From contig CM119372.1 in assembly GCA_051294905.1 (NCBI GenBank), positions 14,758,001-14,822,000 of the forward strand: a stretch of 64,000 nt of DNA, in the 5' to 3' direction. The DNA is from Botryllus schlosseri. Its lineage: Eukaryota. Positions within the stretch are counted from its first letter, which is position 1, and each line of letters opens with the position of its first letter. Below are positions 1 to 64,000 of the stretch, one piece after another. The translations under genes were made by a program, and so were the position numbers. The notes below the pieces were generated by a model that was not told the origin of the DNA, made no database searches, and worked only from the letters and a program-made list of their open reading frames with translations.

Positions 1-2014
1 TTTATTCGTACAAGTACTATGACATAAACTGAACATTCGTGAACAAGGAAGATATATTATACCAGATTCATGATAGCACAGACGTCCGATTTTTAAATGC
101 CATTGCTCATTATTACGTCAGAAGTGGCCTATTAGCTTTGCTAGTCATTGTGTAAGAAGCATCCACAGTAAATAGATATTCGATGTGATTGTAAGAACAC
201 CCGCCGTGCTGTATATCAGGTTATCAACACGTTCCACACGCCAGTACCCCGCAGCAGGATAATTAATCACCACTCTACGGAGTAACTTGTGTAATAATGT
301 TTGGTTATGCAAACGCAGTTTGACCGTTGCTGCTTAGCGAGCAGTAGGACTATATGTAGTTCGTATACGTACGTACACCGGATAGAGATTTGAAATTTTG
401 TACTCGTCAAATAAAACATTACGGTTTCCACAAAGAAGCAATCAAAATCAACAGTTGCTGATATATATCGTAACCGAGCCGTTTTTGCCGTTTCTCGTAG
501 CGGCAGCTTGCAGTACATTATATGCATTAAGTTAAAGGCAGAATTTTATGTTTTCTTCATCTTCCTCTCATATGACTCTACTCGAAACAGGCGCCAATCG
601 TTATTTCATAATTCTTTACTCAACATTGGGACCTGCCGCCATAGCCATGAGCTTAAATATCATGTTAGCGTGGGTTTTAGCTAGAACCAGGACCAAAACA
701 GCAATTCGTCCCCCAGTCCAAACGTTGGTCTTTGGCCGCCGTAGGGTGATATTTCTAAGTGGAAGACTGAATTTCGTCAATAATATCGTGTAATGCATTA
801 TATTATTATTAATTTTTAATCCTCTCTTTTTCTCTGCCCCCCCCCCCGATGGTCTGATTTACATGTAGAGCTGGGGCACGTAATTCATAATTATAACGCC
901 TGTTATCTTGTCATAATTACTTTAGCGTATGTTGTTCATTCGTGACTTCCGGTCTGTTATATAATCAAAAGATAATGTTGTATCCCAAACGTAGCAGACT
1001 AAAAGAGAAACTTTCGTGAGACGAACACACAAATTGTCATGTCTTTTATGCTCTGTGGGTGTACGGGGGGCATTTGCATTGTGGGCTCGGATTGGAAGGA
1101 CCGGACCAGTAGTCACGCCCACCCAGCGTGGCTATTGACAATGGACACATGCCCTAAGTTTCGGCCAAAGTCTTTCTTTCGTAGCACACTTCGTGAAGTC
1201 GCGTGTTGGTCGGAATTTCATATGTCTTTTGGTGTGTCGTGGTACGGTATTGACTGGAACCTAAATACCTATTGCTATAAAATAGGGTTGCATTTAAAAC
1301 AAAAATAAATTTAACGAAAGCGTGTTTACAACAAGGCCCATGTTTAAAACATTTTTTTAAATTTATTTTATTTTTTTAAGCCATGACGTGACGAATGTGG
1401 ATTGCCGTTGACAATTGAAAATATAGGGTAAATATGGCTCCTTTGACGAAATATCCGTACTATAACTGTTGAACGGACTATTTTGAGGGGTTACAACCAT
1501 CCCATATCCCATAGCATTTTTTTACAAAATTATGGCATAATTTTACAACTTGAAAAAACACAATTCTTTTAAAGCCTTTGTTTAAAACATGTTTTAAACA
1601 GTGTGTTTTAAACAACCATTTGTTTCAAATGCAATCCTAAATCATGTATGCTTTTTTGTTGAGGGGGAGACGTATGCATTCCAAAATCAAGCTTATCTAG
1701 AGAGAATTTTCAAGTTAATTAAATCTTTCGAGAATACTCTATAGTTTATGTTGGTTTACGAAATACTTTTGAGTCCCCTTCGAGCTCGCTCCCCACCCTA
1801 GTGGAAAATTTGGGGTGCGGCAGTCATGGACCGGGCAAGAATGCAAATCGTTGGGTGCGATAAATCGTCCTCTATAAAAATCGGCAATATGTACATTATG
1901 ACGTAACAAGCAAATACCGCATCTTTTTTGAAAAGAAGTTTGTTATCTCATTAGGCCTTTTCAGCGCAATCCATATATTGTCTTCCAATATAACTTCTAA
2001 AATGCAAAATAAAT

Positions 2015-2172
2015 GTAATCGTGAGTAATCGTGATTACTTTTCCAATGTAATCGTAATCGTAATCGACTACTTCCTGATTTTGCTGTAATCGTAATCGTA
2101 ATCGTAATCGCGTCATTCGGAAGTAATCGTAATCGCAATCGATTACATTCATGAAGTAATCACCCCATGTCT
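2015..2172. repeat. (GTAATC)n array, probable end of a MITE starting near 867
   Basis: Repeated GTAATC hexamers ending CCCCATGTCTG; weak inverted match to TAGAGCTGGGG at ~866. Confidence 0.6.
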
Positions 2173-4264
2173 GATTGTAAGTGAATTCATTCGCTGCATC
2201 TGCTTAGAATAAATCGATTGAAAGATTGACGAGACTAACTTCATCCCAGAAGTATAAAAGTCAACTTGAGCGCCTTCGCACAGGCGTTTTATGAACCTTG
2301 AGGTAGACTTTGAGGCCGAAATTTGATTCGATTCGTAGTGTCATCTTCGGCTCACACGTAGTGTAGTGATTTTTGTGATGTTCAGGCGAACGCTCCCCAC
2401 GAATTCCCGCCGACCGGAAATCCTTGGTTGCAGTCGTGACTTCATGGACGGATTACCTTCCAAATTCATCATCATTTCCGCTGGTTCTACGAGAAGCGTA
2501 TCTGTATCGTCAGTCTGACTGATGCCTACCTGGGCATTTTACGGCAGGCCGTAGCCACACGTAGCTCGGAATTTGAGAAATAAACCTTAATAATGGATGT
2601 GAATGCGCGGACTAAAACCATCGATTGTATAAACTAAGCCATAAATGCGTTTGCTTCAGGGTTACAATACGTCCTCTTTTAAGAGAATGTGTTCTCTTTT
2701 TTAAAAACTTTGGTTATATGTAGGTGGATATTCGACTGAGATATAAGAAATCAGTACTGTAGTAACGTTCCGGCGGGTATTTCGGGAGTTGAGCCGGTAA
2801 GTCGACTTTTTTTAGTCAACTAACGGAGAATTCAACAAAAGTGTATATTTCCGGAGTCGAGTCGGAAAAATGACCTTTTCAGTCAACCAACTACAAACTC
2901 GGAATATATTTACGATTTTTTTCGGATTTTACTTCGGTATTGTAAGTCTGAAAATTTTGAAAAAGTGTCCTCTTTTCAGATTCCCAAAATATGGTAACCC
3001 TTCACTTTGAAGCATGTTTATTTATGTACCATATTCGCATTCAATTGTTTACTTTTCACAGATATTTGTCCAACTTAGGCGACGCAAAAGCAATGGGCAT
3101 GAAAAAGGGAATAATCGCCGGCGCTAGTATCGGCTTTTTGTATCTGACCATGTTTTCGCTTTATGCCGTCGTGTTCTGGTACGGAGTGACCCTCGTCGTC
3201 GACGTGAACGATCCACTAACCGCAGGAGACATGATGGTCGTGTTTTTTTGTATTCTAATTGCGGCTTACTCCTTGGGGATGGTGAGTGGTCAGCAGTGAG
3301 ATTGAAGGCAATCGGCATACTAACGATCGATATGGTACATGAGTCGCGATTGGATGAACCACGGGGTGCAAGGCCTGGCCTATAATGCCCAAATGCCCAT
3401 TGATAGTTGTTTCGTAACGTAACACTTCCCGTTGATTTGTGCGCCGACGCATCTTACCTACAGATATCAAACGGATGAATACCTACTTACAGCTCAAAAA
3501 ACTTCATATAAGTAGCAAGGCGACTACGAATAATTTAACCATATGCTGGTAAAACAAGGCTTGCATAAAAATTAGAATAGCCATTGCATTTCAGGCTGGG
3601 CGTAATTTTGAGTACTTTTCCGCTGCTCATGCAGCTGGACAAAAGATCTTCTCGGTTATAAACCGCATTCCACCGATCGATATCTTCTCGGAAAAAGGAC
3701 TGAAACCCGGAGAAGTCAACGGCGAAATCGAAATCAGGAATGTCGATTTTACCTATCCGTCCAGACCGGGAGTGCGGGTATGTTTTATGGATAATTTTGT
3801 GCGCCTAATTGGAATCGCATTCAAAGAGGACTGAGCGAGTGACAGCACTTTCACTTCGGCGATGTATTAACGGCATCAACAAATGTGAAGTGTGTATTCG
3901 CGCATCTATTGCAATCATTGACTGCTGTCATGAAATTACTATTTACTGCATTTGGGAGGATAACAAAATGTGGATATCCATATCCGTGAAAGGGATGTCA
4001 AACAAACTGTGAGAACGGTCCATCTATCCTAGAATTTTTCATATTTTCAGTGTTAGGTTCCGATAAGGCCTGGGGAAAATTGTATTTTCATGTTATGGGT
4101 GGTCCAAAATGGACCGCATCAGTATTCTTCCTATCCATTCTGGCAACGCTGACATTTAGTGTAATCCTACTCCCTCGACGGCCCCGTAACCGGATCGTGG
4201 TCATCTCAACTCTGGCCAAACGGATATGCATTGACCGGACAAACAACATCTTGTGTTACATCAG

Positions 4265-4381
4265 GTTTTGCGAGATATCAGCTTCACCGCGAACCGAGGA
4301 CAAACGGTCGCGCTCGTCGGCCAGAGCGGTTGCGGAAAAAGTACCTGTGTCGAACTCATCCAAAGATTTTATGACGTGGAG
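4265..4381 (+). CDS. ABCB exon encoding NBD1 Walker A ([39 protein letters not shown])
   Basis: AG at 4263-4264 and GT at 4382; 117 bp in frame; last exon before the 19.2-kb intron. Confidence 0.9.
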
Positions 4382-4509
4382 GTACGCTTTTGAAGTGGCA
4401 AGCATCCGGTCGTATATGGGGTATGAAACCTGGCTGGCGTCAGCATAAGCAAATTGCTACGTCAGTTAAAATATAAGACGACGACAGTAGTTATATAGAT
4501 CGGTCGTGA

Positions 4510-4800
4510 GGTGGCAGGGGGTTCTTATGGGTGCGGCGGCACGGTGCCGAGAAACTCGTGGTGGCACGGTGACCCTTATCTCTTATGGGTGCGGTGACAC
4601 GGTGCCATTGTGTCTTATGGCGGGGGTGGCACGGTTACCTTTTCAGGTATAGGCTGCGGCGGCACGGTGTCGTGAAAACTCGTGGTGGCATGGTTACCTT
4701 TTCGGGTATAGGCGCGGTGACATGGTGACCTTTCAGGTAGAGATGATTTGACTAACGTTGTTGGTATAGGCGCAGCGGCACGGTGATGTATGGTAAATAG
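4510..4800. repeat. GC-rich subterminal motif array (GGCACGGTG-like) near the element end; mirrored at ~18065-18355
   Basis: At least 8 copies of G(C/T)G(G/A)CA(C/T)GGT(G/T) interleaved with TCTTATGGG and GGTATAGGC. Confidence 0.85.
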
Positions 4801-6679
4801 TCACGTGATTGGTACTTAGTTAATGTGTATATCCCAAATTATTATATATGACCGGTCCGAGTCGATCCCAACGTTTACGGTGAGTGCGACAATGATATAT
4901 CGTTATTCTTATGACCGCGGCGACACGGTTGCGTATCTGATATAGACGCGACATGATAACGTTACAGGTATAGGGATCGCTCACACGGTGTTACATGAAG
5001 ACGTCGTAGTTCAGTCGTGACAAATGACCGATCGTGTTCTAAGTCTTTCCTCGCTATTGATCGCTAGCTGAATAAGACTTCAGATCGGATTATTCGCACC
5101 CTGTATACCGCTGTTTCGCACCTACAGAATAGTCTGCTGTTCAAAGTCAAAACAAGAATCACAAGTATACACATTTATACATTCATTCATTACTGTCAAA
5201 TCAAACTAAAGCACGCACAATCGTATCATTAACTTTTTTTTTTTTACCATCACCCAAAATAATTCAAGTATTCCTTGGCTGAAAATCGTTGAGTCCTTAT
5301 TATCAAAAATGTTATGGTGCGGTGTCGGAATCCATTCGCAGGATGTACTAAAGGTAAATTCAGATAATCCACCCGCGATCGCTCACAAGATAATACCTAA
5401 GACATAACCATCGCTCGCGACTCGCTGTTACATACATACCGATCGTTAACAATGTAATATTTTGGTAATTGGTTTGCCACAGAGCCGGCGTAGACGGCGA
5501 TTCGAATACCAACAATAGCAGCGTTCACAAACCAACACTTCAAAAAACGCGTGAAATAGGTTACAAATCCCACGATTGCTCACAAGATAACACCAAAGAC
5601 ATAGCCATTTCTCGCGTCTTGTCATTACATACATCCCAATCGCTACAGTGTAATATGTCGGTGGTTGTTTGTTACTATCAAGTAATAAGTAATGAATAAC
5701 AGTACCAACGCAGACCGTGATTCGTAAACCAACAATTTGACACTTTCTGGCGGTCGCTATATGTTTTGACACTTTGGAACGTGGTTGACTTTAGTTGTAT
5801 GATAAGAATCATGCGAACATTCAAGCAATGTGTCAATTTGTCAACTTGAAATGAAACTTACTACACAGCTCAAGTTGATTCGTATCTGAATGTGTTAATT
5901 CGGTACAATTCTAATTAATTTGAGAAATGTTATCGTGATCTTTTGATTCGACCGTAACCTGAATATTACTGACGCCGACTTTCAGCCACATTGAATTATT
6001 CGCACATTCCGCGCCGCTGTTTTCACACCTATAGAATCAATACCAACTATAACTCTACAAGAATCAAGAATCACAAGTATGTGCATTATACAGTTATTGT
6101 CGTTGTCAACTTCAAATCAAACTCTTAATACAAACACACATCTTATCACTTGTCAACTCTATCATGAAAATCCTCGAACCTGTATTATTAAGAATGTTAT
6201 AGTACGGCATCGGAATCCACTCGCGAGATGTACTGAAGGTAAATTGAGATCACCCAAAATGAAATATTTGGACTTTGACATAGTCTGAATTGCAATAGAT
6301 TGACAAACATGACTACCAACTTTCAACCCATACATATTTAGAGATTATGCGCATGTTGATTTGAAACAAGTAATGACCATACAACTCTATTCACGACTGA
6401 GTTTTCCGTTTGTCAAATAGAGTTTCAGTAAATAATTTCACTGTACTATCATGATATTTAAATGTGCTACTACACACAATAGAATCAATCAATGAAATAG
6501 CACCTGTTGTAAATATTTCTTACTTGACAACCACTTGTACATACCGCGATCGAGTTGCGACACGATGAGTTAAATGGGAATATTTCCATCTATTTGTCGA
6601 AACCTTGTACAAGCTATCTGGTTATTTTTTCGTTGCAATTGAGTTAACGGAAATAGTATTACGTCTCGACATCTTACCA

Positions 6680-8615
6680 TCTTACCATACTCCAAAGAGC
6701 CAACAAGGAAAAACCTTGTCAAGTAAATCGTTTGTAACTCACCCAATCAACTCAATCAGTATCAGTATGAAAACAGTCAAGCATACACGAGTCCATACAA
6801 TCGCTACAATCTAAAATCCGTAGCAGGTTCGGTTTTAGGCATATACCGTCAACTCGTCTTTTTTGTTCAACTGTAAAAGTCGTTACTATTCTGCGAGACA
6901 AAGAAATTACTATGCGGTATATTTTGTAAGATAAAAGTAATTACTTCTCGGTGCCGGCGACTTGAGATTAACATAATACGTTTCAGTATGCGAGATTTGA
7001 AAGTCTGCCCAACATGTTGAGAATTCATTTCTTACAATCGAACGCAGGTGTTATATTGAAAATTATCATGATGTAAACATAAGGATTGACACATTGATTT
7101 GACACATGTAATAGTTGATCATGACTTGATTATTAAATTATTTGCGGTAATTAGACCCGGCGTTGTGGTAAAGATTATTGTGACAGCAACAAACTTTTCA
7201 GTACCATTGTTATTAACATATTGATTTGTAAAACTATACTTGTCTGAAATGTTCTTGATTTGGAAGATATTCCGTGTTGGTACAAATCACTCTGCGTATT
7301 GCGGATATCAGAAAATATTTTACAAATGTAATTGTTTCCAGTACCCAAGACTAAAGATGAAACAACAATTTCGTTTGCTGATTAACAACCGGTACAATAC
7401 TTTATCATCATAAGCCGCGGTGAGAATTGAAACCCTTTCGCGCATTACCCGGTGTCAAGATATCACACTAGGTGAATTGACATACCGCCGCTTGAATAAT
7501 ACCTAATCCGTTCGCACCATTTCACATACTTTGATCATTACAAAAGTAAATTGTGATATGTTTGTTAGATGCACCCAATTCAGTTAGAAATGTCTGGTGC
7601 ACAACAATTGTAATATCAAAAAAGTACTTGCTACACTGTTATTTGCTAAACGTGTTTTGCATTGTTGTTCATTTGTTGTATTGATTGAAATTGTTCTCGA
7701 ACCCTCAAATAATAATTCCTGACATGAAACCAAGCCGCTGAAAGTCGTTACCATCACGAAGATACAATGTGTACGATGTTTGTCAAATGTGTCCTACCTG
7801 GCCAACAGAAAACAATTTTCACTCACTCGAAATGAAACCAATGTGATGGTCTCCATTCGATATTTTGTTTGTGTCAAATACTTTGCAATGAACACATTTG
7901 CGTGGTTGAGCTTTACATCATCAAGCTGTTATTTGTAAATCAAGATTTCGGTAAACTTGTAAATGCATCGTTTAACTAACCGACATTTAGTGATTGGGGA
8001 ACATATCAGACGATACACATCCATCTCCGAAATACTGCATTGATCTTAATTTCCATCATCGTGATAATTGAAGTACATTTCTTTCGAATTCGTAACAACC
8101 GACTATGACATGATAAATTTTTGACAAGTTATGCTTGGTTGGAAGATTGGTTGGGTTGCATATCGCGAAAAAAATAATATACCACTCATATTGATACTGT
8201 TACTCCATTGATCGATATTTTCAAACGAGTAAAATTTATTACTTGAGTTTCCCCGCTTAATGTAAATGAAAACTCAACCGTCTTTTAACATCACAAAGAC
8301 ATTGATAAAAAGTAGGCAATCAAACACAACACTTTGTACGACACTAATTATTGTTCCACACATCTCATTTCATACTAAGTGTATACGAAAGATATTCATG
8401 ACACATGAAAATATTCCCATGCTACAAACCTGTACAATGAGTGGTGGTGCTTTCAAACTGTTTCGATATCACAAGAACTTTATTGTCTGAATGGGTGTTC
8501 ATGTATCTTAATAATCAAATAGTTCAACACAGAACTAGTACGAACAGAAACATCAGAGTTGTTTACACAAAAGTTTGTATGTGCACAGTATGCGAATACC
8601 ATGTGTAAGTCCAGC
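6680..8615 (-). pseudogene. Mirror copy of decayed pPolB relic, left arm
   Basis: Reverse complement of 14250-16185. Confidence 0.5.
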
Positions 8616-9539
8616 ACAATTGCGGTATCCATCCGAGTTTAGTTAACACAAATTTATTACAACGAACCACGTAAACTTTCGTCAAAGAAAAGCATACTCA
8701 CTTCCAGAGGGCTATGTCAACGCCATAGCAGTAAATCAGCTACTCCAACAAGAAAGTACATATGTTTTTTAGTCACGGTCCTTACATCTTTCACATAGAT
8801 CAATCTACTTTGCTAACGAAAAGTGCTGAGTCATCACATGATTGCCCTCACAACAAAACAGCTAGAAGATATTATCATACAAAAATATTCCTGACCCTTT
8901 GCGCACCAGTGACAAATCATACAACAAACATTTTTTGCGAGTCGAATTGTTGTTCAGTGTCAAGTCTACCTGTTGAAACGTACATTAAAACAACACAGTC
9001 ACAACTCAATTAAAACCACGAATCTATTTTCATTTCGTCACATATAGAAAAATAAATTTTCTTTCCCCAACACATACTTGTAACCAATCGCTTTCATTAA
9101 ACACACAACTCCATAAAAGTATTTACTTTCTACAACATAGACATTCCGATCTAGTCAAGAAATATTTTTATTAATCAAAATCATCGACTTCTGTTCGTTA
9201 GTGTGTGCATGTCATACCTGTGGGTCCCGTATTAAAATGGACACGACACGACTGAATGTAAGGGGTACAAGTCTATCGCATCGATTTACACGTGGTCTTC
9301 GCTACGGTTTCAAAAAACGAATCATCTCTTTTGCATTGATCGAGACCGAGCAAGTTAGTTAATGGCCATGATTGTGTTTGTCATATGCGAATAATAGGGT
9401 TACTGTCAAATCTACATACAACAACCTTCTGGCACTCATAATAGCAATTTCATTCTCTCCCTTCGTAATTGTATACTCACGACAAGTATATTGTACAACT
9501 CGACAGCTACGTTTAACAAGACCAACGACACTGAGCCCA

Positions 9540-9985
9540 CGACGTTTACCTATGTAAAATTACCACTTTCACTTGGCAGTCCATCGTTTACCTGACTAAA
9601 CATATCATTTTCCTTTGGAGATCTGACGTTTACCCAGAGTAAGAAACCATTTTCACTTGGAAATATATTTTTCCCTAGGTAACAAACCTTTTTTCACTTG
9701 GAAATATATTTTTTCCCCTGGTAACAAACCTTTTTCACTTGGAAATATATTTTTTCACCGGGTAACAAACCTTTTTCACTTGGAAATATATTTTTTCTCT
9801 GGGTAACAAACCTTTTTCGCTTGGAAATATATTTTTTCCCTTAGCAACAAACCATTTTCACTTGGCGGGTCGTCGTTTACCTGAGTAAAAATATCATTTT
9901 CCTTTGGAGATCTGGCGTTTACCCAGTGTAACAATACATTTTCTCTTGGTCATCTAGCTTTTCCTAGAGTAACAAAACCATTTTT
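9540..9985. repeat. ~40-bp minisatellite inside the palindrome arm (mirrored at ~12880-13325)
   Basis: About five close copies of TTTTCACTTGGAAATATATTTTTTCCCxGGTAACAAACC (~9645-9865) flanked by diverged copies. Confidence 0.9.
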
Positions 9986-10279
9986 CATTTTGAAATCTGA
10001 CAAACACACCTGACAATTTGGTATTTGTTGTATTGACGATAGTTTGAAATAGATTACAACGAACAGTGACGGAAATATACACGGGCTACCGGTTTCAGAG
10101 TATACCCCCATCAGTCGTATCACATCAATATCATCGATTAACCACATACAATATGCTCTTGTACACCGAAATGCATGTTTTGGAAAATCGGACTATAGGC
10201 TTCGATAGTTCTGTGATGTCCGGGATCGTGCTTTGGATTTTCCAGAGTCAAAATGTCTGAATAAAACACCTCCTCGACG

Positions 10280-10972
10280 ATGGTTGGTATGTGGATAACG
10301 GTGTTCGGAAAACGGTTGGATTTATGTCACCCATCGCGAGTTTTCCCCCCGCATGTTTACTATATTGTGTCTTTATTGGTCAATGTATGTCTCGACATTC
10401 AGTTTGAAATCGGAAACCCTGATAAAGTACGTAACCGGATCCGGATATCAACTCTGAATCGAAAAACCAATGAACAAAGTAAACATGCTACACCCTCTGT
10501 TTCCACGAAAAAATACCATCCAGACATACGTCGCGCTTGTTTGCCCACACCAGTATACGCGTAAATGGAGGTGTGTGACATTGCATGCAATGTGTTGGTA
10601 TACAAACATCGATCCACAGACATTATCATAGCCGGTAGTTTTGATGTAGATCGAATGTCACCTGATAACAATGTCATACCAATAAGCCACATTGCAATGA
10701 CTCTGGGTCTGCGCTATTACATCGATATTTCGACGCCGTTCACTGATTTACTCGATGGTGTTATCGTGTTGTTACATTGCAAGATAGTCATGACCCTATC
10801 TCCCGACAGATCACCCAGACCAATTGGATACATCGTCAATATCCGTCGTGTTGTCGACACCGAAATTTTCTGTTGTACAGCGTTTGACCAATGTGAACTA
10901 TCGAAGTACGGTGCTCGAAATGATTGCGATCAGTCTTTCACTAAATCACGGGATGTCGCTACTCCCACATAA
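10280..10972 (+). pseudogene. Possible decayed EEP (APE-like endonuclease/phosphatase) domain; mirrored at 11893-12585 on -
   Basis: Two abutting same-frame ORFs (10280..10564, 10565..10972) split by one stop; DIIIAGSFDVD resembles IIxGDFN, LLDGV resembles the LD motif, SPDRSPRPI resembles SDHxPI. Confidence 0.3.
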
Positions 10973-11653
10973 CGACTCCAGGTAAATATCGTGAACAGTG
11001 ATTCTGAAAATCTCGGACTGATACTGTGATCCAATAAGGTGTGTTTCTGTGGAATCTGCAATCGTACACCACAATAGAACACTACCTCGTGATTTCACAC
11101 GCAATCATAAAACACACTTTTGTAAGGGTCCAATTCGTCCGGTGACATTTCGAAACGGTCATCGCTACAAGAGATCGGGTTGGTCTCGTCATATCGGTAG
11201 CATTTTGACACTGTCATCACCACAAGGCTATTGACGTCGTTTCGGTTCGTCATGTCAATCCGTTTTATAATTTACCGTTTTTCAACTCCCCGCACCATAG
11301 TGTTACGACACAGACAAGAAGCATCGGTGGAAATAATAAAACACGGAAGGCACACTTTGGTGTTATTTGACATGGATTTTACACCAGACGAACCTCACAT
11401 TCGAGCGATGTATTTGAATGGCGATTGTATTATTGACATCGAAGGAAAAGAAATGTATCGATTTATCGGTTTCGTACATATCCAACAAAAACTTGGGTGT
11501 ATGATTGTGCACGGTTCACATATTTGACTGTGATCACAATATTGGTATGTACTGTAAAGTTCACTTTCTCTGTCAAAGGTAGTCGTGCGAATACCCATGT
11601 TATGGTTTCTATGTTTGTGTGTCCCATTCGAATTGTGTGTCCATTCGAATTTG

Positions 11654-14600
11654 GTGTCAAAATGCTACCGATATGACGAGACCAACCCGATCTCTTGTAG
11701 CGATGACCGTTTCGAAATGTCACCGGACGAATTGGACCCTTACAAAAGTGTGTTTTATGATTGCGTGTGAAATCACGAGGTAGTGTTCTATTGTGGTGTA
11801 CGATTGCAGATTCCACAGAAACACACCTTATTGGATCACAGTATCAGTCCGAGATTTTCAGAATCACTGTTCACGATATTTACCTGGAGTCGTTATGTGG
11901 GAGTAGCGACATCCCGTGATTTAGTGAAAGACTGATCGCAATCATTTCGAGCACCGTACTTCGATAGTTCACATTGGTCAAACGCTGTACAACAGAAAAT
12001 TTCGGTGTCGACAACACGACGGATATTGACGATGTATCCAATTGGTCTGGGTGATCTGTCGGGAGATAGGGTCATGACTATCTTGCAATGTAACAACACG
12101 ATAACACCATCGAGTAAATCAGTGAACGGCGTCGAAATATCGATGTAATAGCGCAGACCCAGAGTCATTGCAATGTGGCTTATTGGTATGACATTGTTAT
12201 CAGGTGACATTCGATCTACATCAAAACTACCGGCTATGATAATGTCTGTGGATCGATGTTTGTATACCAACACATTGCATGCAATGTCACACACCTCCAT
12301 TTACGCGTATACTGGTGTGGGCAAACAAGCGCGACGTATGTCTGGATGGTATTTTTTCGTGGAAACAGAGGGTGTAGCATGTTTACTTTGTTCATTGGTT
12401 TTTCGATTCAGAGTTGATATCCGGATCCGGTTACGTACTTTATCAGGGTTTCCGATTTCAAACTGAATGTCGAGACATACATTGACCAATAAAGACACAA
12501 TATAGTAAACATGCGGGGGGAAAACTCGCGATGGGTGACATAAATCCAACCGTTTTCCGAACACCGTTATCCACATACCAACCATCGTCGAGGAGGTGTT
12601 TTATTCAGACATTTTGACTCTGGAAAATCCAAAGCACGATCCCGGACATCACAGAACTATCGAAGCCTATAGTCCGATTTTCCAAAACATGCATTTCGGT
12701 GTACAAGAGCATATTGTATGTGGTTAATCGATGATATTGATGTGATACGACTGATGGGGGTATACTCTGAAACCGGTAGCCCGTGTATATTTCCGTCACT
12801 GTTCGTTGTAATCTATTTCAAACTATCGTCAATACAACAAATACCAAATTGTCAGGTGTGTTTGTCAGATTTCAAAATGAAAAATGGTTTTGTTACTCTA
12901 GGAAAAGCTAGATGACCAAGAGAAAATGTATTGTTACACTGGGTAAACGCCAGATCTCCAAAGGAAAATGATATTTTTACTCAGGTAAACGACGACCCGC
13001 CAAGTGAAAATGGTTTGTTGCTAAGGGAAAAAATATATTTCCAAGCGAAAAAGGTTTGTTACCCAGAGAAAAAATATATTTCCAAGTGAAAAAGGTTTGT
13101 TACCCGGTGAAAAAATATATTTCCAAGTGAAAAAGGTTTGTTACCAGGGGAAAAAATATATTTCCAAGTGAAAAAAGGTTTGTTACCTAGGGAAAAATAT
13201 ATTTCCAAGTGAAAATGGTTTCTTACTCTGGGTAAACGTCAGATCTCCAAAGGAAAATGATATGTTTAGTCAGGTAAACGATGGACTGCCAAGTGAAAGT
13301 GGTAATTTTACATAGGTAAACGTCGTGGGCTCAGTGTCGTTGGTCTTGTTAAACGTAGCTGTCGAGTTGTACAATATACTTGTCGTGAGTATACAATTAC
13401 GAAGGGAGAGAATGAAATTGCTATTATGAGTGCCAGAAGGTTGTTGTATGTAGATTTGACAGTAACCCTATTATTCGCATATGACAAACACAATCATGGC
13501 CATTAACTAACTTGCTCGGTCTCGATCAATGCAAAAGAGATGATTCGTTTTTTGAAACCGTAGCGAAGACCACGTGTAAATCGATGCGATAGACTTGTAC
13601 CCCTTACATTCAGTCGTGTCGTGTCCATTTTAATACGGGACCCACAGGTATGACATGCACACACTAACGAACAGAAGTCGATGATTTTGATTAATAAAAA
13701 TATTTCTTGACTAGATCGGAATGTCTATGTTGTAGAAAGTAAATACTTTTATGGAGTTGTGTGTTTAATGAAAGCGATTGGTTACAAGTATGTGTTGGGG
13801 AAAGAAAATTTATTTTTCTATATGTGACGAAATGAAAATAGATTCGTGGTTTTAATTGAGTTGTGACTGTGTTGTTTTAATGTACGTTTCAACAGGTAGA
13901 CTTGACACTGAACAACAATTCGACTCGCAAAAAATGTTTGTTGTATGATTTGTCACTGGTGCGCAAAGGGTCAGGAATATTTTTGTATGATAATATCTTC
14001 TAGCTGTTTTGTTGTGAGGGCAATCATGTGATGACTCAGCACTTTTCGTTAGCAAAGTAGATTGATCTATGTGAAAGATGTAAGGACCGTGACTAAAAAA
14101 CATATGTACTTTCTTGTTGGAGTAGCTGATTTACTGCTATGGCGTTGACATAGCCCTCTGGAAGTGAGTATGCTTTTCTTTGACGAAAGTTTACGTGGTT
14201 CGTTGTAATAAATTTGTGTTAACTAAACTCGGATGGATACCGCAATTGTGCTGGACTTACACATGGTATTCGCATACTGTGCACATACAAACTTTTGTGT
14301 AAACAACTCTGATGTTTCTGTTCGTACTAGTTCTGTGTTGAACTATTTGATTATTAAGATACATGAACACCCATTCAGACAATAAAGTTCTTGTGATATC
14401 GAAACAGTTTGAAAGCACCACCACTCATTGTACAGGTTTGTAGCATGGGAATATTTTCATGTGTCATGAATATCTTTCGTATACACTTAGTATGAAATGA
14501 GATGTGTGGAACAATAATTAGTGTCGTACAAAGTGTTGTGTTTGATTGCCTACTTTTTATCAATGTCTTTGTGATGTTAAAAGACGGTTGAGTTTTCATT

Positions 14601-17600
14601 TACATTAAGCGGGGAAACTCAAGTAATAAATTTTACTCGTTTGAAAATATCGATCAATGGAGTAACAGTATCAATATGAGTGGTATATTATTTTTTTCGC
14701 GATATGCAACCCAACCAATCTTCCAACCAAGCATAACTTGTCAAAAATTTATCATGTCATAGTCGGTTGTTACGAATTCGAAAGAAATGTACTTCAATTA
14801 TCACGATGATGGAAATTAAGATCAATGCAGTATTTCGGAGATGGATGTGTATCGTCTGATATGTTCCCCAATCACTAAATGTCGGTTAGTTAAACGATGC
14901 ATTTACAAGTTTACCGAAATCTTGATTTACAAATAACAGCTTGATGATGTAAAGCTCAACCACGCAAATGTGTTCATTGCAAAGTATTTGACACAAACAA
15001 AATATCGAATGGAGACCATCACATTGGTTTCATTTCGAGTGAGTGAAAATTGTTTTCTGTTGGCCAGGTAGGACACATTTGACAAACATCGTACACATTG
15101 TATCTTCGTGATGGTAACGACTTTCAGCGGCTTGGTTTCATGTCAGGAATTATTATTTGAGGGTTCGAGAACAATTTCAATCAATACAACAAATGAACAA
15201 CAATGCAAAACACGTTTAGCAAATAACAGTGTAGCAAGTACTTTTTTGATATTACAATTGTTGTGCACCAGACATTTCTAACTGAATTGGGTGCATCTAA
15301 CAAACATATCACAATTTACTTTTGTAATGATCAAAGTATGTGAAATGGTGCGAACGGATTAGGTATTATTCAAGCGGCGGTATGTCAATTCACCTAGTGT
15401 GATATCTTGACACCGGGTAATGCGCGAAAGGGTTTCAATTCTCACCGCGGCTTATGATGATAAAGTATTGTACCGGTTGTTAATCAGCAAACGAAATTGT
15501 TGTTTCATCTTTAGTCTTGGGTACTGGAAACAATTACATTTGTAAAATATTTTCTGATATCCGCAATACGCAGAGTGATTTGTACCAACACGGAATATCT
15601 TCCAAATCAAGAACATTTCAGACAAGTATAGTTTTACAAATCAATATGTTAATAACAATGGTACTGAAAAGTTTGTTGCTGTCACAATAATCTTTACCAC
15701 AACGCCGGGTCTAATTACCGCAAATAATTTAATAATCAAGTCATGATCAACTATTACATGTGTCAAATCAATGTGTCAATCCTTATGTTTACATCATGAT
15801 AATTTTCAATATAACACCTGCGTTCGATTGTAAGAAATGAATTCTCAACATGTTGGGCAGACTTTCAAATCTCGCATACTGAAACGTATTATGTTAATTT
15901 CAAGTCGCCGGCACCGAGAAGTAATTACTTTTATCTTACAAAATATACCGCATAGTAATTTCTTTGTCTCGCAGAATAGTAACGACTTTTACAGTTGAAC
16001 AAAAAAGACGAGTTGACGGTATATGCCTAAAACCGAACCTGCTACGGATTTTAGATTGTAGCGATTGTATGGACTCGTGTATGCTTGACTGTTTTCATAC
16101 TGATACTGATTGAGTTGATTGGGTGAGTTACAAACGATTTACTTGACAAGGTTTTTCCTTGTTGGCTCTTTGGAGTATGGTAAGATGGTAAGATGTCGAG
16201 ACGTAATACTATTTCCGTTAACTCAATTGCAACGAAAAAATAACCAGATAGCTTGTACAAGGTTTCGACAAATAGATGGAAATATTCCCATTTAACTCAT
16301 CGTGTCGCAACTCGATCGCGGTATGTACAAGTGGTTGTCAAGTAAGAAATATTTACAACAGGTGCTATTTCATTGATTGATTCTATTGTGTGTAGTAGCA
16401 CATTTAAATATCATGATAGTATAGTGAAATTATTTACTGAAACTCTATTTGACAAACGGAAAACTCAGTCGTGAATAGAGTTGTATGGTCATTACTTGTT
16501 TCAAATCAACATGCGCATAATCTCTAAATATGTATGGGTTGAAAGTTGGTAGTCATGTTTGTCAATCTATTGCAATTCAGACTATGTCAAAGTCCAAATA
16601 TTTCATTTTGGGTGATCTCAATTTACCTTCAGTACATCTCGCGAGTGGATTCCGATGCCGTACTATAACATTCTTAATAATACAGGTTCGAGGATTTTCA
16701 TGATAGAGTTGACAAGTGATAAGATGTGTGTTTGTATTAAGAGTTTGATTTGAAGTTGACAACGACAATAACTGTATAATGCACATACTTGTGATTCTTG
16801 ATTCTTGTAGAGTTATAGTTGGTATTGATTCTATAGGTGTGAAAACAGCGGCGCGGAATGTGCGAATAATTCAATGTGGCTGAAAGTCGGCGTCAGTAAT
16901 ATTCAGGTTACGGTCGAATCAAAAGATCACGATAACATTTCTCAAATTAATTAGAATTGTACCGAATTAACACATTCAGATACGAATCAACTTGAGCTGT
17001 GTAGTAAGTTTCATTTCAAGTTGACAAATTGACACATTGCTTGAATGTTCGCATGATTCTTATCATACAACTAAAGTCAACCACGTTCCAAAGTGTCAAA
17101 ACATATAGCGACCGCCAGAAAGTGTCAAATTGTTGGTTTACGAATCACGGTCTGCGTTGGTACTGTTATTCATTACTTATTACTTGATAGTAACAAACAA
17201 CCACCGACATATTACACTGTAGCGATTGGGATGTATGTAATGACAAGACGCGAGAAATGGCTATGTCTTTGGTGTTATCTTGTGAGCAATCGTGGGATTT
17301 GTAACCTATTTCACGCGTTTTTTGAAGTGTTGGTTTGTGAACGCTGCTATTGTTGGTATTCGAATCGCCGTCTACGCCGGCTCTGTGGCAAACCAATTAC
17401 CAAAATATTACATTGTTAACGATCGGTATGTATGTAACAGCGAGTCGCGAGCGATGGTTATGTCTTAGGTATTATCTTGTGAGCGATCGCGGGTGGATTA
17501 TCTGAATTTACCTTTAGTACATCCTGCGAATGGATTCCGACACCGCACCATAACATTTTTGATAATAAGGACTCAACGATTTTCAGCCAAGGAATACTTG

Positions 17601-18378
17601 AATTATTTTGGGTGATGGTAAAAAAAAAAAGTTAATGATACGATTGTGCGTGCTTTAGTTTGATTTGACAGTAATGAATGAATGTATAAATGTGTATACT
17701 TGTGATTCTTGTTTTGACTTTGAACAGCAGACTATTCTGTAGGTGCGAAACAGCGGTATACAGGGTGCGAATAATCCGATCTGAAGTCTTATTCAGCTAG
17801 CGATCAATAGCGAGGAAAGACTTAGAACACGATCGGTCATTTGTCACGACTGAACTACGACGTCTTCATGTAACACCGTGTGAGCGATCCCTATACCTGT
17901 AACGTTATCATGTCGCGTCTATATCAGATACGCAACCGTGTCGCCGCGGTCATAAGAATAACGATATATCATTGTCGCACTCACCGTAAACGTTGGGATC
18001 GACTCGGACCGGTCATATATAATAATTTGGGATATACACATTAACTAAGTACCAATCACGTGACTATTTACCATACATCACCGTGCCGCTGCGCCTATAC
18101 CAACAACGTTAGTCAAATCATCTCTACCTGAAAGGTCACCATGTCACCGCGCCTATACCCGAAAAGGTAACCATGCCACCACGAGTTTTCACGACACCGT
18201 GCCGCCGCAGCCTATACCTGAAAAGGTAACCGTGCCACCCCCGCCATAAGACACAATGGCACCGTGTCACCGCACCCATAAGAGATAAGGGTCACCGTGC
18301 CACCACGAGTTTCTCGGCACCGTGCCGCCGCACCCATAAGAACCCCCTGCCACCTCACGACCGATCTATATAACTACT
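11654..18378. repeat. Right arm of giant inverted repeat (6,725 bp)
   Basis: Reverse complement of 4486-11211; identical mirrored ORF translations in the ORF track. Confidence 0.97.
14250..16185 (+). pseudogene. Heavily decayed protein-primed family B DNA polymerase (pPolB) relic, right arm; 5' limit approximate
   Basis: Motif ghosts in the expected order, needing frameshifts: FEGSRT 15156-15173 (~FxGGRT); DIT..LC.PDI 15248-15276 (~DxxSLYP); GIIQA 15362 and HRVM 15411 (~G.IK...HPVLP); N-PGL 15701; Y-ETYYVNF 15877-15901 (~YxDTDSVIF); DK....LFG-Y 16145-16178 (~DKR...PFGY). Recognised by eye, not by HMM. Confidence 0.5.
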
Positions 18379-18896
18379 GACGACTCCTCGGTCCCTTGAT
18401 TTTAGACCGGTTCTTCTTGATGCGGATCAATTAATGATTCAGCGAATACGATATCCACCAGCTTTCTGGTATGTGGCATATATAGTCAAAGTAATCACAG
18501 GAACTCTCGTGCACCATGCGCAAGACGCACATGAACTTCACATTTCATAGGTGGTTTTCCGTATCTAAAATTATAAAACAATAATTTTGAATGACGATGT
18601 AGGCTACAATCTATCTACCAGTATGGTGAATGTGGATGCTAAATACTCTTCGCTGAACAGTTACTGTCTCTTTGAGCTGGTTGTTGTTGTCATTATTTTC
18701 AGTGCGTTGCGACACTATTGACCGATGCAATTTCTTGTATAGGTTTCTGCATTGCAATACTGCACTGCAATACAATATTACAATAGATATATAACTAGAG
18801 CTGGACACTATGACTAGAGTACTCGCATCTAAATCCAGTATTAATTCTAGTGTTGAGAGATGATTTTATCTAATACTGAAATCGTACGCTCTAAGC

Positions 18897-21371
18897 CAGG
18901 GGTCGCCAACACGCGGCCCGCGGGCCGCATGCGGCCCGCGAGGTCATATTTTGCGGCCCGCGAACCCATTTGAAATTTTGAATGAATACCGAGTAAATAA
19001 TATTGAAATGCTGAAATTAATTCCAGTTTCAAAATGTTGTTGTTGATCAAAATAATCTATTCTCATGTGACCTACATTATTTTCACTCACTCGTTGAAAA
19101 CGCATTGGCGATGGTAATTCCAGTCCCTCGAGAGATGATCAGCTGATAGGAAGTGGTACACTTGGTGACGTAATAATGGACCAGACATTGACAATGATCG
19201 AGACGCATAGGCCTACAAACAGTTCGATACTTCCTCACCTCATACGCGTACTAGGTGAGTTGTAGTCTGGAATCGTGTTTCTCGCGATTTTTCTTCCCCA
19301 CATACTTACGATGCCCAAAAGAAAGATATCGGACGAGAACAGGACATTTCAGGAAATATGGGAACTGAACTATTTCGTTTCAGAGTGCAACGGCCAAATA
19401 CAATGTCTGGTCTGCTATTCTACCATTGCTGTCCGAAAGGAATACAATGTTCGTCGCCACTATGAGTCTTTACACAAGGATAAGTTTCAAGACTATACCG
19501 GAAAACACCGTGAACAGAAGTTGACGCAACTGAAGAATTCTTTGAATAAGCAGCAGAGCCACTTCTCAAATCTGAAAAAAGCAAATGAACTGTCAGTTAA
19601 AGCCAGTTTTGCCCTATCTGAAATGATAGCGCAGGACTCGAGACCATTTGTCGAAGGAAATTATGTGAAGCGATGTCTACTGAAGGCTAGTGAAATATTA
19701 TGCCCAGAAAAGATCAAGCTCTTCGAGGACGTCAGTCTTTCAGCCAATACAGTTGCTCGTCGTGTTACGGAATTGGCTGCAGACTCGTATCAACAACTAT
19801 CATCAATTGGAAAGGATTTCCAATCATTTTCATTGGCACTGGATGAGAGTACCGACATCACCGACAGCGCTGTCTTGGCTGTATTTGTCCGTGGAGTCGA
19901 CGGAGATTTTAACGTCACCGAGGAACTTCTGGATGTTCTGCCAATGAAAACTACGACGACAGGGCGAGACATATTCCGCGAGCTGAACAAATGTGTCGAC
20001 CATGCCGATTTGGATTGGTGTAAGCTGGTCTCAGTAGCCACCGATGGAGCTCCAGCAATGAGGTCAGAAAAAATAGGCCTAGTTGGGCTTCTACGAAACA
20101 AGATGACGACATTAGGCGTTCCTATCCATGCCATACATTGCATTATACACCAAGAGGCATTGTGTAGTAAATATTTGGGAATGAGTGGTGTTATGAACGT
20201 AGTAGTGAAAACCGTGAATTTCATTCGCTCGAGGGGCCTGAATCATCGTCAGTTCAAAGCTTTCTTAGAAGCCACCGAGAGTGAGTATGGCGAAATATTA
20301 TACCACACGGAAGTGCGATGGCTCAGTCGTGGTAATGTGCTGAGACGTTTTTTCGCATTGAGAGAAGAGATTGGTTTATTCATGGCGCTGAAAGATGCAG
20401 ACGTGCCAGAGTTGGGAGACGCACAATTCATTTCTGATCTTGCGTTTTTATGCGATATTACGGCACATCTGAACGATTTAAACACTACATTACAAGGTCG
20501 AATGAAAGTTGTAACTGCGATGTACGATTCAATCAAATCATTTATGCGCAAACTGATGCTATGGACAAAGCAACTTGAAGTCGGAAACCTTGCTCATTTT
20601 GCAGCTCTCCGGTCGTTGACAACAGTCGAGCTCGAGAATATGAAGCAATATTCTGGTAAACTCATGTTGTTGAATACGGAATTCAATTCAAGATTTCAGG
20701 ATTTTAAGACTCTGGAAAATGAACTTGATCTTTTTGCTACGCCAATGACTATTGATGTCGAATCAGTCACCGAGGAATATCAAATGGAACTGTTGGATCT
20801 CCAATGTGACTCGGCAATGAAGGAAAGGTATTCGGAAGTAGCCTTGCCAGAATTCTTCAAGTACTTACCGCAGCATAAGTTTCCGAAGCTTTCTTCGCAC
20901 TTCCGGAAGATCCTCGCAATGTTTGGCAGTACGTATGTCTGCGAGCAATTTTTCTCGACCATGAAAATAAATAAATCAGCCTTACGCTCGCGACTAACAG
21001 ATGAGCATCTCAAAGCAATTTTGAGACTTGCGAACCAACGCTCCATCAGCCCTGACATCGATTCTTTAGTCGCTAGAAAGCGTTGTCAGGTCTCAAGCGC
21101 CGCGTATAATTAAATCATATTTGAAGTGATGATCATGATGTTTTTTTTCGTTGTATGGAAATTTCGGTAATAAACAATGTTTCTTTTGTCGTAATTACAT
21201 GCCTATGGCCACGTTAGGAAGTGCACGATGATGTAGTAGACTCAGTAGTGTTTCATAAACATGCTTTCTAAGCTGTATGGCGTGTTTATCTCGATACTAC
21301 ATTATTGCGGCCCGCGACCTCTTGCAAGTCTAAAAAGTGGCCCGCGACCCCTTTTGAGTTGGCGACCCCTG
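18897..21371 (+). mobile_element. Apparently intact autonomous hAT transposon, Buster/Charlie/SPIN-like, 2,475 bp
   Basis: 14-bp TIRs CAGGGGTCGCCAAC/GTTGGCGACCCCTG; 8-bp TSD CTCTAAGC (18889-18896, 21372-21379); subterminal GCGGCCCGCG repeats; one uninterrupted transposase ORF. Confidence 0.95.
19311..21113 (+). CDS. hAT transposase (GTF2IRD2/SPIN/Buster-like), ~600 aa
   Basis: Likely start MPKRK at 19311; zinc-finger-like CLVC...RRHYESLH, LALDESTD, VATDGAPAM, HCIIHQE, EVRWLSRG, and C-terminal FGSTYVCEQFFS dimerisation motif. Confidence 0.95.
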   Translation: MPKRKISDENRTFQEIWELNYFVSECNGQIQCLVCYSTIAVRKEYNVRRHYESLHKDKFQDYTGKHREQKLTQLKNSLNKQQSHFSNLKKANELSVKASFALSEMIAQDSRPFVEGNYVKRCLLKASEILCPEKIKLFEDVSLSANTVARRVTELAADSYQQLSSIGKDFQSFSLALDESTDITDSAVLAVFVRGVDGDFNVTEELLDVLPMKTTTTGRDIFRELNKCVDHADLDWCKLVSVATDGAPAMRSEKIGLVGLLRNKMTTLGVPIHAIHCIIHQEALCSKYLGMSGVMNVVVKTVNFIRSRGLNHRQFKAFLEATESEYGEILYHTEVRWLSRGNVLRRFFALREEIGLFMALKDADVPELGDAQFISDLAFLCDITAHLNDLNTTLQGRMKVVTAMYDSIKSFMRKLMLWTKQLEVGNLAHFAALRSLTTVELENMKQYSGKLMLLNTEFNSRFQDFKTLENELDLFATPMTIDVESVTEEYQMELLDLQCDSAMKERYSEVALPEFFKYLPQHKFPKLSSHFRKILAMFGSTYVCEQFFSTMKINKSALRSRLTDEHLKAILRLANQRSISPDIDSLVARKRCQVSSAAYN

Positions 21372-21782
21372 CTCTAAGCCGTCTTGCTTCAGTTAGGATA
21401 TTCCTGCCAGTTAGCATAACACCATGTCAACCTTTTTGTTTCATTTTACCGTTGATGATTCACAATGAGCAGACCAGGGGCCGTCTAACGGTAGGTCTAT
21501 AAAGTAGGCTGTAAAATATCAAATGATAAGCTCACCGAGAGTGGAAACATCTACAATGCCAAAGAAATGCAGGTTGCAAAAAAATTATGACTTTGTAAAC
21601 AATTTTGGCAATTTTTGCCTAACGTTACAATTTTGACAAAATTTCGACTTATTTTGACATGTCAAATATCGGTCTACTTATAAGGCTCTGTTATGACAAG
21701 ACAAATATTGTCTGATACATATGGTCGCTAAGTACAATTGTAAGGATGAATTGACGAAATTAAGAAATTATGCAAAGCATAA

Positions 21783-23397
21783 CACTGGTCAACATATATC
21801 TTAGGCAGACGAAGTAAGAGTGGTTTTGGGGGCCCTGAAGGGCACTGATTCCAAATATGACCGGTTTTGGGGGCCCTGAAGGGCACTGATTCCAAATATG
21901 ACCTTGGTTTTTTCAAATTGGCTCTTGTTTTCGAGATAACCCATGGAGCTATTTTGACGAAAATCTCCCATTTTCGCAGTAATGACTAGATAAAAATACG
22001 ACTCAGTCGTACTTTAATGCTTAAAAATTCAATCTACTTGTTATTTTTACACACAGAAGACTCTTTTACATCAAAATACAGCAACAGCCCTATATCTAGG
22101 TGTATTAGACTTATCATAGTTATAGAATTTCACGGATATCATGTCCATAAATAAAACCCAGTCATGTATATAAGTTTTTACCTAGATACTCAAATATCGT
22201 GGCATTAATTCAATCAGTTTTACGCCAACCACCTATTGTGAATTTGAAATGAACAGTTGGAATATAATTTTATTGATTTATTTTAAAGCACAATTGTTAT
22301 TTGTACGTTTTTCGCCTGTAAGCAATTTAGTGCAGTTTCTCGTAAGGTTCCAGCAATGGTCTGCCATAATATGTTCATCTCACCCGCCCTGATATCTTTC
22401 TTTTGTTGTTTTGATGTCTTGGTGGTACCTCTTCCCCTGCTAATCAACAAGATTATCAGGAAATATACCAAGATGACTGAACAGGAAGTGAACTTTCGTG
22501 CTCGTGTTTGTTCCAAGTTTCCATATGCAGATACGAATTTTCGGACCAACGGTTTAGTTGGGTGCTTTGTATTTATCTAAAAAGTTTTATTTACTACCCC
22601 TTAGGAGAAATTCAATGCAGTGAACTCCATCCTAATATGAAATTGCGCATGGAATCTTTCATCCGTATTCGAATCTGAAATCTATCAAAGATACAAGATT
22701 CAAGCTTCTCGTTTGATAGGATACTCTTGGTATACCCACTTTGTTGACTCAGCGGGAAATTACATCGTGTAACACGATTTTTGTTCCCGGGTTCTAATTG
22801 ATATTTCCTTATCACTCTCACTTAGAAACTTCCACTAATCAATATAGTTCATTCCAAACTTTGAATTTGTGGTTAGGAGAGTGATTTTTTGAATTTGTTG
22901 TCTATTTACAAGACAAAAGAAATGAGACGCATATCAGTATTGTAGTTGAGCTTTTCAAGGACTAATTTTATAGCTTTATACTCCTTTTTAATCTTGGTAG
23001 AATGATCAATTGACACAGGATGTGTATTTCCGTTCTGCAAAAGTACAATTGTTAGGCTTGACAAACTGCTTTTTTGACAAACAAGTAGCCTATTTCGCAT
23101 CAGGTCATGTTAATATTGATAGAATGACTGAGAACGACATGAGGGTTCTCCATAGTCAATCGTCTAATTATGAGCAGTATAAAATTTAAAAAAAAAACAA
23201 GGATTTTCTTCCTACCAAGTGAAATATTCAAGGGTGAATACAGTAATTTTAGGATTTTTAGGGGTATAAATATCTTCTGACCAAGAGCCAATCTGGCGAA
23301 ACTATAATGTGATATTCACAATCAGCTACCGCGAAAACCTCAGAAACGGCTCTCAGATGTTCCGCCAAATTTTTTTGTTTCATTTTGTTGACCAGTG
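21783..23397 (-). mobile_element. Decayed Chapaev3-like (CMC) DNA transposon with transposase remnants
   Basis: 12-bp TIR CACTGGTCAACA/TGTTGACCAGTG; TAA on both flanks (3-bp TSD). Minus-strand fragments VLLQNGN...KEYKAIKLVLEKLNY, SQQSGYTK, LEPGNKN, KVHFLFSHLGIFPDNL...RYHQDIK...ERYQG...IMADHCW with stops and frameshifts. ~41-bp tandem duplication at ~21822-21903. Confidence 0.75.
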
Positions 23398-23612
23398 TAA
23401 TCATACAGCAATAAAAGTCATGGGATATATGCCTACAGCCGAAAATACCGATTATGTTTGCCTGACTAGATGTTATCGCTTTACAACGCGAAGTGTCGCG
23501 CTACATGTTTTTAATTTGATTTGTGATCTATGACTAGTATGGTCTGGTAGTCTCAAAGATGCATATTGATGGTGCGCGAACATGTTTGCGATCTTTGTCT
23601 ATTCGAATTCAG

Positions 23613-23825
23613 AAAGGCGCCGTCTTGATGGACGGCAAAAACGTGAAGGACTTGAGCGTCAAATGGCTTCGCGACCAAATCGGCGTGGTTGCCCAAGAAC
23701 CCATTCTTTTTCACACGACCATCGGAGAGAACATTAGATGGGGCCGCGACGGTGTCAACGAGAACGACATAATCAGTGCCGCGAAAAAAGCGAACGCCTA
23801 TGATTTTATCGTCGAACTACCCAAG
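23613..23825 (+). CDS. ABCB exon encoding NBD1 Q-loop region (KGAVLMDG...VVAQEPILF...ANAYDFIVELPK)
   Basis: Inside ORF 23559..23888; AG/GT bounded; continues in phase from exon 4265-4381. Confidence 0.9.
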
Positions 23826-23946
23826 GTATTCGATATATATCGCAAAACCGTCACTAACCACTCACTGTCGAATTTACGCCCTAGCTAGACGCCGCCTGTT
23901 ACTCATGATACATTTTGTGTATCTGCTTTCAAACCGTCTAATTGGG

Positions 23947-24110
23947 GGTGGCGATATAGCGTATTGGTATAATCCACAGCTGCAACACCAATGCGTTGCG
24001 GGTTCGAGTCCGACCGAGGTCGACTCCAGAATTCCTACTTAAGTGCGGCTAGGTTCCTTGCAATCTCATCCGTGCAAGCGGTGTCATATAAAAGCCTAGA
24101 AGTGGGCCGC
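23947..24110 (+). mobile_element. tRNA-derived SINE-like sequence (degenerate)
   Basis: A-box-like TAGCGTATTGGT and B-box GGTTCGAGTCC followed by GAGGTCGACTC; no clean cloverleaf. Confidence 0.45.
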
Positions 24111-25345
24111 GCCACAAGTCGTCGTCTACGGAATAAAAATGAAGAAAATTGGCTCGGTTTTAAAAAGTTAAATGATCATAGTAGTCGACAAAACAACATG
24201 AATACCATAAACAACCCGTCCAACTGCTTGTTCAATCAGTATTTACGGTACATGTCGTTTCTTTGCAATGATTTCGAATTTTTCGGAGGTTGCCGTATTT
24301 CTATATAAATTAGTGTACGTACAGCTACAGAACTATCATCGCCACTACAATCGGCAAGGACCTTCTCTTCACGTGCATAAGTTTAAAATCGCCATGGGCA
24401 ACGGACATGAGAATGTACAGAAATTTGGCAACAATAAGGGATTTACAACTTTCTACCAAGAGAATGTTAAGTCAGTAAAAAGGTATATTTCATGCGATTT
24501 CCCTAGGGCGCGAAAATGAAGCCTTATCGCGCATTATGCAATAACTGCACATTAACAATAAACTCAACTCAATCGCCAACGACATCCCCACTAAGCATAT
24601 CCACATATAGAAACCAGAAATAATTGTGTGACGCGAACCAGAAAGCTGCAGTAGGAAATAAGTGACTCCGCACTTACGGAGAAAAATTTAACAAAAATAT
24701 TGGACGCGTTATTACAAAATCCCGGTACATTTCGGCATTTAAATTGACGCCGGTTCTCGAATCGCTGATCTAGTACGAAGCCAATTATATAGGAGAAACG
24801 AATCACACAACGCCGCGCACTTGAATCGAAGTCAATTTCTGCAGAAGTTCGACACTCTTGTCGGGGAAAGCGGGGGCCAGCTGAGCGGCGGACAAAAACA
24901 GCGCATTGCGATAGCCAGAGTAATCGTACGCGACCCTAGCATTCTGTTGCTCGACGAAGCAACTTCTGCGTTAGACACGGAGAGCGAATCCGTCGTACAG
25001 GCCGCTTTAGATAAAGCCTCGGACGGTAATTAATTTTGTGGTGGCAATCTGTAAAATATATGATGAAGCAATTCGAATATTAGGGCGCACGACAGTGGTG
25101 ATCGCACACAGACTGTCGACGATCCGAAACGCGCCGACAAAATCGTGGCTTTCCACGAGGGAAAGGTGGTGGAGGAAGGAACCCACGAGGTCCTGTTGAA
25201 ACTGGTGAATGGAGTGTACGCGAACTTGGTTAACATGCAGACTGTCAAAGTGGGGGAATCGCATCTGGAACAAGAAAAAGGCTCTAGTGGTCAGTTGCGA
25301 CGGCACGTATCGAATATTTTAATCCCCCAAGCTATTCTACTAGAA

Positions 25346-26851
25346 CAGTGGTTCCCAACCTTTTTCCACCCACCTACCATTTCTATGTTTTATGCAGTGC
25401 TGGCGTACCACCTACAAGTTTCGCGCGCCGAAGGCGGTCAAAAATGTTCCCACCATCTATATGACGTCATAAGCATGTATTTGACCTATGCGAGGTGTAA
25501 TAACAAATTCTATCAAACTAGGCATTATCAGTCAGGGCTGATGAGATGCATGGAATTGTTTTTTCACCACCAGTCACAACAAGAACAACAAAATGAATTA
25601 ACAACGAACAACAGAAGTCAATTTATTTAATGCGATGGCTGCATTTGTTTATTTTCCACTAGCTCAGGGGCGGTCAACCTTTTCGACCAAAGGGCCACAT
25701 GAGATCATGCGAACCATTGTCAGACCACTTGAATGTTGATGACCTTTTTTAGCCACCCGATAGGAGCGAACCGGATTATGGGTAATGATAAAAACAAGAA
25801 TTATATCGATAACAATTATGCCATGAAAAGTCAGTGTGCATAGTGCTCTCGTGACGTGACCGCGCCATGCGCGAAAATTTTTCAAAGTTGGTGAGTGAGT
25901 TCGTCCAATACTAATGTCACGCGCATATATTGCGGATCACCTCTGTCTACCACTGGACTCACTTGGCGAACACAGGATTATTCGGACATAATAATATCGA
26001 CGATTTCGGTGAACATGCGTTTATCATTTTGTGCCAACGTTTCATCGCCGATCAACTTCATCTACATCATCATCTCTGCGAGTGCAGACGCGAAGACGGA
26101 TGTTGGACGGCACGCTCTCTCATAATTGCCAATATAGTCAATTAAGTAGATTGGGCGTATTTTTATATTCAGGAAGGACTACAAAAAGCAAGAAATTGAG
26201 TGACAATAAATCGCGCGAAGTGTTAAGAAAAATATCAAGCCAAATAAATCTACAACGAAATATTGTACTTTGTGGTCATATTGGGAGATGTACGAAAAAT
26301 TTTGCTGGCTCCTGGCTACGCCAATGCGTCGGAACTGGTGTTTAAGTCATCAACTTCCCAGATTTTGGGGTCAGACTAATCAAGTTTTTGGTTGGTCTTG
26401 GAAGTTCACAGTAAATTACCTGAGAAATTTGTTATTTGATATTATAACTAATTTCGGGAATCATCTCGCGGGCTACATTTGACCCGCGGCGCGGGCCACG
26501 GGTTAGCCACCCCTGCACTAGCTGGACGATGCGTGGCATACGTTTGCTCACAGCGTATCCAAAGTCATGCATGGGCGCAACAAGTCGGTTTCGTTTCTTC
26601 GACTTGATAGTTATCAGGGATGAAAATCCTTGCTCGCACTTTCACGTAGAAGGGAAAATTACCAGCTGGGGAATAGCGTGAGAAGCTAGCGTCGAATACG
26701 AGGAGGCGATGCTACAAAAAACTCAAAATCAACGCCACCTGAACTAATAACTCACTTTGGTTGAAAAAAAAAAACAGAATCCACTCGCGTACCACCTGGA
26801 AGACCTTCGCGTACCACTGGTGGTACGCGTACCACAGGTTGGGAACCACTG
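25346..26851. mobile_element. Non-autonomous hAT element containing a nested hAT MITE
   Basis: TIR CAGTGGTTCCCAACCT/AGGTTGGGAACCACTG; TSD TACTAGAA on both sides. Confidence 0.85.
25665..26515. mobile_element. Nested hAT MITE (same family as 36092-36942)
   Basis: CAGGGG...CCCCTG ends; TSD CACTAGCT; internal similarity to 36092-36942. Confidence 0.85.
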
Positions 26852-26933
26852 TACTAGAACTATATGTTACGAAATATTCTAGGCCGATATTGATATTGTT
26901 TGAAATCTGGAATGGATGCACACATGTTATAAC

Positions 26934-27771
26934 TAGGGAATGTTTTTGTTGCTCTAAAATCGCGAGAAAGTTGCATTTAATTTTAACAAAAGTTGCAGTA
27001 AAAAGTTGCATTTATAATTTTTGTTGTTGTATAACCTAGTTCCTGCAGAGATGTCAAATTTGTTACTTCGCCATTTGATGGTCTGACGAAATCGACAAAA
27101 ATTACATTTCTTTCCGGCACACAGCAAGAAAATTACGCAATGCGGGAATAATTCCTCCCCCCAAAGCCAAACAGCATAGCGATAACCACCTCCCCCTAAA
27201 ACATGTAGAATATCACACCCCGAACCTCCTAGGTCTGCAAACTTGACCCAAGGCATTACAGAAGAACTCACTCTTGGTGACTTTAATAAAATCAATAGCC
27301 TGAAAAGGGGGACTCGGTAAAAATGTAATTTTCGGCGGTCTCGCCTGGGCGTTCGTGAAATGGGAAACTATTTCAAATTTAAACAACAGAATAAATAAAG
27401 CAATCTATTTACATTTTATTCGAGCACCGTCATGCTTTGCAGGGGAAGTTGAACTTCTCTCCATTGTGTCATAGATAACAGTGATATGCAGCTAACCATT
27501 CATATAGTTTTTTTTTATGCAAATCGAAGAGAGTAGAACCTTACTAGAAATAGTTTATAGCATATTTTTAAATCACTCCTTTACATTTTTACGCAATATT
27601 TGATTTAACTTGCAGTAAAAAATGGCTATGAAAAACAGAGAAAAACTGCAAAAAGTTGCACTATAAAATCCCTCCAAACAGCTTAAAACATCATAGTACA
27701 TAGATTTTCAGTATATACGAAGCTGTGGGAAGCTGTAAAAAAAGTTGCAAAAGTTGCAAAAACTTGCCCTA
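26934..27771. mobile_element. hAT-type MITE with AAAGTTGCA repeats
   Basis: Imperfect TIR TAGGGAATGTTTTTG/CAAAAACTTGCCCTA; 8-bp TSD GTTATAAC. Confidence 0.75.
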
Positions 27772-29505
27772 GTTATAACTATATCGTATTGGTCCTGTGT
27801 AAGTGTATGGGCCAAATATGGGCTTTTGCATATGGTGAAAAACTTATTCCTATCTTATTTCAGAAAAGAAAACCTACGGGCTGTCGTCACATTTCGTCCA
27901 GAGCAGCTCCACCAAAAGAAGATCGCGAGATCCGAAATCTTCGACATTAAATGAATTCGGCGGCCGTAATATGGTGACAAGACTCATGCTAAAGGACTTA
28001 CAACCAGCACGATATTAATATCCAAATGAATATTACGAAGACAATCCTAAATTATCGATTTTTATTCCAATATCCTCTAGGTGGTACAACTGAAATATTT
28101 TGATCGCTGACGGCTTCAAATTCCTATAGCGATTTCAATTCCGCGTTAGACGTTCAATATAGTTTTTATCTACTCTAGACATCAAGGTCTTCATTGGACA
28201 CACTCAGTCAAATGACATTCGGTAATATTTCGTCTAGGGTGATGCGGACTATGAGGACGAGGAGGAGGACGAGATAAAAAACCTTCCGGATGCTCCTTTC
28301 AAACGGATACTAGCGCTGAATAAACCGGAAGCTGTCTATATCGTATGTAAGTAAAATGGAAACTAGCGTCGTTGTGAGTCACATTTGGTGAATATATGAT
28401 TTGACTCGAGTCATTTTCTTGAATATGAATGGATGAATCGTGGCTTAGGACTGTGACTTTAAGTCGACCTCTAATATTTCGGTCTTGACTCGATGACAAA
28501 ATGAAAGTGACTCGAATTGACTAGACTCAAAAGTTGAGAATCAGAGAATGGCTTGTGACTCGTAACTTTATGACTTGGTGACATCTGACAACTATGGTGG
28601 AACTTATGATAGTTTTTAATGATTTTGAATAAAAAGCGATTACATGAATACATTTTAGTTGGATGCCTTTTTGCCGCTGTGGCCGGCTCCGTCGACCCTC
28701 TCAGTTGGATTTTGTTCACCTCCATTTTTACTATCTTCACGGAGGGTGACCCGGCCGAACAGAGCCGATTGGCCAGCCTGTATGCGGGACTGTTTGTTGT
28801 CTTGGGAGTGATAGCATTGTTCAGTAACATTTTGGAGGTAGGTTGTAGCAGAATCCTTGTTTTAAAATACTAGTTGTGGGATCTTGAAACTTGACATACG
28901 AATGTATTTCATTAGGCTGCCTTGTTCTCGAAATCGGGAATGGAACTAACGACCCGCATGAGGCAAATGTCGTTCAGGGCCATGCTTCGACAGGACATGA
29001 CTTACTTTGACCATCACAGGCATAGCACTGGTGCTTTGTGCAGTAGATTGGCTACGGACTCTGCTGGGGTGCAAGGATGTACCGGCGTGCTGATAGGCAA
29101 GCTAATGAAAAATTTTAGCGCTCTCGGTAAGCGCGGTGGGAAGTGTTAGTCTTGTTGAATAATTCGTTTTACTCATCCACGTAACGTTATTCCTGGAAGG
29201 TGTTACGCTAGGAATATCCTTCTCGTACAGTTGGGAACTAACGCTGTGTACACTTGCGTTTCTACCGTTACTCGCGATTAACGGCTTTCTGACGATGACT
29301 CTCTTGGTGGGACAGACGGAACAAGAAAAGTCTTCTTACGAGGAAGCTAGTAAGTCATTTCTTTCTCTGTTGCATTGACCAGCTGTATGATGCTTGATGC
29401 TCCTAAAATGAATTGTTAGGCCTCAATGAAGCGACATTATGTAGTTATAGCTCACTATCACAATGTTGTATTTTCTGCCGATGCAGATAGGATACACATC
29501 TTGGA

Positions 29506-30280
29506 TAGGGTTGCCATACGTCCGGAATTTCCCGGACATGTCCGGAATTTCACTGAAAAAACTGCGTCCGAGAGGAATTTCTAAAATATGCCTAAATGTC
29601 CGGAATTTTGAAGGCTTGAAGTAAACCCATCATTTTTTCGTAAATCGACCTAAACAATATTATTTTTTGGCCGATTTATGCTAAAAGAAATTTTTCTCCG
29701 CGCTGCGCGCGATTTAGGAGCACATATATAGGTTTTATTATGGGGACTACCACCCTCGCAAAAACTGCAATCAAAATGAAATAGAAATAACATTCATTTC
29801 CAAAAATAAGTCTGATTGTAATCCCAATTACAAAATAACGGTATATTCATAGAGGTAGTTTAGGCCGTTTGGATGCTTATTCAACGATGGTGGTTCTAAA
29901 CCTGGGGGTAGTTCACCTTTATAAAATTATATAGTAATGTATGGAATAACTAATATTATTGATATAATTCATTCAAATCATTTACCGACCAGATTCATAT
30001 AGTAAGTCCCCAGAAGTTGCACCGATTACCCTACGGTTGGCCCAAGATCAGTGTTCATCGAGACGGGAAGGGGATGAACAAATGTGGCTTCAGCCCTGGT
30101 TAAAACATACAACACGCAACCAGATACTCCTGAACCGGATCGTGACCACCTCTAGTCGTTAGACAAGGCTATGCTGGTGTGACGTCATATTGATCGACAA
30201 TGTGTTCATACCTCTTTTTGAAATCCGCTAGTGGGCGCTGAAGAGCGTCCGGCATTGGTGCCGCAAAATATGGTAGGATA
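29506..30280. mobile_element. MITE beginning TAGGGTTGCCATACGTCCGG; inverted copy at ~57019-58160
   Basis: Long reverse-complement similarity between the two loci, including TGTCCGG subterminal repeats. Confidence 0.75.
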
Positions 30281-30384
30281 AGTTGATGAATGTGATCATG
30301 TCCCATATCTACATAGGAGGGTTTGTATACCAGGGGTCATCAAAGCGGGTATACCGGGTCTCCCCTAAGGACCAAGTCAGTCGC

Positions 30385-30611
30385 CTTTGGTGGCAGTAGA
30401 AAATATTCAATTGAGGGCTTTGAAGGTCGAAGTGGAGAAGAGTTCCATGTGAACAACAGTTGCACATGGGTCAGTAGACTCTAAGGAACACGTGAACGCA
30501 GTTTTCGATCAGGGTGCGTTACTCGTATTCGTCCCTGCGGAGCACGAAATAGAATCTTATTTAATATTCCCTAGCGTCGACGTAGAAATTGGCGCTTCAG
30601 CGCCCAGCGCG
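30385..30611 (+). rRNA. Isolated, diverged 28S (LSU) rRNA fragment (rDNA pseudogene) in an ABCB intron
   Basis: TTGGTGGCAGTAGAAAATATTCAA...TTTGAAGGTCGAAGTGGAGAAGAGTTCCATGTGAACAACAGTTGCACATGGGTCAGT closely resembles a conserved eukaryotic LSU core segment; the TTAATATTCCC motif follows. Confidence 0.8.
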
Positions 30612-31551
30612 TATTTAGCCTATTGTTATCGCGTTTGACGGACCAGTCTTGTTATTTTTAGTATCGCAGAAGTCTAATGGCGCTTATCACCTCAGCGCCA
30701 CGGTTTGTAAATACTATCTGTTAACATCACAAAAATACTCTGGATTACTCCCGTTGCATTAGTTAGTATGTACGCGAATCTGATTAAATTAATGTCTTGT
30801 GCGCACAGGCAAAATCGCTACCGAAGCTGTCATCAACATAAGAACTATCGCTTCGTTGAGCAAAGAAGAAACGATATTTTCAATGTACCGGGAAAATCTC
30901 AGAGTTACCACACAGTACGTAACTAGATGGTGATGCGTTTGAATAGCTCTAGGATAAACGCCCTTACTTTCACCGCAGAAACGCGAGCAAGAGGGCCGTC
31001 TTCATCGGACTCAGTTACGGGTTTTCACAATGCGTGATCTACTTTGCGTACGCCTGCGTCTTGCGTTTGGGCCTGTACCTGGTGGAGTTTCAAGTCGTAG
31101 GCTTCCAAGATATCTTCATGTAAGCGTCGGTTGATGATTGTCGGTTTGATGATTAAATCTAATGATGTCCATTTGCCCAGTATACGTTCCCGAGTTATTT
31201 ATTTGTACATTCACTTTTGCGCTTATATACTCTGTAAAGTATCACAAGCATAAAATAAATTTTAATCTCGGGTTTTGTTTATAACCACTAACCACCACTC
31301 ACCGAATTCACCTTCAAATTAGAGTTAGGACCAAATGTCGACTAGCAACTTCGGTTACAGGCGGGATCAGAATGTCTGATTTCATGTGAACCGGATAAGG
31401 AAACAATGGAAAACTGTCACTATCACATTTTCAAATCAATTTTTTTTTTGCTTTGCTATGTTACATTATCCCGCCGCCAAATTTTCCGGACATTGTTGCC
31501 TAATGTATATTCATTCTGACTCCGGCACGATTAGTCACTATAGCGTAATAC

Positions 31552-32392
31552 TAGGGGGTGTCAAACATCCGGCCCGCGAAGCAATTCTCAGTCGATTGAA
31601 AAATGGTTGTATTATCCAGCATATTTCCAACTGATGCTGAGATTTTTGTAAGAAATACTTCCATGATAAATTTTATGTATCTTCATTTAAGTCACATTAC
31701 AACCGTATGGCCACGGTGTTGTGGTTTCTGTCTAGTTAGCATTGGACGCAGATCGGTGGCATGGACACTCGATTCCGAGAAGGCAAAACAGTGCACACCG
31801 AGTTCAGAGTTTCATAGAAAAATGGTCGATACAGTATTTATTCACAGCAGTGAAAACGTGCGAAATCCTTATAATGGTTACAGAAAAATAGAATCAAATA
31901 TCGGTAGTCGCACTGCTATATCACCTCTGACTCAAAATATGCCGGCAGCCTCCAGATAAACCCAAATTGCGATTTAATGATTACGAACTGAATTTCAACG
32001 TCCGCAATACAGGTAAATCTCTTGTATTCCTCTCGCCCAATGCACAGCTATATCGCAAGATTACGTCTAAACTAAAGTGTGCATAGAAATATGCCAACGT
32101 GTATACAAACGTAGATCGTCGCTGAAGACACCGTTTCAGCGGTTGATAATCGCATGCAACAGGGCAATCGTCGTAATTTTTCGATTCCGTTGCTTGCGAA
32201 TAAAGGCCGAGCTAAAATAGCATCACCATGGCCCTTAATATAGTATAATGTAAAACTTGATCGTAAAGCATTGAAATGAAAACCAGGGCGTGGATTTTGA
32301 GGTAACGTATCGAATCATTTGACTGGTCCGGCCCGCGAGCGACCCGAAGGTTTGAATCCGGCCGGCGAAGCAAGTTAAGTTTAACACCCCTG
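31552..32392. mobile_element. hAT MITE (related to 46658-47053)
   Basis: TAGGGGGTGTCAAACATCCGGCCCGCG ... GTTTAACACCCCTG ends. Confidence 0.6.
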
Positions 32393-33413
32393 CGCGGTGA
32401 ATATGCCTTTACTAAATGTGAATTATCACAAGAGCAGAATATACTGCATTAACTAGAAATCGTGTTGTTTCATGTACGTGTGCTATCCAGATGCGGTTAT
32501 TCATGTTTTTCAACAGCGTGTTGACGGCCATCATCTTTGGCGCGGTGGCCATGTGCAATAATAGTTCATTCGCGCCGGATATCGCCGCAGCACAAGTCTC
32601 TGCTACCAGAATGCTCGCTCTCATCGACAGTAAACCAGTAATCAACGCGTACAGCGATGAAGGCCTGAAACCGGTGAGACACCAAGAAAATCCTAAAATG
32701 GTGGGATTTGACATCTATTCGATTCCGTTTTGCCAGGCCGGCTGCAAAGGATCGGTGGAATTCGATAAAGTCAAATTTTCCTACCCTACGCGCCGGGATT
32801 CCATAGTCTTGAAAGGGTGCGACTTCGAAGTGCCTACTGGCTCAACGTTGGCCTTGGTAGGACAGTCTGGGTGCGGAAAATCAGCGTCCATACAACTCAT
32901 CGAAAGGTTTTATGATGCGAAGGAAGGCAAAGTGGTACTATATGAATAATATTGTATGCATATGTATACGGTTGTGATACAACTGTATAACCATAAGTGA
33001 TGTTATGCGATATCAACAATTTTGTGCATTTTAGCTGCTGGACATATTCCAAATTATTATTACTATATGTCCTCAATGTAGGGCTAACAAATTAACAATT
33101 GCGATCGGATATGATTCTGTATTGTAGCTTATTTCATTCCGTTCGTTACGTTTATATTCCCCGATTTTATCGCAGAATTCCTTGTTTCCAGACCATTGAT
33201 AAAACGGACGTGAAATCGCTGAACGTGTCGTGGATGCGGCAACAAATGGGCGTCGTCAGTCAAATGCCTGTTCTTTTCGATCTGAGCCTCAAGGAGAATA
33301 TCTTGTAAGCGCTAGAAAAGGGGAATTGTAGAAGGCGTGTTTATACGGAGTAACGGGTCGATTTGATTGTTGTCATAATACCGAAATTTGCAGGACTCGG
33401 TGCGATAATTGCA

Positions 33414-33677
33414 GTGGTGCTCAGTAACGACGTACCATTACTTTTTGAAGTACTTGAAGTAGATTTTGCCTACTCACACTACTTTTCAAGTAATTATGAT
33501 TTTACACTTCTTCTACTTCTACTTGACAGTTTTCAGTTTTCTATGCAAAAATAAGCGTAAAATACCTACTTACTTACTACCTTGTGAACCACCACTCCTA
33601 CTTCTACTTGAGTAGAAATTCCGGCGTTACTTCTACTTCTACTTGAGTAGCGACGGTGACTACTTTGACCACCTCTG
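33414..33677. mobile_element. Short MITE with TACTTC/AGTAG repeats (family also at 42864-44152)
   Basis: CAGTGGTGCTCAGTAAC...TTGACCACCTCTG ends; shared repeats with 42864-44152. Confidence 0.6.
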
Positions 33678-34758
33678 GATAATTGACGTGAGACATGCGG
33701 CGTGGAAATGCTCGGAAATATCCCGCACTAACAATTCATGCTGATTTGTATCCGATCATGGATGGTACCTTGATGGCATCGTCTTCAAAAACAGCCGGTT
33801 CTGACTCCTCAATAGGAACTGATTGCATTTGTTTATGTTTCGGTTAGGTTGCGACCAAATCACTGGTTTGTGCGAGACATTTTCAATAGCGATGGTGTGA
33901 ACGTGAGGCTTACGTTTACGTTCGCTTTGTGAACCTTCGAAATTTGGAGGTTCGCGTTCGCAAACGAACCTTGGGACGTTTTACACTGTGAACCAGTTTT
34001 CACGTATTACAATTTTTCACGCCGTTATACAATCCTTGACTTAAATTATTTCCATTTAAAGTTCGGACCTCTGCATGGCGGTGTCAGTATGAAAATAAAT
34101 TCTGCACTAAACGATCATGCACCTTGCTTTTCTCCAAAATTATATTTGCTTTGTAAGAAAAGTTGGCTAGAAATATTCAGTTTTCCGTTTGTTAATATTC
34201 TAGTGTCTCTCTGCTGTGAACTCGACGCAACAAGAACTTGACCCAACAATAACAACTATGGATCAATGATAGACATTTGCTATAAAAAATCCATCGATTT
34301 CCCATGTAAAAAACATAGCAGGCGTACAGGATCCATATTCATGTTTATTGTATCATAAAAACCAAATCCATCCTATTGGGGTGTTGTCTACTGTATAACT
34401 TGTTTATGGGGTAGTATCTGTTGCAAGTACAGAAAGCGGTTGCACTCTGATCAATATCAATGTAGCGAAGGTTAGACGCCTTATGAATATTGTCCTGTCC
34501 AGCCTATAGTAAGCTTATATATATTCCCTTGCAAGTCCTCGCCGAAATTGATGACGAAGAGTAGTAAAATATTGATTTTATGGACTTATGATAGCATTCG
34601 AAAATATCATTTGATATATCTGATGACGATACTTATACTTCGGCACTATGGCATAATGTGGCCAGAGTCATCGCTAGAGGTAAATATACTACTTTAAAAA
34701 GCTTCTTGGAGGTACAGAACTTCAATATACATTTGATATATTGGAATGATATATATAT

Positions 34759-34984
34759 TATTGGAATGAACCCGAATATTTTCGGCTGAGACTGGTCAGG
34801 TTAATCGTCAACAACTAGTAGAGAATCGGAAAAACATTGTAGATCAACAATCGCATCAGAAAATATGACGAGTGGTGGTGGTGCTATTGTTGATATGCAA
34901 TGTTTTTTCCAATTCTCTACTAGTTGCTGATAACCCCTGTCGACGACGACTGTCAGCCGAAAATATTCGGGTTCATTCAATATA
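34759..34984. mobile_element. Fully palindromic ~225-bp MITE
   Basis: GAATGAACCCGAATATTTTCGGCTGA vs TCAGCCGAAAATATTCGGGTTCATTC, plus inner CAACTAGTAGAGAAT/ATTCTCTACTAGTTG. Confidence 0.75.
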
Positions 34985-35143
34985 AATATTAAATATACTA
35001 TTCAATTGTGTATTACTTTACACAGAAATGTAGAGTTTAGCAATATGACGTCACGTGACGTCATAGTCTCGTGTTCACGTTCACATAGAGCCTTTCGAAA
35101 GGGTTCACGTTCACACGAACCAGAACCTTTCAGGGGTTAACAC

Positions 35144-37241
35144 CAGGGCTGTGGAGTCGGTAAATTTTACCACCGACTCCGGCTCCGACTCCGACTCCAC
35201 ACATTTTCAATATACCGACTCCGACTCCGACTCCGACTCCTGAGTCTTTAAATGTACCGACTCCGACTCCGACTCCGACTCCTGGGTCTTTAAACGTACC
35301 GACTCCGACTCCGACTCCCGACTCCGACTCCAGCATTATTACCAATTTACTTCGAAAATTATATGCCACATTGTCGGTTGAAAGACTATCATACAACCAT
35401 TAAACATATGCAAACATATGATTAACTGTGGCATGCTAAATTGTTTCATTGTGGCACAGCTCGAATTATCCACTATGCAATTAACAGGAAATACAGATTT
35501 GCTAAATATCCTTCCTTATTCATGTTTTTATAACATGGACTCTCTAGTATCCTGAAATGTATGAATAATTCAAATATGGCAGATATCCAATCCTATATAA
35601 TAAAAATGTAGATAAAAAATCCAAGTGTAGCTCTTGTGTATGACTCGGCAACTAATAAAGAAATTGAACTTACTCATTGCACACTATCTATCCTGATTAC
35701 AAGCACAAACACTCTTACTACTAATAATAGACATTGGTCATAAATGGAATTTAGTTAAGTAGTCAAAGACCATAGCCTATGTCTAGTCTACATGTACTTA
35801 ATCAAAGTATTCAAGGATTGGGACTAGCAGTCTTTCTTAATCATTTGTTCGACCCAAACAGCTAAGCTACACTACAAATATTTTTAATTTTGTCAAGTGG
35901 GAAGCATCGTTTGGTCATATTTACACCATTTTCACAATTTTACGAAACCAGCCGATGCATTTTCTCTGTCACAGTATCATGATATAATTCCAAAAATTGC
36001 ATCAATTTTGAATGCATCGCGAAAACGCATCTTGCGATTTTCTTCCCATCTGCAACTGAGTTGTAATTTGCAAGTAATGTCTAATCTATATCAGGGGTGG
36101 GCAACTTTTTCGGCGAAAGGGACACCTGAGATTTACGAACCATTGCGCGGGCAACTGGAATGTTGATAACCTTTTCTTAGTCATCGATAGGAGCGAACTG
36201 AATTAGGTAACATTGCAAACAAGACTTATATTAATACGCTCTAAAATTGATAACAATATGTCATGCAACCGTGCAGTGCGCAGTCAGGCCCTGGTTGCGC
36301 GAAGCGCGAAATTTTTTTGCAAGATAACGACTGAATTAGGCTATAGCTATATCAATAAATATGTCGGTAACATACATTGGGGGTCGCATCTGTACTGTAT
36401 ACCACTTGGGCTCATTTGGCTAGGACAGGATTATTCGACGTTTAGACATAGCAAAATCGACGGTATCAGTGAACATGCCTCTATCATTTTGTGCAAATGT
36501 TTTGTCGACGATCTCGCTGCGAGTGCACAAGCGAAGCCGTATCTCCTAATTGCGAATATAGTTAGACTCAATTCTGTGAATAATATGTATTAATAATTTT
36601 CAGAAGGGGGCTCAAATACTGAATGCAAGAAATCTAGTGACAATGAATCATGCGAAGTAGCCTACCGAGAAAAATTTCAAGTCAAATAAATCTGCTATGA
36701 AATATTCTACTTCATGGTCATATAAGAAGATCTGGGATAAATGTGGCTGACCCCTGGATACGTCAATGCGTCAGAACTGTTGTTTTAGTCATCATCAAAT
36801 TTCGCAGTCATGCTAATCAAATTTTGGTTGGCCTTGCAATTGTACCTGATGTCATAAATAATTTCGAGAAATACCTCGCAGGCCACACCTAACCTTCTCG
36901 TGTGCCAAATTTGGCCTGCGTGCCACGGGCTGGCCGCACCTGATCTGTATGGTTAATAATAATAGTGATTGGTGGTACATAAAAATTCTATTGAAAATTC
37001 TTTGAAAGCAAATGTTTTCATGATAGAGAAGTTGGAGTCGGAGTCGGAGTCGAAGTCATAGTCATTCTCACAAACTCCGACTCCGACTCATGTCAGTATT
37101 TTCCCACCGACTCCGACTCCGACTCCGACTCCAGCTATTATAGTTTTCACGACTCCGACTCCGACTCCGACTCCATCAAGCGAAAATTACCCCGACTCCG
37201 ACTCCGACTCCACCGACTCCGACTCCGACTCCACAGCCCTG
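35144..37241. mobile_element. Non-autonomous hAT-type element with (CCGACT)n subterminal arrays
   Basis: TIR CAGGGCTGTGGAGTCGG/CCGACTCCACAGCCCTG; 8-bp TSD GTTAACAC. Confidence 0.9.
36092..36942. mobile_element. Nested hAT MITE
   Basis: CAGGGGTGGGCAAC...GCACCTG; TSD ATCTATAT/ATCTGTAT; similar to 25665-26515. Confidence 0.75.
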
Positions 37242-37411
37242 GTTAACACTATCCTTAATCTTCACTTATCCCATCTCTGTGCATACGGTTCACGTAAAAG
37301 ATGGCAACGCTATACTGACCTTGCCTCGGATTTAACACTCCCACCATATTGCTATGTTTGGCGCCAATATGCTTGAAAATTATTCGACAACGAGGCTAAA
37401 GTGAGATAGTG

Positions 37412-39408
37412 CAATGCTTTTCAACCTTTTTGAGCTCCATTCGCACTTTTTTTGTAAAATAAATTTCATTCGCACAAACTAACCGAAAATTGTTATACAA
37501 TGTTTACAACATTTTGTTCAGATGTGCAACAAATTGGCTACTATGTAGCTTAAGCTATCAAGTGTCTCATTAAAAAGGCAACTTTTTTCGCTCGTTGTGA
37601 TTCAACTATTTCACTAAAACCCTTCTCGGCCAAACAAGTTGTTGGATTTTGTCCAGGAACGTCTACTAGTGCTTGGATGGCCAGGTCTTAAAATCTGTTC
37701 TGCACTCCTATCCACAATACAGCGTATTTTCCGCAAGTGAATAATGCTTGCTGGCAGAAATCGTTTTTGAGAGCTGACACAAAGGTCCCGGAGGGTCCAG
37801 TTTGTCGAACGGGTGAGAAACCCACATGTTTGTGTTGGGGCTTTTGCCTGATGTCTTGGAAAATAAGGTCCAAAACGATAAGGCGGAGTAGGCACATTAA
37901 AGCTCGCTACCTTATGATACCGTTGCTTCAACTTGTGTTGTGTTTTTTTTTCTTCGATTTCCCAGTTTCTGTCTCGCGAGTGAACAAGAGCAACTAATAT
38001 CTCGATACCGTGTGTTCTTCTCTTTAGCTCAATCTAACTTGAGAATTCATAACAGTTTAATATCGGTAAAGCAGCTTTTCAGACTACCACCAAAATCTGA
38101 GTTTTTGTGGCATCTCGCGACCCGAGACTCACCCATGAAAAGGAGTTCAATTTTAATATTACAGTAGCATGCTACGATTTTACCGACATGTATGACATAC
38201 AGGACGCGCACCACACCACAATTCTATACCTAACACGGCTCTACAAAACATGTCTGACGCACGCGATTTCAAATTATGGTGAATTAAATTCCTCTGCGTG
38301 TCGCAGTTGTACTACTGTAATTACTGTCTACTCAGATTGCAAGAACGGAACTATTCCGTGCCGACGACGTAGCATATCCATATCGAAAGTTTTGGCCATC
38401 CAGCATCGGTCATTCTTAGCCAAAGTCTTGTCGCCGCTTATGATTTTGGGACCGCATTTTATCAGTGGTTTGTTGGCAAAACTTTACGTCTTCATGTGCC
38501 CGACGCAGAAGTGGTTGCTGGCCTCGAAATAAATGAGTCTAATAGGCCTCACTCGTTGGTCAACTATACACTAGTTCATCTTCGGTCTTCAGTCTTCGAC
38601 CATGAATGCTCAAGCTCACGACAAAGCCATATTTTCTTCGTGTCTCACTTATTGGCTACAGTAGGCCTACCCAACAGAGATGAGCGGATTTGAAATTTCT
38701 ATGTCCTAATCCAATCCAAATCCGAACGTTCAAATCCAAATCCTAATCCATAACTTTTTCATATTCAAGTCCATGTCCAATCCTAATCCGATTCCAACAG
38801 GAAATTCAGAAAAAATACTAATTTATGCAATGGAGGGATTCGAAAATTTTCTTTCACAACCAACGATTCACTTGATTCAAGATAACTTAGTAACCATAAG
38901 CACATTAATAACTGATCTGAATAAAGTTTGTCGCCATTCGCCACACGACATTTCAATCTCCCAGAAAATAGGTAAATCCAATCCAAATCCTAATCCGTTC
39001 TGAAAAAATTGTCTATTCCAAATCCGAAAAAATTTCACAAATCCTGTTTTTTCAAAACCTAATCCTAATCCATGCTCATCTCTGCTACCCAACACCAGCT
39101 TCCAAGCCAGGCTTTTGGTTACGTAATAATTATAGTGCGAAAATATTAATTCACTACGGCTTGTGAGAGCTACGATTAGTGGTACGTCGTATTAAGTTTT
39201 TACAATTGTGTCGCAACTACAAAAGTTACGCTGACTTTCTATTTCCTATTAGGTATATTTGAATTATTCTCGTCAGAAAATTTAACAATTAATCACGATT
39301 TTCATTCACACTCGAACCGGATTTTCATTCGCACCACCTTCGTCTTTCGCGCTGCAATTTTTTTTCAATCGCAAAAGTGCGAACCGTCACACAGGCTGAA
39401 AAGCACTG
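37412..39408. mobile_element. Non-autonomous hAT element
   Basis: TIR CAATGCTTTTCAACC/GGCTGAAAAGCACTG; TSD AGATAGTG on both sides. Confidence 0.8.
38675..39084. mobile_element. Nested MITE with (T/A)AATCC repeats
   Basis: TIR CAGAGATGAGC/GCTCATCTCTG; TSD CTACCCAA. Confidence 0.85.
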
Positions 39409-42400
39409 AGATAGTGAATGTGTGCGTCCTTCTTTTACAGACTCGGCGATAAAGCCGTCGAGCACACGGATGATGACGTGATACGAGTTGCTAAAGAAGC
39501 AAACATCCATGACTTTGTGATGTCTCTACCGGACGTACGTATAGCTACGTCATTGCAGCCATATATAGGTTTGTCTTCATAATAATGATATGGACTATTG
39601 AAGGGATACAACACGAAGGCGGGTAGGAGAGGGGGACAACTATCTGTGGGTCAAAAACAAAGAATTGCCATCGCTAGGGCATTGCTGCGTAGACCAAGAA
39701 TATTGTTATTGGACGAAGCGACATCTGCACTGGATACGGAAAGCGAACAGGTGGACATTCGTGTACATGTACAATATTGACGGCTAAATCTCTTGATTCG
39801 ATGTCGAAATCAAAGCACAAATTGATATTATCCTGTTTGTTATAGATTGTTCAAGAAGCTCTCGACAAAGCGCGGGAAGGCCGAACCAGTATTATCATCG
39901 CGCACCGATTGTCCACTGTTAAAAACGCGGACATCATCGCTGTCGTGGACAACGGCACAGTCGTGGAGGCGGGTACGCACGACGAACTTCTCAGGAAGCG
40001 TACCGTATATTATAGGTATAGTACTCGCAATTGTGCATACCTTAAGTCACAACGTCGCAGTGTAGACTCAAAAGGATCTCGCGTCGTTGTTATTGTTTAT
40101 ATAATTCTGAATACGAAATTGTCCATCCAATAATATTATTAAAATTGATGGTCAATTAATGAATTAATGTGTTACCACCGAGTCGATCGCTCATTCGCAG
40201 TTCATTGGCATTTCGATTCAACTCATGCGAAGGCTAGTTGCCAGCGTCTTTGTCGTGCTGAGATTCTACGACAGTTTGCCTGTCCCGAGCAATTGGAAAT
40301 TTATTTCGTGCATTTACGACTGTCTCGTGCCAGGACGCGATTGCGGGTATTATATATATATGCATCGAAAAAATTGTGACCCGCATGCGTTCGTGTCATT
40401 GTATCGGATTGACAGACGAAATTTGAGGGTGATTCGGTGATAATCTGTGAGAGTAAAAGAACAATCACCTACTTCAAGGTAAATTCCGGCCTTTGCGGTG
40501 TTGTATAGAGACTACATCAGTATAATAGTTAGACGATGGCTATAGTTGCAGAAATGGCGACTAAGTGCTACTACTATGGTCCTAAAACTTATAATTGAGA
40601 ATTTTCTCGGGATATCAGACCACCACAAATTAGTCGCACCCGGTGATAACAAGCTTCAAAAACTCTTCAGATCTGATAGGTTGTTTGTTGAGCATCCTAG
40701 ATCAAACGATGTCGGTAATCGTACGCTTATTCATCATGCCCCTATGCTGTATAACGCCACCGCATGTGCAACTAATAATGAGGTTATGGTTTTTCAGCCT
40801 CGTTAACGCCCAGCTCACGCACGAAGAGTAATTGGCTACGAAATCTCTTCTCATTCATTCCGACGAAGTGTCAAGTATACGCGTCACCTCTCGCGCAAGT
40901 CTCGTTCGGAATTCCTTGTTTTTGCTAATATTTTTTCATGTTGTTTGTCTCTACTGACACCTCTGCGCAATGTTGTTTTGGTTCATTGATTTCGTATACG
41001 TTCGTACCGCGCGATGCCTGGTTTTCTATTGCGAATAAAAGTAGTCGCGGGAGAGTATTACGTATACAATTGTCTCTGGCATATAATTGAGAACCTTGGC
41101 ATGGTAACGCTACCATGACTCCACATTTGATAGGCAAGATATTGAGGAGAGTATTACAATCTAACAGTGATCAATTGCTAAAATTTATGCTATGACAAGA
41201 TGCACAAAATTAAGTCGGTTGTCAAAATCAAAGGTCGCGGTCACTCGCTCGAATTTTTTTTTTTTTTGGAAGAAGTACACATACACATGTTTATAGTTGA
41301 AAGTCCATGTCTGTTTTCTGGATCGAATTTGTAGTTACTTATGTAGGACGTATGCAGGAGAGAAAAATCACCTCATTAGCCCCCCTCCCCACCAGAAAAC
41401 ATCAAAATATAAAACTTTGATCTTTGGCTTCCCGTATAGGATTGTAAACCAGACTTTCTTTTAGGACCAGCCTTTTCAACACTATTCGAAGAGTTCGAGT
41501 TTTAAATTGATCGAGATATCACTGCCTATTTGTGGCGTGGTCGCGCGAAGCGACAGAAAACTTTCGAAATCCCGACTGAATTTTGACAATCAAATTGGTA
41601 ATTGCAATCTCCCTCGACCTAGTGCCCGATGTCACAGTCTTCTTCGATGTTATTCTTTCTTTCTTCGGTCCTTTTTGGAAACTATTTGTTGCATGTAGAG
41701 CATATGTGTGCTCATGGGCAGTGACCTAAATGTCGGACAAATCCAAGCCGTCATCATGCAAGACCCAAACCGCTTCACCCCCCAGACCCGCCACCATGCC
41801 TAACATTTTTTCCTCTACTTTTTGTACTGTTTTCTGGGACGGCTTGTTTCGCCTAAACGCGCGAAGCGCGGAAACTTTCTAAATCGCGATTGAATCGGTC
41901 AATATGATTGAGAATTCCATATATACTGCTATCAATCTTTTACCCTTTCTCTGCTCACGTAATCAGATTTACCGGTAGAGCTGAGTGAGGTGTCTTGAAA
42001 AATGTAGGGCCTAGAAATAATAGTTAGACATATTCGGGCGGACCCGTTGGTATAATGACTTCGTTCGTGACCTCCTGTCTGCTACGTCAAAAGATATTGA
42101 AATCATCCGAATGTACTGAACTAAAATACTTATTGACGGAAACTAATATCTTTCAACGCGTAACCGATTCTGCATAACTATTTACAATGTCTTTTGAGAA
42201 TATCCTATACCAGTGGTTCTCCACCGCCGGTCCGCGGTTGGGCGAGTTTATAGTTCTATTTGCTGTGTTATTCGCTCAAAGCGTATATTCATATTATTGA
42301 ATTATGTGTAGGCTACATCAAGCGTTCCAGCCGACTCTGATAAGATGTAGTGACACGTATGGAGTCACAGTATACAAGTCGAAAATGGAAGTACGAAATG

Positions 42401-42863
42401 ACGTCTTTTGTCCCCCGGCTATACGTCCATCATGACAACCCTTACGGCTAATAGCAACAGAAAAGTTTCGATTATATAATGAATGGAAGTTAATGCTGAA
42501 GTATCCAAGTATTCCGGCAGAGTCATATGAAATATGCCGTTCAAAAGGGTTTGCATCAAACTCGCACTGAACTGCATTTGATGTAGATTTACGGCAGGCC
42601 TACTTCGGCAGGTCGTATTATTGTGACCTAAAAATAACCATAATTGCGATTTATGATCAATTATATCAACTTGTTGTGGAAGTATACGGCACCAACGCAA
42701 CGAATCGTAATGGATTGAGGATTTATCGTAATTTACCAAAAACTGCTGGCCTTGAAATCATTGTACATATGAAAGAGTCGCATGAATTGTTTTTATCATT
42801 GGATTCAATGTTCTGACATCGCAACTTCAGTATAGGTACGAGTTCGTGCATGTGGGGATTAAA

Positions 42864-44152
42864 CAGAGGTGGTCAAAGTAGCCAAGAAAGCTACTCAAGT
42901 AGAAGTCGAAGTATCGACGAAAAAATAGACTCAAGCACTAGTAGAAGTACTTCTTCCATAAGCAACCTAAAACTACTTGAAGTAGAATTGACTGACTTTA
43001 AATCTACTCAAGTAAGTAAGTAGTTTAAAAAACAGTCTTAATCATTTGCATGGGCTGTCAAAAGCTGCAAATTGAGCTATGCGGAGAGTACTGAGAGCTT
43101 GATTGGTATTGATGCATCCCAGGAGGTATCAATTTACGACAGAATAAGCATTCTTTCGCATCACGGGATGCAAATTATAGTATTGATATGAAAATGGGAT
43201 ACTAATCCTTTGTTTACTAGAAGACCCCGTTTTTGAGAATATCATGGCATGGCGCCTTACCCCATATTATAAGGCCCCAAGTTTAGGCGAAGAGCAATAC
43301 GTAGAAGTTGTATCGGATGCGGTTTCAACGCTTTGCGCGATTAGTAAACGTTAATACCAAATATTGTGGATAGTAAAATCTATATTTGATGTGGCTTTAT
43401 TTTCGGAAAATAGAGGCATTACTACATTTTCTTTCATGCTTCAACATGTAGGCTATGTTCTGCACTGCAGACGTAAGATATGAAAGTAATTAGAACTCAA
43501 GGTATGATATTCGGAATTGAAAGTGAAATACAAATACCACTTCTAAAAACCGGAAATCTATTTCATGTCTTTTGTCCATAATGCTTCAAAGGTGATCTGC
43601 TAAAACAGGTGTAACGTTACAAAAAAGCCGGATTTTTCGGATTGGCAAGACACGTCCTGGGCTGCTAGATTACGATATGATATGTATTTGCTAGATTGCG
43701 AAACGGTAGTTTCAAAAGTGATGGTGGGCCATATTTATTATGATGAAATATTTGATATGGGCGACAATGCGGTGTGAGCGGAACCAAGCAATCCGGTACC
43801 TGAATTATATTCACTGATACTTTCGCGAAACCATATTTATCACTCCATAACTACTGTGATGCGCAAAGCGCAACAAAATTTCTGGGCTTCACTTGAATTT
43901 TATGAATATTAAATGTTGGTACTCCGTGAAAACAGCCCCTCAATTCCTCAGGCTATCTTTCGTATTGGGGGATGAAAATACTTCTACTTGACTAACTGAA
44001 AATAGCGAAAAGTAAGTATGTAGATCAGAAAATATTACGAAGTATAAGTAGAAGTAGATAAAATCAGATCTACTTGAGGTAGTACCAAAAGTAGAGGAAA
44101 ACTACTTGAGTACTTCCGAAAAGTAGAAGTACTTCGTTACTGACCACCTCTG
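42864..44152. mobile_element. MITE with AGTAGA/TACTTGAG repeats
   Basis: TIR CAGAGGTGGTCA/TGACCACCTCTG. Confidence 0.75.
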
Positions 44153-44468
44153 AGGTAAATGATTGTATTTCGTGCGTGTGTGGAACAATGGAAGATCATA
44201 ATGTAGGCCTACACAAGAGTTATACGAACTTCAATGGTCCTAATTGCCGCACCGAAACCGCTCAATTGGGGGGAGAAAAATTATTTCGTTAGTCGTGTTT
44301 TGGACAAGATTTATTGAAATGAAAATTTTCTTCGTGCCCTACGCGATTTTATGTCGTTAGAGGTCTTGATTTTAATTTGGATAGTACGAAATATGTGCAT
44401 ATTTTAGAGAAATAAGTATATCGGAGCCGGTGATTACCGCGCATTGAGCAGGGACTATGACTCTAGCT

Positions 44469-45105
44469 CAGGGGTCTCAAATTCCGTCGCGGGCTGGATT
44501 CAAGCCTTCAAATCGCCTGCGGGCCCGAACAGTCAAGTGATTCCAAAACGTTTCCTCGTGCCCTTGCTTTTCACTTTGCTATCTGGCGCTGTGCGAGAAA
44601 TTGAAGATATATATTTAACTGTAAACGCTGACGTTGGAATTTGTATTATTATTATTCAATCGCAAGTATGGTTTGTCTTAAGTCCGAAGACGTACTGGGT
44701 AGGAAGTGACACAGCAGATATTTGAATTATATTTTTCTGTAACTATTATATATTCCATGTAAACTGCATATAACGGTTCCGCGTTCGTGTTTTGGCTTCT
44801 GTGAATAGCTATTCTTTGGTCCATTTCCCCATAAAACTCTGAACTCAGTGTGCGCTTTTTGCCTTCTCGAATTAAAGAAAGCGAAACCACAACGCCCTAG
44901 TCAGGCGCTTATAATGTGGCCTATTAGCTTTGAACAATTAACATGTTCGACATTTGCTGTCTTGAGGCAGTATTAAGTATTTCCTGCAAAAAATATCAAC
45001 ATGTGCAACAAATGTGCTGGATAATATCAGAATTTTTCAGTCTACCCAGAATTGCTTCGCGGGCAGGATGAAGTCGTCCGGCGGGCCGGATGTTTGACAC
45101 CCCTG
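44469..45105. mobile_element. hAT MITE
   Basis: CAGGGGTCTCAAA/TTTGACACCCCTG; both flanks begin CTCTA. Confidence 0.7.
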
Positions 45106-46268
45106 CTCTACGCTAAGATGAGCGCCACAAAACATTTTAAAACCGGGAAATGAGCCACAGTCAAACAATGATTGAAAACATCCGCTCTAGTACCATACTT
45201 GCAAAACATGTTTGCAAACCATGTTTGGTTGGTTTCAATTTTTGAAGGTCCACCGGTCCCTCAAATATTTTTTGAAATTTTACCGGTCCGCGAAGTGAAA
45301 AGGTTGAGAACCGCTGTCCTATATTGATTTAGCAAATTAGCCTGTGTTATTGATGAAATTAATGGGCTCGTGGTACAAAAGACCAACCATAACATGATTT
45401 TGTTAATAAATAATAATGATATAAATGACACACATGATTTGAAATTGGTATTTCTTCACTGGTAAATAATTTTTCTCTGCGGGATGACATTTGTCTTGTG
45501 GACTTCAGATTGCCTGGACAGTAGCATTCGACTCCCGCCATATAGGCGCCTATGGACAATTAAAAATATATGTACAATGTATATATATCAAAGTTTTCGG
45601 TCAGCATAAGGGCAGTCCTTTTCGGTCAAGGCCCCTTCTCGGAGTCGCATGTTACATGGGCTAAAACTCCATATGTATTGGTGTGTCGTGGTGCGGTAAT
45701 GACAGACGTCTAAATGCTCATTGCTATAAATCATGCGTGTTTTTTCTTGAGGGAAGGATACCCAATAATGAAAATACTTGGGGAGAAAATTTTTCAAAAA
45801 TCCTGCATAAATTTCCAAAAGACTACTCTATTATTTATGTTAATTCACGAGATAATTTTGGGCCCCCTTCTGGCTCGTCTTTCCCCGGGTTGAGGGTGCG
45901 ACAGTTACGGTCCTGCATGCATGGATGGCCGTCATTTATATCAATCGAAAGACAAGATGGAGGATATGCTTACTTCAATTTTTATTTTCAAGTCACGTGA
46001 TCTACCACCAATAATATAATTCAGGAGTTATCAACCTTTCTCTACTGCGTACCCCTTACAGATTATTCGCAAGTATGGCGTTCCCCTTAGAAATAATGTT
46101 GTATAAATTGTGTGCAGTTGAAAGTGTTGTAATGTGATTGATTGTGCTGGACAGCAACCTTTAGAATTGTCCCTTTTCGTTATGGTGCACGAGCTATTCT
46201 GCTGTCTGGTTTATTCCTTGTTTTCTGCTGCTGTGTGAGGATCTCGCATTCCTGCTTTGACAATAAAC

Positions 46269-47655
46269 CAGTGTTGGGATCAAGTCACTACCTTCGAGTC
46301 ACGAGTCATCTCGAGTCATTGCACATTTTGACTCGAGTCAAGTCAAGTCAATCGATTTTCAAAGGTGACTCGAGTCAAGTCAAGTCACTTGTTTTTTGGA
46401 GGTGACTCGAGTCAAGTCAAGTCAAGTCAAGTCAAGTCACGAGTCAAGTCACAATTCAAGTCAAATTGAATTTTCGAAGTATGAGTGATCATTTTAATTC
46501 ATTATATTTTACTAGCTGTGTTCAAGAGATCAATTGGTCATTTATCCTGAATCAAATAACGAATTAACGAAGTTAAATATACATGCAAAAATGCGTTGTA
46601 TCGCTCACGCACACGTAGAACTGCTAATAAAACAAGTACGTAACTGTATAGCTACATCAGGGGTGTCAAACATACGACCCGCCAAATGATTTCATTCGGC
46701 CCGCGAAGAAACTCTGAGTATATGTTGAAAATTGCGTGATTTTATCCAACACATTTCTCGAATTTGTAGTATGAAATACTACTAATAAATATTTATTCAA
46801 GATAGCAAATTTCGAGTATGTTCATAGGCCACATTATAACAACCCGACAGCGGAGTTGTGATTGTAGTTATCGTCAGGAGAAAATCGCTGACATTAACAC
46901 CCAATTCCGAGAATGCGAAAAAGTGCATATATTGAGTTAGGTCTGTTAAAAGTTATTAATATTTTGGAATCATTTGACTGGTGCGGCCCGCAAGTGATCT
47001 GTAGGCCTATATTTGAATTCGATCCGCGACGTCAGTTGAGTTTGACAGCTCTGAGCTACATGCTATACATTCTCTCAGTATCAGCCAAAATTGAGGATCG
47101 AATACGAAGCCTCGAGAAGATGAAAGAAATTGATATCGTACAATACACTAGCCATCTATACACATCCGTGAGGATATAAATTCATAAAATATATTTGTTA
47201 GATTTAAATCATACAAGAGGGTTGGTAAAGGTGAGCGCCGTGCAATGTGAGCAAAGAGCCGTCCAATAAACAGCGATACGTTGCTATTAAATTAATCTGC
47301 TACTACGACAACGCAAGCTGTGATCATTTCGTATGCGGTCAGTGTATTTGTGATGTAATAATGTAGGATCAGTGAAACGTACAATCAGTGAATGACTGGT
47401 TGCTCTCACAAGTTACAACGGCGTATCGTGAATAATCCGAACATGCACAATGATTTAGTCGACACCGTTTACTTGATGACTTGAAATTGACTCGTAAATT
47501 TTGCTCCGAGTACGAGTCAATCCACATTTTTGAAGCGCCGAGTCAAGTCAAGTCAAGCCATTTTTGCAAAATGACTCGAGTCAAGTCAAGTCATTCGAAA
47601 AAGTTGACTCGAGTCTGACTCGAGTCAAGTCATGACTCGAGTCATCCCAACACTG
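46269..47655. mobile_element. MITE with (AGTCA)n/GACTCGAGTC arrays; second inverted copy from 63430 runs off the window
   Basis: TIR CAGTGTTGGGAT/ATCCCAACACTG; TSD CAATAAAC/CAGTAAAC. Confidence 0.85.
46658..47053. mobile_element. Nested hAT MITE
   Basis: CAGGGGTGTCAAAC/GTTTGACAGCTCTG; TSD AGCTACAT. Confidence 0.85.
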
Positions 47656-47856
47656 CAGTAAACCAGCTCACACTTGGTAGTTGTAGCGTGTCTGCTGTTA
47701 GAATTCAACAGAAACACAAATCCCCATCTACTAAGTAGGCTATTTACACTTTCAGATATCATTCCATTGCGTTAGATGAGCTTAACGCTACTCCACGAGT
47801 ACGTATGTTATTCGAAGTGGTGGCGAAGAGCAAAAGAGTCTCCACACATTTGTCGG

Positions 47857-49834
47857 CACTGCTGGATACGACTTACTAGGTCAGTTCCATAAACTATAAC
47901 CTTGCGCCAAAAATTTTATTGGGTGATTTGGGCTAATTTAAGGTTGCTGAATCCGATTCTGTGCTTAGAATTTTGGCATGTATTTTCTCATTTTCATAAA
48001 TTAATCAAATTTCGGCTTTCGACATTACGGTGAGCGTACAACAGCAACAGATCAAATATTGTTATTGAAATCATCTATAATGATGAAACCTGGGTTGTTG
48101 TAGAACAGCATAACTGAGTTTTCGGTAAACTTGAATCCAGTGGTTCTCTATCTTCTTTCGATTAGGGCCTATTTTAAACCCATAAATTCATATGTGGATC
48201 CAACTACTTTTAGTCGGTAGCAGTAATTATCTTTATACATACCACCCTTCGTTTAAAGGTTGTGTAGTAGCTCCGTACCTAATTTAGTTCCCTACGTTAT
48301 CTATCTTTATACATCTGTCCTGCAGATTTAATTGGCCAATGCATTTTATGACAGCACACTGCTATTTCCTAAAACGTAATACTTTGCATATAATAAAAAT
48401 TGTATTGTTGTTATATTATGTAGAAGAGAATTGTTCACTCCGGTACATGACCCAGATATGTGGCCCTTTAAGCTTGTTTTGAGACAGTAAAAGAAACAGG
48501 ATGTCTTTTTTTTTCAAAAGAAAAAAATGCTTATCATGATGACTTGAAATAATTTATCATCATTGATCTCCGCCTGCGCTTATCATGATAATTCTTCTTC
48601 CCCAGTTTCCATATACTGTCACATTTTATCGGAATCGAGGAAAGCTGTTTCTCTACTGTCTTTCTTTTGGTTTATTGATATGATATAAGGGGCTTCTTTT
48701 GCATTGTCTAATATAGACAACCAGATGAATATGGAGACTGCTTACTAACAGCTCAATACGAAACCTGAAGTGCGTGTTACTTCACAATAGAAACAAATAT
48801 ACATCTGACCTAGGATAGTAGATCCGTCTCAATATAGGAAATTATGTGGGTTACACCAAATACCATGTGTTATATGATGGAACAGAGCCAGAGGTGAATA
48901 TTGGTTAATTTCTAGTGATGTTTTTAAATGGTTTCAAGTATTTTTGTTAGTGTTTTGCATGATTAAACACCAGATCTAAATACAAAAAGCTTTACTTTTT
49001 TGGCGGTTTCTGATTTGCCGTTATGTTTTACTGTGAACTAGAGTTGCTCGAAGTGATCGGCCTTGCTACTTAAGTAGCACAAGTAACGCCTTACATTTCT
49101 ACTCAATTACAAGTAGAAGTAGTAATTTCCAAGACATGTTGAAAACTATTTCAAGTGGAAGACCAAATGAAAGGTCTGAGAGTTACCATAAAAGTCAATA
49201 AATATCTAAGTGGGTGGCTGTCTGATCTTCAAAACTACTCCTAGTCGTTTCGGGATCTTCCTATCATTCTTTGTATTGCAGTCTTGTGATGTTTTGAAGA
49301 AATGAAATTTTATGAATAAGCTTGAACTTGAAGCATATTTGGTCGGCGAGAGGGTGGTCGCATACTTTCAGCAGTTAGTCGGAGGTGGCTACATACGAAA
49401 TCGCAAGATGTATCTCGCAGCTAAGGCAAAATGACTATAATGACAACACCCATGGGTAGAATATTCGAAAACATTTATTCAGTTACCGTGATTCAGAGAC
49501 TATGTCACGCGTTTCTTATGAAATTTAACTCATGGTAGTGGTGCAACATTATCCCTGAACTTCTTTCTATTTTACAAAAAACCAAATTAGTTTATCCAGA
49601 ATACTGTTAAGGTAGATATTGAAGTATAGTTGTAAAACATTATCACATCAGTATGTACTGCAAGTAGCTAAAATCTACTTGAATACCTCGAAAAAGTATA
49701 AATATTCAACATATATAATATCTCAAAAACATGAAGTGACAGAGAAAAAATAACGTCAGATTCGTATTCAGCTCCCCCAAATTAGGTATAATTGACCCAA
49801 AAAAGTCCTGGCCCAAAAATCGTGTAGACCAGTG
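47857..49834. mobile_element. Old Chapaev3-like non-autonomous element; diverged second copy at ~56442-60280
   Basis: Ends in GACCAGTG followed by TAA, as at 23397. Blocks shared with 56442-60280, e.g. ACAACAGCAACAGATCAAATATTGTTATT, ATCGGAATCGAG.AAAGCTGTTTCT, ATTCAGC.CCCCCAAATTAGGTA. Left boundary approximate. Confidence 0.55.
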
Positions 49835-51386
49835 TAATCGAAGGAAAACATGCGTAATTGCGTATAGAGAAGGCTACGTCACGTTCTCGCCTGCTTCTGG
49901 CTATACACAGTATACGCTGGTTATATGAATCGGAAGGTGGTGATGTGGAGCAAAAATAAACTTTCAATGAACTGATCAATGTGATCATTTATCCCGAAGC
50001 TGAACTTGGCAGCCCTAAAGCTGACCTTCGTAGGGCATGATTGGTATCGTAGTGCAAAATCTAGCATTACGCTACCCCGATGCAATCGATTGCGTTGATG
50101 ATGTATTAAATCTCGGGTTACAATTCCGTCGAAGCAGTAAGCATGAATTATCGCGACTATTTTTCGTGCACGCTTACGCTGCAACAGGAGCTAGTTGTGC
50201 ATTCCACATCAGGCGCCCGGTGCGTGACAAAGATAAAATCGACACCCAGTGTATAACAACAGACAGTAGTTATGTAATCCTCGTTACTGACGCCAAGTCG
50301 GAAATCGGCAAGAGTTCACCCGACAATCTGCAGTTTCCAGATTATGTAACTTTTTCAAAAAAAGATGTTGGACTTCATTCTTCATAGACATAAGGATTAA
50401 AGTCATTTTGCTTTTGCATCTTACGACACATAACTAGGAGAATTTGACACGTCTCACAAAATGCAACCGTCACCACATCTTATTCATCACAAACAATCAA
50501 TGCTTGGTGAAGACTATAATCTTGATGTTTTGTGATAATTGCATCATTAGGTAACTGAAGCTAGGTTCTATTTACGTTGGCCGTATGATATAATTGCATA
50601 TATAGCCAGTGCTGCCATATCATACAGTTTTGATAAGATTTGTACTTATTTTGAAGTGCAATGTCTTGGAAAAACTACTTGTCCTTATTTCAAATACATG
50701 TCCTTATGTTCACTCGAGTCTTTACTTGGTATTATTTGACAAATTACAAAACCTCCTTTGATATGATATTTATTTGTAGCCCATCACGGTAATTCGACTG
50801 CTTTTTAGACAGGATATGACAAGGATTATTGAGTCGTGAACTAATTTAGGATTGTCTCAGGCCAATATCCGGTAATATGTGGGCTCGGTACATCGACAGG
50901 CTAATCTAATGGATAGAAAATATTTTCCAATGGGAAACAATTCAATAAGTTGTGGCCCAATAGCAGACCGTGAGCAATTGAACACAGTGGATTTCAAGAG
51001 GCATCTGAACCGCGATCGTCGTCGCAGCGGTCTGCAATGCTGCGATCTAACGAGATGTTTTCGTATTTTTCACATATTCGTGAATGAATCATCATGACGG
51101 TCGGTGCAAATGGTACACACAGAATTCGCTGTGAGATTCTGTAATTGCTGGCGTTACATAAGATACATCATTAAGTGTTACATAATTATTCTGGATTGTA
51201 CTCCCAGGTAGTTTTGTTAATCATAGAATAAGACGGACTATAAACCTTACTGCGCCAGTCCGATGTTAACTAAATACCGCATTCGCGGAACACTGTGAAT
51301 TAACAGCGGATCCTACTTTCCAACTTTGCCGGTACTTTGTATAACAGTTCACATTTTTTGCCACCACAATCAGGGGTCATGGGCAG

Positions 51387-51863
51387 TAGGGCTGTTCAAA
51401 AATAACTGTATGCTTCGGATTCCAGCCATTCTCTGATTAAATTGTCAGGTTACCCTAAGAATGCTGCACACCAAATTTGGTTCAATTCTAACAAGTATCA
51501 GCCGCCGCAGAGCCAATTAAAACTTTTAATTTATTTAATTTAAATATCCTTGATTGGTGGATAATCCGAGAATTATCAACGAAAAACTTGAATAACTCGA
51601 CTTCTGCTAGTTGGAATTGAGTCAAATTTATTTTGCATCGTTTTTGAAGACACCTCAACAATATCATGGGGTTGACAGAAAAATTTGGAATTTTTTTTGA
51701 AAATTTTTCTCAATAAATTGAAACTTCAATTTAGCCTTGCGCCGGCTTATATTTGTTGGAATTGAACCAAATTTGGGTGCAGCGTTTTATTAGGGTAACC
51801 TGACAATTTAATGAGTGAATGGCTACAATCCGGGAAAAAATAAGTTATTTTTGAACAGCCCTA
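51387..51863. mobile_element. MITE with long TIRs; truncated relative at ~59460-59847
   Basis: TAGGGCTGTTCAAAAATAACT/AGTTATTTTTGAACAGCCCTA, with further inverted similarity inside. Confidence 0.8.
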
Positions 51864-53117
51864 ATGCGCAGGCTGTTATTCCGGTAGCGTTTCGGTATCC
51901 CGTTGGCACCGTGATGACCACCTGCACCTCTAGTATCTTCAATTCGTATTTACAAATTTGTATTCAGAGATGGTCAAATGAGTAGTCAAGAAAACTATTC
52001 AGGTAGAAGTAGAAGTAGCGACCTAAAATCCTACTCAAGTACCAGTAATTATATTACATTTAGCAGCGGCCCAAAACTACATCAAGTAGAAGTAGAATTT
52101 GCTTACTGGCTGTCAAAAGCTGGAAACTGACATATCCGGACGATGTAGAGAAGCATTATATGGCCCTGAGATGAGCGACAACTAACGGTGTATCTGATAC
52201 TGCATTAACACTTTCATAAAAACATATTGTTCCCTTCATAATCTACATATTTTTCACGCGAAGCACGACGCAGATTCCGGTCTTTACCTAACTTTTATGA
52301 AATCTAGCAGAATTACCAGTAAAGTAAAGTCACAGTGAGAAGGATCGGAATATTATTGCACCATCTTTCCTCTGCACCCCATTCACAGGAGTGTTGAGAG
52401 CCACTTCATAATTTTGAAGAACAAAAAAAAAAGATTCGAGTTTGCTTGCCTGTCATATTCATCAAAGGCCAGAAGTACTTATTCGTTGTAGATTGCAATC
52501 ATTTTGAAGTATCATAGTTTTATATATATTTGCATCAATCTATAGGAGTGTAACCGTCATGTAAAAAAAGCGACTGTATTATAATCACGGAACGCAGTTT
52601 CGAAATGAAACTATCACTATGGTCCTTCTGCACTTGTCACCGAGAAGTATTTGGAATGGATATGCAGCGACATTGTATCCGTGGTCTTGTCCGTACATCA
52701 AATATAATTTTTGTGTTGCATAAGAGTACAAGACCTAGCGTAAGAAGATTGTGGTAGCCATATGATATCGATGGATACAGTGATAACTTCTTCCGTATCG
52801 CCATGTGAGATCTTCGTGGTATTTCGTAAAGAATTTTCTCGATTCCGCCTAACCGCCAGTTGACATCTCCTCGGGCGTTGTATTACACTTTGCTAAATTC
52901 GATCGCAAATAGAAGAGGTGACAGTGCAGTTTATCATTATATGCTTATGGTTAGTTTATTATACCTTTTACAGATAAGGTTTCGTGCGCACCTCCACCGT
53001 ACACCATTTCGGAATCTGACTGGGTCTTGGCGCGTAACACTTTTTTTTTCTCCAACACGACTGTGAAATAAAAATAGGAGCATCGGAAAATTGCTGCGAT
53101 CAAGAAAATACACTTAC

Positions 53118-56100
53118 CGTAACCCAAAACGACGAGAATTAGCATGCCTATTTGGAGGTATATTTTGGTGCTAACGCAAAGACTTGTACTCCACGCAAAG
53201 GGAAGGCCAATTCCAATGAAGTAGAAAGATAAATTGATAGCCGATCCGATTTCAATTTGATCCGATGAAATCGACAATTGCAACACTATAGTGAAGAGTT
53301 AACAAATTCAAAATATGTCAACAAAATTCGCTACATCCTCTAGGCATATAATCCGCGCGGTACAATTATATAGTATGTTCCGATAAGCAACACTGCGAAC
53401 GAACGAAATCATCGTTTCGATCATACCGAAGTAACATATTACGCCAAGTGCAAGTGCTTTGGTAATCATAACCAATTCAAGTTGCAGCACAGGCCAGAAT
53501 ATAGAAGATGATAAATCAATCATGCATATGCAAACATAAAATTATGTCAGTGAAATAACTGTTATATTGACATAAACCAGTGGTTCCTTACCATGGGTCG
53601 CAACCCAAATGCGGAGAAGCACCCGCCAGCCATGTGTGCTCTATTTCTAGTCAAGCGTGAGTCGAATTGACAGTTAATATTGCTGAGAATACACAAGCAT
53701 CCGAAATTCCATAAGGCTATGGATGCTTCCGTATTGTCGTGTACAAAGAAAACAAGGTTTCTACATTTGATATGGGGTATATACACCACATCAGTATCAA
53801 TGTGTGAACGAGACCTGTCTTCCACTTAGCTGGATGATTTGCGGGAGGTCCGTCGATCCATGCCAAGTCGGGAAGAACAGCTCACTGAGAACTTATTTTA
53901 ATAGAGTTCAATTCATATTTACTATCGTAGTATTCTGGATGTGTTCGTGATTGGCATGCTAAAGGACCTACCAACAATTGAAGCAGCCATTGTGAAGGGG
54001 TTATAGTGTTCTTTCGGGACATAACTCTCTGACCTCACAGTCATTAAAACGAAGACGCGAAACCGCGGGCAATCAGAGGTACGTAATTCACCCTCTCCAC
54101 CACCAAGCCAAGATATCAACAACGGTACGACGACGAATCGTTGCATTATCGTGCGCAATTGCGCCTTAGAAAAACAACAGAAGTTTCGACGGGTGATAGC
54201 TGTTTCTGTTTCATTTGTTTTTTTTTAAATGCATACAGCATTAAAGCGTTATCTTGAGAAAATGCTGAAGTGGTTGTTTTATGCGTGAAAGGTTTCAAGT
54301 TCGCTCATTATTATTAAACGTCACAATAGTTGGTCGCCACGGTTCTTGAGGATGCAATTTTGGGTTGCGACAGAACAAGGTCCAGAACCACTGACATTTA
54401 TACATATAAACTTGGCTTAGCGAAGGCATTGTCTTAAAACAGTGTACCGGCTATTGCACGGGTCCAATGGCCTATCTAGATATGGGATGCAAGCCAATGA
54501 TTTTCAAAGAAGCAACTTTTTAACATGGTTCGAAATAAAGCTTCACAGTCAGCGTTAATGTTGGTGTGCGACTAATTGAAATTTGTAAGTAATTCACAAC
54601 GGCATCTTATCGCCATATTCGTCACTGTGGACGTGTAAGCATGTTAAAACCGCAATCACATAAGTCAGAATGGATTAAACCAGGAGTGTCAAACTCAAAT
54701 GTTCTCGCGGGCCGATTTCCTAGTTTTTGATGACGCCGCGGGCCGCAGCATCAAATATGGGTATTATATGTATTCCAAGTAGGCCTTATTTGACGGACCT
54801 TGCAGACTGGCATTCCATACTCATCGTGGAAATGCGATTTACTATTATAAAATTTACGCTTGCCAAAAAAAGTTGTATTTTTAAATATTTGAATAAAATC
54901 GTTGTTGTAGGTTACTTGGCACAATTTGTTAGTTAGTTGTTAGTTAGTGGCATTATTGGTCATTTTGGGTCTCTTTATCTATGATATTATCGCCAATTAA
55001 AGGTGAATATGGGTACGCTCCACAGCTGTAACTCCAATGGATTCTTCGGCGATTGGACATTTATATTACAATGACACAATTATTATATTTAAGTTGTTAT
55101 TGATCTATTTCAGTATTCGAATGCTGATTTAATTTGGCTTTGACAATGACATGATCAGTAGCCTACTTACAAAGAGTATGCCCTGTGTTACAGATGTGGA
55201 GCGTACCCCTACTCACCTTTAATTGGCAACCCAAAATTACTCATGATGTAACTAATCATACATCAAGGCTGGGGCAACAGTGTGCCAATGGTTGCCACTC
55301 CGACCTGCTTAGATAGCTTAACACTACGCGACGCAATATACACTCAGGTGATTTTTATTTATCAACCAGTCAGTCCGAGTTCGAGTTCGAGTAATTATAC
55401 GAAAGGTCAATCATCAACGGGTCATGTTTTATCATCATGATCAGGTAATGTGACGTAAATAGCTGATATTCACTGCATGGTAGCTTTTGAAAGGGGTGTG
55501 ATAACGAAATTTGATGAGTAGCTTCAGGTTTTGGAGTAGTTTTAGAGTGAATTATCAGTTCTCAAATCATAAATAAGATATGTGTCAGTTAAATATTGTC
55601 GCATGCTTGAAAATCCAAAATGCCGACGCGGGTCGCACAAAATGTTCTCGCGGGCCGCGTGTTTGAGACCCCTGAATTAAACGATGCTGTACTGTACAAT
55701 CGATTGAAGTATATGACTTTTCCTGTACGTACTTATTTCATTACCTTGTGATAAGGGAAGCCAAACTCCTTGAGTCAATCCGAATAATATATATGCACCA
55801 ATAACAAATGTCTGATTTCTGTTATTAGTTGGCAAGAGTTGACAATACACAAGTGTGCCGATGTCCAGAACTGTAGCAGCGAAAAAGAAGACAAAGCGCG
55901 GAGTTTTTCCACTGACTGCTCCGACGAAGTATGATGAAAAACTTGCGGCTATGCCAAACAACAGATAATGCACTGGAACCTGTAAATCATTCGGAAATAT
56001 TCATATGTAGAATTGGAGCTGCGGCCATTCTAAGATCGTAACTGAGTTTTCGATATCAATAGGTCCCAAATGCACATGCGCATGTTGAACCTGACTTTGC

Positions 56101-59100
56101 AGTAACAGTTAGCAAGCACAATGCAAAGAAAAACATTAATAAGGTCGGAAAAGTATAGAGGTCATTTTAGGGCAGTCGGTGATTAATTGCTTAGTTAGAC
56201 TTATAGACAAAACTGTGTAACAACGTACCGTTGGATAAACGGAGCTGCTGACGGTAATGCATACGATCGGCGCGTTATTTGAAAGTCAGGCATATATTAC
56301 ATGCTGGCGATGGCAATAGCGAATAACATAGGTCTCATTAAAACGATACCAGTTTATGCCACGCACGAGAGATAAGCCTACAAATGTTTCAAATTCAAAT
56401 CCTGTTGTCGATTAGAGTTACAATATATGTTCTATCCATAACACCGGTCTGCCGAAACAGAAAAAATTGTTTGCGACAGGAGCTTTGATGATTTATTTGG
56501 GCTAAGTGTCGTTTGCTGAATCCAATTTTGAGCTCAGAATTGCACCATCACGTCAGGTTTTTCCGCTGTACACTTTGCAAAATTTTATAAATTGATCAAA
56601 ATTTTTGCTTTCGTCTAGTGACGGTAATACGGTGAGCATACAACAGCAACAGATCAAATATTGTTATTCAAATCGCCCACGATGTAGCCTCGACTGAAAG
56701 TTTTGTCGTAGCACGGAATGAGAGAGTTTTCGGTAAACTTTAATCCACTTTCTTCTTATTTCGAATACATGTGGACGCATTAATTTTTCTTTTGGTAGAT
56801 CATTCATTGCCTAGTTACATCGTGTAATCGTTGCATTATACATTTTCATTCGCTCAAGACATACGTGGTCTGTACATCGCGTTCGGTAGCTCATTACTTA
56901 GTAACAACATTTATCTTTATATATCTGCAGACGTAATCTGCTAATGCTTTTTGCGACCGTACCCTAAACTTTAGTATAACGTCTACGTTGTCAACGATGA
57001 ACATAACATTGTTTGTAATAGGTTACCATATTTTTGTGGCACAACTGCTGGACGCTCTTTTGCGCCCACTAGCGGAGTTCAAAATGAGGCATTAGCACAT
57101 TGTCGATAAATATGACGTCACACCAGCAAAGCTTTGTCTATCGACTGGAGGTGGTCACGATCCGGTTCAGGAGTATGTGGCTGTGCGTTTTAAGTTGTAA
57201 CCAGGGCCGAAGTCATATTTTTTCAGCCCCTTCCGCCCAAATATACGCTGATCTTAGCTCACCATAGGGTAATCGATGCAACTTATGGTATATGCTATAT
57301 GAATCTGGCTTTTATATGCATCTGGTCGTTAAAGGATTTGATTGAATTATGTCAATAATATTGGTCCTTCCATATATTACTATATAATTTTGATCCTCTC
57401 TCCGCCCACGTGACCAGAGTTAGCGGTAGAGCTGGTGGAGGATGATGACTTCGAAAATGAAGGGAACATAATTGTACATCGTTAAGTCATGTTCACACAG
57501 ATAATATTATTTATCAGCCCAATGCCGGTGCGCACTGCACCACTGAGATATATAAACACCGCACATCCGGTGGTTTCCAACCTTCCATGGTCGTGACTCC
57601 ATTTCCAATTCGCAAAATGTTCCGTGGCCCAGCTCAAAATTTGATGAGCTAATTACTAATTAAAGGTCGGCACATTTGCCTGGACTTACTCACGGTCTAT
57701 TTTGGAAGTTGATTACGTTCAACATCTTTGCGAACCCCAGAATAAAGGCAAACTGCCCCCACGTTTAGAACCACGATATTTGAATAAAGCATCCAAACGG
57801 CCTAAACAGACTCTATGAATATACCGTCATCTTGTAATTGCGATTACAATTGGACTTATTTTTGTAAATGAATGTTATTTCTATTTGTTTTGATCACAGT
57901 TTTTCCGAGTGTGGTAGTCCCCATATTGAAACCAATATATAAGACACTACATCGCGCGCAGCGCGAAAAAAAATTCATGTATAGCATAAATCTGCCCGAA
58001 AATAATTTTGTTTATGTTGATTTACAAAAAAATTACGGGCCTACTTCAAGCCTTCAAAATTCCGGACATTTAGGTATATTTTATAAAATCCTCCCAGACG
58101 CAGTTTTAGCAGTGAAATTCCGGACATGTCCGGGAAATTCCGGACGTATGGCAACCCTACAATAATGCAACATAAAATTGTGCGCTTTGGCAAATTTGCC
58201 ATCATGAATGCTTTCTCTGAAACATTAAAAGACACATGATAAGAATCCGTATTCGAAGAGCCGAACTGCTTATCGCGCATATCATGTTAATTTTCCACCT
58301 GCCTCGATGTACTATATATTTCATCGGAATCGAGAAAAGCTGTTTCTGGGCTTATTTTTATTCTAACTAAATGATCCTTGGTTTATTGCCATGATATTTA
58401 AGGTCTTATTTTGAAGCCAGATGTCAATCAGCTGAGAGGAGACTGTTTAGTGCAGTGGTTCTCAACCGGGGGTCCGCGAAGCATTTTCAGGGGGTCCGCG
58501 AAACCTCCAATGGTTGATAAGCTAATTTGTATTGTTTTTAAATTCGGAAAATCATGACGCAGTTTCGCTTCATTACTAGTAAAACTCCAGAACTCACATT
58601 AACAGAATGACAGTCTGAGAGGAAATATCCTACTGTGCTGACTCATTTTAATTGCTAAATTGCCAATAATAGCCTACGGACACAAACATTTTCCTGTTTA
58701 GAGATGTTTTGTTAGGGATTGTGGAAAAAAAGTTGGATGAGTAAGGTCAATCACGGTTTCTTCGAAATGTTTACAAAAATCCATTTTCTCCTGTGATATA
58801 TATAACCATTTTTCCATAATAACTTCAAGATAAGTTGCTGGATAGAAATGACCAGGCTTGACGTTATATATTCATTCAAAAAAAAAATTGTCAATTTTGG
58901 TCCCATATTTTTACGATCATACCCAAATGAGTCGTCGGAAGCGTTACGCGTTATTATTACATACGCCACCATCTATATTTGTGGAAATGGATTTTCGGCA
59001 CTCGTTAGTATCCTATCGAAGGCGCGGATTTTCGAGACACGACCACGTATTTCAAGAAATTTGCCTTGAAGTAATAAAAGTCAACCCAATTTCTGCATAG

Positions 59101-62100
59101 ATAGTATGATCTTATTTTCACGAACAATCAATTTGTTGCTGTTTATCATTAAGCCTACAGTTATCATTTGTGCAAGACAGATCGCGATTGTACGATAATT
59201 GAGCTAAACTTGACCTAAAACTTTGCGGTGGTCTGCGGGGGTCCGTGACGACAAAAAGGTTGAGAACCACTGGTTTAGTGTTTATAGACACAGACAGCTC
59301 GAAACGAAATCTGAAGTGCGTGTGACTCACGATGGAAATAAGTTGTATCGATTTCAGTAGGACATTCTGTGACACTCATATAGATACGTATGTAAACATA
59401 AAGATGTGCTGGTGGAAACACTGAAGTACAGTGGCCATAGCCGGGGTTTATGTGTAGACATAAAATTTGACTCAATTCCAAGCCGTAGAAGCGGAGTTAT
59501 TTCAGTTTTTCTTTGATAATTCTAAGATTATCCACCGATCAAGGATAATCCTAGAATTATAAAAGAAAAACTGAAATAACTCCGCTTCTACGGCTTGGAA
59601 TTGAGTCAAATTTGTTTTGCATAGTTTTTGAAGACAGCCCAACAATTTCATGGGGTTGGCAGCAAAATTTGAAAAAAAAATTTTTTTGCATTTTTGGGCA
59701 AATTCAAAATTTTCAAACTGTACGAAACCTGCGAATATTGGTCGGAATGAATTCAAATTTGGTGTGCGTTGTTTTTTAAGGCAACCTAACGATTTAATCA
59801 AGTAGCCAGCAAGATTCAGGAAAAAAAGTTATTTTTGAACAGCCCTAATGTGGGGTTATAATGGTGGTTAATTACATGTCCTTACGCACCAGACCACTTC
59901 GTAATAATATATCCACTAAATTAGATTGATCGGGTGTTTGTGTATTGGATGATTAAATTTCCCAACAATTCTGATTGAAACAACCTTTGCATTTCAAGGC
60001 GGCTTCTGATTCGCAGTATTTTTTTATAACGAGTATATATGTGGAGGCAGTATAAAACATAATCATTAATCAATTGAGTAAGTACTGCAAGTATGCGAAA
60101 CTTATTTGAGCAATCCGAAAATAGTAGATGTTCTCATTGACCACCACTGTATAATGAGCATATATATTTATATATTATCCCGGAAACGAGATGTGATATA
60201 AAGCGATCTTCGGATTCAGCACCCCCAAATTAGGTAAAAATTACCCAAACACAATCTACCACTAAAACCGTATTGATCATATTAATCCATTTATCTCGTG
60301 ATCAAGCCCAAATTCATATCCATCAAGCCAGTACATTATCAACACTGAAACGTAGAATGACAATTCAGGATCATTCGGAATTTTATGAAATTCTACCAAA
60401 TAGAAAGCAGGTTTTGCAGAAATCGAAAATCCGAATCAGACACTAATTTTTTGATTCCGTTTGTCCAGTCCAACTTCAAATCCCCGCTACAGACACCTCT
60501 GTACACGCAGGCTTCACGCTATATGTGGTATATAATAGGCCTACTACACACTGCTGTCAGTACGTGACCTATATGTGCCTTGGTCGTTCTACGAACGCAG
60601 AGAATATGTTCTGAAAAATGTAATTACAACACCTTATCAATAGTACTTACCCAAGACACTCCAAACATACATGACGTATAAGACCGTGTCATTTCTGATG
60701 TGACAAACCCGTAAGTCATTCCAGCATATAGGTGCATAGGTATAACTAGCAATTGGTTGAGCGTACAAATTTTACGAATTGTCGCTTTGGCTGATGATAA
60801 TACAAATGCGCAGCCCACACCTTTCTGAAGAAATTTAGCGCTGTAAAAGAGAACTCGCGGAAGGACTGTATTTACTTGTATCCTATGATGCCTTGCGACT
60901 GATTCCAGTGCACGTTTTCGATTATAGGAAGTCCCCTTCATTAGACTACATTCCGTGGTCGGCTCGTATTCATCCTTCGAGCATTCCTGCATTTCTTCTG
61001 ATATTCCAAAAACTGCCAACTTCCCGGGTATGAAGATGACATGGATAACGATCCCCACAACGCAGAGGAGAGTTAAACATATTAGCAGAATTCTCACTGA
61101 CCATACACCTATTGGCACATATCGATTGATCATGACGTCAATTACTTCGCTATCGTAGCAGTCGTTGCTTCCACAGTATTTGAATGTGGAGTTTTCGGCA
61201 ATGGCGCTGCTCATATTTTTGTGACCTTGAAGGTCGCCACGGTGAGATCCGTACAATGCGACATATGTGATGGCATTTCCGGCAGTCTGAAAATCAGGAT
61301 ATACGGCATATTAGGTCTCATGCGATTCCGAACAGTGTGATGTAGGCCTACCGAATTTCTTTCTATACGGAAGTCATACCGCGCATGGTAAACGAAGGAA
61401 ATGGATCATATCGTAATCTATAACGGATGGCAGTATACTTTGCGTAGATTAGGAATTTGCGCTTATACCTTTGACATTTGGAAAACTCCAAAGAAATAGC
61501 TTTGAAACATTGCCTTGTAATGGTTGTCATTGTAGTTGCCTCGAAGTACCGAGTAAACATCAGCAAAATAACTGTTCATAACTGGCATGCACGTCCACAG
61601 CATAACATCTCCAAATCCAACCAATACGGACGCTGGCAGGAGTGTGTACCATTCTGAAGAAAAACCATATGGGGCGTCCAATTCAAGAGTGTATGAACCC
61701 TGACGATACATGAGTCAGTCAAAATCCAATATTGCGTTAAGTTCCTGCTAATAAAGTGGAATTCATAGGCATTGGATCACGGTATTGTTAGATAGAGAAT
61801 CGCCTATTCAGCATGGTGTGCATTTAGCTGGGTAACTGCTTAAAAAGCAATAGAATTACAGTATATTACACTGAGCGTTTTGAAATGTCGAATATGCTGA
61901 AGCAATATATTTTAGAACTTTACATAAAGTACATCCTAGTCATAAGCAGACTTGGACAACTAGAAAATTTTCAGCTTTTCCAAATTAGATTAGAATTAGA
62001 ATTAGATTACTGGCATTTCGCTCTAATTTAGTGAAAGTAGACAACTAGAATTATCTAGTTGTCCAAGTCGGGTCATAAGTAGCATTGTATACACCTATAA

Positions 62101-62652
62101 TATACATTTCTATTCAACTGTTGTCCATAATATTATAAAGAGCATACTCTGTGAAGCGTGCAAGGTCTCCGTTGACCATATACCAAAACTTACTATTAAT
62201 AGTAATAATAGTATTACTAATAATTAATAATAGAATTATAGGATAAAAATCCAGCTCGGGCTGCGTCTCGCTTTCTCTTACTTGCATGGAGGTTAATTGC
62301 AAGAAAAATAAAATGTCCGAGTTCACCGCACCAAACGCACGTTTTCGCTCCATATCGCCGAATAAGTAACGGTAAGAAGAAAAGTGATAAAGTAGCTCCA
62401 GATAGATATATACATGCGACAGCACCTGTTCCTGCAAAATAGGGTCATTCAATTCTTTCCAAGGAGGGCGGTGCGTGTCCAGTCCATGCAGGTCACCATT
62501 CCACCAGACTTACCTAAGCCTTCTTCTACGTTTATACTGGATTGAAGACTCAGGAGAGATCCATAGGAAGAATAGACAAAGAATACTCCAACTGCCCACA
62601 GATAAAATCTTCTCCACAGAGTCTTCGTACTCGAACGCTTTTCCGATGTCAT
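53118..62652 (-). CDS. UNC93-like major facilitator superfamily membrane protein, spliced; last exon not located
   Basis: Exons 62652-62514 (LLSLQSSINVEEGLG), 62431-62282 (LFFLPLLIRRYGAK), 61653-61469 (WYTLLPASVLVGFGDVMLW), 61286-60651 (YCGSNDC...TRSYTSCMFG), 55979-55745, 53285-53118 (FAWSTSLCVSTKIY). All GT-AG and phase-compatible; motifs typical of the UNC93A family. Confidence 0.85.
53578..54393. mobile_element. hAT MITE in UNC93-like intron
   Basis: CAGTGGTTCC...AGAACCACTG ends with GGGTCGC/GGGTTGCGAC subterminal motifs. Confidence 0.6.
54681..55674. mobile_element. hAT MITE
   Basis: CAGGAGTGTCAAAC/GTTTGAGACCCCTG; TSD GATTAAAC/AATTAAAC. Confidence 0.75.
58453..59272 (+). mobile_element. 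Internally deleted hAT element retaining a decayed C-terminal dimerisation-domain fragment
   Basis: TIR CAGTGGTTCTCAACC/GGTTGAGAACCACTG; TSD GTTTAGTG; ORF 58848..59069 YPNESSEALRVIITYATIYICGNGFSAL resembles YP...AL...TTYLCExGFS. Confidence 0.85.
61951..62072. mobile_element. Tiny MITE with AATTAG repeats
   Basis: GACTTGGACAACTAG/CTAGTTGTCCAAGTC inverted ends; GTCATAAG on both flanks. Confidence 0.65.
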
Positions 62653-63429
62653 AACTACTCGCGGTTATAGCGATTTATTCTAGTAATTGTTGCCCAGAAA
62701 AGCGGTCAGGATTGGCTTTTAGTCGATTTCAAGTTCTTAGTTTAACATATTCCGATCGCTTTTTTCCGACCTCCCTGCTTATTATCCATACGCCTGAATC
62801 TGCATAAAATGGCAGTTTGTAATTATCAAACATTTTCAGACTCAACTAAACATTTAAAATTAAGACTTTCCAGGTGATACTCGGCTTATAGCAATTTTGT
62901 ACCCGGGATAACGGCGGGATTAACTGTGTACGCGTTATGCAGTCCGTAACCTCGAAAATTATCTGTTGCGTGCTTCAAATTCAATTAGTATACCCCCGTC
63001 GCGTCGGGCAACAATACAAAAGAAGCACGTTTTAGAGCTTCAGTTGAGAGCACCAGTGTACCTTTTTCTGTAGTCGCGCGTCAAGAAATTCATATAGAGG
63101 ATTACATTTTATCTATAGTATTGGTAATTTCATACATTGCAATTAATTTTACCCTCTCTCAGTCTTGGTGGGTCGTGGAGCGGTAATGGCCGGAACCGAT
63201 TTTTTAAATATGCGTATTTTTGCTTGGGCACGGAGGTTATAACCATAGTAATAGATAATAAATTTCATTGAATCGCGCGAGGCGCGAAGAAAATCCTGAA
63301 ATATCAATCTCCCACAAAATACACTATAATTTATGCGGCAGTGCAGCAGTTACGGCCCTAATCATTACATAACCATTTGATGCATGATTACGACATTATG
63401 CTGTGTCTGCTAAAAATGCATGCATGCAA

Positions 63430-64000
63430 CTGTGTTGGGATGACTCGAGTCATGACTTGACTCGAGTCAGACTCGAGTCACTTTTTCGTATGACTTGACT
63501 TCACTCGAGTCACTTTGCTAAAATGACTTGACTTGACTTGACTCGGCGTATCAGAAATATGGATTGACTCGTGACTCGGAGCAAAATTCACGAGTCAATT
63601 TCAAGTCATCAAGTAATCGGTGTCGATAAAATCACTGTATCTTGCGCATGCTCGGATTGTTCGCGAAACGCTGGTGTAACCCGTGAGAGCGACCAATCAT
63701 TCAATGATCGTGCGTTTTACTGAGCCGCCATTGTTCCATCACAAATATATTGATCGCAAACGAAGTGATCGTAGCTTACAGCCTACGTTGACGTAAACTA
63801 TAGTATGGTTAAGTAATTTAATAGCAAAAGGTATATTTCTGTTCTGTGTTCTTAACCTAACCAAACCTCTTGTTTTCTTGTTTAATTGAAATTGAATTCG
63901 AAAATAGTTTATATAGTCCTTAACCACAGCAGGCTCGAATTGTATCATATCAATTTGCAAAAGGGTGATGTATTGCATCTTATCAATTCGTTTCTCTGTT
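63430..64000. mobile_element. Inverted copy of the 46269-47655 MITE family, truncated by the window end
   Basis: GTGTTGGGATGACTCGAGTCATGACTTGACTCGAGTCAGACTCGAGTCA is the reverse complement of ~47605-47653. Confidence 0.85.

Follow-up and report, generated by a model that had tools for sequence, protein, structure and literature searches.

Long palindromic elements with Polinton ends and a conserved loop gene form a family in the Botryllus schlosseri genome

How does a DNA element that consists almost entirely of two mirror-image arms, with Polinton-like ends and no enzyme genes of its own, come to sit in a chromosome, and what keeps its arms alike? The question is raised by a locus in Botryllus schlosseri. 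The window, meaning the whole stretch of DNA analyzed here, comprises 64,000 nucleotides of contig CM119372.1 (assembly GCA_051294905.1, forward strand, positions 14,758,001 to 14,822,000), and all coordinates below refer to it.

Comparison of the window with itself placed the element at 4486-18378 (13,893 bp), with two arms of 6,726 bp each enclosing a loop. The arms differed at three positions, which lie 749, 1958 and 2481 bp inward from the terminus (99.96% identity), and the inverted repeat accounted for 96.8% of the element. An earlier note on this DNA, made from the sequence alone, had described a 13.9-kb palindrome of two ~6.73-kb arms and a 442-bp spacer, with AGTAGT...ACTACT ends and a GACGAC duplication. 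All of this was confirmed, with the two copies of the duplication at 4480-4485 and 18379-18384. The left flank has three consecutive GAC triplets, and the 6-bp duplication lies within this short GAC run. The features of the locus are as follows.

4480-4485, no strand: left copy of the duplication, GACGAC, identical to the hexamer after the right end
4486-11211, plus strand: left arm, 6,726 bp, non-coding, with three differences from the right arm
4486-5315, plus strand: Polinton-derived terminal segment of ~0.83 kb, starting with AGTAGT and made up of the terminal inverted repeat and a further 160-175 bp, as indicated by its match to the ends of autonomous copies
4560-4669, no strand: subterminal 32-bp tandem motif, 3.4 copies
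9543-9984, no strand: 41-bp unit repeated in tandem 10.7 times; the right arm has the mirror array
10709-11211, plus strand: 503-bp stretch that in relatives belongs to the unique loop, on the upstream side of the ORF, and in the window copy to the palindrome; its mirror is 11654-12156
11212-11653, plus strand: unique loop (spacer), 442 bp
11252-11527, plus strand: loop gene, 91 codons plus stop, encoding an orphan protein, with an ORF conserved across copies
11614-11658, no strand: 17-bp tandem repeat across the junction of loop and right arm
11654-18378, minus strand: right arm, reverse complement of the left, ending in ACTACT
18379-18384, no strand: right copy of the duplication, GACGAC

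Each flank was single-copy, without likeness to the other, and for this reason the genome offers no paralogous unfilled site. An assembly artefact was considered, as fold-back chimeras of long reads yield perfect palindromes and the public runs provided only short contigs that break in the repeat. However, different single-copy flanks are joined here by a 6-bp duplication, and the loop is unique and holds a gene under selection. Furthermore, the same architecture was found at 11 sequenced loci and 16 probe pairs, with their own variants and duplications, and words of the element were abundant in sequencing runs X4 and X15, both from other studies. About a third of the sampled words also occurred in runs of organisms B-D, and no RNA run was listed as containing them. 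Because the structure recurs at many loci, with a different duplication at each, an artefact is excluded, and we assign it practically no probability.

Inside 4486-18378 there was no ORF longer than 135 aa. Six ORFs of the element had no Pfam match. An rve integrase was detected neither by Pfam on these ORFs nor by tblastn with the integrase ORF of an autonomous copy (C1c), and polymerase, ATPase, protease and capsid genes were absent from the element as well. Searches of the arms for Rfam families and tRNAs gave no match. The arms had no clean coding signal, every tblastx match between copies containing stops. The earlier note was correct in reporting no integrase and no ORF over 135 aa, and its view that the element is non-autonomous is supported. 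It overlooked the conserved 91-aa ORF in the loop, and the element is therefore not gene-free.

Polintons reportedly have terminal inverted repeats (TIRs) with AG...CT ends and a 6-bp duplication, as Kapitonov and Jurka in 2006 and Pritham et al. in 2007 are said to have described. The window element has AG...CT ends and a 6-bp duplication, which supports the earlier reading of a Polinton/Maverick derivative integrated as a single unit. The same genome also contains integrase- and polymerase-bearing elements with these ends, a relative that the earlier note had proposed to look for. The TIRs of these autonomous copies span only 0.67-0.76 kb. They encode an rve integrase with a chromodomain and an ATPase-like ORF, both present in C1c, and an ORF of 1,207 aa (atlas score 0.96), for which PF03175 was found in 4 of 16 homologues (E 1e-106 to 1e-124). 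The 1,207-aa ORF itself had no Pfam match, and a scan with motif patterns found no canonical motifs in it. Among 374 candidate matches to this ORF in the genome, 38 were scored, 34 of them without stops. Pfam found no capsid or protease gene in the autonomous copies. Their integrase, ATPase-like ORF and polymerase, the last with relatives that contain the protein-primed PolB domain, identify these same-end elements as Polintons and make them plausible helpers.

The arm end of the window element was 85.6% identical to one end of the autonomous copy C8 over 864 aligned bp, and 79-88% identical to C1c. Both arms carry 160-175 bp that C1c and C8 have outside the TIR at just one of their ends, which shows that both ends of the palindrome descend from the same Polinton end. 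Matches in tblastn searches with the ORFs of autonomous copies were confined to the terminal ~0.83 kb of the arms. The remaining ~5.9 kb per arm, without DNA or protein similarity to autonomous copies, is family-specific non-coding DNA.

Most of the element is thus unrelated to Polintons, as it would be in an independent foldback-type transposon that resembles Polintons at its ends by chance and is moved by another enzyme. Other superfamilies do include foldback elements whose inverted repeats are very long. However, ~0.83 kb at each end is 79-88% identical to autonomous ends, including sequence outside the TIR. The terminal hexamer and the 6-bp length of the duplication are also the same as in autonomous copies, and the sole ORF, of 91 aa, has no transposase signature. 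An independent foldback is hence highly unlikely.

Genome probes returned 750-1,200 candidate family members, unverified. At least 150 matches to the loop ORF were scored, with 143 of 150 free of stops, and an inner-arm probe gave a plus/minus pair at 16 further loci (43 matches scored, 1,789 candidates). These genome lists are best-scoring subsets, so that intact, window-like copies are over-represented in them. All 11 non-autonomous copies examined had the palindromic structure, with within-copy arm identities of 98.8-99.97%. Arm sequence and loop were common to the family members, and the other copies were 65-94% identical to the window element. The earlier note had also suggested searching for palindromic copies with other duplications, and these were found. 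Perfect 6-bp duplications, all of different hexamers, flanked 12 of 12 elements with resolved ends, namely ten palindromic or derivative copies, including that of the window, and two autonomous ones, of which C8 requires a 3-bp shift of the left end. The length was 12.3-15.0 kb in 9 of 10 palindromic or derivative copies, a small sample, and 15.4-16.5 kb in three autonomous copies, in agreement with the earlier remark that the element is near the Polinton size range.

The window copy differs from its relatives at the loop. Its loop is 442 bp long, compared with 930-1,027 bp in six other copies, and its arm-probe pair is spaced by 1,864 bp, while spacings of 760-1,504 bp were found for 13 further full pairs. 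Within clades, the loop borders were conserved. The palindrome of the window copy has a private inward extension of 503 bp. At the junction is a 5-nt microhomology, GTGTC, present both in the unit of the 17-bp repeat and at the very start of the arm, which would fit the footprint of a template switch.

This border shift resembles a copy-back, and both ends derive from one Polinton end. Both findings would suit the proposal in the earlier note, in which one Polinton end was copied back on itself, with the window copy as a defective genome made once, de novo, from a full Polinton and then integrated. Against it, ~5.9 kb per arm are unlike autonomous copies in DNA and protein, and the same arm sequence and loop gene occur at 150 or more scored loci that have diverged by 10-35%. 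The proposal as stated is refuted by the non-Polinton arms and the family-wide recurrence, and we consider it very improbable. The shared origin of the two ends survives from it. The lone accident does not, the copy being a member of an old and diversified family in which ~5.9 of the 6.7 kb per arm are of non-Polinton sequence. The recurrence of this arm sequence and gene at diverged loci places the doubling of the palindrome in the ancestor of the family and not in the window copy. The family goes back to a single origin.

The loop ORF is under purifying selection. Pairwise dN/dS between copies was 0.14-0.56, pN/pS was 0.38 in frame but 0.75 and 1.33 when the frame was shifted, and the differences were distributed over the three codon positions as 420:249:577. 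None of the autonomous copies examined contained the gene, and its protein had no Pfam match. A word-indexed search of 5.8 billion proteins gave a single match, an unnamed ENA protein of 93 aa with 85% identity, and a profile search of 1.84 billion representatives also gave one. The atlas placed the protein in unnamed clusters only (scores <=0.90, low recognition), and alignment scans of viral_contigs and metagenome_contigs returned no relative. Overall, the protein and contig searches found no relative outside this lineage. AlphaFold, with a 10-row alignment, produced an all-beta model of eight strands at a pLDDT of 53, with no confident fold. A weak tblastn hint of similarity to the ATPase-like ORF of autonomous copies was dropped, as hhalign gave it a probability of 0.2%. 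RNA run X23 gave 95 reads, mostly partial, in the ~6% of it that was read, and none over the loop ORF at >=96% likeness.

The arms of a copy are near-identical to each other and diverged by 10-35% from those of other copies, which is the main puzzle of these elements and was overlooked by the earlier note. Arms thus evolve in concert within a copy. In an older copy, C1b, the arms were 98.8-99.7% identical; one arm alone contained a TA-flanked insertion of 946 bp, and the opposite arm had a deletion of 349 bp. These one-arm changes imply that arms lose their identity in place, without regaining it there. The outer arm was more identical than the inner arm in C32 and C1b, and the reverse was seen in no copy examined. 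A third copy, C7a, has a 91% inner repeat within arms of 99.86% identity. It is rearranged, with no loop ORF and with a foreign insert of 2.3 kb, and for this reason its inner repeat was given little weight and C7a was dropped as clean support for outward re-copying. The gradient from outer to inner arm therefore comprises two clean cases and a rearranged one.

In 6 of the 11 palindromic copies, arm differences were scattered without clear polarity, as they could be if the arms were equalized by gene conversion in the chromosome. Under this explanation, the family and its helper dependence would be the same, replication would be irrelevant to the arms, and the elements would perhaps be moved by cut-and-paste through the integrase. 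Inverted repeats that are long and lie close together lend themselves well to intrachromosomal conversion, which favours it, and loop borders conserved within clades are expected of a simply inherited palindrome. Arm-to-arm conversion in place may indeed occur in young copies. However, C1b has kept its one-arm insertion and one-arm deletion while its arms drifted to 98.8-99.7%, and conversion therefore fails to keep arms alike for good. Nor does it easily account for the way in which the palindrome grew by 503 bp into unique DNA at a microhomology. We regard conversion as the main cause of arm identity as rather unlikely.

The explanation we consider probable, with moderate confidence, is that the family consists of helper-dependent satellites of Polintons, with a palindrome that formed once and was inherited, arms that are equalized via replication, and a length perhaps held by packaging. 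The Polinton-derived end would presumably act as protein-primed replication origin and integrase substrate, and the 32-bp subterminal motif may be a binding site for helper proteins. Autonomous Polintons would supply polymerase and integrase in trans, and integration would create the 6-bp duplication. The palindrome would have arisen once, by tail-to-tail doubling or by copy-back of a half-length molecule, and been inherited since. During extrachromosomal replication, displacement or synthesis of a strand would let one arm pair with the other, after which either re-copying of the outer part from the partner or correction of mismatches in the stem would follow. Because replication would equalize the arms, each new insertion would start with identical arms, which would then decay in place. 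In the window copy, the inner border would have been displaced inward by 503 bp through one such copy-back. The length of 12-15 kb, ~75-95% of that of the helper, would perhaps be kept by a packaging limit, with the arms as stuffer. One copy of 8.6 kb with an intact duplication counts against packaging, because it is below any size limit. Panhandle pairing of the displaced strand, a step of this kind, is the model usually given for replicons of the protein-primed type and for how end homology is restored, although direct evidence for it is lacking (PMC11886824).

A bolder version of the satellite explanation, possible though doubtful, would make the family a heritable satellite of a Polinton virus. 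Its genome would be an obligate palindrome, of which one half is informative, and one arm would be rebuilt from the other at every round of protein-primed strand-displacement replication. The non-coding arms would be stuffer for a capsid size window, and the 91-aa loop protein would be a factor of the satellite's own that exploits or interferes with the helper. If this were true, the copy-back junctions and concerted arms would be the first genomic footprints, in the germ line of an animal, of the linear replication outside the chromosome that has long been postulated for Polintons. The replication mode and virion formation of Polintons are still models without direct evidence, and several hundred near-perfect palindromes of 12-15 kb would be natural material for testing them. 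If the candidate counts hold, there would be ~10-15 Mb of long palindromes, a form of DNA usually deemed fragile, in a 495-Mb genome. We found no description in the literature of a satellite-like Polinton parasite with its own selected gene, and the family would be the first.

Autonomous Polintons share with the window element ~0.83 kb of terminal sequence, the AG...CT ends, the 6-bp duplication and a near-equal length. Unlike them, with their TIRs of 0.67-0.76 kb, the window element is 97% inverted repeat, lacks enzyme and capsid genes, consists mostly of non-Polinton sequence and has a gene of its own. In butterfly Polintons, terminal repeats can likewise grow inward and duplicate internal sequence, with TIRs of ~2 kb that contain the hexon and adenain genes, according to the preprint bioRxiv 10.1101/2025.02.07.637071. 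As presented there, in contrast, these elements are autonomous and gene-rich, and the repeats are a minor part of them.

The foldback transposons FB (of Drosophila), Galileo and Tetris are also non-autonomous and consist almost entirely of long inverted repeats around a short middle. The repeats of FB/Galileo-type foldbacks are mostly tandem sub-repeats, and these elements, with duplications of other lengths, are members of different superfamilies. In the window element, by contrast, tandem arrays occupy only ~0.55 kb of a 6.7-kb arm, and ends and duplication are of Polinton type.

Copy-back defective interfering (DI) genomes of RNA viruses and transpovirons are, similarly, helper-dependent parasites of virus-like elements, keeping only cis-acting ends duplicated from one end. 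DI genomes differ in nucleic acid and polymerase, arise de novo and have no gene of their own. Transpovirons are ~7 kb long, with short repeats and several genes. As in a copy-back genome, both ends of the window element come from one parental end, identified by the one-end sequence of 160-175 bp. Unlike one, it was not made de novo from parental sequence, since the autonomous copies lack the loop gene as well as ~5.9 kb of each arm.

The rearrangement of defective adenovirus and helper-dependent vector genomes is said to have been treated by Daniell in 1976 and by Parks and Graham in 1997. Helper-dependent adenoviral vectors are linear replicons of the protein-primed type, without viral genes, dependent on a helper and in need of the terminal repeats in cis (PMC4189039). 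The same paper reports that genomes below ~75% of full length rearrange and form inverted dimers, that a 15-kb vector was packaged as direct and inverted dimers, and that non-coding stuffer is used to reach packaging size. Adenoviral inverted dimers are products of the laboratory or of a single infection, and not heritable lineages. The palindromic family, in contrast, is integrated in the germ line, diversified and equipped with a selected gene, and it may likewise be packaged.

The window's palindromic element was confirmed as real and as a member of a large family, while the earlier note's interpretation is supported in part; the family holds more interest than a one-off accident would. Its features are listed here in window coordinates.

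4486-18378, whole element, 13,893 bp, with AGTAGT...ACTACT ends and GACGAC on both sides
4486-11211, left arm
Between the arms, 442-bp loop
11252-11527, loop ORF of 91 codons, the sole conserved ORF after clustering the ORFs of all copies
11654-18378, right arm

Global alignment of one half with the reverse complement of the other gave three differences in 6,726 bp. These coordinates and the arm alignment bear out the long inverted repeat, terminal motifs and flanking duplication described in the earlier note. The window (C2:14758001-14822000; assembly of 495 Mb in 219 contigs) is eukaryotic DNA with ~40% G+C and sparse ORFs, and no ORF longer than 135 aa was found within the element. The arm includes a tandem array of 41-bp units, and a 32-bp repeat lies close to its end; searches of the arms for Rfam families and tRNAs found none. 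The left and right flanks are each single-copy and mutually unrelated. A 612-aa ORF lies 0.9 kb to the right (window 19275-21113, plus strand). Its Spin-doc/C2H2 zinc finger and hAT C-terminal dimerisation domain mark it as a hAT-type transposase or as a gene that descends from such an enzyme.

A terminal 415-bp probe had 50 genome matches (40 scored of 2,246 first-look candidates), many of them forming +/- pairs spaced 8.6-32 kb apart. Ten paired-end loci were fetched, and one more later (C11c). Palindromes were found at eight of the ten (C7a, C11a, C11b, C32, C9, C1a, C1b and C12), at C11c and in the window, with arms of 2.8-6.7 kb and within-copy arm identity of 98.8-99.97%. A further copy, C6, was identified only from a pair of ends that enclose a central loop ORF. 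Homology between the window's element and the other copies extends over most of the arm and the loop, at 65-94% identity and with many indels. A perfect 6-bp duplication, with a different hexamer each time, flanks all 12 elements with resolved ends, i.e. 10 palindromic or derivative copies, C11c not among them, and two autonomous ones (that of C8 is perfect after a 3-bp shift of the left end). A 501-bp inner-arm probe had 43 matches (40 scored of 1,789 candidates). Besides the window's own pair, these gave 16 +/- pairs (13 full, three with a truncated partner) and nine singles with the partner absent among the scored matches. A fold-back assembly artefact is excluded by recurrence and by the own variants and own duplication at each locus, which is assembly-level evidence, not single reads. 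The earlier note had proposed a single copy-back accident; the large family, whose copies share arm sequence and loop, contradicts this.

Public runs of two other studies have a summed word depth far higher over the element than over the flank, as a high-copy family would give, although such depth does not measure copy number. Of the element's sampled 31-letter words, 34-35% occur in runs labelled as coming from three further organisms (B, C and D), and this word sharing is a lead, and only a lead, to near-identical family members beyond the window's species.

The C11 copy (L056+L057, C11:8052700-8067500) is a mosaic relative to window 4486-18378, 94% identical around the loop and 81-90% in the arms, and comparable patchy similarity was seen between the window's element and other copies; such mosaics suggest recombination between lineages. 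At G000:C3:30392091-30431345, one plus-strand element end is followed by three minus-strand ends 12.9 kb apart, an arrangement that suggests an element, whole or partial, repeated in tandem. Two derivatives lack the loop ORF: C7a (L031+L032) has 4.4-kb arms and a 2.3-kb insert with no relation to the other copies, and C12 (L049) is 8.6 kb in total, its arms being 2.8 kb long and one inner arm being present only once. Their 6-bp duplications are intact.

Two of the fetched loci, C1c (16,507 bp) and C8 (~15.4 kb), are autonomous copies with the same ends as the palindromes, and their terminal inverted repeats (TIRs) of 0.67-0.76 kb flank unique ORF-rich DNA. In C1c, Pfam detected an rve integrase core (E 2.6e-16) together with a chromodomain (E 4.4e-08), as well as an ORF that resembles P-loop NTPases. 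The same copy has a long ORF:

L048:2-3622, minus strand, 1,207-aa polymerase-family ORF of the autonomous copy

This ORF had no Pfam match of its own, and a scan with motif patterns detected no canonical motif. The atlas clusters nearest to it (score 0.96) consist of PF03175 proteins to 96-100%, and PF03175 was present in 4 of its 16 animal sequence homologues (E 1e-74 to 1e-137). The Pfam model seems to miss this animal polymerase lineage, though homologues are matched. The genome's Polinton population is large and apparently young, because most polymerase matches lack an internal stop (34 of 38 scored, from 374 candidates). These ORFs form two groups by identity to the query. The 89-94% group has open frames of 1,163-1,222 aa where the whole query matched, and of 1,089-1,135 aa in ten matches starting at residue 135-160; the 77-78% group has open frames of 1,295-1,300 aa. 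Capsid and protease genes were not identified in the autonomous copies. From polymerase, integrase, ends and duplication length, C1c and C8 are classified as Polinton/Maverick elements, and they are plausible helpers of the palindromic family.

The palindrome shares only window 4486-5315 and its mirror with the autonomous copies (79-88% identity), whose ORFs had no match farther inward. The shared segment extends 160-175 bp beyond the TIR at one particular end of C1c and C8. Both palindrome arms contain this one-end-only sequence, and therefore both ends descend from one Polinton end. That part of the earlier note's copy-back interpretation stands, separated from the single-accident origin. 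Beyond this segment, ~5.9 kb per arm is specific to the palindromic family and holds no clean reading frame that the copies conserve.

The loop contains a gene under purifying selection. Its ORF is open in the window's element, C11a, C11b, C1b and C9, and damaged in C1a (one stop) and C32 (two frames). In a genome search, the best 150 of 1,185 candidates were scored and matched nearly full-length at 85-100% identity; 143 of these 150 had no stop, in a best-scoring subset biased toward intact copies. Pairwise dN/dS was 0.14-0.56; for pairs drawn from different clades of the two, dS reached ~1.3. Among nine sequences, pN/pS was 0.38 in frame versus 0.75 and 1.33 in the shifted frames, and differences by codon position were 420:249:577. 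None of the 150 matches lay within 10 kb of the 38 polymerase matches, and no homologue was found in C1c or C8. By sequence comparison the predicted protein is an orphan: it had no Pfam match, one match in each of two large protein searches, nothing useful from the atlas, and none in viral or metagenome contigs. Its fold was predicted with low confidence.

Arms differ by 0.03-0.2% within most copies, compared with 10-35% between copies. Loop borders are common within clades: the arm's inner edge lies 542-548 bp upstream and 106-125 bp downstream of the ORF in four copies; in the divergent clade, represented by two copies, these distances are 656-678 bp and 51-73 bp. It follows that the palindrome is ancestral and that the same changes arose in its two arms along each lineage. 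In-place gene conversion between the arms is a serious, though less probable, rival explanation for this identity. The arms of C1b (98.8-99.7% identical) have drifted since insertion, which points to the mobile phase as the time of homogenisation. The right arm of C1b alone has a 946-bp element (L046:5167-6119) with terminal inverted repeats of at least 18 bp and a TA duplication, and the opposite arm has a 349-bp deletion; both are useful markers of decay after integration. Identity is uneven along the arm in C32, in C1b and in C7a, a rearranged copy; in each, the outer arm is more identical than the inner, and the reverse gradient was found in no copy.

In the window's element, the loop holds only 40 bp upstream of the ORF. 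A stretch of 503 bp, unique upstream sequence in C11a-type copies, lies inside its left arm, and an inverted copy has been added beside the right arm. Inner-arm probes are 1,864 bp apart here, outside the 760-1,504 bp of the 13 other full pairs, and the shift is therefore private to this copy or a small lineage. The new junction, 11653/11654, has a 17-bp tandem repeat whose last bases, GTGTC, are also those with which the right arm begins. Such a junction would be expected if a growing strand, guided by microhomology, had switched to the complementary arm and then copied it as far as the end.

We propose that the family is a helper-dependent satellite of Polintons. The ends of palindromic copies would provide origin and integrase substrate, and helpers the enzymes. 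When such a molecule replicates by protein priming and strand displacement, a strand that is displaced or still growing would fold back on itself. Each new insertion would receive identical arms if the outer arm were then copied again from its partner or if mismatches in the stem were repaired. A panhandle that restores end homology is described as the standard, unproven model for protein-primed replicons (PMC11886824), and a proposed Polinton replication model likewise pairs the TIRs (bioRxiv 10.64898/2026.07.28.741278).

Full-text searches, with Repbase and subscription journals beyond their scope, found no published palindromic or gene-bearing non-autonomous Polinton derivatives. The sole match to the phrase "non-autonomous Polinton/Maverick" concerns Tlr1 in the text retrieved (PMC5499653), and the nearest report describes butterfly Polintons with ~2-kb TIRs that contain capsid and protease genes (bioRxiv 10.1101/2025.02.07.637071). 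Nine of the 10 palindromic or derivative copies measured, C6 included, are 12.3-15.0 kb long and one is 8.6 kb; three autonomous copies are 15.4-16.5 kb. Within this small sample (10 versus 3), the palindrome lengths would fit a packaging window. The closest experimental parallel, as described in PMC4189039, comes from adenoviral vectors. Helper-dependent genomes shorter than ~75% of full length undergo rearrangements that bring them closer to full size, a 15-kb vector enters particles as dimers, both direct and inverted, and non-coding stuffer DNA serves to bring vectors up to size.

Follow-up and report, generated by a model that had tools for sequence, protein, structure and literature searches.

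The element at positions 4486..18378 of the window (the 64,000-nucleotide stretch of Botryllus schlosseri DNA analysed here, assembly GCA_051294905.1, contig CM119372.1, positions 14,758,001 to 14,822,000) is a near-perfect 13.9-kb inverted repeat made up of two ~6.73-kb arms and a 442-bp loop. One half of the element was likely re-copied recently from the other half, and the arms are closer to each other than this copy is to its relatives. With a probability of about 0.55, we read the element as a Maverick satellite that depends on a helper and renews its arms by snap-back copying.

The left arm (4486..11211, plus strand, 6,726 bp) starts with (AGT)2 and the right arm (11654..18378, minus strand, 6,725 bp) ends with (ACT)2. 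The loop lies between them at 11212..11653, and the arms take up 97% of the element. Exact 6-bp copies of GACGAC on the plus strand at 4480..4485 and 18379..18384 form the target-site duplication, which an earlier note on this DNA had rightly called pristine and which has a chance probability of ~1e-4 as a rough figure. The terminal motif is that of autonomous Maverick/Polinton elements, for which (AG)3//(CT)3 is an alternative form. The 6-bp duplication and the terminal inverted repeats also agree with these elements, the repeats being far above the reported length range. Dispersed 26-bp repeats of families D12 and D13 are found on the plus strand just inside the end (4523..4932, mirrored at 17932-18341) and are likely protein-binding sites. 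Old internal duplications occupy 5280..6256 (plus strand; 5280-5371 resembles 6165-6256 and 5372-5474 resembles 5569-5670, both at 79%), and the joints 5371>6256 and 6175>5291 seen in the sequencing runs fall at this duplication. A 41/42-bp tandem array is present at 9543..9984 on the plus strand and is mirrored at ~12881-13322.

An exon of a host ABCB-type transporter, carrying the Walker A motif, is located just upstream of the element (4265..4381, plus strand). The next ABCB-type exon is at ~23615, and the host gene is collinear across the element, with exon borders taken from AG/GT; the element therefore lies inside an ABCB intron. Sequencing run X17 appears to hold the empty site. Its record 17, a contig of 2,257 nucleotides at a depth of 46.2, aligns over 4000-4485 and so leaves the window directly after 4485, at flank depth, continuing for 745 further letters without alignment to the element.

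Global alignment of the arms (4486-11211 against 11654-18378) gave exactly three differences, the same three that the earlier note had found by eye. The only indel is in a homopolymer run (T12 at 5234..5245, plus strand, against A11 at 17620-17630). The two substitutions (6443 against 16422 and 6966 against 15899, plus-strand positions) correspond to 0.03% of 6,726 bp (95% interval 0.004-0.11%). Both are transitions in the same direction, as the note had also observed, a coincidence that is not significant with n = 2.

The family to which the element belongs is very abundant. All 30 element bins were covered in each of four sequencing runs at far above flank depth, with bin sums of 27,000-990,000 against 46 for the flank contig in X17 and of 28,000-506,000 against a flank of 14 in X1, sums that are not copy numbers. 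Many copies with a gene-less body, as expected of a non-autonomous Maverick derivative, are indicated by all four runs and by six database open reading frames (ORFs) from other copies. Among the 40 of 540 family variants listed, 24 lie in the arm; at these 24 sites the copy departs from the family majority, and the two arms agree at every one of them. Twelve of the 24 carry rare letters, defined by a residual depth below 1.5% in X1 and below 0.5% in X17, a definition that is approximate in that rare variants are lost from contigs and third letters count towards residual depth. Had the 12 rare letters arisen independently arm by arm, ~24 arm differences would be expected, and the probability of two or fewer would be 1e-8 (5e-4 at a mean of 12). 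Since the letters departing from the family are found in both arms at all 24 listed sites whereas only two substitutions are specific to one arm, the arms were equalised recently. Copy-specific letters present in both arms were the signature that the earlier note had proposed for homogenisation, and the result favours it. The listed departing sites number 24 in the 6,726-bp arm and two in the 442-bp loop.

The boundary between loop and right arm looks rebuilt (11624..11658, plus strand). It consists of a 30-nucleotide filler, including a 17-bp tandem duplication, followed by 5 bp (11654-11658) compatible with the repeat unit as well as with the arm end at 11207-11211. Fold-back junctions described in passages of PMC3907307 have 2-8 bp of inverted microhomology. 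The filler and the 5-bp microhomology are likely what remained when one arm was re-copied from the other, with the rebuilt junction speaking to the templating of ~410 bp only and not of the whole arm. Two database ORFs, P0003 and P0005, start with four residues that match the arm plus strand at 10790 and then continue into the loop end on the minus strand. The chance of this four-residue match is 0.003 within a 300-bp zone, with 0.16 expected anywhere, and the two ORFs, being related and having identical N-termini, count as about one observation. Sequencing depth drops ~3-fold after 10655 in three of four runs, with no step at 11211; X16 is without the ~10.7-kb step (ratio 0.5). Together, the N-termini and the depth suggest that other copies fold back ~410 bp earlier than this one, and that the segment 10803..11211 (plus strand, mirrored at ~11654-12062), which is arm here, is probably loop in those copies. 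No strand-change joint 11653/11211 was seen among the 15 of 252 joints listed, which are not ordered by depth. As the usual fold-back point we first considered a 10-bp inverted match between 11540 and 10675; it may be due to chance, and the junction to which P0003 and P0005 point was preferred.

The earlier note had described the genes of the element as eroded almost beyond recognition. No search supported decayed genes, whether by Pfam, PHROGs, ORF length or period-3 signal. All six frames of arm plus loop, with stops read as X, contained no Pfam family, and none of 11 element ORFs passed the Pfam cut-off or had a PHROGs E under 0.08, all matches being sub-threshold; a RING-like fragment (E 0.005) is under the Pfam cut-off. 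The longest stop-free stretch is 135 residues (P 0.28 against a Markov null). A period-3 signal was present in 2 of 30 element windows; among the controls, non-coding windows showed it in 3 of 40 cases and windows from a neighbouring transposase in 7 of 7. This composition test loses power at 5-10% decay and sees nothing beyond ~10%, so that very old decay escapes it. None of the 12 family indels among those listed is in frame. The intact protein-primed polymerase, integrase, ATPase, protease and capsid genes of an autonomous Maverick/Polinton were absent from the six-frame Pfam search, and stop-free stretches reach 135 residues at most. Neither were broken core-gene remnants of a degraded Maverick found by six-frame Pfam, by comparison of ORFs with PHROGs and Pfam, or by a phmmer query covering one frame of 7654-11253. 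Very old decay, and with it an old coding origin, may escape such searches; ancient coding decay in the element is not shown.

A faint coding-like signal is confined to 10280..10972 on the plus strand, where two in-frame ORFs of 94 and 135 residues without a homologue are separated by one stop. Frame-shifting indels at 10508 and 10671, inside this stretch, segregate in the family. The inner 1.7 kb has a deficit of minus-strand stops (z -2.7) and one period-3 window at p 0.01. A 235-residue plus-frame read-through had no match among 110 candidates, and the 135-residue ORF was rejected as a gene (best atlas score 0.81, model pLDDT 41). A minus-strand gene proposed from six phmmer matches was likewise rejected: no Pfam family is above cut-off, several of the six put tryptophan opposite TGA codons, and five change frame relative to the window. 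These six matches are gene calls on other copies of the family.

An intact 91-codon ORF, predicted to be all-beta, is present in the loop (11252..11527, plus strand). It has one database match at 85% and an atlas score of 0.90 with low recognition, and no match among longer proteins. Its model had no Foldseek match at E 0.001; the best VIA Z was 4.9, and Pur-alpha rows gave Z 4.5 and 4.1, making a Pur-alpha likeness of the modelled protein a weak lead. The antisense amino-acid change in P0003 is 12 of 91 across the loop ORF, no lower than the adjoining 7 of 51, and selection on the ORF is therefore not shown.

Arm equalisation of this kind could come about in other ways, none of which we consider likely. 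Repair of mismatches by the host in the hairpin stem of a displaced strand, with the odd junction as a separate one-off event, predicts the same sharing of rare letters between arms and also the like divergence of arm and loop that is seen among the listed sites. Adenovirus panhandles are subject to sequence conversion; the literature search gave no passage on it. Mismatch repair nevertheless leaves the filler, the microhomology and the longer arm without explanation, and is an unlikely account. A shade less probable is equalisation in the chromosome once the element had been inserted, through gene conversion between the arms or break-induced copying, on the pattern of Y palindromes or Streptomyces terminal repeats. 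The arm identity of 99.97% equals that of human palindrome P6 (PMC8600007), break-induced copying both lengthens and homogenises terminal repeats (PMC7205883), and Galileo repeats grow by taking in internal sequence (PMC3573991), in each case according to passages of the work cited; in-place conversion would also leave the target-site duplication intact. However, the insertion, apparently absent in X17, looks too young to have gained and converted 12-24 changes, and several of the rare letters have residual depths of 12-55x flank in X1, which suggests that they are shared with sister copies and originated before insertion.

A single, very recent fold-back, confined to this copy, of a non-palindromic derivative with long-decayed genes would fit the newly made appearance of the junction, the faint coding-like signal of the inner 1.7 kb and the sub-cut-off RING-like fragment. 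We regard it as improbable: by the evidence of P0003 and P0005, other copies are folded back too, at a different point; no run has more than one contig passing the ends of the stretch compared, a number explained by the left-flank record, with no non-arm continuation beyond 11653 counted; and the Pfam, PHROGs and phmmer searches yielded no gene remnant that could be named. The least probable explanation is an assembly artefact in which one arm was duplicated onto its partner or polished with it. Collapse would likewise place rare letters in both arms, and the fraction of sampled words present in X1 is only 0.74, but the mirroring ends at the element end and is followed by a direct 6-bp duplication, the arms differ by two substitutions, the order of the host gene is kept on either side of the element, and the break in an independent run falls on that same base.

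We prefer the snap-back reading. Ends of Maverick/Polinton type, the 6-bp duplication, the great abundance of the family and the rare letters common to both arms are shown, and core genes were not detected; the insertion was likely recent and made by the integrase of a putative helper Maverick. The protein-primed polymerase of the helper would displace a single strand, which would fold into a 6.7-kb stem with a small loop. A strand stopping or breaking at or before the loop end could then prime on the opposite arm and copy it, such that a new mutation would end up in both arms or in neither. In the lineage of this copy one priming event may have slipped, producing the filler, a shorter loop and arms longer by ~410 bp. 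The duplex would finally have integrated in the ABCB intron, the two substitutions and the run-length change arising then or after. Panhandle or racket single-stranded intermediates belong to the published Maverick model, as set out in passages of PMC4196379 and PMC9863843.

The earlier note had set decayed genes against young arms as a paradox, and this mostly dissolves. The near-identical arms and the clean duplication are confirmed, whereas the premise of decayed genes found no support in the searches. Genes are not required in a non-autonomous element, and a clean target site is normal for a young insertion, so the paradox is weaker than stated; there is no ancient decay to reconcile with young arms, since the family multiplied without those genes. 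The note had offered two branches, a gene-dead lineage that was recently folded back or arms under continual homogenisation. The agreement at all 24 listed sites speaks for the second, and a gene-less lineage at very high copy number with a fresh-looking junction bears out part of the first; the two are not alternatives.

More tentatively, the family may represent heritable snap-back satellites of Maverick viruses: whole-element hairpins in hundreds of germ-line copies, with arms regenerated at each replication round and a fold-back point that is occasionally reset, one reset being recorded here, and perhaps with a gene for a small beta-sheet protein kept in the loop. If true, the family would be a genomic record of the racket intermediate proposed for Mavericks from sequence analysis. 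Maverick fold-back replication is a sequence-derived model in the passages cited from PMC4196379, and both-arm mutations and shifting fold-back points make it testable by comparison of copies within one assembly. Arm identity would then date the last templating event rather than tell how old the element is. No description of a palindromic Maverick-ended family came up in the literature searches, and the terminal 18-mer and 20-mer had no match in viral contigs and metagenome contigs, respectively. Runs labelled as metagenome or as another organism were not accepted as horizontal transfer; X5, the one examined, also holds host flank. Multi-kilobase perfect palindromes are usually unstable in genomes, and their persistence at high copy number, here in a transporter intron, is itself of interest.

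The element was compared with passages from published descriptions of other systems. With Mavericks/Polintons it shares the (AGT)2//(ACT)2 termini, the exact 6-bp duplication and terminal inverted repeats (PMC8097293, PMC4196379), and its size is inside their 12.7-24.6-kb range (PMC8097293). Its repeats, in contrast, are 6.7 kb long and account for 97% of its length, where intact vertebrate elements have repeats of 46-1,447 bp (PMC8097293), and polymerase, integrase, ATPase, protease and capsid genes were undetected. Butterfly polintons (10.1101/2025.02.07.637071) also have terminal repeats that reach far into the interior; theirs, however, are ~2 kb, less than one-third of the length seen here, and bear genes. 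Those elements carry hexon and protease genes and have a long unique core, whereas the repeats here contain no named gene. The snapback subgenomes of AAV (PMC8235507) are likewise self-complementary, helper-dependent derivatives built from a single end of the genome of a DNA virus, with loops of varying size, but they are transient parvovirus particles, whereas the element is integrated in the genome, passed on by inheritance and multiplied into a family. Non-autonomous Galileo/Foldback copies (PMC3573991) resemble it in consisting almost entirely of long repeats, in having internal tandem arrays and in repeat growth by recruitment of internal sequence. They differ in belonging to the P-element superfamily and in having repeats of at most ~1.26 kb that are ~95% alike in the longest copy; the 6-bp duplication here, against 7 bp in Galileo, and the lack of a transposase in six-frame Pfam searches of arm plus loop place the element outside that group. 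In Streptomyces terminal inverted repeats (PMC7205883) and human Y palindromes (PMC8600007), as probably in this element, copying templated by one arm lengthens and homogenises the inverted arms, and identity is ~99.97%; unlike a mobile high-copy element, however, those repeats occupy chromosome ends or old loci that are fixed.

Self-comparison revealed a single dominant inverted repeat, with a left arm at 4486-11211 and a right arm at 11654-18378 enclosing a 442-bp loop. Exact alignment bore out the three arm differences that had been picked out by eye in the earlier note, of which one is a T12/A11 run and the other two, at 6443/16422 and 6966/15899, are substitutions that are indeed both transitions in the same direction. 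Arm-arm divergence is 0.03% (95% interval 0.004-0.11%). The element starts with (AGT)2 and ends with (ACT)2, and the clean target duplication reported earlier is present as GACGAC on both flanks. This terminal motif and duplication length are those of Mavericks/Polintons as described in PMC8097293, in which the terminal repeats of intact vertebrate elements span 46-1,447 bp.

Part of the stretch was present in 21 of the 24 sequencing runs listed. Contigs of four runs (X1, X5, X16, and X17) were aligned to 4000-11653 in 30 bins, and each run covered every bin. Element bins had a summed depth of 27,000-990,000 in X17 (46 for the flank contig) and 28,000-506,000 in X1 (14 for the flank), exceeding the flank contig by factors ranging from hundreds to tens of thousands; such a ratio of summed depths is not a copy number. 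On a cautious reading X17 contains hundreds of arms, because a lone 139-nt contig reaches a depth of 5,288, ∼114 times the flank. A 2,257-nt X17 contig at flank depth aligned over 4000-4485 and then ran for 745 letters without alignment to the element; the X17 element contigs among those listed are at most 330 nt. Judged by alignment extent alone, this flank contig looks like an empty site past 4485. Near the element end (4512-4767) the depth of run contigs is several-fold below the interior with many skip joints, and the subterminal repeat arrays seem to differ in most other copies. In run X5, labeled organism B, the family is present with a nearly identical set of variants, along with the host flank at a depth of 2.7; the sample may be mixed or may come from a close relative. 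The X16 depth profile is unlike that of the other runs, being enriched over the inner arm (10144-11167), which may be transcribed if X16 is RNA.

Forty of the 540 variant rows were examined, comprising 14 flank, 24 arm, and 2 loop sites. The window letter is the minority letter at the 24 arm sites among these, and the two arms agree with each other at all 24, the sharing of copy-specific letters that the earlier note had expected of homogenized arms. At 12 of the 24 listed arm sites the letter is rare (residual depth <1.5% in X1 and <0.5% in X17, where contigs drop rare variants and residual depth takes in third letters). Because two differences are observed where arm-by-arm origin of the 12 rare letters predicts ∼24 (P = 1e-8; P = 5e-4 at a mean of 12), the arms appear to have been equalized recently, the latest event falling roughly within the final 4-8% of the path by which this copy diverged from the family majority. 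This copy is direct evidence of arm equalization, with the proviso that a collapsed assembly would yield the same 24/24 pattern. The left partners of the two substituted positions are absent among the minority sites in the 40 of 540 rows, which suggests that both changes (n = 2) are right-arm mutations, C-to-T on one strand.

Past 10655 depth falls ∼threefold in three runs (X1, X17, and X5), X16 being the exception, and there is no step at 11211 in the run contigs, suggesting that most family arms end before the arm end of this copy. Two database ORFs derived from other copies, P0003 and P0005, cross the loop on the minus strand. Their N terminus opens with four residues that match the arm plus strand at 10790; the next seven or so are absent from this copy. 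The chance of such a four-residue match is 0.003 within a 300-bp zone and 0.16 anywhere, and the common N terminus makes this a single modest observation. It fits a fold-back junction near 10802 in other copies, with an arm of ∼6.3 kb and a loop of ∼0.84 kb. At the same place this copy has 30 nt, a 17-bp tandem duplication among them, and the next five bases match the repeat unit as well as the arm end at 11207-11211. Inverted microhomology of 2-8 bp is typical of fold-back junctions (PMC3907307). We infer that slipped re-priming copied the left arm and extended the arms by ∼410 bp of former loop, and the junction evidence for templating covers that stretch alone. This copy likely records a reset fold-back point; its strand-change joint is absent among the 15 of 252 joints listed.

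The loop contains an intact 91-residue ORF (11252-11527) with one database relative, at 85%, forming a cluster of two. Its predicted fold has eight strands (pLDDT 66, from a two-row alignment); structure searches with this model gave no clear match, and comparison of amino-acid change gave no sign of selection. Antisense to it on the minus strand, a RING-finger-like fragment (11398-11664) matches PF13920 below the cut-off (E = 0.005), and its cysteine pattern is not conserved in P0003 and P0005.

The element's genes had been described earlier as eroded almost beyond recognition, a coding decay that none of the Pfam, ORF, period-3, and phmmer searches could demonstrate. No Pfam family was found at E up to 1 in six frames of arm and loop with stops read as X; the same search returned five families for the neighboring transposase. 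Eleven element ORFs of at least 80 residues gave sub-threshold matches only (PHROGs and Pfam). The longest stop-free stretch (135 residues) and the number of at least 80 residues (10 versus 7.6 ± 2.5 expected) are at chance level. A period-3 signal was present in 2/30 element windows versus 3/40 control and 7/7 transposase windows, in a test whose power fades at 5-10% decay. None of the 12 family indels listed, with 79 more in the full table, is a multiple of three. A phmmer search of 1.84 billion proteins with one minus frame (7654-11253) yielded six matches, all unnamed, which we rejected as a real gene; they stem from gene calling on other copies of the family and switch frame. A faint coding-like trace is limited to the inner 1.7 kb (z = -2.7 for the stop deficit, compared with -2.0 in a control region). 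Since the gene searches were null and the period-3 test weakens at 5-10% decay, an ancient coding origin would be compatible with the data, as would its absence.

The element sits within an intron of an ABCB-type transporter gene; upstream is the Walker A exon, up to 4381, and the next exon lies at ∼23615, in the right order. The full-length gene (about 3061-39900) has two nucleotide-binding domains, the second signature being LSVGQ instead of LSGGQ. This intron also contains a young-looking hAT-type transposon at 18897-21371, separated from the palindrome by 512 bp; it has an 8-bp duplication, CTCTAAGC, and an uninterrupted 615-residue ORF with zf-C2H2_12 and hAT dimerization domains. Self-comparison also detected short repeat families (35164-37232, 46302-47661, 63432-63777, 59463-59613, and 29506-30275/57024-58159), comprising arrays of CCGACT and of TGACTCGAGTCA along with a 150-bp palindrome and scattered inverted copies, which are probably small non-autonomous transposons.

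In the Maverick model a single-stranded racket intermediate is copied by a protein-primed polymerase (PMC4196379); its adenovirus counterpart is the panhandle (PMC9863843). For a whole-element palindrome the racket would be a 6.7-kb hairpin, in which a strand ending near the loop could serve as primer on the partner arm for resynthesis of the other, wiping out arm differences yet letting the lineage drift from the family. We favor renewal of the arms by such snap-back copying, with a probability of about 0.55. Mismatch repair of the hairpin stem would also equalize the arms and is an unlikely alternative; conversion or break-induced copying in place (PMC8600007, PMC7205883, and PMC3573991) is slightly less probable again, and it is doubtful that a linear dead element folded back just once. 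Least probable is an assembly artifact: collapsed arms predict identical letters in both, but two substitutions separate them, the mirroring stops at the direct duplication, the host gene is collinear across the element, and X17 has an independent break at 4485. The palindromic feature is real.

The element is not an autonomous Maverick, because the core genes were not detected, and behaves like a helper-dependent derivative. The longest published Maverick repeats that we found are ∼2 kb (10.1101/2025.02.07.637071), and the titles and abstract openings searched, with few subscription papers among them, included no paper on whole-element palindromic Mavericks. What this copy contributes is direct evidence for equalized arms and a likely reset fold-back point. 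A comparable helper-dependent derivative is found in the AAV snapback subgenomes (PMC8235507), from which this element differs in being integrated and inherited.
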